Shown here: positions 1-24,000 of the stretch, one piece after another
Layout: every line of letters starts with the position of its first letter
How positions within the stretch are numbered: position 1 is the stretch's first letter
DNA from: Enterobacter quasihormaechei
Lineage (GTDB): Bacteria; Pseudomonadota; Gammaproteobacteria; Enterobacterales; Enterobacteriaceae
Reading direction: 5' to 3'
Assembly: GCF_004331385.1 (NCBI RefSeq)
Contig: NZ_SJON01000029.1
Location: 414 to 24,413, forward strand
Length of the DNA: 24,000 nucleotides
The notes under the pieces: model-generated
What the model was told of the DNA's origin: nothing
Databases searched by the model: none
The model's input: only the letters and a program-made list of their open reading frames with translations
Translations under genes and position numbers: made by a program

Positions 1-70
1 GTTTCCGGTGACAGTTGCATGGTGTTCTCCTTTTGTTCTGTTTCCGGAGGCAATGCCTCCGGCTTTTCTG

Positions 71-481
71 TCAGGCCTCGAGCGCAGCGCGCAGGCGCAT
101 CATGACGTCGTTTTCTTCTTTCAGGGTTTCTTCTGCCGATCCGCCGCCATCCTCCGCGCATACTGCGATACGTTGCATCTCCCGTCCTGCAAGCTGCATG
201 ACTAAGGCCAGCGATTTCGCGGGAATAGTCACGGTTCGCTTCTCGCGTCGCTCATCGAGCATGGTTTCGACAATCGCCCGTATCTGGCCGATATCCGCGC
301 CACTTTCAAGGCATGAACTTAGCCGACGCAGGACTTCATCCAGTTCCTCATCGGTTAAATCCCAGTCAAGGCAGACGCAACGAATGTCATTTCGATTCCA
401 GCAGGCGAAAACGTATTTCTCGCCATCGAGGTCGGAATGTCTGAACATTTCAAGGGCAATTTCTCTTGCTGTACCAATCAT
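71..481 (-). CDS. Leading-region hypothetical protein (136 aa), paralog of 1309..1731; possibly DUF1380-like (family name from memory, unverified)
   Basis: Intact ORF with an AAGGAG Shine-Dalgarno about 7 nt upstream of the ATG at 481. Shares the N-terminal M-x-GT-x-E motif and the R-x-V-[TS]-[IV]-P-A...L block with the 140-aa ORF at 1309..1731. Lies directly downstream of klcA on the same strand. Confidence 0.6.
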   Translation of the reverse strand: MIGTAREIALEMFRHSDLDGEKYVFACWNRNDIRCVCLDWDLTDEELDEVLRRLSSCLESGADIGQIRAIVETMLDERREKRTVTIPAKSLALVMQLAGREMQRIAVCAEDGGGSAEETLKEENDVMMRLRAALEA

Positions 482-523
482 GTTTTTCTCCTTTTATCGG
501 GCGGCATCGCCGCCCGTGGTCAG

Positions 524-952
524 TCAGTCAAGGGCACGCCAGATGGTGGCGCTTTCCGGATGGGTGTCAGCAAATGCCATAAGCTGCTCATAGCGACGGC
601 AGAAGTGGCGGCACAGCTCTTCATGGTCATGGTTGCTGTGGTGCCAGCTCCGGTGATTCAGTACCAGCGCCGTGAGAATGATCCCCGCCACTTCCCCGCT
701 GACAGTCTGCTCAAACCAGTTGTCCGGATTGCACAGGGTCAGGCTCTCCACGTCAGGCGCCATATATCCGCCACCTTCCGGCAGCCGGTAAAACTGCCAG
801 AATCCCCCCTGATACTCAGGGCAGTAACGCTGGGCATAGGCGTACACGGATGCCTCGGACGTCATAAAATCGCCGCCAAACAAATCAGGCAGGAAAGTCA
901 GGCGCTGCGCACCCTCAAGACGAACAGCATCACAGGTCACGGTCTGGTTCAT
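524..952 (-). CDS. klcA: Antirestriction protein KlcA/ArdB family (142 aa)
   Basis: From MNQTVTC the protein reads ...RLTFLPDLFGGDFMTSEASVYAYAQRYCPEYQGGFWQFYRLPEGGGYMAPD...IWRALD. This matches the KlcA/ArdB pattern I recall (LDFLPxxFG, ALVYxW, YxGxxWxxYxLxxGGFYMAPD, C-terminal IYRAID). GGAGGA RBS lies before the ATG at 952. The track start at 1030 runs into the upstream repeat and is rejected. Confidence 0.85.
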   Translation of the reverse strand: MNQTVTCDAVRLEGAQRLTFLPDLFGGDFMTSEASVYAYAQRYCPEYQGGFWQFYRLPEGGGYMAPDVESLTLCNPDNWFEQTVSGEVAGIILTALVLNHRSWHHSNHDHEELCRHFCRRYEQLMAFADTHPESATIWRALD

Positions 953-1009
953 AGATCCTCCACGGTTAACATATTCTCGGTTCCGGCATCGCCGTGACGA
1001 CACGACAGA

Positions 1010-1164
1010 CCGGCGAAAAGCGGAGGACACAGGGGCGACGCCGCAAGCCGCAGCGCAAAGCCTTCACGGGCTGAATGCACCGTGAAGGGTGCGAACGGGT
1101 GAGGACGGAGGCGTGAGCGAACCCTTGTGGCCGATGCGGCCGGGCTACAGTGAAGTCACGGCGC
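1010..1164 (-). repeat. GC-rich hairpin repeat copy 1 (Frpo-like candidate single-strand promoter) upstream of klcA
   Basis: About 155 bp, closely similar to 2750..2904 and 3735..3889. Central stem CCTTCACGG (1061-1069) / CCGTGAAGG (1080-1088) around the loop GCTGAATGCA. Ends 58 nt before the klcA start. Confidence 0.6.
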
Positions 1165-1308
1165 ATGCCGTCACCGCACGGAGCTTCAGGGGAGTTTCAT
1201 TGTCCCGACGTGGCCCGGAGGGCAGCGGCGGATAGAAGCGGAAGGCACTGACATCCTTTTCGCTGTGGATGTCCACCGGTTGCCGGGGCGTTACCCCGGC
1301 TCTTTCCC

Positions 1309-1731
1309 TTACGCGGCCAGCGTCTCCTGTAAGGCGTGAACGTCCTTCAGCTCATTCCTGACGGATTCAGGCTCCTGCCGCCCGGCTTCCCAGGCCATAC
1401 CGATCCGGTTTTCCAGCTCACATTCATAGTTACGCAGGACGCGGGACAGGAGTACCGCCGGAACACTCACCTGACGGTTTGCCGCTTCCCGCTGACGGGC
1501 CAGGAGATCGCTGACAGTCAGATTATTTACCCCCTCCTGGCGGTATTGCGTCATTTTCATTTCGCCGATCGCCTTCATCAGATTCCGGATTTCAGCCCCG
1601 TCCGGTTCTGGCTGGGCTTCACGGCAGGCCACGCTAATCCCCTCTTCCGTCCAGACCAGCAGGACCAGGGGTTCGTCAAACGTGAACATGTTTTCAAGCT
1701 GTACACAAAGTTCTTCGCGGGTTCCGTACAT
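1309..1731 (-). CDS. Leading-region hypothetical protein (140 aa), paralog of 71..481
   Basis: Intact ORF, same strand as its neighbours. Alignable by eye to the 136-aa ORF: MYGTREEL vs MIGTAREI, RQVSVPAVLLSRVL vs RTVTIPAKSLALVM, C-terminal LQETLAA vs LRAALEA. Confidence 0.6.
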   Translation of the reverse strand: MYGTREELCVQLENMFTFDEPLVLLVWTEEGISVACREAQPEPDGAEIRNLMKAIGEMKMTQYRQEGVNNLTVSDLLARQREAANRQVSVPAVLLSRVLRNYECELENRIGMAWEAGRQEPESVRNELKDVHALQETLAA

Positions 1732-1786
1732 CGTTTGTTCTCTCTTGTAAGGGGTTACAGACCGGGCATCAGCCCGGCAGGGTCAG

Positions 1787-2008
1787 TCAGTCCTGAAAGG
1801 TTTCGTCCAGCACCAGGGCTTCGCGGTAGGCTTCAAGAAGCAGGGTGTTGATCCGGCGCAGAGTCTGCGCAGCCATACGTTCGGTAAGCGTTGCCGCGTC
1901 GTGCCGGTGCTGCGATTCGAGGCGGTTCAGCAGCATCCGCACGTCACACATGGCATTGCTGAGCGCGGCCACGTCCGCGCGCAGGTTTTCAAGGCCCGGG
2001 TAGTTCAT
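1787..2008 (-). CDS. Hypothetical 73-aa helical protein, translationally coupled to the methyltransferase
   Basis: Its ATG overlaps the methyltransferase stop as ATGA (2005-2008). No motif recognised. Confidence 0.5.
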   Translation of the reverse strand: MNYPGLENLRADVAALSNAMCDVRMLLNRLESQHRHDAATLTERMAAQTLRRINTLLLEAYREALVLDETFQD

Positions 2009-2697
2009 GCCGCCTCCGGATAGTCGGGGTAAAACGCGCCGTCATTGGCCGCCGGCATCCTTCTTGCCCGTTCAACCTGTGCCAGACGTCGAACGCCGGC
2101 GGCGTGGTACTGCTCAAGCATCTCGATCCCGATATAGCGGCGGCTGGCTTCGGCGGCGGCCACGCAGGTGGAGCCGCTGCCGGCGAACGGGTCAAGGACA
2201 ATAGCCCCCGGACGCGTGAGCGATTCAATCAGCGGCCGCAGGCTCTGCACCGGCTTCTCCGTCGGGTGATGTCGGTTGCCCGTGTATTTCCAGGGGATCA
2301 CGTCCGGGATGGGACGGTCCGGGGTTTGCGGCCTTCCCTTTGCCAGCAGGTAGGCACTCTCATGGGTGTAACCCACGAACGTCGATTTTGAGGCGTAGCT
2401 CTTGGCAAAGACGATATGGCCAACCACCCGGAAACCGGCCGTTTTCCACGCATTCAGAAACAGATCCGCGCGGTTCCAGGCATAGAAACTCACCATCAGG
2501 CTGTCATTTTTCAGCACGCGGTACATTTCATGACAGGCGGGCTGGAGCCATTCTGCTGAGTTGTCCCCGGCCAGGGTACGACCGGTACGGTCCTTATAGC
2601 CAACCAGATACGGTGGATCGGTAAGAATAAAATCGACGGCACGCGCCGGAAAACGGGACATCACCTGCACGCAGTCACCCAGAATAAAACGGGACAT
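2005..2697 (-). CDS. Orphan DNA methyltransferase, beta-class (DPPY then FxGxG), probably N6-adenine (230 aa)
   Basis: From MSRFILGDC: motif IV FILTDPPYL lies near the N-terminus and the AdoMet motif LDPFAGSGST near the C-terminus. GAGGAG RBS precedes the ATG at 2697. No restriction endonuclease partner is adjacent. The track N-terminal extension to 3006 crosses the repeat and is rejected. Confidence 0.85.
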   Translation of the reverse strand: MSRFILGDCVQVMSRFPARAVDFILTDPPYLVGYKDRTGRTLAGDNSAEWLQPACHEMYRVLKNDSLMVSFYAWNRADLFLNAWKTAGFRVVGHIVFAKSYASKSTFVGYTHESAYLLAKGRPQTPDRPIPDVIPWKYTGNRHHPTEKPVQSLRPLIESLTRPGAIVLDPFAGSGSTCVAAAEASRRYIGIEMLEQYHAAGVRRLAQVERARRMPAANDGAFYPDYPEAA

Positions 2698-2720
2698 AGA
2701 CACACTCCTCTCTGATATGC

Positions 2721-2904
2721 GGCACCCTCTTGCGCCGTGCCGCCACAAAAACCCGGCGAAAAGCGGAGGGCGCAGGGGCGACGCCGCAAGCCGCAGCGCA
2801 AGCCTTTCACGGGCTGAATGCACCGTGAAAGGTGCGAACGGGTGAGGACGGAGACAAGTGAACCCTTGCGACCGCAGCGGCCGGGTTAGCGTGAAGGCAC
2901 GGCG
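2721..2904 (-). repeat. GC-rich hairpin repeat copy 2 (Frpo-like candidate single-strand promoter) upstream of the methyltransferase
   Basis: Near-identical to 3706..3889, including the 5'-UTR-proximal GGCACCCTCTTGCGCCGTGCCGCCACAAAAAC block. Perfect 10-bp stem 2803-2812 / 2823-2832 with loop GCTGAATGCA. Ends 24 nt before the start codon. Confidence 0.6.
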
Positions 2905-3056
2905 TTGAACACGCCGCCGGCTGGCGGCAATAAGGCGGAGGGAACCGACATCCTTCGGTACCGGTTCTGGTAGCTGATGAGTCCGTGAGTGTATGGCAGA
3001 ATGCACACTGATAATGGATTCGCGCCGTTATCTGACATGTGTGCCTTTGATTTCAG

Positions 3057-3086
3057 GACGTCCCCGACCGGAGACGTCTTTTTTTT
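3057..3086 (+). terminator. Rho-independent terminator-like hairpin, plus-strand orientation
   Basis: GACGTC (3057-3062) pairs with GACGTC (3073-3078), followed by T8 (3079-3086). The T-run is present only in the plus sense. Confidence 0.45.
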
Positions 3087-3185
3087 GAGTCGGATATATG
3101 GCAGGTGAAAGTGCGAAGTGATTATGTGATTATCAGCGCCGAAAACATCTTAAGGGTTTTCACCTGTAACGAATTGCATGGCTTC

Positions 3186-3219
3186 AGGACACCCCCTCCC
3201 CGGATGGTGTCCTTTTTTT
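3186..3219 (+). terminator. Rho-independent terminator, plus-strand orientation, abutting the stop codon of the minus-strand ORF 3219..3686
   Basis: AGGACACC (3186-3193) pairs with GGTGTCCT (3206-3213), followed by a T-run to 3219. No T-run follows the hairpin in the minus sense. Confidence 0.55.
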
Positions 3220-3686
3220 CAGCGCCCCTTCACGTGGTCGATAGCGAACTGCAGCGTGTCCCAGTTAAAACCGATGCCTGCATCGTGGCTGTGGTCGCAG
3301 ATACGCATGGCTTCTGCAATTTCTTCCTCCGACAGACTGTCATCAAGCGACAGAAAATCATCTTCCAGCCAGAACGTCCCCATACACAGTGCATCCGGTG
3401 GGTACTGCTTCAGCCTGGCGATGAGCCCTGCCACCGTCACATCATCACGACATGCAGGACGCGACGGCAGGACGCGATCGGCGATGTCGTTCCAGCACCA
3501 GTCATCGCACTCCGGTACGGGTTCCAGCAGGGTCTGTAATTCCACGCCCGGCAGCTGGGAGAGCTGCTCCAGAACCTCCCCCAGAGAAAGTCGCTCTCCG
3601 CTGGCATCTTCACTCCCCAGGTAATGGTGATTGATATAGACGGCAAACTCGCCGTTATCGAGTTCAATACAGGTCAGTCTGAACAT
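3219..3686 (-). CDS. Highly acidic leading-region protein (155 aa); candidate anti-defence/DNA-mimic protein, function unknown
   Basis: From MFRLTCIELDNGEF I count 31 D+E versus 10 K+R. GAGGA RBS lies about 8 nt before the ATG at 3686. Directly preceded by repeat copy 3. The track extension to 3932 crosses the repeat. Confidence 0.6.
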   Translation of the reverse strand: MFRLTCIELDNGEFAVYINHHYLGSEDASGERLSLGEVLEQLSQLPGVELQTLLEPVPECDDWCWNDIADRVLPSRPACRDDVTVAGLIARLKQYPPDALCMGTFWLEDDFLSLDDSLSEEEIAEAMRICDHSHDAGIGFNWDTLQFAIDHVKGR

Positions 3687-3705
3687 GGTTGTGTCCTCAG
3701 CATCC

Positions 3706-3889
3706 GGCACCCTCTTGCGCCGTGCCGCCACAAAAACACGGCGTAAAGCGGAGGACGCCAGGGCGACGCCGAAGCCGCAGCGCAAGCCCTTCACGGGCTG
3801 AATGCACCGTGCAGGGCGCGAACGGGTGAGGACGGAGACAACGTGAACCCTTGCGACCGCAGCGGCCGGGTTAGCGTGAAGGCACGGCG
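3706..3889 (-). repeat. GC-rich hairpin repeat copy 3 (Frpo-like candidate single-strand promoter) upstream of the acidic ORF
   Basis: Same unit as 2721..2904. The central stem has one mismatch (CCCTTCACGG / CCGTGCAGGG). Ends 20 nt before the start codon at 3686. Confidence 0.6.
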
Positions 3890-4006
3890 GGTAATTTCTT
3901 ACGGGAGATATAAAGCGGAGGGAAAATTTCACATTAAATTAAAATGTGATTTACATCACAAAACAATACATTATAATCGCCGAAAAATTAAGCGATTAGT
4001 TTTGAC

Positions 4007-4041
4007 GGCAGGGATGAGATGTCACCCTGCCGTTTTTTTTT
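4007..4041 (+). terminator. Rho-independent terminator, plus-strand orientation
   Basis: GGCAGGG (4007-4013) pairs with CCCTGCC (4025-4031), then G plus T9 (4033-4041). Followed by a perfect 15-bp-stem hairpin at 4042-4075. Confidence 0.55.
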
Positions 4042-4144
4042 GTCCTGCATTGTCCTCTTCAGGACAATGCAGGACAGAGGGTTACAGGATTGAGAGAATG
4101 CCAGCCGAAGATTGGAATCTGGAAGTGGGCAGCTGGCACGAAAC

Positions 4145-4525
4145 TTATTTAGCTGTTTTGCAGGCTGAGACTAACGATGATCGGAGTACGCGAAACTCTA
4201 TCACGTCGTTACGCCCGAGGAGCTTGAGGGCGTCTGGGGAACAGGCCATTGCAGCCTTCAGTGCCAGTGAAATGGCGAGGCTGCGGTAGCGGTTTTGCAG
4301 CATGATGGGAGCATCAGCAGGCACTGCGTCAGACACCTGTAGATACGCTTTCCATGCATCTGGCTGTGCCAAAGCATCACGTTCCACGGCTTCGAGCTGG
4401 TCTTCACGTTCCTTTTGCTTTTGCTTGGCCATCTGGTCAAGAACCGCCACTGTGGCTGCCGCATTCACCGCACCAGGTATTGCCAGTGTGAGCGCCACAA
4501 ACAAAATTGCAGTATTACACTTCAT
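4145..4525 (-). CDS. Exported hypothetical protein (126 aa) with Sec signal peptide
   Basis: The N-terminus MKCNTAILFVALTLAIPGAVNA-AAT is a classical signal peptide with an AxA cleavage site. Its start overlaps the stop of a 33-codon upstream ORF (ATGA). Confidence 0.6.
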   Translation of the reverse strand: MKCNTAILFVALTLAIPGAVNAAATVAVLDQMAKQKQKEREDQLEAVERDALAQPDAWKAYLQVSDAVPADAPIMLQNRYRSLAISLALKAAMACSPDALKLLGRNDVIEFRVLRSSLVSACKTAK

Positions 4526-4623
4526 TTGTCCTCCTCATTGTTGTTCATCTCCCTTATGTCCTGACAGTTCAACAGCTCGCTGGCCTCCGCCAGCGTCAGC
4601 CCCGCTCTCTCAACCCTTTGCAT
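4522..4623 (-). CDS. Possible 33-aa small protein (MQRVERAGLTLAEASELLNCQDIREMNNNEEDK)
   Basis: Not in the ORF track because it is under 60 aa. GGGAGGG Shine-Dalgarno lies 4-5 nt upstream of the ATG at 4623. Its stop overlaps the next ATG (ATGA at 4522-4525). Confidence 0.35.
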   Translation of the reverse strand: MQRVERAGLTLAEASELLNCQDIREMNNNEEDK

Positions 4624-4670
4624 CAGTCCCTCCCGGGCTGTCTGGTTACCATTCTGAATGATGTTCCTGC

Positions 4671-4934
4671 TCAGGATCGGTTCTTCGGCTTTTTATCGTC
4701 AAACGCCAGGAGAACACCGAGGCCGATCAGCGAGGCGTAGCAGACCTGCATCGCAATTGTCACCGGCAGGGAGATATTATCAACCAGAACACCGGGAACC
4801 ACGACGGCAACACCTGCCAGTATCATTCCCCTGCCGATCTTTTTTACCCGTTCCGGCCACTGAGATTCAGGCACGTTCCGGGCGCGCAGAAAGTTATGAA
4901 TGCACTGCTCTGCTTTTTGTTTAATCACTGACAT
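4671..4934 (-). CDS. Small membrane protein (87 aa, two hydrophobic spans)
   Basis: Hydrophobic spans GMILAGVAVVVPGVLV and VTIAMQVCYASLIGLGVLLAF. The start lies 3 nt after the stop of the upstream ParR-like gene. Confidence 0.55.
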   Translation of the reverse strand: MSVIKQKAEQCIHNFLRARNVPESQWPERVKKIGRGMILAGVAVVVPGVLVDNISLPVTIAMQVCYASLIGLGVLLAFDDKKPKNRS

Positions 4935-4937
4935 GTT

Positions 4938-5600
4938 CTAGTCTCCGAATGCCCGGCGCATATTTTTCTTTATCCTGGTCGCTTCAGCGGATACCGGTGC
5001 GGCAGGCTCCGCTGGTTTCTCCGGCACTGCAGCCATACTCACGTCAGCCGTACCAGCCATCTGCTGAACCAGAACCTGCAGCTCGCTGACCGTGCCGGGC
5101 GGTACCGGCATACTGGCCAGCAGACGCGGCAGCTCCGGTGCGGTCGTATGCAGGGCCAGACCGGTGATAATCAGGTTTCTCAGCAGCTCTCCGCGCAGGC
5201 GGGATGACACGCCCGTCAGCACACGCTCAACCCGTTCACTGCTCCGGTCATCCTGAAGCGTCAGGGTGTAACGCCGGCGCTGGTATTCCGTCTCCGGTGA
5301 CATGGCCAGAGCCGCCACGCCACCATCAGGCTCATCAGGAAGTCCTGAGAGTGAAGACCAGGTGCCGGATACCAGCGCCATCACGGCACAAAGCCGGATA
5401 GCGCTCAGATGCCCGTCAAAGAACACCGGGATCAGCGCCGGTAAACGTGCATCCGTCTGGTACATCACCGCCCCGGCGGTGGCGGCGGTCCGGATGAAGT
5501 CACCACGCAGGGGCTGTGAGATGGTGCTGATGGTCGCCATCGCCGCGATGTCGGTGCGATCGTCGCTGTGCAGATAGAAAGAATACTGGCCGTCCGGCAC
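4938..5600 (-). CDS. Putative ParR/StbB-type partition adaptor (220 aa), assigned by position only
   Basis: Begins 2 nt after the parM stop, the standard parM-parR order. No motif recognised, and it is longer than R1 ParR. Confidence 0.5.
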   Translation of the reverse strand: MPDGQYSFYLHSDDRTDIAAMATISTISQPLRGDFIRTAATAGAVMYQTDARLPALIPVFFDGHLSAIRLCAVMALVSGTWSSLSGLPDEPDGGVAALAMSPETEYQRRRYTLTLQDDRSSERVERVLTGVSSRLRGELLRNLIITGLALHTTAPELPRLLASMPVPPGTVSELQVLVQQMAGTADVSMAAVPEKPAEPAAPVSAEATRIKKNMRRAFGD

Positions 5601-5602
5601 GT

Positions 5603-6577
5603 TTAGTCCTCTTTATTGTAAAGGGCAATCTCTCTGGCCAGCGCCAGCTGCGGATCGCCGATAACCTCGATACGGTCAGGAGCCAGAGGCCAGGCCTGAC
5701 GGATAGCCTCTTCAATGAGGGATGCCCCTCCCCCGACCAGGAATACCCGGTTAACGTTCCTGAAGGCCGTCAGCTCACTGGTGACGCGCGCGCCCAGGGA
5801 AGTGATTGCCTCTGTAATTTTGTTCAGAACATTGTCAATTTTTCCGGCATCGTTGATCACTCGCTGCAGATACTGACGATCATTGCGGTTGCGGATGACC
5901 GTGTCAGCAATAAGCGCGCTGGTTTCGCTGTCTGCAGCCCGCAGCGCGCCTGCAGCTGCGCGGGTGACCTGTGACACGCCGACAGACGGATTGCCGTGTA
6001 CCGCACTGATATCATCAAACTGTCCGACAATCACGCCGGCATCGAGCGTGGTTCCGCCGAGATCGATAATCAGTGTGGTCTCAGCGGGTCCGGGCTTCAG
6101 CTCGGCGAGACGGGAGAACGCCGCCGGCAGTGATTCCGGCATCACCTTCACGTCCGTTACGGTAAATGCCCTGCCCTTATTCAGAACCAGCTCACGCATC
6201 AGGTTTTCCCGTTTGCGTCGGATGTTCTCCTCGTTCCGCTGGCAGTCCCCGTCATAATACTCGCTCAGGGGCAGCGTCACGGTCAGGCTCACCGGCTGCG
6301 GCTCAAGTCCGCTGTTCAGCAGGGCATGATGCACGGCCAGCAGGTTGAGATCACCGTACTGGTATTCCACGTTTGTCGTCGGGATGGCATCCCGGCTGAC
6401 GCTGTCCCAGGTGTATTTCAGCGTGCCCACCTGATAGTTGAACGTTGCGGCACTGAATTCCGCCACTTTCCAGCCATGCCGGAAGGAGTTAGCTGAAACC
6501 CGGGTCTGCAGCTCGTTTCCTTCAAACCATGCCAGCTTAACATTAGTTGAACCATCATCGCAGTAAATATTCATCAT
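5603..6577 (-). CDS. parM: Actin-like plasmid segregation ATPase ParM/StbA (324 aa)
   Basis: Actin-fold phosphate motifs: N-terminal IYCDDGSTNVK, IIDLGGTTLD and the C-terminal FLVGGGA. GGAG RBS. Followed by an adaptor-position gene and preceded by an AT-rich repeat region. Confidence 0.85.
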   Translation of the reverse strand: MMNIYCDDGSTNVKLAWFEGNELQTRVSANSFRHGWKVAEFSAATFNYQVGTLKYTWDSVSRDAIPTTNVEYQYGDLNLLAVHHALLNSGLEPQPVSLTVTLPLSEYYDGDCQRNEENIRRKRENLMRELVLNKGRAFTVTDVKVMPESLPAAFSRLAELKPGPAETTLIIDLGGTTLDAGVIVGQFDDISAVHGNPSVGVSQVTRAAAGALRAADSETSALIADTVIRNRNDRQYLQRVINDAGKIDNVLNKITEAITSLGARVTSELTAFRNVNRVFLVGGGASLIEEAIRQAWPLAPDRIEVIGDPQLALAREIALYNKED

Positions 6578-6589
6578 TATGCTCCGTTA

Positions 6590-6730
6590 ATTAAACTCAA
6601 TTTGATACATATTATAAGAGCAAAATGGCAAAACAAAAGCCTTATTTTCTCATTGTGAGTAATTTAAATATCTCATAATGAGAATAAATAGCATTTTGAG
6701 TAACTTAGATTACTCACCCTGTTCATGAAG
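6590..6730. promoter_or_regulatory. parC-like centromere/promoter region upstream of parM
   Basis: AT-rich. Three direct copies of a TGAG(T/A)A(A/T) motif (GTGAGTAA 6656, ATGAGAAT 6678, TTGAGTAA 6696) plus one inverted copy (TTACTCAC 6711), at roughly 15-22 bp spacing. Confidence 0.4.
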
Positions 6731-6764
6731 CAGGTGATCTGGATTATCCTCGCGCTGTTAAATA

Positions 6765-6784
6765 TACTGTATGCATAACCAGTA
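6765..6784 (+). promoter_or_regulatory. LexA (SOS) box
   Basis: TACTGTATGCATAACCAGTA fits the consensus TACTG-N10-CAGTA exactly, 22 nt upstream of the umuD-like start. Confidence 0.85.
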
Positions 6785-6806
6785 CATTTAGACGTCAGGA
6801 GGAAAG

Positions 6807-7238
6807 ATGAAACTGCAGCTTTTCAGCACCGGGAAAGCACTCCCGCCACAGGCCCATCCGTTGTTTGCAGACCTGGCCAGCTGCGGTTTTCCCAGCCCTG
6901 CCGCTGACTATGTCGAGTCCGACCTGGATCTCCATGATTACTGCATACGGCACCCGAGCGCGACTTACTATCTCCGTGCCAGCGGTGACAGCATGTCCGA
7001 CGGCAGCCTTTACAATGGCGATCTGCTGGTTGTGGACAGTGCAGAGAAGCCCCGGCACGGCGATATTGTTGTGGCCAGCGTGCAGGGGGAGTTTACGGTT
7101 AAACGGCTTCTGCTGACGCCACGACTGACGCTGCAGCCAATGAACGCCGCCTGGTCGCCGATTTATCCCGACCCGGACGATCTGGATATCTTTGGCGTCG
7201 TCACGCACATCATCCACCGCCCGAGGGAGATGTACTGA
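6807..7238 (+). CDS. umuD: UmuD/MucA-family SOS mutagenesis protein (143 aa)
   Basis: Cys-Gly self-cleavage site ([13 protein letters not shown]), catalytic Ser (ASGDSM) and Lys (FTVKRL). AGGAGG RBS. LexA box upstream. Overlaps the next gene by one base (stop TGA 7236-7238, next ATG 7238-7240). Confidence 0.9.
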
Positions 7239-8500
7239 TGTTTGCCCTGGCCGATGTGAACAGCTTTTATGCCAGCTGCGAACGTGTTTTCCGCCCTGAT
7301 TTGAAAGGAAAGCCGGTTGTGGTGCTCAGTAATAACGATGGCTGCGTCATCGCAAGAAGTGCCGAGGCAAAGCCCTGGATCAAAATGGGCACGCCGTGGT
7401 TTCAGATGAAAAACGAAAAGTACCCGGAAAAAATATACGCGTTCTCAAGCAACTATGAACTTTATGCCTCGATGTCAGCGCGCGTGATGAGCTGCCTGGA
7501 GGAGCTGGCCCCCAGGGTGGAACAGTATTCGATTGACGAGATGTTCCTCGACCTGACCGGCGTTGAGCACTGCATGGACCTGGAGGACTTCGGCCGGCAG
7601 CTGCGCCAGCACGTGTATGACTGTACCCGTCTGACCATCGGCGTGGGTGCCGGGCCGACGAAAACCCTGGCAAAATCAGCCCAGTGGGCCTCAAAGGAGT
7701 GGAAACAGTTTCGTGGCGTGCTCGCCCTGACCCGGGGGAATCCTCAGCGAACGCGGAAACTGCTTTCACTGCAGCCGGTCGAAGAGATCTGGGGCGTGGG
7801 AAACCGTATTGCACGCAAGCTCAATGTTCTTGGCATCAGGACCGCGCTCGATCTGGCCCTGACGAACCCGGCCTTCATCCGGAAAAATTTCTCCGTCGTT
7901 CTCGAGCGAACAGTGCGCGAACTGAACGGGGAAAGCTGCATGTCGCTTGAAGAAGCACCGCCTACTAAACAACAGATTGTCTGCAGCCGCAGTTTTGGCG
8001 AGAAGATCACTGAATACGATTCGCTGCGCCAGGCTGTCTGTCAGTACGCAGAACGGGCCTCAGAAAAGCTGCGTAAAGAGCGCCAGTACTGCCGGCATAT
8101 TTCCGTATTCATCAAAACGTCTCCGTTCGCCGTTAAAGAGCCTTACTACGGCAACGTGGCCACGGAGAAACTGCTTACCCCCACTCAGGACACCCGGGAC
8201 ATCATTGCGGCCGCCACAACGGCTCTGGAGCGTATCTGGAAGGATGGGCACCGGTATGCTAAAGCCGGTGTGATGCTGAATGACTTCACCGGCTCCGGAG
8301 TTTCGCAGCTGCAGCTGTTCGACGAACGTCCTCACAGCGCTGAGCTGATGAAGGTTCTCGATGGCATTAATCATTCCGGGCTGGGACAGGTCTGGTTTGC
8401 AGGACGAGGGATTGCGCCTGCATGGCAGATGAAACGCGATATGCTCTCCCCCGCGTACACCACACGCTGGAAAGATATCCCCATAGCGAGGATCGGTTAA
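7238..8500 (+). CDS. umuC: UmuC/MucB-family Y-family DNA polymerase V catalytic subunit (420 aa)
   Basis: [44 protein letters not shown] is the canonical UmuC N-terminus. SIDEMFLD catalytic motif is present. Confidence 0.92.
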
Positions 8501-8528
8501 ATTTCGCTTTTCAGAGAGAGCCAGTAGT

Positions 8529-8578
8529 GCTCGCCGCAGCCGAACGACAGGGCGAAGCCCGCGAGTGAGCGAGGAAGC
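8529..8578. other. ColE1-backbone-like segment, possible PriA-type primosome assembly (ssi/pas) site
   Basis: GCTCGCCGCAGCCGAACGAC (8529-8548) and AGTGAGCGAGGAAGC (8564-8578) are identical to blocks I recall from the pBR322/pUC backbone (..CCGCTCGCCGCAGCCGAACGACCGAGCGCAGCGAGTCAGTGAGCGAGGAAGCGG..). The function assignment is from memory. Confidence 0.35.
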
Positions 8579-8639
8579 ACCAGGGAACTGCACGGATAAA
8601 TTCTGCTTACGCTCGGTGTTAAATGGATACCCCACTCAG

Positions 8640-8920
8640 CTTTATCCACTTATCCACGGGTATATTTTTATAAAGTCTTTTTTAATTCTTTTTTCTTTAT
8701 TTTACTCCTTTTAGGGAGCCTGAAAGCCGCATGCAGCGCGCCCTGAGAGGAGTTCATTATGGGCAACTGGTTAACATATTATGGGTAATTAATCACGTAT
8801 CTGTGGGTTCCATAGCAACAAGCTATGGGATACGCATCAACAAGCTATGGGAAACAGGTCAAGTTTAGATCTCATTTATCCACTTGTGGATAAATTGCAT
8901 ATTTTCCCGGTGGATAAGTA
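8640..8920. other. Vegetative origin (oriV) of the iteron replicon
   Basis: DnaA boxes TTATCCAC(T/G) at 8642-8650 and 8650-8658. AT-rich stretch at 8660-8715. Five 22-bp-spaced iterons at 8759-8868. Further DnaA boxes at 8876-8884 (TTATCCACT), 8885-8893 (inverted TGTGGATAA) and 8910-8918 (GTGGATAAG). Confidence 0.75.
8759..8868 (-). repeat. Five origin iterons at 22-bp spacing
   Basis: Units start at 8759, 8781, 8803, 8825 and 8847, each beginning (A/G)TGGG. The last (ATGGGAAACAGGTCAAGTT) is the near-exact reverse complement of the downstream iteron AACTTGACCTGTTTCCCA. The distal copies are more degenerate. Confidence 0.7.
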
Positions 8921-8956
8921 ACGTGATAGCTTGCAATTTCTGTTTTCACTGTCATT

Positions 8957-8980
8957 ATGGGTGAATAATAATTTACCCAT
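8957..8980. promoter_or_regulatory. Inverted half-iteron operator candidate for repA autoregulation
   Basis: ATGGGTGAAT-AATA-ATTTACCCAT is an imperfect inverted repeat built from the iteron ATGGG end, 11 nt before the repA ATG. This is analogous to the F repE operator arrangement. Confidence 0.45.
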
Positions 8981-8990
8981 AGGCCTTGGA

Positions 8991-9713
8991 ATGGATACTC
9001 AAGCACTCTTGCCAGCTACTAAAACGTTTAAAAAACGCGCCAGTATAAAGCAATCTAACGAATTGACCGAAGCCGCATATTACTTGCCTCTCCAGGCAAA
9101 ACGTGTGCTGTGGTTATGCCTTATGCAGGCCTATTTCAACGACAGTCAGGATGATGATTCTGACGTATTACCTCTCTTCAAAATTAGCGTTTCCGATTAC
9201 GTCAAATACTTCAATGTCGCTACGTCTGTCGCCAGTCGTGATGTAAAGGCTGGGGTAAATGCTTTGGGCGAATCAACGGTTACCTTCTATCCAAAAGAAG
9301 GTGAGTTTGAAGAAGTTAAACGTCCTTGGCTTGCTGAAGCAGGAATGAAGAGAGGCCGAGGGTCCTGGCAGATTGAGTTTAACTACAAGGTCATGCCATT
9401 CCTTGTTGGCTTAACCTCCCAGTTCACAACCTATTCTCTCTATGACTGCGGCCAGCTCAATAGTGTTCGTGTCATCCGGCTTTATGAAAGCCTGTGTCAG
9501 TTCCGGAGCACTGGTGTCTGGATCACCACACATGACTGGTTATGTGAAAGGTTTATGCTTCCAACCTCGCAGAAGAACAATATTGCGGAAATGAAACGTA
9601 CCTTCCTGGAACCTGCGCTGAAGAAAATTAATGAGAAGACGCCCTTAAAGGTAAGTTATACAACCGAAGAAGATGGTCGCTTACTGTTTAATTTTCTTGA
9701 AAAAAAACAATAA
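8991..9713 (+). CDS. repA: Rep_3-family iteron-binding replication initiator RepA (240 aa from ATG 8991)
   Basis: IKQSNELTEAAYYLPLQAKRVLWLCL is the typical Rep_3 (RepE/Pi/RepA) N-terminal signature. Flanked by iterons on both sides. The track start at 8931 is a TTG that reads through the operator, so ATG 8991 is preferred. Confidence 0.85.
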   Translation: MDTQALLPATKTFKKRASIKQSNELTEAAYYLPLQAKRVLWLCLMQAYFNDSQDDDSDVLPLFKISVSDYVKYFNVATSVASRDVKAGVNALGESTVTFYPKEGEFEEVKRPWLAEAGMKRGRGSWQIEFNYKVMPFLVGLTSQFTTYSLYDCGQLNSVRVIRLYESLCQFRSTGVWITTHDWLCERFMLPTSQKNNIAEMKRTFLEPALKKINEKTPLKVSYTTEEDGRLLFNFLEKKQ

Positions 9714-9800
9714 TCTGAAATTTATCCTATATCCCCCCTTGGACTGTTTCTTACTTTTGGGGGGATACTAAACTTGCTGTATTTCCCACATTACATGCCG

Positions 9801-10357
9801 AACTTGACCTGTTTCCCACTGTTCGGGCTGCCCTCTAAGTTGACTTCTTTCCCACAGTCCCGGCCAGTTATTAAGTTGACCTGTTTCCCACAGTCATGAC
9901 TGTCCGCGAAGTTGACGTGTTTCCCACACTCCCTGCTGGCCATAAAGTTGACCTGTTTCCCACGGTTCGTGCCGTCTGCGAAGTTGATGTGTTTCCCACA
10001 GTCCGGGCCGTCTGCGAAGTTGACGTGTTTCCCACAATACGGGCCATCTGCGAAGTTGACCTGTTTCCCACAGTTCGTGCCGCCTGCGAAGTTGATGTGT
10101 TTCCCACAGTCCGGGCCGTCTGCGAAGTTGACCTGCTTCCCACAGTCCGGGCCGTCTGCGAAGTTGACCTGTTTCCCACATTACGGGCCGTCCGCAAAGT
10201 TGACCTGTTTCCCATAGTCCGGGATGTCTGTGAAGTTGACCTGTTTCCCATATTCCGGGGTGTCTGTGTAGTTGACCTGTTTCCCATATTCCGGGGGGCT
10301 ACAAAGTTGACCTGTTTCCCATATTCCGGGGGGCTACAAAGTTGACCTGTTTCCCAT
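9801..10357 (+). repeat. Array of 16 iterons (19-bp core AAGTTGACCTGTTTCCCAC) at a 36-bp period; inc/copy-control array
   Basis: Cores start at 9801, 9837, 9873, 9909, 9945, 9981, 10017, 10053, 10089, 10125, 10161, 10197, 10233, 10269, 10304 and 10339. The 17-bp spacers are themselves related (AGTCCGGGCCGTCTGCG). A degenerate extra copy lies at 9771-9789. Confidence 0.9.
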
Positions 10358-10479
10358 AGAACACCGATTCTATGGCTGAATGATCTGCGGCCGGAGTCTG
10401 CAAAGATTAATCTTGAGTCCCAGCTGTGCGGCAAAGAGATATGATTAGATAAGAAAATCTGGAGCAGCCATAAAAAAAG

Positions 10480-10649
10480 CATGAAGTCATGATTTCATGC
10501 AATCATTAAGTTGCTTTGTACTTTTTTAGTAAGCGAGGTGACAGGCGATTAGAGTGCATATACTTAGATGAAAGGATGAAATCATGATTTCATCCTTTCA
10601 TGAAGGCGGGGGCTGAGTGGTTAACCTGGAAATGAAATCATGATTTCAT
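10480..10649. promoter_or_regulatory. Three palindromic sites with TGAAATCATGATTTCA core downstream of the RHH gene (candidate centromere)
   Basis: 10480-10499 CATGAAGTCATGATTTCATG (one mismatch). 10571-10598 AAAGGATGAAATCATGATTTCATCCTTT (perfect 28-bp palindrome). 10632-10649 ATGAAATCATGATTTCAT (perfect 18 bp, abutting the stop codon). Confidence 0.6.
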
Positions 10650-10876
10650 CATTTCATTTTATTGCGATACATTTCATATCCTGCAAGGAGCATATCTGTC
10701 ATCGATATTCCCTGTTCTGCCGCGTAAGCTTTCATCTCTTTATGCTTAGATACCGGCACTTTGATTTGGATAGGTTTAACCGACGAATCCGGCGCAGCTC
10801 CCTTTCCGGTAACATCCAGAGTTGGCTCATCCTCCTTAGGAGGCGCAAGTTTTATTGATTTTCCTGGGGCTTTCAT
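10649..10876 (-). CDS. Ribbon-helix-helix ParG-like centromere-binding protein (75 aa from ATG 10876)
   Basis: Disordered basic N-terminal tail followed by IQIKVPVSKHKEMKAYAAEQGISMTDMLLAGYEMY (strand-helix-helix pattern). GAGGAG RBS lies 4 nt before ATG 10876, whereas the track start is a TTG at 10894. Immediately downstream of the small ParA. Confidence 0.7.
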   Translation of the reverse strand: MKAPGKSIKLAPPKEDEPTLDVTGKGAAPDSSVKPIQIKVPVSKHKEMKAYAAEQGISMTDMLLAGYEMYRNKMK

Positions 10877-10920
10877 AGAACTCCTCATATCCAAAATAAT
10901 GAAATCGTTAAATCATGCTA

Positions 10921-11547
10921 TCATGAATTAATGATATCATGAATTTCTTCGATCATTTGTTTTGCTGTTTCGTTTAAGGATTTGAAAGGAGTTTCATGGA
11001 GGGCACGCCCCGCATCCAGAGCCTCACCGTAACTGGTTTTGAATGGAATGATTGTATTGAGAACTTTGAAGCCCCACGCCTTGATAGTCTCCTGAGCTTT
11101 TTCGCCCTGTGACTGAGATGGTGACTTTGCGACAATGAATACGATTTTGCTTTTCTCAATGCCCTTTTTAATCAATTCGCGGGCAAGTTCCAGAGAGGGT
11201 TCCAGATCATCAATTGTGGTCCCAGTGGTTATGATAACGAGATCAGATTCATCAGCCACATCCAGTGATGTTGTCTCTGCTGCAGGACGACCATCGATGA
11301 TAAGCAAATGGCAGCTATCTTTCATTTTGACAGCTGTATCTACCCGGCGGTAAAGAGCGCAGTCAATTTGGCTTAGACCATTGTTCTCGCGTCGTTCTGT
11401 CCACTTCAGAGAGGTTTGTTGCTTCGTGTCTATGTCCGCCAGATGAGTCTTCCATCCAGCTTCAGTAAACCCAACAGCAAGTGTTCTGGCTTTGGTACTT
11501 TTTGAACCTCCGCCTTTCTGACCAACGATCGATATAACCTTTCCCAT
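10921..11547 (-). CDS. parA: Small (type Ib, ParF-like) ParA partition ATPase (208 aa from ATG 11547)
   Basis: Deviant Walker A VGQKGGGSKST. Walker A' and B-like stretches LLIIDGRP and LVIITTG. AAGGTGG RBS precedes ATG 11547. An alternative ATG at 11562 lacks an RBS. Confidence 0.85.
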   Translation of the reverse strand: MGKVISIVGQKGGGSKSTKARTLAVGFTEAGWKTHLADIDTKQQTSLKWTERRENNGLSQIDCALYRRVDTAVKMKDSCHLLIIDGRPAAETTSLDVADESDLVIITTGTTIDDLEPSLELARELIKKGIEKSKIVFIVAKSPSQSQGEKAQETIKAWGFKVLNTIIPFKTSYGEALDAGRALHETPFKSLNETAKQMIEEIHDIINS

Positions 11548-11559
11548 ATATACCACCTT

Positions 11560-11735
11560 CATTAAATCATGATTTCATTAAACACATACATCCCACTTCT
11601 CATATTGCCCAAAATCGAACAACTTAACAAGATGAAATCATGATTTAATGATATAATTATAGCATGATTTACGTAACTGACTGATAGTAATTCATTACCA
11701 AACAATGAAAGCATGATGTAATGATTTCATGATCA
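11560..11735. promoter_or_regulatory. Cluster of ATCATGAT-core palindromes/half-sites in the divergent parA / 427-aa-ORF intergenic region (operator or second centromere)
   Basis: TAAATCATGATTTCA (about 11563-11577), GATGAAATCATGATTTAATGA (11631-11651), AGCATGATTTA (11661-11671) and TGAAAGCATGATGTAATGATTTCATGATC (about 11706-11734). Confidence 0.55.
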
Positions 11736-11753
11736 AGTGCGCGAGGATAGTTT

Positions 11754-13037
11754 ATGAAACAGTACACATTGAAAATCTACTTTGGAGATAACTCTGCGCC
11801 TGCTTATTTTGGTGGCGACAGGCAGGATGATTCATCGAATACGACACCGTTCCAGGTGGCTCTTAAAAAGTCGCGAGACTGTAATTCATATGCCGCTTGC
11901 TTATGTACGGGTAAAGAATTGCCACTCTCTGTGAGGCTCAGAGTGGAGAAACATCATTTAGCTCGATTCCCACTCACGGGTATAAAACACAGAGAGGACT
12001 GTAGATTCTATAGTAGCCTCAGTCCTGAAGGGCCGCAGGGGTGTTATACACAGGACGCATTGAAAGAGAAGCCGGATGGAACAATCAATATTAAGCTTGA
12101 TTACCCGTTGCAGGTAACCGGTCCGTCAACACCCATAGATAGTTCTCTGCGTTCTGGTGATGCTTCACGGAACAATAAACGCGACACTGTTTCTATTCTT
12201 GGTCTTCTACATTTTCTCTGGGAGACAACCAGCTATAACACATGGGTACCTAAAATGGACGGTATGCGTTCATCCACTAAACTGGGTTATCACTTGTTTA
12301 AGCAGGCAGAAAAGATAGAAGCAGGCAAAACAAAGTTATCTGACGTTCTGCTCACTCCGGCCTACACGAACTCCAGCGATAGCAGAAGAAACAGCATGAC
12401 TGTCGAACGTGCGAAAGTTAATAAACAACGTCTTGTAGTTATTGCTGAGCTTGCAAAGTTCTCTGAAAGTTACATGGATGGATTAAATCGACTTCCTGTA
12501 CGTGACTTTTCCGGCATGCCTTTTCTGGGACTTGATGATGCCAGATGGAAGTCTGCGTTAGACAGATTTCCAATTGCGGTGAATGGCTGGATAAAAGGTA
12601 TGAAGGTATTTGTAATAGCTGTTACGGATGTTCCTGGCGCAAAATCAGCCCAGGTGAGACAGCTGGCCCTGATGATGGTAAGTGATCGCTACATACCGCT
12701 AGATTCATTGAATGAAGGGGCGTTTGAACAAAAGCTATTCGAGCTGGAGCGATCGTTTTACAAACCCCTACGTTATGATTCATCCACTCATGAATATCTC
12801 GCTGATTTTTGCCTCACTGATGTTTCTACAGATAACCATTTACCTATCCCTGTGGAAATATGGGGGATGAATACTCCTGATTATCAGGAGCATCGGATGG
12901 TAAAGGAAAGATGGTACAACGCAAATTATGGCGAAACTGGTTGGTTATCATGGGATGCAACTCGAACATCTGTAGACAGTATCGAATCGCTTTTACCCAA
13001 GAAAATGAAATCATTGTATCATGATATCATTAAATAA
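11754..13037 (+). CDS. Hypothetical 427-aa protein with N-terminal Cys/His cluster and C-terminal nuclease-like motif; possibly DUF1173 family (from memory, unverified)
   Basis: GAGGA RBS. C-x5-C-x-C...HH...H-x3-C cluster (CNSYAACLC...EKHH...KHREDC). C-terminal YLADFCLTD...PVEIWGM resembles the Y-x-x-DF...VE-[IV]-x-G pattern of Vsr/DUF559-type PD-(D/E)xK folds. Low G+C. Confidence 0.55.
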   Translation: MKQYTLKIYFGDNSAPAYFGGDRQDDSSNTTPFQVALKKSRDCNSYAACLCTGKELPLSVRLRVEKHHLARFPLTGIKHREDCRFYSSLSPEGPQGCYTQDALKEKPDGTINIKLDYPLQVTGPSTPIDSSLRSGDASRNNKRDTVSILGLLHFLWETTSYNTWVPKMDGMRSSTKLGYHLFKQAEKIEAGKTKLSDVLLTPAYTNSSDSRRNSMTVERAKVNKQRLVVIAELAKFSESYMDGLNRLPVRDFSGMPFLGLDDARWKSALDRFPIAVNGWIKGMKVFVIAVTDVPGAKSAQVRQLALMMVSDRYIPLDSLNEGAFEQKLFELERSFYKPLRYDSSTHEYLADFCLTDVSTDNHLPIPVEIWGMNTPDYQEHRMVKERWYNANYGETGWLSWDATRTSVDSIESLLPKKMKSLYHDIIK

Positions 13038-13256
13038 TGATTGATGTGCTACTGCCTCTCAAGAGAGCACCTTCCCGCAACATTACTTCATTTGGGAAGG
13101 TGTTGCCGTCCTGTTCTACTGGCTGGCAAAACGCAGGATTGATACCATATGAGTGATAGGTGACATGACCTGGTTCACGCGTTCCGCCTAATAGTTGAAA
13201 TGATGTTCTGATGTAGCAGTCTATCACCTGTAACTATTTGAGTTAAAGGATATAAA

Positions 13257-13466
13257 ATGGGAATTTTATGTGAGAAGTGTGATGCCAATAATGACCCGGA
13301 TATTGATAGTTATTACAATGGCGTAGTTGAAAACAATTTAACCTCTTACACCTACGCTGCTAAATTTACTTGCTGGCGCTGTAAGCATGAAAATGACGTC
13401 ACCATTGACACAATCTCATCTGATGAGATTGAAGAAGTGCTTAACTCTCAAATCAGGTATAACTAG
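13257..13466 (+). CDS. Zinc-ribbon-like mini-protein (69 aa)
   Basis: Two CxxC pairs (CEKC, CWRC) with an acidic remainder. AAGGA RBS. Followed by the hairpin at 13487-13502. Confidence 0.5.
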   Translation: MGILCEKCDANNDPDIDSYYNGVVENNLTSYTYAAKFTCWRCKHENDVTIDTISSDEIEEVLNSQIRYN

Positions 13467-13486
13467 TTCTACTGGCTTTTATCTTT

Positions 13487-13502
13487 GGCCGCGAATGCGG
13501 CC
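13487..13502 (+). terminator. Hairpin GGCCGC-GAAT-GCGGCC followed by an A/T-rich tail
   Basis: Perfect 6-bp GC stem 20 nt after the stop of 13257..13466. The T-run is weak (ATATTTTA). Confidence 0.35.
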
Positions 13503-13523
13503 ATATTTTATATGGTGATTTAA

Positions 13524-13604
13524 ATGAATAACTTTCTCTTTTATGCACTTGTATATATAGGTGCTGGAATAATTGCCTATTATCTGTTTCTTAAAAAAAA
13601 CTAA
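13524..13604 (+). CDS. Possible 26-aa hydrophobic peptide (MNNFLFYALVYIGAGIIAYYLFLKKN)
   Basis: Not in the track. GGTGA lies about 5 nt upstream of the ATG. It forms a single predicted transmembrane-like helix with a KKN tail. It could equally be non-coding. Confidence 0.25.
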   Translation: MNNFLFYALVYIGAGIIAYYLFLKKN

Positions 13605-13643
13605 GGGCGCGCCAGCTTGTAACATTAGATATAAACTGACTAC

Positions 13644-14423
13644 TTAAAAGTTACCCTTCAACATGGCCACCGCCTCATCGCCCGGCATCTGGAACTGCAC
13701 CCGGTGACGTGCAGCCACATCGAGCGCAAACACCTTCGTATAAACTTCCGTTGAGCTAATCGACTTGTGTCCCATCAGGCTCTGCAGCACCTTCAGCGGG
13801 ATGCCGGCATACAGCATGTGCATCCCGTAGCTGTGCCGGAACGTGTGCGGGGTGACCGGCACCGAAAACGTCACCCCGTCGGCGGCAGCCGCATCAACGG
13901 CTTCACTTATCCAGGTCCGGACCGTCCTGTCGGTGATTTCCCAGATGCGTGCCTTCTCAGTTCTGCCGGTGCGTTTATTACGGCGCTCCAGCGGAATTTT
14001 CAGGGTGGCCACCATCATTTCCAGCTGGCGGGCATACTGCGGATCGGAAAGCGGAACGATACGATGAGGCAGGCTACCGGCCGGAGCACGACCGGCCGTT
14101 CGGGCCGCTTTCTCCGCACGCTGTTTGAGCGTGGCCAGCTGCACGAACGGGTAGGGCGGTGCCAGCGAAAAATCACTCCGTGTCAGGGCCAGCGCTTCGT
14201 TAATGCGCGCGCCGGTATTCCAGAGAGTGGCCAGCAACATCTTGCGGTGGAGATCGGGTACATAGTGGAGCAGGGCACTTACTTCCGGTGCCAGCAGATA
14301 TTTCGGCAGTTCGTCCTGAACGAGAGCCATCTGGCGCAGTGCCAGCGCGGCCGGGTAATCGATGGCCACCGGCAACTGAGCAGAGGAAAAAGCCCCGGTA
14401 TGGCCTGGCAGTGCTGGCATCAT
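13644..14423 (-). CDS. Tyrosine site-specific recombinase, ResD/Xer-like plasmid multimer resolvase candidate (259 aa)
   Basis: Catalytic signature R (TGARINEAL), H-x-x-R (HTFRHSY), H (GHKSIS) and Y (STEVYT). GGAGG RBS. No N-terminal arm-binding domain, consistent with a small resolvase-type enzyme. Confidence 0.85.
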   Translation of the reverse strand: MMPALPGHTGAFSSAQLPVAIDYPAALALRQMALVQDELPKYLLAPEVSALLHYVPDLHRKMLLATLWNTGARINEALALTRSDFSLAPPYPFVQLATLKQRAEKAARTAGRAPAGSLPHRIVPLSDPQYARQLEMMVATLKIPLERRNKRTGRTEKARIWEITDRTVRTWISEAVDAAAADGVTFSVPVTPHTFRHSYGMHMLYAGIPLKVLQSLMGHKSISSTEVYTKVFALDVAARHRVQFQMPGDEAVAMLKGNF

Positions 14424-14503
14424 TTTATGCCTCCATTGTCATGCAGCTGCTCTACGAGCTCACCGGCTGCCTGCGCAGCCATTATTTCCCGGTTCACTCC
14501 GGC

Positions 14504-14902
14504 TTATCCTGACTTGCCAAACAGCTGTGGCATTTCATCAAACATCATCAGGTGACGGGTGCGCTTTCCGCGAAAAATACGGCGCATCATCGGCGTGAAA
14601 TCCCCAGGCTCCCAGCCATAGGGCCACGTATGGTAAATCCCTTCCTGCAGCTTGCTGTCGCGACGTTCTGGTCCGGCAACGATACGCCTGACCTCCCTGT
14701 TCAGCGCCTCACCGCGCAGACCGTACTGGCCCAGGTAGCGGCGCAGCCGCGTTCTCGGCATTCGTGGATCGGATTTCACGTAAGCATTAATATCCATATG
14801 CTGGGTGGCGGTGAGGATATTCATGCCGTACTTGCGCATTGTGCTGAAGGCGCTGGCCATCACGTCCGTTTCGGTCTGTGATTTATCATCGGTCCGGTTC
14901 AT
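14504..14902 (-). CDS. Hypothetical basic protein (132 aa)
   Basis: AGGAA RBS. Arg-rich stretches (PRMPRTRLRRYL, REVRRIV, MMRRIFRGKRTRH). No family recognised. Confidence 0.5.
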   Translation of the reverse strand: MNRTDDKSQTETDVMASAFSTMRKYGMNILTATQHMDINAYVKSDPRMPRTRLRRYLGQYGLRGEALNREVRRIVAGPERRDSKLQEGIYHTWPYGWEPGDFTPMMRRIFRGKRTRHLMMFDEMPQLFGKSG

Positions 14903-14944
14903 CTGGTTTCCTGTTAACTGGCTTAAGGGTTCGTTCGTCCAGGC

Positions 14945-15268
14945 TCACGCGGTGCCTTCCTGCAGCGACCGGAAGGCAAGCAGGGCATCCGTCCTGGAGG
15001 GCAGCGCGATACAGTCCCCGCGCTGCGGGTTAATCTCTTCGTCAGTGGCCTCGTTATACCGCATGCGCAGCCGCCATCCCGTCACGGGAGGCGCGTTCTG
15101 TATCGCCAGCACCATCCCTTCCGGCGACAGCAATTCGCGGAGGGTGTAGCAGGCCCCGATACGGGTCGAATCCCGCAGCCACATCACAGGGTACTCACTG
15201 ACCAGCTGGTCATACACACATTCCGGCGTATGGAAGTAATTACCGTCCGCCCTGCATAAACCGCACAT
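14945..15268 (-). CDS. Hypothetical protein (107 aa from ATG 15268) with N-terminal CxxC...HxxxC
   Basis: Strong AAGGAAGGA RBS lies 4 nt before ATG 15268 (MCGLCRADGNYFHTPEC). The track start at 15340 overlaps the upstream gene and lacks an RBS. Confidence 0.5.
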   Translation of the reverse strand: MCGLCRADGNYFHTPECVYDQLVSEYPVMWLRDSTRIGACYTLRELLSPEGMVLAIQNAPPVTGWRLRMRYNEATDEEINPQRGDCIALPSRTDALLAFRSLQEGTA

Positions 15269-15311
15269 AATCCTTCCTTTACTGAGAAATCCCGCCTTCG
15301 AGTTTTCGTGG

Positions 15312-15650
15312 TCATTCGTTAGCCTGGACGGGACCATCACCTTTAGGGACGAAAAATTCTAATGTATCTTTCATTTTGGCTAGGTTATGTGCTCCTGCAG
15401 GGGCTGGCCCTCCTAGTGAAACTGGATCGTCGTATCCGTACAACGTTGTCCATTTACCGTCACTGTTGCGTTGCCCGATTAAACGGCAGGCCGCTGATAG
15501 AAAATACCTGGGTGAAAAGACCTGTTCCTCTCCGGCACGAATATCCCCTTTGTACCAGAGGTTATCATCAGGATGACCCACAGCGTTCAGTTCAGTAATT
15601 AAATCCCACATGTTGTCGAATTTTTGTGGTGGCTTTCTGTTCGGGTTCAT
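15312..15650 (-). CDS. Hypothetical protein (112 aa)
   Basis: GGAAGG RBS. First gene of a same-strand run ending in the recombinase. No family recognised. Confidence 0.5.
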   Translation of the reverse strand: MNPNRKPPQKFDNMWDLITELNAVGHPDDNLWYKGDIRAGEEQVFSPRYFLSAACRLIGQRNSDGKWTTLYGYDDPVSLGGPAPAGAHNLAKMKDTLEFFVPKGDGPVQANE

Positions 15651-16078
15651 TTATGCCTTCCATTTTCTTGTGAAATAGTCACTCAGAGTAATTATGACGG
15701 GCGGCAGATCTGTCTGCGCACAACCCTGCGTCTGTCACTCTGATTATTTTCCCCTGCCGTCATCATTTTCAGGCTGATAATAAGCAGCCATATAGCCACG
15801 TCGTTAAATTACCGGAGGGCCGTTCCGGTCAGATCCGATTTTTACGCTATTTCGCAGTTTCCGGAAGTGTATCACGCACACGGAATAACCACACCGCCCT
15901 TTTCCGGTGGTGAGCGGGCAGTCGCGGGGCAGGGAATAAACACTATATATAGAAGAAAACGCAGCTGACGGAGTGCCACATGTTGTGTTTCTGCGCTTCT
16001 GCGCGCCGGTGGGGTTCAGGAAGATCCGGAACTCACAGAAATCGGATCTCAGTGAAAAAAGAAGAACCGCGAGGTATC

Positions 16079-16102
16079 ACATGATGATAAGTGACATCAT
16101 GT
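16079..16102. promoter_or_regulatory. Inverted repeat ACATGATG-N8-CATCATGT, candidate operator upstream of the RHH/KAP operon
   Basis: Perfect 8-bp arms at 16079-16086 and 16095-16102, about 25-70 bp upstream of a possible promoter (TTGATG 16126-16131, 16-nt spacer, TATATT 16148-16153). Confidence 0.25.
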
Positions 16103-16188
16103 CATCAAATTGACTGAATTAAATATTGATGATTAACTCACGTAAAGTATATTCATTCATGCAAATTACCTCCCACTAAACTTAGCCC

Positions 16189-17298
16189 ATGACAGGATCC
16201 ACCATGCTGAGCCAGCTGACCCTGCGCTTTCACAAAAAACTCATCGAGGCACTGAAAATTCGTGCCGGCCACGAAAACACCTCGGTGAATGCCCTGGCGG
16301 AACGCTTTCTCGACAGCGCGCTGAAAACCGCCGCCCCGGAGGACAGCTATCTGGCGCTGCTCGCCGATCGCGATGAGGCCATCCGCCAGATGTACCGCAA
16401 AATTATGCTCGGCCAGACCTTCGGCCTGGCGCCGGTCACCCGTGACGAACTGCGGCTGCTGCTCGGCCTGGCCCAGGAAGGCTGTGTCCACGGCCGCAAC
16501 CGGCTGGTGACCCGCCCGGCCCTGCAGATGCTGCTGGACATCACCGGGGAACTGCTGGCCTGGCAGACGGAACATAATATGCCTGTCGATCTGCCGTACC
16601 TGCAGGGCATTTTTCACCTGCAGGGAGTAGCGCCGGCCGCCGAATACACGGACTTTCTTGCGACGCTGCGTCAGCGTCCGATCATCGACCAGGGCTACGC
16701 CGAACGGCTGCTGCGCCCGCTGGCGTCACAGTGCTTCGATCTGCGTACCTTCCCGGAGGAGGCCCTGGCGCAGATCTTCATCCTGCCACGCCTGCAGGCG
16801 CTTTTCCCGCTGGCGCTGCGGGGCGAGTCCTGGTGCGAGGAGGATGCGCGCCAGCTGGCAGAGGCCACTCACCCCGTGATCCCGGCAGTCAGGGAGACGA
16901 TAGAAGCGGGTACACTGCGGTTTGATATTCAGGTGGACGGACAGGAGATCGCCCCGCGGCCCGGCGGCTGGTATGAAGTTCCGCGCCTGCACCTGCTGAT
17001 CACCGGCCAGGATTTTGTCGTCCCGTTCGGCTGGGCCCATTTCTCGGAGCTGCTGGGCCTGTTCACCCTGTATGCCCGTCATCCGGACGCACTCGCGCAT
17101 GGCCACCACGGTGAGCACGTGATGTTCTCACCACCGGGTAACGCCTCAAAGGACGGCTTTTTTGGCCTCGACGGGCTGCGGATCTTCCTGCCGCCAGACG
17201 ACTTCGAAACGCTGATTCGTGAGCTGGTTGCGCGCTGCAGTGAAGGAATCCTGGCTGATGCGCTGAATGGTCTGCGTGGCCTGTACGGAGATCTGTAA
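16189..17298 (+). CDS. Ribbon-helix-helix domain fused to an unknown ~320-aa domain (369 aa; start may be ATG 16204)
   Basis: The N-terminus LSQLTLRFHKKLIEALKIRAGHENTSVNALAERFLDSAL fits the CopG/Arc strand-helix-helix pattern. I recognise no motif in the remainder. AGGA lies 6 nt before ATG 16204. The stop is 2 nt before the next ATG. Confidence 0.65.
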   Translation: MTGSTMLSQLTLRFHKKLIEALKIRAGHENTSVNALAERFLDSALKTAAPEDSYLALLADRDEAIRQMYRKIMLGQTFGLAPVTRDELRLLLGLAQEGCVHGRNRLVTRPALQMLLDITGELLAWQTEHNMPVDLPYLQGIFHLQGVAPAAEYTDFLATLRQRPIIDQGYAERLLRPLASQCFDLRTFPEEALAQIFILPRLQALFPLALRGESWCEEDARQLAEATHPVIPAVRETIEAGTLRFDIQVDGQEIAPRPGGWYEVPRLHLLITGQDFVVPFGWAHFSELLGLFTLYARHPDALAHGHHGEHVMFSPPGNASKDGFFGLDGLRIFLPPDDFETLIRELVARCSEGILADALNGLRGLYGDL

Positions 17299-17300
17299 CC

Positions 17301-19556
17301 ATGGCTCATTCAACAGAACCGCAGTTGTCCGGAAAACACCCCGACCGGGCCGTCAGCACACCGGAGGAAGATCGCTACGGATTTACCTACATTGCCACCG
17401 AGCTAGCCCGTGCCATTCAGGGGATCGGACGGGAGGGCAGTGCCGTAGTTGGTATCGAAGGAGCCTGGGGGACGGGAAAAACCAGCCTCCTGAACCTGCT
17501 GCGCACGGCACTGGATGAACAGAAAGAAGAACGGACGTATGTCCTGAGCATTTCCCCCTGGCTTGACGGCAGTGATACGTCACTGGTGGCATCACTTCTG
17601 TTGCCGGTCGCAGGCATCATTGCCGAAGAAGAAAAAAAACGGCTTACAGACGTCGAACGGGCAGATCTTAAAGAGAAGGAAATGCTGACTGACACTACCC
17701 GCACGCTCATGGATTACACCCGAGCGACCGCCCGAAGACTGGCTCCGCTCGCGCAGATCGCCGCCGTGATACCCGGGGTCCCCGATGCCAGCGGAGCCCT
17801 GAAAGCCCTGTCGGATTCGGACTGGCTGAAAGGAAAAGAAAAAACCACGGCAGAAATGCGCGCCGAAATCGCAAAGAAAATCGCGGAGCTGGATCTGAGT
17901 TTCATCGTCCTGCTGGACGATCTTGACCGTCTTGAACCGGCGCAGGCGGTGGAGGTGGTCAGGCTGGTGAAATCGGTCGCCGATTTTCCCCGTTTTCGCT
18001 ACCTGCTCTGTTATGACAAAGCTGTCCTGTCACAGGCTATCAGTCAGGGGCTGGGGATTCCTGATGGCGACCTGTATTTACAGAAAATTGTGCAGATCTC
18101 CTTCGGATTGCCGCGTCCGGAAACCTTTGTGCTGCGCCGGCAATTCAGGGAAGAGGCCATCAGGTTATACGAAACGGTAAACGGGCAAGCCGCAGAGCCA
18201 GTTATGCGGGCCGCTCTGACGAGCGTCGCCGACATTTATGGTGCAGCACTAAAAACCCCCAGGGAGGTCCGGATAGCCATTAATGCGCTGGAATTCCGCT
18301 ATGCGAGCATGCGGGACTATGTTTATTTCCCGGATCTGTGCTTTCTGCAACTGCTCCGCACCACGAATGTCGGCCTGTATGACTGGGTGGAAGCATACCT
18401 GTCTGAACGGGCAGTGGTGGAGTCCGGCGAAGGCTATGTCAGTGAAGAAGAGCTGAAAGTAATGACCGGGAGCCTGCAGACTCACCTGTCCCGATATTTT
18501 CCTGACTCAGCGCATACCATCGATGCGCTGAGTCAGTGGGTTCCGGGGATCTCTACCGGGGTGACGGACCTTTCCATCCAGCTGTTCAGGACGGGAAACG
18601 AACAGGAAAAATCCTTGCTGACCGCAGGAAGGCGGCTGGGTAGCCTGACGTACTGGCGATACTATTTCGCCTTTTCGGCCCCGCAAAACGTCCTGCAACC
18701 GGAGGTTTTCGACAAAATCTTCGCGGTGGCAGGTCATCCGGGAAAACAGCAGGAACTCGCCGAATTGTTGCTGGGGTATATCCAGAACATAAATTTATCT
18801 TCCAGGACCTGGTTTGAGCACATACTGACCCAGCTGACCCAGCCACATATCGCATCCCGCACTCCCGCTGAATGCCGCGGTTTGCTGCGATTCTTCCTGG
18901 ACTACGGCGATGAAATGCTAAGGCGCTACCAGGCGGAAGATCCGCGATTTGAGTTGCATGACCTGGACACCTACAGCGTGGCTGACCGCCTCATCAGGCG
19001 GATGTTACAGGATAATGCAGACGATACCCTGGTCTTCCTGACAGAACTGACCCGGAACGGCCGGGCCTGGTACTGGATGACAGAATATGTGCATCACCTG
19101 CTGTGGCAACACGGGATGGCCGGGGGCATATCGAAAGATGAACAGGAAGAGTGGATGTCTCAGGACACATTAGAGACGTTTCGGGACACGCTTGGTTTCA
19201 GGCTGAACAGTACAGCCATCACCGATAAACTGCCGGATTTCACCCTGCTGAACAGGTATATCCATGCATGGTGTGACATTAGCGGAGTGCACGCCGTACG
19301 GGAATGGGTGACCTCTCAGATCCAGGAAGATGAGGCTTTTCTGAAGTTGCTTTTACAATTGCGGGATCATCGCACCAAATCAGTAAAGAGGGGGTACCGT
19401 ACCCTGAAACTGGCCAGCCTGACCGAAATTCTGGGGGAGGAAGAGCTGATTAAAATACGTATCAGGCATATCAAAAAGACAGGCTATTATGCAGAACTGG
19501 TTGCCCAGGTCGAGCAAGCCATTGCAGGATTCCGGTACTCACAATCCGATCGCTAA
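17301..19556 (+). CDS. KAP-family P-loop NTPase (751 aa)
   Basis: DRYGFTYIATELARAI...VVGIEGAWGTGKTSLLNLL (Walker A, nt 17460-17486) and SFIVLLDDLDRLEPAQAVEVVRLVKSVADFPRFRYLLCYDKAVL (Walker B plus the following block, nt 17901 onward) are the hallmark KAP NTPase motifs. Long helical C-terminal region. Confidence 0.85.
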   Translation: MAHSTEPQLSGKHPDRAVSTPEEDRYGFTYIATELARAIQGIGREGSAVVGIEGAWGTGKTSLLNLLRTALDEQKEERTYVLSISPWLDGSDTSLVASLLLPVAGIIAEEEKKRLTDVERADLKEKEMLTDTTRTLMDYTRATARRLAPLAQIAAVIPGVPDASGALKALSDSDWLKGKEKTTAEMRAEIAKKIAELDLSFIVLLDDLDRLEPAQAVEVVRLVKSVADFPRFRYLLCYDKAVLSQAISQGLGIPDGDLYLQKIVQISFGLPRPETFVLRRQFREEAIRLYETVNGQAAEPVMRAALTSVADIYGAALKTPREVRIAINALEFRYASMRDYVYFPDLCFLQLLRTTNVGLYDWVEAYLSERAVVESGEGYVSEEELKVMTGSLQTHLSRYFPDSAHTIDALSQWVPGISTGVTDLSIQLFRTGNEQEKSLLTAGRRLGSLTYWRYYFAFSAPQNVLQPEVFDKIFAVAGHPGKQQELAELLLGYIQNINLSSRTWFEHILTQLTQPHIASRTPAECRGLLRFFLDYGDEMLRRYQAEDPRFELHDLDTYSVADRLIRRMLQDNADDTLVFLTELTRNGRAWYWMTEYVHHLLWQHGMAGGISKDEQEEWMSQDTLETFRDTLGFRLNSTAITDKLPDFTLLNRYIHAWCDISGVHAVREWVTSQIQEDEAFLKLLLQLRDHRTKSVKRGYRTLKLASLTEILGEEELIKIRIRHIKKTGYYAELVAQVEQAIAGFRYSQSDR

Positions 19557-21097
19557 GGCCCTGGCGGGGCCTTATGCATGCATAGCGGACTGTACCATCG
19601 ATAAAAATCGGCGGCAGGCATGGGCCTGCCATAATAATATCCCTGCACGTACGGCACCTGATTTTTAATCAGCCAGTCAACCTGATGTGCTGCCGTCACG
19701 CCCTCCGCAATGGTGGTAAGGTTCAGACGCCTGCTGAGGCCGACAATGGTGTCCAGTACCGGTGTGTCCACATCGGCTGACGTCAGGCTGTCGATGAATA
19801 TTTTGTCTATTTTCAGGTAATCCACCGGCAGGCTCTGAAGCAGGCTCAGTGAGCAGTAGCCCGTACCAAAATCATCCACGGCCACCTGACAGCCTTTCTG
19901 ACGTAGCTCATTGAGTTTCACTGATGCCGTCTCTGTGTCCTCAACCAGGCTGCGCTCGGTAATTTCCAGCACCAGGCGAAATGCGGCGTCCAGAGATACC
20001 CGCAGTCTCAGAACATCAGCAGTAAACGACCGGTCCGCCAGGTGAGGGGCAGCAATATTGACACCCAGATGGAAAGGGGCGTTCACCTGCCAGACTCTGA
20101 CATCCTCTTCTATCAGGCCAAACAAATGCTGCGTCAGACTGATAATCAGACCTTCCTCTTCAGCGGCCCGGATAAATACCTCCGGTGAAATACTCCTGCC
20201 GTCGGGACGTTGCCAGCGCATCAGGGCTTCGGCGCCGGAGCAGATGCCAGTTTCGGTGTCACAGAACGGCTGGTAGTGCACGCTGAATTCGCCATCTGCC
20301 ATCCCTTTCCTGATTTCTTCTGCCAGAGACATCTTTCTGGTATCCCAGAGGCGCCACATGTACAGCATGGCTAACGTCAGAAGCAAAGACAGGGGGCCGA
20401 GGAAAATCAGGTTGCGCAGGATGTAATGGCGAAGCGACAGCGGCGGGGTAAGGATCCGAAGCTGCGCCTGACTCACATCAGAGCTGAACTCAGCGGTGAA
20501 CACTTTGGATCGGGGGGCGGTTTTCTCCTGACCGGAAATGATGGGTCCGCCATTAAAGCGGAGCTGCTGAGCCGAATGATCCTCATCATCCAGGGAGTCC
20601 ATCAGGTCCACGAAATACCGTGCATCCACCACACTGAACGCCGTGGTCCGGTTGCCGACGCCGAATGCGTAGATAACTGCAGCATGGCCTGGCACGCTGC
20701 TGGTTCCTTCTGTAGCGATGACTTTCATCCGACCCGGAGGGGCTGAAACGGTAACACCGAAAATATCATCGGCACTTTGCTGCCTGGCACCGGTCACGGA
20801 TGAACAGATTAATATACCATCCCGGATAAGTCCGGTGCTGCGGATATAGGGCGTCAGGGCCCCGTTCTCCGTCATCTGCTGCAGGACGCTTTCACAGGGC
20901 CGCGTGGAAAGCCTGGCAGTCACCAGATTCGCGCGCAGGGCAATGGATGTGATGTGGTCGACCTGGCTCATCAGAATACCCGCCGTCACGGCAGTGTCCC
21001 TGTCCAGCTGTCGATAAGCCATACCTGATGACAATAGTGTGATCAGGAGTGCGGGCACGAGAATTCCGGCAGCCAGCACCGATTTTCTAAATTTCAT
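19553..21097 (-). CDS. CSS-motif sensor / EAL-domain cyclic-di-GMP phosphodiesterase (514 aa)
   Basis: N-terminal TM helix, periplasmic domain with ILICSSVTG (CSS motif), a second TM helix (LIFLGPLSLLLTLAMLYMW), then an EAL domain (GAEALMRW, LEITER, DDFGTGY, KIDK, EGVT). Architecture as in the E. coli PdeC/PdeB group. Confidence 0.85.
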   Translation of the reverse strand: MKFRKSVLAAGILVPALLITLLSSGMAYRQLDRDTAVTAGILMSQVDHITSIALRANLVTARLSTRPCESVLQQMTENGALTPYIRSTGLIRDGILICSSVTGARQQSADDIFGVTVSAPPGRMKVIATEGTSSVPGHAAVIYAFGVGNRTTAFSVVDARYFVDLMDSLDDEDHSAQQLRFNGGPIISGQEKTAPRSKVFTAEFSSDVSQAQLRILTPPLSLRHYILRNLIFLGPLSLLLTLAMLYMWRLWDTRKMSLAEEIRKGMADGEFSVHYQPFCDTETGICSGAEALMRWQRPDGRSISPEVFIRAAEEEGLIISLTQHLFGLIEEDVRVWQVNAPFHLGVNIAAPHLADRSFTADVLRLRVSLDAAFRLVLEITERSLVEDTETASVKLNELRQKGCQVAVDDFGTGYCSLSLLQSLPVDYLKIDKIFIDSLTSADVDTPVLDTIVGLSRRLNLTTIAEGVTAAHQVDWLIKNQVPYVQGYYYGRPMPAADFYRWYSPLCMHKAPPGP

Positions 21098-21280
21098 TAT
21101 TCATCCTGTAGGTGGTTTCATAAATACCCTATCACCACTTAATGGCTTGTTAAGCATTAAATCACCCTTGTTTCATGGTTATTTAAGAAAGTAAAACCAT
21201 CCTGGGGTAATCTGTAATGAATATGAATCGCCACGGGTTTAACAGACACCTCAGAGTCATTTAAGATGACTTAAAGAGAG

Positions 21281-21565
21281 GTGCCCATGAGCGGTAAACG
21301 TTATCCCGAAGAGTTTAAAATTGAAGCAGTCAAGCAGGTTATTGATCGCGGTCATTCTGTTTCCAGCGTTGCAACACGTCTCGATATCACCACCCACAGC
21401 CTTTACGCCTGGATAAAGAAGTACGGTCCGGACTCATCCACTAATAAAGAACAGTCAGATGCTCAGGCCGAGATCCGCCGACTCCAGAAGGAACTGAAGC
21501 GGGTTACTGACGAACGGGACATATTAAAAAAAGCCGCGGCGTACTTCGCAAAGCTGTCCGACTGA
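21281..21565 (+). CDS. IS3-family transposase OrfA (HTH plus leucine zipper, 94 aa)
   Basis: YPEEFKIEAVKQV...SVSSVATRLDITTHSLYAWIKKY HTH, followed by a coiled-coil. The slippery A AAA AAA G motif at 21526-21533 lies within ILKKAAAYF. Confidence 0.9.
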   Translation: MPMSGKRYPEEFKIEAVKQVIDRGHSVSSVATRLDITTHSLYAWIKKYGPDSSTNKEQSDAQAEIRRLQKELKRVTDERDILKKAAAYFAKLSD

Positions 21566-21621
21566 GGTACGCCTTTATTCGTGACAACTCCCGTTGCTGG
21601 CCTGTTCGTCTGCTCTGCAGG

Positions 21622-22434
21622 GTGCTGGATGTTCATCCCAGTGGCTTTTACGCCTGGTTTAAGCAACCGTATTCTCAGCACCACCAGGTAGATTTGAGAC
21701 TGACGGGACAGATCAAACAGTTTTGGCTGGAGTCCGGTTGCGTTTATGGTTATCGCAAGATCCATCTGGACTTACGGGATAGCGGGCAACAGTGCGGAGT
21801 GAACAGAGTCTGGCGACTGATGAATCGTGCCGGGATAAAGGCTCAGGTCGGGTACCGGAGCCCTCGGGCACGCAAAGGCGAGGCCAGTATCGTGTCACCC
21901 GACAGGCTCCAACGACAGTTCAATCCGGATGCTCCGGATGAGCGTTGGGTAACGGACATAACCTACATCAGGACTCACGAAGGCTGGCTGTATCTGGCCG
22001 TGATTGTTGATCTGTTCTCACGCAAAATTATCGGCTGGTCAATGCAATCCCGGATGACAAAGGACATTGTCCTGAACGCACTGCTGATGGCTGTATGGCG
22101 GCGTAATCCTCAAAGACCGGTGCTGGTTCACTCGGACCAGGGCAGTCAGTACACAAGCCATGAGTGGCAGTCGTTCCTGAAATCACACGGCCTGGAAGGG
22201 AGTATGAGCCGTCGCGGTAACTGTCACGATAACGCGGTTGCAGAAAGCTTTTTCCAGTTACTGAAACGCGAGCGGATAAAGAAAAAGATCTACGGAACGC
22301 GGGAAGAAGCCCGCAGCGATATTTTTGATTACATCGAAATGTTTTATAACAGTAAGCGTCGGCATGGTTCGAGCAATCAGATGTCACCGACAGAATATGA
22401 AAACCAGTATTATCAACGGCTCGGAAGTGTCTAG
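21622..22434 (+). CDS. IS3-family transposase OrfB (DDE catalytic domain); expressed as OrfAB by -1 frameshift
   Basis: OrfB is in the -1 frame relative to orfA, and that frame is open from the slip site (21532). DDE triad contexts: WVTDITYI, VHSDQGSQYTS, DNAVAESFF. Confidence 0.9.
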   Translation: MLDVHPSGFYAWFKQPYSQHHQVDLRLTGQIKQFWLESGCVYGYRKIHLDLRDSGQQCGVNRVWRLMNRAGIKAQVGYRSPRARKGEASIVSPDRLQRQFNPDAPDERWVTDITYIRTHEGWLYLAVIVDLFSRKIIGWSMQSRMTKDIVLNALLMAVWRRNPQRPVLVHSDQGSQYTSHEWQSFLKSHGLEGSMSRRGNCHDNAVAESFFQLLKRERIKKKIYGTREEARSDIFDYIEMFYNSKRRHGSSNQMSPTEYENQYYQRLGSV

Positions 22435-22746
22435 ATTATCCGTGGCGATTCAATATAATCGCAGAGTTCAGATTGGGTAAATATTTTTGAACAGATTTGA
22501 CATTGCGCTGACAATCTTGGCGTTGCTTATCATTGCCGCAGAAACCTGGTTTTGCTCGGCCAGTGTGGTGTGGCGTATGGGAATGATGATAAGTCTTTAT
22601 CTGCTGCAGTGAGAAAAAGTATGCCAGTTATGGCCACGAAGTAAAAATTGCTGCGGGGACCACCAACCAGCGACAGACCAATAAGGAAAACAGAGTAATG
22701 GCTCTCAAAATGAATATTCTAATATTCGCTCTCGCGATGACAAGTT

Positions 22747-23375
22747 TTAGCTGACCGCCTCACTAATCCCATTACTCATGAATCCTTCCTGGATACCCGG
22801 TAGCCCTTTATTTCGTTCATAGACAAACCGTAAAAAAGAAGGCTGTCTCAATCCCGTTTTGTTCAGAATATTCTGGCGATGTGCATATAACGTTTTGACT
22901 GGTATTTCAATTAACAGGGCAATCTCATTAATGTGTAAATCAGATACAAAATATGGCAGCACACGACTCTCTGTATGCGTCAGGTATATACCCTCGGCGC
23001 GCTCACCTTGCGACTCAGGACACTGCAGTATCTGGTTTAACTCACATGAAGCGAGGCTAATGTCTGTTTTATCGAAACAGTTCTACTCCCTAGAATTCCT
23101 TTCGGGAACACCCGACCAGTAACCTTTCCTGTTAGCCAAATCAAGGTGGCATCTGATCTTTCTGTTCGAATTTCATTTAGCGCTGACCAGTCACCCCGGA
23201 AAATGATATGGCTATCAATAATGACAAGTATTCGATCAGCGCCTTTAATGCTATCTGGCAGACTGCAATGATTAAAGCATAACTGCAGGCAGGTTATATC
23301 TCGCATTAAAGCGGAAAGTACTCTGTACAGCCGAAAATTATCCGTCAGGATGACTACCAATAATTCACTATTCAC
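22747..23375 (-). pseudogene. LuxR/FixJ-type regulator split by a frameshift (receiver-like N-terminal part 23037..23375; GerE HTH part 22747..~23060)
   Basis: The N-terminal ORF ends ..KQTLASLHVS* at 23037. A second frame is open from about 23075 and reads ..SCELNQILQCPESQGERAEGIYLTHTESRVLPYFVSDLHINEIALLIEIPVKTLYAHRQNILNKTG (LT-x-RE-x-VL...EIA...S-x-KTV HTH pattern). Joined, the length would be about 200 aa, typical of this family. Confidence 0.55.
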
Positions 23376-23448
23376 TATTCACGAATTGCGTTCTCTTTTA
23401 AATGAAAAATAATGAAGTTATAAATTAACCCTGGGTGAATTAACGAAG

Positions 23449-23472
23449 TCTGGCCGCCATCCGGCGGCCAGA
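23449..23472. terminator. GC-rich hairpin TCTGGCCGCC-ATCC-GGCGGCCAGA between two co-directional minus-strand genes (upstream GH1 gene, downstream LuxR-type gene)
   Basis: Perfect 10-bp stem downstream of the GH1 gene stop (23539). No clear T-run, so terminator activity is uncertain. Confidence 0.35.
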
Positions 23473-23538
23473 CAGTCATTCAGCGATAGATAAAAGTCGT
23501 ATTCACTTCATCGTTTCTGTATGACAAAATCCGGATAT

Positions 23539-24000
<462 letters not shown>

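Follow-up and report, generated by a model that had tools for sequence, protein, structure and literature searches.

Three GC-rich repeats, each located 5' of a minus-strand gene, lie near the left end of the 24,000 nt stretch of DNA analysed here (the window), and a sequence-only reading had interpreted them as Frpo-like single-strand promoters in a plasmid leading region. This raises the question whether the repeats have the properties of promoters that operate on the transferred strand and, if so, to which of the described classes they are related. In our assessment the three copies are, with high likelihood, ssDNA promoters of the ssp2/ssp3 (class 2/3) type.

Repeat copies and their position relative to genes

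Three direct copies of the repeat were detected by repeat search, alignment and blastn within the window, each 5' of a minus-strand gene as originally described (Table 1). Within-window blastn gave identities of 85.6% over 174 nt for copies 1 and 2 (E 3e-53), 82.8% for copies 1 and 3 (E 4e-45) and 93.7% over 189 nt for copies 2 and 3 (E 9e-78). The GC content of the copies is 67-69% vs 52.5% for the window. The start codons previously assigned to klcA, the methyltransferase gene and the acidic ORF (CAT at 950-952, 2695-2697 and 3684-3686) were affirmed. Copy 1, which had been placed from position 1010, starts at about 990 with the left arm of its basal stem. Because of this shift the hairpin-to-start distance becomes uniform: the basal hairpin ends of all three copies are situated 31-38 nt upstream of the start codons, and not 58, 24 and 20 nt as first proposed.

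Table 1. Positions of repeat elements and associated genes in the window. Promoter cores, start sites and 5'UTR lengths are predictions.
Feature	Position	Strand	Details
Copy 1 hairpin core	990-1164	+	transferred strand
Copy 1 basal stem	990-998 / 1155-1163		CGCCGTGAC x GTCACGGCG
Copy 1 conserved blocks	1045-1052; 1093-1105	+	AAGCCGCA; GAACGGGTGAGGA
Copy 1 apical loop	1072-1076	+	TGAAT
Copy 1 promoter core	1125-1151	+	3' (non-template) arm: -35-like TTGTGG 1125-1130, 15-nt spacer, -10-like TACAGT 1146-1151
Copy 1 predicted start	templated by T995		pairs with A1159; 5'UTR ~43 nt before klcA
Copy 1 3' flank block	1236-1258	+	AAGCGGAAGG ... GACATCCTT
Copy 2 hairpin core	2732-2904	+	
Copy 2 basal stem	2732-2741 / 2896-2904		
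Copy 2 conserved blocks	2788-2795; 2836-2848	+	AAGCCGCA; GAACGGGTGAGGA
Copy 2 apical loop	2815-2819	+	TGAAT
Copy 2 promoter core	2866-2892	+	TTGCGA 2866-2871, 15-nt spacer, TAGCGT 2887-2892
Copy 2 predicted start	templated by T2738		5'UTR ~41 nt before methylase gene
Copy 2 3' flank block	2933-2955	+	AGGCGGAGGG ... GACATCCTT; small GC hairpin CGCCGCCGGCTGGCGGC before block
Copy 3 hairpin core	3717-3889	+	
Copy 3 basal stem	3717-3726 / 3881-3889		
Copy 3 conserved blocks	3772-3779; 3820-3832	+	AAGCCGCA; GAACGGGTGAGGA
Copy 3 apical loop	3799-3803	+	TGAAT
Copy 3 promoter core	3851-3877	+	TTGCGA 3851-3856, 15-nt spacer, TAGCGT 3872-3877
Copy 3 predicted start	templated by T3723		5'UTR ~37 nt before acidic ORF
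Copy 3 3' flank block	3913-3922	+	AAGCGGAGGG only, without GACATCCTT
ORF after klcA	71-481		DUF1380 by reference-plasmid annotation
klcA/ardB-type antirestriction gene	524-952	-	PF03230, E 1.5e-25; first gene behind copy 1
Operon behind copy 2	1309-2697	-	
DUF1380 protein	1309-1731	-	copy 2 operon
Small ORF	1787-2008	-	copy 2 operon
N6/N4 DNA methylase	2005-2697	-	PF01555, E 1.4e-37
Acidic ORF	3219-3686	-	155 aa, pI 4.2; behind copy 3

A hairpin supported by covariation on the transferred strand

Covariation was analysed in 48 relatives from about 15 genera, while core geometry and strand-specific folding were counted in a wider set of 71 non-redundant family members. The long hairpin comprises 51 proposed pairs, with 89.4% of cells paired in the 48 relatives vs 30-41% in slid controls. 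Changes on both sides were found for 29 of these pairs, and the covariation score of 0.304 (0.115 in shuffles) was reached by none of 500 shuffles, although these counts do not represent independent events because the 48 sequences are related. At variable positions of the -35 duplex all four Watson-Crick pair types occur. Thus, the hairpin on the transferred strand is supported by covariation. The central stem-loop, with a 9-bp stem in copy 1 and a 10-bp stem in copy 2, was as claimed by the sequence-only reading, and its loop can be refined to TGAAT, with C-G and G-C as closing pairs and an A that is bulged. The compensatory change noted there is real, since copies 2 and 3 differ by a clean C-G to T-A substitution, but a paired insertion is not its simplest description because the stem difference among the three copies involves no net length change. 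The suggested outer arm CGCAAG x CTTGCG showed no covariation in the relatives; CTTGCG pairs with GCGCAG-GGG further 5' instead. The 3' block thought to follow each copy is complete in copies 1 and 2 and truncated in copy 3 (Table 1); the flank of copy 1 contains GACATCC, which is complementary to GGATGTC at 1269-1275.

Window cores are 173-175 nt long with predicted stabilities of -46 to -55 kcal/mol. Folding energies of copies 1 and 2 were significantly below those of shuffled sequences (z -3.4 in both), while copy 3 did not fold better than its shuffled versions (z -1.0, not significant). In the central part, the minimum-energy fold differs from the covariation-supported consensus in all three window copies. 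In each of the 71 members the transferred strand was more stable than its complement, by a mean of -6.6 kcal/mol, and many of its pairs are G-T (at the first T of the -35 in 38 of 48 sequences), which become C-A on the other strand.

This asymmetry bears on a role at the level of RNA or duplex DNA, in which the elements would act between operons as terminators or insulators, form leader structures, or be the operators of a DNA-binding regulator. Their location between operons would suit such a role, as would several invariant blocks without a pairing requirement, namely GAACGGGTGAGGA, the CTGAATG loop and AAAGCGGAG, the last of which lies in the spacer loop and recurs in the 3' flank as AAGCGGAG or AGGCGGAG. 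Yet it is the mRNA-sense strand that folds less well in every member, a terminator scan predicted no T-run terminator at any of the three elements, which speaks against an intrinsic terminator, and the elements have no match in Rfam. Moreover, the hairpin is probably not part of a leader because the predicted start is inside the basal stem. We therefore consider an RNA- or duplex-level function very unlikely.

Predicted promoter core in the 3' arm

The 3' arm carries the arrangement TTGnnn-N15(16)-TAnnnT-N5-CACGG in all three window copies and in 69 of the 71 non-redundant members, among them ssp2 (TTGCAT/TAAGAT) and ssp3 (TTGCAT/TAACGT) of F and ColIb. The -35 lies in duplex, with the TTG letters kept in 48, 47 and 48 of 48 sequences, and mismatches at positions -11, -10 and -9 (45, 45 and 43 of these, respectively) form a conserved bubble. 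The opening T and A and the final T of the -10 hexamer are each kept in 46 of 48. The -10 hexamers are weak (TAGCGT matches 3/6 and TACAGT 4/6). The spacer between -35 and -10 measures 15 nt, or 16 nt in a few members, as against 16-18 nt in ordinary sigma-70 promoters, and the template arm contains about 4 extra nt in the internal loop of the spacer. No consensus sigma-70 duplex promoter was found on the minus strand in window positions 1-4600.

Relation to known single-strand promoters

The window copies, together with Frpo*1 and Frpo*3 of Samuel et al., were combined in a profile HMM for nhmmer. It matched end-to-end the class 3 sites of F (L002 2662-2824, E 3e-12) and ColIb-P9 (L003 21720-21880, E 1.4e-11), both assigned to this class from gene descriptions in papers, as well as ssp2 of F (6487-6713, E 6e-11) and two class 2 sites of ColIb-P9 (E 4e-11 and 7.5e-11), which precede ardA and klcA. 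In the related IncI1 plasmid pESBL, start sites of classes 2 and 3 have been mapped by 5'RACE; early induction of these promoters was seen in pESBL and F, and both classes were reported to be conserved in F (Wen 2025, PMC12672017). The matched F and ColIb-P9 sites share gene contexts with the 5'RACE-mapped pESBL elements.

In pESBL, ColIb-P9 and F, the class 3 element ssp3 precedes the operon of the M.EcoGIX-type methylase (PMC12672017). It is homologous to the window copies end-to-end (alignment A2). It is similar in size (184 nt vs 189-196 nt) and predicted stability (-49 to -51 kcal/mol vs -46 to -55 kcal/mol for window cores) and has the same basal stem, AAGCCGCAGC and CGGGTGAGGA blocks, promoter core and leading-region polarity. 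Copy 2 also precedes a methylase operon, and window-type relatives are found 5' of DUF1281, as is ssp3. However, the apical domain, a covarying hairpin with CTGAATG loop in the window type and GGAGGAACGACGAAACGTGAC in ssp3, aligns only with gaps (A2 columns 94-128), the 3' block GCGGAG...GACATCCTT of the window type is absent from ssp3, and the window type here additionally precedes klcA and the acidic ORF. The differing apical sequence and 3' flank rule out membership in class 3 proper.

The class 2 element ssp2 (Wen 2025; Fraikin 2026) precedes klcA/ardB and ardA in pESBL, ColIb-P9 and F, and a preprint characterises the F element further (Fraikin 2026, bioRxiv 10.64898/2026.01.09.698686). 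It has homologous arms (E 4e-11 to 8e-11) and shares the promoter core geometry, the 3' flank block (AAAGCGGAG...GACTTCCTT), a GC content of ~68% and, with copy 1, the position 5' of klcA. It is distinguished by its length of ~248 nt and a much larger apical domain. Class 2 proper was rejected on comparing window cores with ssp2-type elements (242-253 nt, -68 to -78 kcal/mol).

Since ssp2 is also a replication roadblock, the hairpins could act mainly on complementary-strand synthesis, either in this manner or as priming signal (ssi), with transcription being secondary. F ssp2 stalls complementary-strand synthesis at the stem base until UvrD resolves the hairpin (bioRxiv 10.64898/2026.01.09.698686), Frpo transcripts can prime DNA synthesis (same preprint; Masai & Arai 1997 as cited there), and promoter function leaves the conserved unpaired motifs and the conserved 3' flank block unexplained. 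Nevertheless, ssp3, whose size comes nearest to that of the window copies, reportedly lacks roadblock activity (bioRxiv 10.64898/2026.01.09.698686), window core stability fits that of ssp3 and not that of the ssp2 type, and roadblock activity seems less likely in the shorter window elements. Invariance of TTG and TAnnnT, together with the -10 bubble and a fixed start-codon distance, is what characterises a promoter rather than a mere obstacle. A main role in complementary-strand synthesis, which would be compatible with promoter function, is thus improbable in our view.

The class 1 elements Frpo1/Frpo2 (ssiD) of F and ssi1-3 of ColIb-P9 (Masai & Arai 1997; Couturier 2023, PMC9849209) resemble the window copies in region, polarity and proposed mechanism, a hairpin of the transferred strand that rebuilds -35/-10. 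They differ in size (~330 nt), in an A/T-rich apical palindrome (AAAAGTTTTTG) and in serving ssb/psiB/ygeA-type operons, and blastn (word size 7, E<=1e-3) found no match of F ssiD, ssiE or ColIb Frpo1-3 to the window. This lack of detectable sequence similarity rules out class 1 membership. The designation Frpo-like is hence apt for the mechanism but wrong on ancestry, the relatives being ssp2 and ssp3.

Frpo*1 and Frpo*3 from an insect-gut metagenome (OFEI01000013.1; Samuel et al. 2024, PMC11541004 Supplementary Table 2) belong to the same subfamily as the window copies, with 72-77% identity over 128-226 nt (E 6e-11 to 3e-33) and the CTGAATG loop in common. They were published as low-certainty elements with 'considerable differences' in -35 and -10 (PMC11541004), without structure or covariation analysis and without a link to classes 2 and 3, and a BLAST-based annotation of 'Frpo promoters' in PLSDB has since made use of their sequences (PMC12826799). 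The repeat type was therefore already listed, and for relatives in F and IncI1 plasmids action as ssDNA promoters has been demonstrated before. It is conceivable, though we hold this only tentatively, that class 2, class 3 (published as unrelated hairpins) and the Enterobacter/Pantoea/Erwinia type constitute one superfamily with an exchangeable apical domain and an invariant core of basal stem, pre-melted -10 bubble, short GC helix, -35 duplex and 15-nt spacer. If so, the apical domain may set hairpin stability and hence stalling of complementary-strand synthesis, and the blocks that are invariant without being required for pairing (GAACGGGTGAGGA, the CTGAATG loop and AAAGCGGAG) would be recognised by RNA polymerase or another host or plasmid ssDNA-binding factor.

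Plasmid restriction and leading-region polarity

Across 5,426 complete E. coli genomes, 128 matches were obtained, all of them on plasmids and none on a chromosome. Among 185,579 species genomes scanned, true family members occurred only on plasmids or contigs of 13-400 kb, all from Enterobacterales, and in each of the 27 loci with at least two matches these were on one strand. A selfish or generic REP/MITE-like repeat that is intergenic by chance would likewise be GC-rich, palindromic, multi-copy and intergenic. The restriction to plasmids, the locked orientation and the fixed start-codon distance argue against such a dispersed repeat, an explanation to which we attach next to no probability.

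Polarity was checked on pSTW0522-51-1, which is 97.8% identical over window positions 1-7998. In this plasmid, traM and the tra genes are left of the window region, and an F-type nic motif, GCGTGGGGTGT|GATG, lies on the plus strand ~13.4 kb left of window position 1, with an inverted repeat ahead of it. The leading-region genes are all on the minus strand, so that the plus strand would be both transferred strand and template. This supports the earlier placement of the repeats in a leading region with oriT to the left, the oriT side of the window's own plasmid, whose oriT lies outside the window, being read from this near-identical plasmid. The polarity matches in a Cronobacter F-like plasmid and a Serratia MOBP plasmid. 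Three class-1-like elements are located closer to oriT in pSTW0522-51-1 (L001 8467-8849, 11805-12152 and 19120-19467).

Proposed mechanism and downstream genes

Profile homology to the F/ColIb counterparts of promoters validated in pESBL and F, a -35/-10 geometry identical to that of ssp2/ssp3, the covariation-supported hairpin with its strand-specific folding stability, and a first gene at fixed distance all argue for the single-strand promoter interpretation. During conjugation the plus strand would enter the recipient 5' to 3' from the nick ~13 kb to the left, and each element would fold into a long imperfect hairpin of ~175 nt. Its 3' arm would represent the non-template strand of a sigma-70-like promoter (TTGnnn, 15 nt, TAnnnT), while the 5' arm would keep the -35 part in duplex; the promoter would be partly pre-melted because -11 to -9 sit in the conserved 3x3 mismatch bubble. 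Host RNA polymerase is predicted to start at the conserved CA of the basal stem with the 5' arm as template and to leave the hairpin in leftward direction, transcribing klcA, the operon of the methylase or the acidic ORF and yielding a leader of 37-43 nt with a Shine-Dalgarno sequence. Complementary-strand synthesis would then remove the hairpin and switch the promoter off. The repeats thus very probably fire only on the single-stranded incoming plasmid, switching on anti-restriction genes early. For this plasmid we infer early expression in recipients from homology, and likewise ssDNA transcription, the exact start sites and inactivity as duplex.

Of the 68 members with sufficient flanking sequence, 62 have an ATG with Shine-Dalgarno sequence at 30-45 nt from the basal stem. 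The acidic ORF behind copy 3 has no match in Pfam or NCBIfam; its homologues follow 8 non-redundant family elements, including that of L001, a near-identical copy of the window. The other first genes behind family elements encode methylases (21), KlcA/ArdB (19), ArdA (8) and DUF1281 proteins (6).

Three hairpin elements upstream of minus-strand genes

The three direct repeats are, with high probability, single-stranded DNA (ssDNA) promoters of the ssp2/ssp3 type, their function in this plasmid being a prediction. Repeat search, alignment and blastn within the window recovered all three copies described in the sequence-only reading, each 5' of a minus-strand gene whose start codon sits where that reading had placed it. 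Copy 1, however, starts at about 990 rather than 1010, and the hairpin bases of copies 1, 2 and 3 therefore lie 38, 35 and 31 nt from the start codons. By blastn within the window, copies 2 and 3 share 93.7% identity over 189 nt (E 9e-78), and copy 1 aligns with each of them over 174 nt at 83-86% identity, with E-values of 4e-45 and 3e-53. The GC content of the copies is 67-69%, compared to 52.5% in the window, and their plus strand is 61-62% purine. Folding energy was significant for copies 1 and 2 (z -3.4) and not significant for copy 3 alone (z -1.0). The protein encoded behind copy 3 contains 31 D+E versus 10 K+R; searches of Pfam and NCBIfam gave no family match for it or for the other small ORFs. 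It is a candidate anti-defence protein and possibly a DNA mimic.

Coordinates of features in the window and in reference loci (L002, F; L003, ColIb-P9; other L numbers, loci with relatives)
Feature	Position	Strand	Remarks
klcA/ardB-type antirestriction gene	524-952	-	PF03230, E 1.5e-25; behind copy 1
Copy 1	990-1164	+	element ~175 nt; -35 TTGTGG, -10 TACAGT
N6/N4 DNA methylase	2005-2697	-	PF01555; behind copy 2; followed by small ORF and DUF1380 gene
Copy 2	2732-2904	+	element ~175 nt; -35 TTGCGA, -10 TAGCGT
Acidic ORF, 155 aa	3219-3686	-	pI 4.2; behind copy 3
Copy 3	3717-3889	+	element ~175 nt; -35 TTGCGA, -10 TAGCGT
3' flank block AAAGCGGAG(CGCAG)CGAC(A/T)TCCTT	1236-1258, 2933-2955, 3913-3922 (copy 3 partial)	+	also in relatives
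repE, Rep3-family initiator gene	8931-9713		
Palindromic motif ATGAAATCATGATTTCAT clusters	10467-10675, 10896-10945, 11559-11730, 12998-13047		
ParA-like ATPase gene	10921-11562	-	flanked by ATGAAATCATGATTTCAT clusters
DUF1173 gene	11754-13037	+	flanked by ATGAAATCATGATTTCAT clusters
369-aa ORF, then 751-aa KAP-family P-loop NTPase	16189-19556	+	
EAL/CSS-motif phosphodiesterase gene	19553-21097	-	adjoins 16189-19556 ORFs
F class 3 site, upstream of DUF1281-methylase operon	L002 2662-2824		profile HMM E 3e-12
F ssp2, upstream of yfgB	L002 6487-6713		profile HMM E 6e-11
ColIb-P9 class 3	L003 21720-21880		profile HMM E 1.4e-11
ColIb-P9 class 2, upstream of ardA	L003 10178-10419		profile HMM E 4e-11
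ColIb-P9 class 2, upstream of klcA	L003 17829-18056		profile HMM E 7.5e-11
DnaA-box-like inverted sequences	L003 ~21890-21960, L002 ~2560-2650, 3' flanks of L011, L035, L050, L057, L070 (long-type)		

Relationship to known promoter classes

Elements of this kind are already known, and their subfamily appears in earlier lists. The closer match of the copies is to Frpo*1, at 75-77% identity across 179-226 nt and with E-values as low as 3e-33, and they resemble Frpo*3 less strongly; both are 'suspected' sequences of Supplementary Table 2 in Samuel et al. 2024, low-certainty candidates there (PMC11541004), and the Samuel sequences are already in use to annotate 'Frpo promoters' across PLSDB (PMC12826799). 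Alignment to F Frpo/ssi elements, the check proposed in the sequence-only reading, did not identify the copies as sequence relatives of classical Frpo: ssiD (Frpo1) and ssiE of F and three ColIb-P9 Frpo/ssi sequences gave no match in the window, ruling out direct similarity to these elements. Rfam returned nothing at gathering threshold for the whole window.

Using donor-depleted RNA-seq and 5'RACE, Wen et al. 2025 (PMC12672017) showed that six early operons of the IncI1 plasmid pESBL are under ssDNA promoters, which fall into three classes. Class 1 corresponds to Frpo/ssi; class 2 (ssp2) lies 5' of klcA and ardA; and class 3 (ssp3), described as unlike all other hairpins, lies 5' of the M.EcoGIX methylase operon. 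F keeps classes 2 and 3. A profile HMM made from the three window copies, Frpo*1 and Frpo*3 aligned end to end with five F and ColIb-P9 elements of classes 2 and 3, these loci having been put into the published classes from the gene contexts in the papers. The promoter arms of ColIb-P9 class 2 and class 3 also match directly (74% over 73 nt, E 3e-6). An addition of this comparison is evidence for homology between the low-certainty Frpo*1/*3 type and validated promoters; it indicates that the Frpo* candidates, listed in 2024 with low certainty, are probably genuine promoters. There is an indication that classes 2 and 3 and the window type have one common promoter core combined with different apical domains.

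Conserved structure and promoter core

One genome per species was scanned with a degenerate pattern and the hits were filtered by the profile, leaving 71 non-redundant members from about 15 Enterobacterales genera; the profile search removed the many chance matches of the pattern in GC-rich genomes such as Streptomyces. The 48 short-type members were aligned (alignment A2), and RNAalifold with manual completion yielded one long irregular hairpin. Its consensus starts with the basal stem P1 (GCGCCGTGCC / GGCACGGCG) and the internal loop containing the -10; P2 (CCGGC / GCCGG) and an asymmetric internal loop of 10 x 6 come next, followed by P3 (the -35 duplex) and P4 (AAGCCG / CGGGT), and the apex is a covarying hairpin whose TGAAT loop is conserved. 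Standard pairs fill 89.4% of cells at the 51 pairs versus 30-41% with partners slid by 1-3 columns, changes on both sides occur in 29 of the 51, and the covariation score of 0.304 (0.115 in shuffles) was reached by 0 of 500 shuffles; the sequences are related and covariation counts are not independent events, a relatedness that the slid controls keep. The CTGAATG loop is conserved, and the invariant GAACGGGTGAGGA block is paired only in part.

The outer arm CGCAAG x CTTGCG, which the sequence-only reading had drawn as an extension of the hairpin, was rejected as a conserved pairing: it shows no covariation in A2, occurs as a single Watson-Crick type and is broken in 29/48 members at the variable position. 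It is a possible alternative conformer in the three window copies. The invariant -35 CTTG (A2 columns 162-167) can pair with either of two conserved left-arm sites, CAG-G or CAAG (columns 60-64 or 75-80). Only CAG-G covaries; in their minimum-energy fold the window copies pair through CAAG, a possible alternative conformation.

The promoter core lies in the 3' arm, where CTTG is invariant or nearly so (48, 48, 47 and 48 of 48) and the -10 hexamer TAnnGT has its opening T, A and final T each in 46/48 and its G in 47/48. The variable positions of the -35 hexamer change in concert with the 5' arm, one pair showing four Watson-Crick types. The bases opposite -11, -10 and -9 do not pair in 45, 45 and 43 of the 48 members, although both sides vary, and the three positions constitute a conserved mismatch bubble, faced by AAA in the window copies (GAC in copy 1). 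This bubble spans the segment of the -10 that has to be melted by sigma-70. The geometry TTGnnn-N15(16)-TAnnnT-N5-CACGG is found in 69/71 members and in all three copies, bearing out the expectation of -35/-10-like hexamers in the stem; the corresponding hexamers are TTGCAT and TAAGAT in ssp2, and TTGCAT and TAACGT in ssp3. A 15-nt spacer is short for a duplex promoter, and the template arm of the hairpin carries about 4 extra bases in the spacer loop. By the core geometry, transcription is predicted to start at the conserved CA in the basal stem, with T995, T2738 and T3723 as the template positions for copies 1, 2 and 3; the predicted leaders, 43, 41 and 37 nt long, include a Shine-Dalgarno sequence. 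A consensus scan of the minus strand of 1-4600 found no sigma-70 duplex promoter. The covariation-backed structure, the conserved -10 bubble and the 15-nt spacer are additions of this study. Together with the bubble at -11 to -9, the signature TTGnnn-N15-TAnnnT-N5-CACGG unites ssp2, ssp3 and the window subfamily, and can be used for leading-region annotation and for flagging candidate anti-defence genes.

Distribution, strand preference and proposed function

All 27 loci with at least two hits carry them on one strand. An ATG with a Shine-Dalgarno sequence follows 30-45 nt from the basal stem in 62/68 members with enough flank; first genes encode methylase (21), KlcA/ArdB (19), ArdA (8), the acidic ORF (8) and DUF1281 (6). 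The 8 non-redundant elements with acidic-ORF homologues include that of pSTW0522-51-1, a near-identical copy of the window, and two of the homologues are short (82-84 aa). PLSDB contains 4,144 matching records, the majority from Klebsiella and Enterobacter, each record matching at about 1.3 places on average. Across 5,426 complete E. coli genomes, 128/128 matches were on plasmids and none on chromosomes; this absence from chromosomes and the uniform orientation per locus leave the interpretation as a REP-like repeat poorly supported.

An action at the RNA level or as an operator likewise finds little support, since the given strand is more stable than its complement in 71/71 members (mean -6.6 kcal/mol, DNA parameters), meaning that the mRNA-sense complement folds worse, a scan found no terminator at the three elements, and no Rfam match was obtained. 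Many hairpin pairs are G-T on the given strand. As ssDNA promoters, the elements would act once the entering plus strand folds into the hairpin: the 3' arm would supply the -35 and -10, RNA polymerase would read the 5' arm and run leftwards into the anti-restriction genes, and complementary-strand synthesis would erase the hairpin. Alternatively, and less probably, the elements could mainly control complementary-strand synthesis, a role compatible with, and not exclusive of, promoter function. F ssp2 stalls this synthesis until resolved by UvrD (bioRxiv 10.64898/2026.01.09.698686; see also PMC13478746), whereas ssp3 equals ssp2 in promoter strength and has no roadblock activity (bioRxiv 10.64898/2026.01.09.698686). 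At -46 to -55 kcal/mol the window cores resemble ssp3 (predicted -49 to -51) and not the roadblock ssp2 (-68 to -78), which speaks against this alternative.

Elements of this kind decide which plasmid genes are on in the first minutes after entry; in this plasmid, the genes predicted to be so controlled encode an ArdB/KlcA antirestriction protein, a DNA methylase and the uncharacterised acidic protein. Such early control would therefore make the elements part of the escape of resistance plasmids of Enterobacter, Klebsiella and relatives from the restriction barrier.

Position in the leading region

Window positions 1-7998 are 97.8% identical to the Enterobacter kobei plasmid pSTW0522-51-1 (MOBF, MPF_F). 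Oriented as the window, this plasmid has traM, traA and other tra genes to the left, then a lytic transglycosylase gene and a series of leading-region genes on the minus strand (DUF932, hok, psiA, psiB, a ParB-like gene, klcA, methylase). The series stops at parM/stbB, umuDC and repE, and these three lie within the window. The plus strand carries the F-type nic motif GCGTGGGGTGT|GATG, with the usual inverted repeat just before it, about 13.4 kb to the left of window position 1, which puts the copies about 14.4, 16.2 and 17.1 kb from nic. In F-like transfer the nicked strand enters the recipient 5' first; therefore, the plus strand is the transferred strand and the template for the leading genes. 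The earlier inferences of a plus T-strand and an oriT to the left thus hold on pSTW0522-51-1, the oriT of the window's own replicon lying outside the window. Two further plasmids, one F-like from Cronobacter and one MOBP/MPF_I from Serratia, likewise carry the element in the leading region, and its polarity with respect to traM or the relaxase is the same there.

Nearer oriT, F and ColIb Frpo/ssi sequences located three class-1-like elements in pSTW0522-51-1 (L001 8467-8849, 11805-12152 and 19120-19467), closest to Samuel's Frpo*5 and *7 (74-80% identity) and with only a short match to F Frpo. With the three window-type elements this makes six putative ssDNA promoters in that leading region, of two unrelated sequence types and with no long ssp2-type element.

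Flanking blocks and other features of the window

The block that the sequence-only reading placed after each copy is present after copies 1 and 2; after copy 3 it lacks the GACATCCTT half. Its consensus is AAAGCGGAGCGCAGCGAC(A/T)TCCTT, and the core motif occurs in 35/71 3' flanks, the background frequency being about 0.15 per kb (~100-fold enrichment). A small GC hairpin usually precedes the block, and the first half of the block repeats the unpaired left-arm spacer-loop sequence (GAAAAGCGGAGG). Sequences were inspected for a role of this look-alike of the left-arm AAAGCGGAG..CGAC as alternative partner of the -35 strand; the role was rejected because covariation of the -35 region with its true partner, e.g. 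in L013, leaves the block unchanged. On the transferred strand, several loci carry inverted DnaA-box-like sequences TTGTCCACA ... TGTGGATAA immediately 3' of the promoter hairpin; these could form a hairpin with a duplex DnaA box, a possible priming signal. The window has a weak version at copy 1 only (CTGTGGATGTCCAC, 1266-1279).

A near-consensus sigma-70 promoter (TTTACA-16-TATAAT, 11/12) on the plus strand at 3950-3977 is followed by a ~58-nt two-hairpin stretch with a terminal T-run (RNA fold -24.9 kcal/mol, z -6.2). Judged by these motifs, 3950-4040 (+) looks like a small RNA gene with antisense polarity to the leading-region operons; it has no Rfam match. Between the copy 2 flank and the acidic ORF, about 260 nt of non-coding sequence (2960-3220) carry two hairpin-plus-T-run motifs on the plus strand (~3046-3075 and 3187-3220). 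Positions 3085-3225 align with 3925-4045 (58/144 columns identical, ATGTGATT motif common to both), and the 2960-3220 stretch may be a second, related small transcription unit.

Iteron-like arrays surround repE, with 22-nt repeats upstream (8801-8872) and 15.6 copies of a 36-nt unit downstream (9799-10356), sharing the core CTGTTTCCCACAG in inverted orientation. The ATGAAATCATGATTTCAT clusters are likely operator or centromere-like sites. The region 16189-19556 and its neighbours, which include an IS3-type transposase adjoining these ORFs, are accessory cargo and possibly a defence-type module.

Follow-up and report, generated by a model that had tools for sequence, protein, structure and literature searches.

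The Locus and Its Plasmid Setting

The window, which is the whole analysed stretch of 24,000 nucleotides, is 98–99.6% identical to many Enterobacter plasmids, and NZ_CP104838, a conjugative IncFIB/FII plasmid of the MOBF class, is near-identical to it. The genes of NZ_CP104838 follow each other on one strand in the order hok, psiA, psiB, a parB-like gene, several small genes, DUF1380, klcA/ardB, DUF1380, a hypothetical gene, a DNA methylase and finally the gene of a 155-residue acidic protein, which is the subject of this analysis; beyond it lie the stbB/parM stability genes. By these matches, the window belongs to an Enterobacter plasmid of the IncFIB/FII and MOBF types, of which it forms the leading region, with the 155-residue protein encoded at the far end. 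A sequence-only reading of the same DNA had described an island with klcA and an orphan methylase, and this setting was recovered, with psiB/psiA and hok further on. The features of the locus are as follows.

71..481, minus strand: DUF1380 paralogue a, directly 3' of klcA (NCBI name; under the Pfam threshold)
524-952, minus strand: klcA/ardB (PF03230, 1.5e-25)
990..1163, minus strand: repeat copy 1, 5' of klcA/ardB (repeat search, three-copy alignment)
1309..1731, minus strand: DUF1380 paralogue b (PF07128), its N-terminal half a remote homologue of the C-domain of the 155-residue protein
2005-2697, minus strand: orphan N6/N4 DNA methylase (PF01555)
2733..2904, minus strand: repeat copy 2, 5' of the orphan methylase (repeat search, three-copy alignment)
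3219..3686, minus strand: coding sequence of the 155-aa acidic protein, P0001 (translation, composition, 62 close homologues, dN/dS)
3219-3221, minus strand: its stop codon
3222..3449, minus strand: C-domain, residues 80-155, mainly helical, phrog_10258 family (hhalign, HMM, model)
3450..3686, minus strand: N-domain, residues 1-79, predicted beta-beta-beta-alpha-beta-alpha (stand-alone and fused relatives, model, conservation)
3694..3698, minus strand: Shine-Dalgarno GAGGA, 7 nt 5' of ATG 3686 (read from the sequence)
3717..3889, minus strand: repeat copy 3, a GC-rich hairpin immediately 5' of the gene; candidate single-strand DNA promoter of the class 2 type
4938-6577: stbB/parM stability genes (Plasmid_stab_B and ParM in Pfam)
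6807-7238, plus strand: UmuD-like gene (Peptidase_S24 in Pfam)
6807..8500, plus strand: umuD/umuC-like operon, opposite in orientation to the gene of the 155-residue protein, the usual outer boundary of leading-region islands of this kind according to PMC11541004

Leading regions carry genes unrelated to defence too, and an association with neighbours is weak evidence. They are nevertheless enriched for anti-defence genes, a third of the commonest families are uncharacterised, and the islands that hold these genes typically have umuCD as their outer border (Samuel et al., PMC11541004), a layout with which the window agrees. In all 14 orthologous loci, the island ends on its outer side with the gene of the 155-residue protein, at the border to umuDC or parMR, and the series MTase-hyp73-DUF1380-KlcA adjoins it in most of them. 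The link to parMR is not conserved, as umuDC intervenes between the gene and parMR in six loci.

A Conserved and Unusually Acidic Gene Product

The mechanically called reading frame extends 5' to a GTG at 3932, which would give 237 aa. Conservation among the homologues begins only at ATG 3686 and not further upstream, and because this codon is also preceded by the GAGGA Shine-Dalgarno sequence, it was taken as the start. The protein translated from the minus-strand frame 3219-3686 begins with MFRLTCIELDNG and contains 17 Asp and 14 Glu (together 31) against 2 Lys and 8 Arg (together 10), resulting in a pI of 4.21 and a net charge of -21 at pH 7. The same counts and a net charge of about -21 had been given by the sequence-only reading, and the acidic run to which it drew attention is present as EDDFLSLDDSLSEEEIAE at residues 108-125. 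Both parts of the protein are acidic, with a pI of 4.13 for residues 1-79 and of 4.30 for residues 80-155. Ranked by net charge per length among the 5,040 ATG-started open reading frames of its genome that encode 140 aa or more, the protein is the fourth most acidic, and this property is kept in all 17 full-length homologues (pI 4.08-4.43).

Full-length orthologues were found in Enterobacter, Leclercia, Citrobacter, Kosakonia and Scandinavium, with intact length down to 47% identity. Pairwise dN/dS values among 14 orthologues from species-representative genomes lie between 0.10 and 0.25 at a dS of up to about 2, which identifies a real gene under purifying selection. The gene is thus real, conserved and unusually acidic. 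Annotation of the homologues, and of the two families to which the halves of the protein belong, is hypothetical throughout. The protein had been called an orphan, and this description has to be given up, as orthologues occur in five genera and both halves are members of wide families (146 representatives in one search, and 371 and 118 cluster matches for the two modules).

A Fusion of Two Modules

The full-length protein matched nothing in Pfam, even at E values up to 10, and likewise nothing in NCBIfam. A HMMER search of 1.84 billion representatives yielded 146 matches (counted as representatives at 50% clustering), each of them either to residues 1-79 or to residues 80-155. Since the matches split so cleanly, the protein is a fusion of two modules. 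An origin by deletion between adjacent N-domain and C-domain genes was considered and rejected, as the two were found as separate neighbours in no examined locus.

The N-domain has 118 cluster matches and is marked by the motifs L-x-N-G-[DE]-x-A and V-P-x-[DE](3)-W-x-W-N-D. It occurs alone, as a protein of about 96 aa usually encoded just after ArdB/KlcA genes, and at the N-terminus of a subset of proteins of about 188 aa listed as "DUF5983 family protein", an NCBI name owed to their C-terminal domain PF19419. With this subset the 155-residue protein has the pattern LDNGDEA...PVPxxEEWxWNDV in common as well as similar neighbourhoods (PF03230 genes, DUF932, PsiA, relaxase) on Enterobacterales plasmids and islands, whereas it lacks PF19419, the family-defining domain. 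Canonical DUF5983 proteins of 163 aa differ in that their N-terminus, PF25638, is unrelated to the N-domain, and identity of the N-domain with this canonical DUF5983_N was rejected at an hhalign probability of 1.4%.

The C-domain is characterised by the conserved residues W106, D109-D110, H134-D135-A136, G139 and N141-W142-D143. Its stand-alone family comprises acidic proteins of 65-90 aa from plasmids, ICEs and phages (371 clusters), which have the positions W, ED, HDA and G-I-N-W-D in common and correspond to phrog_10258 and phrog_30886. Residues 112-150 of the 155-residue protein match phrog_10258 at E 2.1e-5, and 26 of 32 stand-alone relatives match it as well (best 1e-11). The conserved W, ED and HDA..GINWD positions of both phrog families are also those of the 155-residue protein; they are single-domain proteins, whereas here the module is fused to a second one.

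A more distant relationship leads to DUF1380 (PF07128), a family of roughly 140-aa leading-region proteins of IncF and IncI plasmids. When the C-domain family was aligned by hhalign to 16 DUF1380 proteins from Enterobacteriaceae genomes, the N-terminal half of the latter (residues about 3-92 of 137-140) was matched with a probability of 97.3% and an E value of 2.1e-11 over 81 columns, against an E value of 0.57 for the reversed-sequence control. The plain C-domain HMM also finds DUF1380 proteins directly, including both copies of pESBL (up to 2e-8). At the superfamily level and by these profile comparisons, the C-domain and the N-terminal half of DUF1380 are remote homologues, and the hhalign and direct HMM matches together make the former a distant paralogue of both DUF1380 genes of the island. 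DUF1380 proteins resemble the 155-residue protein in being acidic and in residing in the same island, with two copies in the window and two in pESBL, and a DUF1380 gene also follows klcA or a methylase. They differ from it in several respects: the 155-residue protein stays under the Pfam threshold, lacks the C-terminal half of DUF1380, has an HDA..G.NWD motif that is absent from DUF1380 and carries an unrelated extra N-domain. Paralogue a carries the DUF1380 name in the NCBI annotation of near-identical plasmids, but its match to PF07128 falls short of E 0.001; even so, it is the better of the two copies in hhalign with the C-domain family (E 2e-5 vs 0.085 for its sister copy).

Three C-domain relatives of about 150 aa (P0259, P0268 and P0303) are fused to DUF6900 (PF21841), a sign that the C-domain module combines freely with other small domains. 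When 32 stand-alone C-domain and 12 N-domain relatives were compared with Pfam and NCBIfam, the only domains found were the fusion partners DUF5983_C and DUF6900. A tblastn search with each half against 50,697 phage genomes gave zero matches. In profile searches, the 155-residue protein was matched neither by ArdB/KlcA (PF03230) nor by ArdA (PF07275) and did not reach the gathering score of DUF1380 (PF07128), and the DUF5983 domain PF19419 is absent from it; Ocr was matched neither by the PDB sequence-profile search nor by Foldseek nor by the phage tblastn search. The Pfam and NCBIfam searches are in line with the earlier impression that the protein is not ArdA, ArdB, PsiB or Ssb. In the literature on DUF1380, DUF5983, DUF4942 and DUF932, no functional study was found.

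Predicted Structure

AlphaFold2 modelling from 17 sequences reached a pLDDT of 74, and an alignment of 116 sequences to which C-domain relatives had been added reached a pLDDT of 86 with a pTM of 0.49. Stand-alone N-domain proteins were left out of this alignment, as MAFFT put their WxWND motif onto the C-domain. The model consists of two small globular domains joined by a flexible linker, with residues 71-80 weakly predicted. Its C-domain is built of four helices (pLDDT 87-97 except for the loop 131-140), and the N-domain was modelled at a pLDDT of 77-92.

Foldseek searches of 350,542 PDB chains gave best E values of 0.29 for the model with pLDDT 74 and of 0.88 for the model with pLDDT 86, and no ArdA, Ocr, KlcA or other mimic chain was listed. 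BFVD yielded nothing beyond weak similarity to small phage proteins that are uncharacterised. A sequence-profile search of the PDB with both domain alignments returned only noise, such as a calmodulin EF-hand at E about 0.1.

The Upstream Hairpin Repeat

A GC-rich repeat of about 190 nt is present in three copies, directly 5' of klcA, of the methylase and of the gene of the 155-residue protein. The sequence-only reading had placed copy 3 of a leading-region repeat in front of the last of these genes; hairpin copies were found at all three places, and they show a relationship to single-strand promoters that have been published. As the template for the island genes, the plus strand would be the transferred strand; over copy 3 it is predicted to fold at -56.8 kcal/mol, compared with -47.7 +/- 3.8 for shuffled sequences (z = -2.4). 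The repeat is kept 5' of 10 of the 14 orthologues and persists at a protein identity as low as 47%. The Citrobacter orthologues (L060-L063) are without a blastn-detectable repeat directly upstream, and most of them are without an adjoining methylase; their transcription may depend on a different class of promoter.

Two sites of pESBL-EA11 are 75-77% identical to copies 2 and 3 over 64 nt (E 3e-7 to 4e-5), and both sites lie 44-107 nt 5' of start codons, namely those of klcA and ardA. Taken together, all pESBL matches of the repeat (72-77% over 64-83 nt) are located 5' of klcA, of ardA and of a DUF1281 gene, and the last of these is upstream of the first gene after umuDC. Class 2 single-stranded DNA promoters of pESBL have been mapped 5' of klcA and ardA by 5' RACE (PMC12672017). 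The window repeat resembles these promoters in that its copies are related in sequence, that a hairpin is predicted for the transferred strand and that klcA is preceded by one copy here too. The likeness is, however, short and modest. As the match extends over a short stretch (64 nt), repeat copy 3 is only tentatively assigned to the class 2 single-stranded DNA promoters, and it is plausible that the 155-residue protein would be transcribed early from single-stranded DNA.

It had also been stated that this is the sole gene driven by repeat copy 3. A consensus scan found no minus-strand terminator after the gene, and the next gene in the 3' direction has its own repeat copy; we only infer that copy 3 drives a single gene.

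Related elements occur at the same island border in other plasmids. In the E. coli plasmid p14EC033c (L051, 2457-5868), a related hairpin core lies directly 5' of ardA in the slot at the umuDC border. This core is 83% identical to part of the window repeat, and the ardA gene adjoins an SOS-response-associated peptidase and umuDC, which is the same border position that the gene of the 155-residue protein occupies. In pESBL-EA11 (L076, 3272-4706), the corresponding slot after umuDC and before the methylase is held by a DUF1281 protein and a small ORF, and the stretch upstream of it is 72-74% similar to the window repeat. DUF1281 or DUF1281_C is also found near N-domain and C-domain genes elsewhere (L047 and L071). 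Just outside repeat copy 3 of the window, a near-consensus sigma-70 promoter (3950-3977, plus strand; TTTACA, a 16-nt spacer and TATAAT, 11/12 matches) faces away from the gene of the 155-residue protein and is without a close plus-strand gene.

Neighbourhoods of the Stand-Alone Modules

Genes for stand-alone C-domain proteins were found immediately 3' of a genuine ardA with a TrwC relaxase nearby (L073), after DUF932 and adjoining a TrwC relaxase (L074), next to DUF4942 together with DUF932 and KorA (L002), and in an array of small ORFs that includes ArdC-N (L072). Others are located in phage-like contigs without partition or conjugation genes. N-domain genes lie directly 3' of PF03230 antirestriction genes at three loci (L047, 2132-3210, where the two genes overlap, and L066 and L067, both 4232-5243), which suggests an operon-level link between ArdB/KlcA and the N-domain module. 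In a CP4-like island of Salmonella that also contains PF03230, DUF932 and CbtA/CbeA (L049), RadC and DUF987 flank an N-domain gene, and others were seen near nikA/relaxase, PsiA and DndB. Acidity is a consistent trait of both families, with a median net charge per 100 aa of -13 for the C-domain family and of -10 for the stand-alone N-domain family. Given these neighbourhoods, both modules regularly accompany anti-restriction genes in early-entry regions.

Possible Roles of the Protein

The reading that we prefer, with a probability of roughly 0.55, is that the 155-residue protein is an early-expressed factor for plasmid establishment or anti-defence that acts through two independent acidic binding modules; its early expression, its action by protein binding and any role in defence evasion are what we infer. 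In conjugation, the recipient would receive the plus strand of the window as single-stranded DNA, and the hairpin repeat would fold into a promoter-like duplex from which host RNA polymerase could transcribe the gene before the complementary strand is synthesised. The product would be non-enzymatic, each acidic domain displaying a conserved surface rich in Trp, Asp and Asn, with WxWND in the N-domain and HDA..G.NWD in the C-domain as candidates. It might then bind and neutralise one or two host proteins that attack or silence incoming DNA, working alongside KlcA/ArdB and the orphan methylase.

Position makes the protein a fair anti-defence candidate. The sequence-only reading had proposed an anti-restriction or anti-defence protein that mimics DNA: in general terms, an anti-defence candidate that enters early is a reasonable idea, strengthened by synteny, promoter element and neighbour association, while mimicry of the ArdA/Ocr type found no support beyond charge and position. 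The protein is a reasonable candidate and not a discovery.

A more far-reaching version, which is tentative, sees in the two halves founding members of two widespread, uncharacterised families of small acidic inhibitor modules that have no relative among the solved structures. The C-domain/DUF1380 superfamily and the WxWND domain would each be directed against a distinct host defence or DNA-processing protein, so that the Enterobacter fusion would be a dual-target anti-defence protein made from single-stranded DNA. The separate modules travel with ArdA, ArdB/KlcA, ArdC, DUF932 and RadC in plasmids, ICEs and phages, and the 155-residue protein ties together DUF1380, the DUF5983-named subset and the tiny acidic family of phages and ICEs as modular acidic domains that accompany anti-restriction genes. 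Whether a resistance plasmid lives through the first minutes after entering a new host is decided by its leading region. If either module inhibits a defence system, hundreds of hypothetical genes of plasmids, ICEs and phages would be annotated, and the two DUF1380 genes of F-like and IncI1 plasmids would be explained.

Rather unlikely is a role outside defence, in which the protein serves establishment or regulation during entry, for example in complementary-strand synthesis, in the SOS/RecA response or in the activity of the orphan methylase or KlcA, or is a passenger of the parMR/stbAB stability module. Leading regions do encode managers of single-stranded DNA that do not act in defence, such as PsiB, Ssb and ParB-like proteins (PMC11541004), the fold of the C-domain and DUF1380 recurs beside DNA methylases (window and pESBL) and beside DUF4942 (L002), and in the window the gene itself sits between the methylase and the stbB/parM operon. 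This last arrangement is, however, broken in the six loci with an intervening umuDC, whereas the gene keeps its own promoter repeat and its synteny on the methylase side; moreover, Pfam and NCBIfam detected no DNA-binding or enzymatic motif, and the stand-alone relatives in phage-like contigs have no partition or conjugation genes around them.

More improbable still is that the protein is a DNA mimic. ArdA (PF07275) and T7 Ocr are acidic DNA-mimic inhibitors of Type I restriction; a protein of this type, its acidic surface imitating B-form DNA, would fill the groove in which Type I restriction-modification enzymes, and perhaps BREX or other DNA-binding defences, bind DNA and would thus protect unmethylated incoming DNA. 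The 155-residue protein resembles ArdA and Ocr as a small, very acidic product of an early-entry gene, with a net charge of -21 that places it fourth in its genome and with 18 of 31 acidic positions kept acidic across the family. It also occupies, behind a related hairpin, the slot that ardA fills in p14EC033c. ArdA was not found in the genome of the window or in four other carriers, which is compatible with its substitution by the 155-residue protein, the sample being small and its members related.

Charge and position are, however, all that speaks for mimicry, which is otherwise unsupported. There is no sequence similarity to ArdA (no Pfam match at E up to 10), and the Foldseek comparison that had been recommended as a check gave nothing significant for either predicted model in the PDB, where ArdA, Ocr and other mimics are represented. 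Instead of an elongated rigid array, such as the three-domain fold with DNA-like acidic charges of the solved ArdA structures, the model (pTM 0.49) has two globular domains on a flexible linker, and the invariant residues include Trp, Gly, Asn, His and Pro besides Asp, so that nothing in the fold or in the Trp/Asn/His/Gly motifs is specific to mimicry. Furthermore, a C-domain relative co-occurs with a genuine ardA in one operon-like array, the one gene immediately 3' of the other, which suggests that its role differs from that of ArdA and that the two are not redundant.

A spurious or decaying reading frame, with acidity as a by-product of composition, could be suspected from several frameshifted or truncated database copies and from the missing family annotation, and is effectively refuted by the dN/dS values, the good Shine-Dalgarno sequence, the intact length in five genera, the hundreds of independent relatives of each domain and the confident fold prediction (pLDDT 86). 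The copies in question (P0012, P0049 and P0057) carry local frameshifts or truncations; the gene has been lost or broken in some plasmids and would therefore be dispensable in some hosts.

Follow-up and report, generated by a model that had tools for sequence, protein, structure and literature searches.

The window (the whole 24,000-nucleotide stretch analysed, from Enterobacter quasihormaechei contig NZ_SJON01000029.1) contains two tightly coupled genes, here called gene A and gene B, together with an upstream control region and a divergently oriented recombinase gene. The features discussed below are:

13644..14423, minus strand: tyrosine recombinase of ResD-like type, a conserved neighbour of pif in divergent orientation (Pfam Phage_integrase, E = 3e-18)
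15790..16075, no strand assigned: intergenic block conserved with F between resD and pifC (alignment with F and pE57-1)
16079..16105, no strand assigned: candidate pifO-type operator (inverted repeat and overlapping palindrome)
16110..16153, plus strand: candidate pif promoter region (consensus matches only)
16204..17298, plus strand: gene A, pifC homologue (364 aa with the start at ATG 16204; 369 aa for the longest ORF, which begins at 16189)
17301..19556, plus strand: gene B, pifA homologue (751 aa), a KAP P-loop NTPase and putative phage-exclusion/abortive-infection effector

The window is 100% identical to the Enterobacter pasteurii plasmid pctg2, typed as IncR and non-mobilizable, where RefSeq labels gene A as "hypothetical protein" and gene B as "P-loop NTPase fold protein". 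The junction between the two genes reads CTG TAA CC ATG, a 2-nt gap, in agreement with the tight coupling described in an earlier note on this DNA. That note placed the start of gene A at 16189. The ATG at 16204 is the likelier start because it is the one used in RefSeq, gives an N-terminus matching the MLSQL of F PifC and is preceded at a distance of 6 nt by AGGA (16194-16197); no Shine-Dalgarno sequence stands before ATG 16189. The DNA upstream is AT-richer, as previously noted (GC 0.478 at 15501-16000 versus 0.54-0.65 within both genes).

Gene A aligns over its full length with PifC of the F plasmid (WP_000952217; 66% identity, 364 aligned positions, E = 8e-173), and its homologues carry the name "transcriptional repressor PifC" in plasmid and NCBI records. 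No Pfam model covers this family, which occurs in Enterobacterales only. Two activities of PifC are described: it represses transcription of the pif operon, and it inhibits fertility by way of type IV coupling proteins, through which F and R64 PifC block IncP and IncW conjugation (PMC5696584). The view of gene A as a regulator is supported.

The protein consists of an Arc-like ribbon-helix-helix (RHH) N-terminus (approximately aa 1-45) and a body of ~320 aa with no recognisable fold. Evidence for the RHH domain, already proposed from the sequence, comes from marginal profile matches and from the F orthologue. The isolated N-terminus of gene A scores 27.8 bits against Pfam DUF6364 (cutoff 27.3), with weak matches to HicB (0.032) and FitA-like_RHH (0.038). 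In a BLASTP comparison, residues 2-30 of F PifC align to residues 7-35 of Arc (E = 2e-4; Arc sequence confirmed against PDB 1ARQ), whereas the N-terminus encoded in the window gave no alignment to Arc. In the F PifC alignment Gln4, Asn6 and Arg8 fall on Gln9, Asn11 and Arg13 of Arc, the base-contacting residues of that repressor. Like Arc/Mnt-type RHH repressors of phage P22, PifC begins with a Q-x-[N/T]-x-R-[F/W] strand followed by two helices and has palindromic operators as candidate targets; unlike them, it carries the RHH fused to a large body with a second putative activity, fertility inhibition, assigned by homology. This likeness has to be read with the caveat that each RHH profile match is marginal and that modelling gave no RHH fold.

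Structure prediction and a Foldseek search, both suggested for gene A by the earlier note, were carried out with limited return. The AlphaFold2 monomer of PifC (30-sequence alignment) reached a mean pLDDT of 61.9 and is confident only at approximately aa 80-220; the N-terminus (pLDDT 33-61) is drawn as a low-confidence helix. Foldseek comparison of this model with the PDB found no match at E <= 0.001. A PDB sequence search with full-length PifC returned nothing, and one with the N-terminal 55 aa returned chance-level matches only.

Gene B encodes a KAP P-loop NTPase of a phage-defence (abortive infection) family. The profile searches proposed earlier assign it to the PADLOC PifA model PDLC02361 (E = 7.9e-285), with aa 11-742 of the 751-aa protein aligned to positions 4-716 of the 720-position profile, and to Pfam KAP_NTPase PF07693 (E = 4e-38, 131.8 bits, cutoff 20). 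PifA gave the KAP family name its "P". Identity to F PifA (WP_000698737) is 43% over 689 aa, and a PDB sequence search with full-length PifA found nothing. Walker A (GAWGTGKT, aa 54-61, including K60) and Walker B (FIVLLDDLDR, from aa 201) are intact, as had been read from the sequence. Most KAP NTPases have integral transmembrane helices. Two hydrophobic stretches in gene B, thought to mark such an insert, do exist; they do not amount to convincing transmembrane helices, with 19-residue Kyte-Doolittle maxima of 1.53 and 1.11 against the usual threshold of 1.6. The transmembrane insert was rejected on these grounds, and gene B resembles F PifA in this respect, PifA having been described as lacking transmembrane helices (PMC13001434).

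Other P-loop defence NTPases were considered as well. KAP NTPases with fused C-terminal regions of undefined kind are known to defend against phage (PMC13552941), and gene B shares its P-loop NTPase core with QatA of the Qat system, PDC-S20, EF_KAP and Tmn. Partial PADLOC matches to QatA (5.5e-10) and PDC-S20 (1.1e-16) fall short of the one to PifA by some 270 orders of magnitude; because they are both weak and confined to the NTPase core, membership in either group was rejected. No QatBCD genes lie near gene B. The comparison with Tmn drawn in the earlier note proved off target: Tmn now belongs to the YobI family, separate from PifA, with two transmembrane helices within the P-loop domain (PMC13001434), whereas gene B has no segment of transmembrane-like hydropathy and no Tmn model appears among its PADLOC matches.

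The pif locus ("phage inhibition by F") is responsible for the exclusion of phage T7 by the F plasmid, and its genes pifC and pifA have been known since the 1980s. In F, pifC is followed by pifA after a 1-nt gap, the operon being divergent from ccdAB-resD; gene order in the window is identical. The recombinase at 13644..14423 shares 86% identity with the integrase that lies downstream of ccdAB in F, and it also adjoins pifC in loci L001, L003, L004, L005 and L011. The recombinase block of the earlier note is not random accessory DNA: it is a ResD-like resolvase that stands beside pif in F too and adjoins plasmid rep and par genes. Three small unrelated ORFs occupy the place of ccdAB between the integrase and pifC; they have no Pfam, PADLOC or NCBIfam match and no homologues in other pif loci.

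The pairing itself is conserved: F, pE57-1 and the source plasmid have pifA immediately 3′ of pifC, as do seven of ten species-level loci. The remaining three of these loci have pifC but no pifA. In two other genomes a HEPN-like gene is coupled to pifC in place of pifA. This HEPN-like candidate defence gene adjoins an OLD/PtuA-like ATPase.

Between the recombinase gene and pifC, a three-way alignment of the window, F and pE57-1 revealed a conserved block (15790..16075) that contains TTTCCGGAAGTGTA and the inverted repeat AGATCCG-N14-CGGATCT (16022-16049), the latter found in six further loci. We regard it as a candidate resolution-site or oriV1-like region, presumably corresponding to rfsF/oriV1 on the F map. 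Immediately downstream, the perfect inverted repeat with 8-bp arms reported previously, ACATGATG-N8-CATCATGT, occurs at 16079-16102 and nowhere else in the window; even with two mismatches allowed, it had no match in 100 shuffles. It is overlapped by a second unique element, the palindrome TGACAT-C-ATGTCA (16092-16104). The closest relatives, L004 and L005, retain both elements amid variable flanking bases. The candidate operator stands just before a -35-like hexamer, the conserved TTGACT at 16110-16115, 5 nt past the palindrome. A consensus scan also matched TTGATG-16-TATATT at 16126-16153, and in this promoter region AAATTGACTGAAT.AAATA.TG.TGATTAACTCA is conserved in L004 and L005. A full-text literature search for pifO found nothing relevant.

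Residue 6 of PifC, which aligns with Arc Asn11, covaries with the palindrome in all 13 loci compared. It is Asn in the eight loci with TGCTA-N3-TAGCA and Thr in the five with TGACAT-N-ATGTCA, one of which carries a single mismatch. Buttiauxella has Thr6 and the TGACAT-N-ATGTCA type although the rest of its PifC is more like the F type. We infer from these sequence patterns that PifC binds at 16079-16105.

We are highly confident that the two genes form an operon orthologous to pif (pifC-pifA) of the F plasmid, divergent in sequence but intact, and residing on an Enterobacter IncR plasmid. Full-length homologues of both proteins, the same gene order with a 1-2 nt coupling gap, the ResD-like neighbour with the conserved intergenic block, and a KAP NTPase with intact Walker motifs and without transmembrane helices are all common to the two operons. 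The differences from F concern the operator (TGACAT-N-ATGTCA at about -112 with Thr6 here, TGCTA-N3-TAGCA at -45 with Asn6 in F), the last ~200 aa of PifA, which are 22-25% identical, the replacement of ccdAB and the non-mobilizable IncR host. Since both genes are homologues of the F pif genes, this is an already named defence system, for which PADLOC includes a PifA model, in a variant divergent from the F copy. The earlier note had proposed an undescribed two-gene system and had stated that a match to a named system would refute it; the match to pifC-pifA does so.

F PifA excludes T7 via gp1.2 and gp10, with membrane depolarisation (PMC8594841, PMC11990801, PMC13001434). Compared over the same loci, PifA (40-85% identity) has changed much faster than PifC (61-94%), with the changes clustering towards its C-terminus. 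As the C-terminal ~200 aa of gene B are so dissimilar to those of F PifA, its phage targets probably are not identical; with 43% identity overall, the phage specificity and even the activity of gene B are best called putative.

The proposal that gene A is an RHH-fused antitoxin directly neutralising a KAP NTPase toxin, in an undescribed TA-like or Abi module, draws on the tight coupling, the RHH-like N-terminus and the fact that both genes are unnamed in RefSeq. The authors of the BASEL study were unable to make a pifA construct that functioned ectopically (PMC8594841), which fits, without demonstrating, a need for pifC or for native regulation. However, both genes are full-length orthologues of named and studied genes, and PifC has been described as a repressor and fertility inhibitor, not as an antitoxin (PMC5696584), so that the TA-like reading of gene A finds no support. 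Membership among type II TA pairs was rejected: proteins of 364 and 751 aa are unlike such pairs in size, the pairing is not obligate, given the three loci with pifC only, and profile searches (Pfam, PADLOC) yielded no TA family match for either protein. The joint decay of both genes in Klebsiella plasmids likewise betrays no addiction logic, and we consider this explanation very improbable. The same Klebsiella plasmids raise the question of whether the locus is itself a decaying, non-functional remnant, since hundreds of them carry a 5′-truncated pifC matching aa 66-369 only, and in the single example inspected pifA, too, is broken into two CDS. Here, however, neither ORF is truncated, and the Walker A and B motifs, the Shine-Dalgarno sequence, the coupling junction and the candidate operator are intact; both genes are also intact in a plasmid with 98.1% DNA identity and in others at 80-85% protein identity. 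A non-functional remnant is hardly credible.

A somewhat more serious alternative is that pifCA has been selected chiefly for plasmid competition or housekeeping, with PifC inhibiting the transfer of rivals and perhaps acting at the oriV1/resolution region, and with phage exclusion by PifA being incidental. Such a role would fit with PifC acting through the coupling protein to block IncP and IncW conjugation (PMC5696584), and with the location of the operon within the maintenance backbone, adjoining rep, par and resolvase genes beside the block conserved with F. The phage range of F PifA is very narrow, and the BASEL authors doubt that defence is its primary role, suggesting that it may not be an evolved immunity (PMC8594841). 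On the other hand, the faster divergence of PifA and its C-terminal focus are expected of an arms-race sensor, the pifA slot at two loci is occupied by the HEPN-like candidate defence gene with its OLD/PtuA-like ATPase neighbour, and the host plasmid is typed as non-mobilizable. We therefore regard selection mainly for plasmid competition as unlikely.

Returning to the locus as a pif operon with a defensive effector, we hypothesize that the Arc-like N-terminus of PifC most likely dimerises and that the dimer would bind at 16079-16105, on the palindrome and inverted repeat that immediately precede the candidate promoter. Such binding would autorepress pifC-pifA, as we infer from homology, site conservation and residue-operator covariation. 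The ~320-aa body may additionally inhibit conjugation of rival plasmids via their type IV coupling protein, by homology with characterized PifC proteins. PifA, predicted to be a soluble or peripherally membrane-associated KAP NTPase, may sense particular phage proteins, by analogy with F PifA (in the case of T7, gp1.2 and the capsid protein gp10); this would trigger membrane permeabilisation and nucleotide leakage, and infection would be aborted.

A more specific model, which we put forward tentatively as a realistic possibility that we would not yet favour, holds that PifC is an Arc-like RHH autorepressor with operator specificity set by β-strand residue 6 (Asn for TGCTA-N3-TAGCA, Thr for TGACAT-N-ATGTCA), heading a conserved regulatory cassette beside the plasmid resolution site. 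The effectors slotted into this cassette would be either PifA clades whose C-terminal sensor evolves fast or a HEPN-like PDC-S64 protein, and the PifA clade represented in the window would recognise phages other than T7.

The locus opens no new category of system, and the new points are small: the covariation of residue 6 with the operator, the divergent C-terminus of PifA and the HEPN-like gene in the pifA slot. Its practical value lies mainly in annotation, as plasmids of Enterobacter, Citrobacter and Kluyvera carry a classical defence and plasmid-competition operon that goes unnamed because of the RefSeq labels given to its two genes. The scientific value is modest: a natural variant with 43% identity and a divergent C-terminus could help to map the sensor region of PifA, and the different operator class found here could help to map the DNA-recognition residue of PifC.

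The window carries a known two-gene system, the pif operon, in a new and divergent version. Both ORFs described in the earlier note are present at these positions:

16189–17298, plus strand: gene A, pifC homologue, ORF of 369 aa
17301–19556, plus strand: gene B, pifA homologue, ORF of 751 aa

The profile searches suggested in that note assign gene B to Pfam KAP_NTPase (E = 4e-38) and, end-to-end, to the PADLOC PifA model (E = 7.9e-285; aa 11–742 on profile positions 4–716 of 720), with the runner-up models PDC-S20 (1e-16) and QatA (5e-10) covering the NTPase core alone. NCBIfam contains no PifA model and returned only a sub-threshold QatA match for gene B. The abbreviation KAP stands for "Kidins220/ARMS and PifA" (PMC13001434, PMC13552941); the family had been recognized from sequence, but PifA, its name-giving bacterial member, had been missed. 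Gene B shares 43% identity with PifA of the F plasmid (NC_002483) over 689 aa, and gene A is 66% identical to F PifC across the whole protein (E = 8e-173). When plasmids were searched by tblastn using gene A, 1,293 records came back with at least 80% protein coverage, most at 60–80% identity, many of them annotated as "pifC: transcriptional repressor PifC". The pair, initially put forward as a candidate undescribed module, thus matches an already named system.

The junction of the two genes reads CTG-TAA-CC-ATG. The most likely start codon of gene A is ATG 16204, yielding 364 aa, given the RefSeq start, agreement with the F PifC N-terminus and an AGGA 6 nt upstream. Gene B possesses the expected Walker A (GAWGTGKT, aa 54–61) and Walker B (FIVLLDDLDR, from aa 201) motifs. 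Its two hydrophobic stretches, previously noted to lie where KAP NTPases normally carry a transmembrane insert, score only 1.53 and 1.11 (Kyte-Doolittle, 19-residue windows) and are therefore not convincing transmembrane helices. Identity to F PifA is uneven, being 49–55% in the NTPase core, 33% in the insert between Walker A and B and 22–25% in the last 200 aa. This pattern fits a specificity region that evolves fast, so the window protein cannot be assumed to have the phage range of F PifA.

Enterobacter pasteurii plasmid pctg2 (NZ_CP056781.1; IncR, typed non-mobilizable) matches the window at 100% identity; its annotation calls gene A "hypothetical protein" and gene B "P-loop NTPase fold protein". 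Other features of the window include:

1003–1125, minus strand: Hok/Gef toxin
4452–5675: IS91 transposase, on one side of the backbone region
6798–8500, plus strand: umuDC-like error-prone polymerase genes
8991–9713, plus strand: IncR replication initiator
10921–11547, minus strand: ParA
14504–15650, minus strand: three small ORFs (132, 107 and 112 aa) between the ResD-like integrase and pifC
21287–22434: IS3 transposase, on the opposite side of the backbone region

Two overlapping plus-strand CDS (2079–2735 and 2702–3514), each annotated "aldehyde dehydrogenase family protein", are probably a single gene split by a frameshift. A convergent c-di-GMP phosphodiesterase gene (19553–21097, minus strand; EAL 1.3e-62, CSS-motif 1.8e-25) overlaps the pifA stop codon by 4 nt and contains a terminator-like hairpin (19612–19631, minus strand).

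In F, 1 nt separates pifC from pifA, and ccdA-ccdB-resD lies divergent from the pair. The divergent unit in the window consists of the three small ORFs and an integrase 86% identical to that of F; the neighboring recombinase is a conserved partner of the operon rather than accessory DNA unrelated to it. Neighborhood conservation is also evident elsewhere: PifA lies directly downstream of PifC in 7 of the 10 species-level genome loci encoding a PifC relative, with 61–94% identity to the window protein for PifC and only 40–85% for PifA. The three small ORFs have no match in Pfam, PADLOC or NCBIfam, and homologues of them are absent from the other 11 pif loci. Their position is occupied by ccdAB in F and by a pair of ~230–247 aa and 116 aa in Kluyvera and pE57-1 (a comparison plasmid); the integrase–pifC interval resembles a variable cargo slot that may hold addiction or defense genes.

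The region upstream of gene A is richer in AT than both genes, and the inverted repeat with 8-bp arms at 16079–16102 is exact and present once in the window, as the earlier note held; shuffled sequence gave zero matches with 2 mismatches tolerated. About 290 bp (roughly 15790–16075) are conserved with F, and the final ~130 bp 5′ of pifC are not. The inverted repeat AGATCCG-N14-CGGATCT (16022–16049) and the motif TTTCCGGAAGTGTA (15858–15871) recur in the resD–pifC intergenic regions of the window plasmid, of F and of six or more further genera, and we take them to be candidate elements of a ResD resolution site (rfsF-like) or of oriV1. Another palindrome (16092–16104) overlaps the 16079–16102 repeat, is followed 5 nt downstream by a conserved TTGACT hexamer, and is inferred to be the operator. 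Across 13 loci, PifC residue 6 covaries perfectly with the type of upstream palindrome: Asn6 with TGCTA-N3-TAGCA at −45 (8/8), and Thr6 with TGACAT-N-ATGTCA at about −112 (5/5, a single mismatch in one). Buttiauxella PifC, despite being closer to the F type (78–80% identity) than to the window protein (only 66%), possesses Thr6 and the window-type palindrome.

The isolated N-terminus of gene A barely reaches the Pfam DUF6364 cutoff (27.8 versus 27.3 bits); its matches to HicB and FitA-like_RHH are weak. F PifC aligns with the Arc repressor (E = 2e-4; Arc sequence in agreement with PDB 1ARQ), placing PifC Gln4, Asn6 and Arg8 on Arc Gln9, Asn11 and Arg13, the base-contacting β-sheet residues of Arc. 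Together, these comparisons lend moderate support to a ribbon-helix-helix (RHH) domain. The PifC body of roughly 320 aa, where no motif had been recognized earlier, has no Pfam family and no sequence relative in PDB; a weak AF2 model of PifC (pLDDT 61.9) produced no significant Foldseek match.

Two loci carry a HEPN-like gene in place of pifA:

L013:5986–9589: pifC plus HEPN-like gene, Dickeya oryzae ZYY5 scaffold4
L009:1252–4848: pifC plus HEPN-like gene, Enterobacter MAG

In both, a 289-aa HEPN-like ORF (Pfam HEPN 0.0046; PADLOC candidate PDC-S64 1e-16) follows pifC after a 1-nt gap, and next lies a convergent ~520-aa OLD/PtuA-like ABC ATPase (HEC-04 1e-31). On an E. hormaechei chromosome (L007), pifC is followed by a NUDIX ORF. 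These arrangements suggest that pifC can head a slot for differing defense genes. Hundreds of Klebsiella IncFIB-type plasmids match PifC residues 66–369 alone, with no CDS listed (plasmid matches H41–H52), and hence lack the putative RHH; K. pneumoniae pKP118 (L015, 3501–6636), the one example analyzed, carries a truncated pifC and a pifA split into two CDS. The operon appears to decay in this lineage. Such decay is excluded for the window locus, whose two genes are intact, motifs included.

In F, PifA causes abortive infection with T7 and a few of its relatives. The sensitivity of a phage depends on its gp1.2 and its capsid protein gp10, and the infection ends in membrane depolarization and nucleotide leakage (PMC8594841, PMC11990801, PMC13001434). 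PifC, the product of the pif regulatory gene, also blocks conjugation of IncP and IncW plasmids via their type IV coupling proteins (PMC5696584). Homology predicts that window PifA likewise aborts phage infection and that window PifC regulates pif and inhibits conjugation. The toxin–antitoxin-like logic proposed earlier has little support: PifA is absent from 3 of the 10 PifC loci, neither protein matches a toxin–antitoxin family, and their sizes are unusual for such a pair. A stronger rival reading is that the operon mainly serves a role other than defense, consistent with the very narrow phage range of F PifA (PMC8594841) and with PifC being a plasmid-competition factor (PMC5696584); however, the rapid divergence of PifA and the other candidate defense genes in its place in Dickeya and the Enterobacter MAG argue against it.

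For the pif family, covariation of residue 6 with the candidate operator is a small lead, possibly worth pursuing, and the effector slot, possibly swappable, is another that could merit pursuit.
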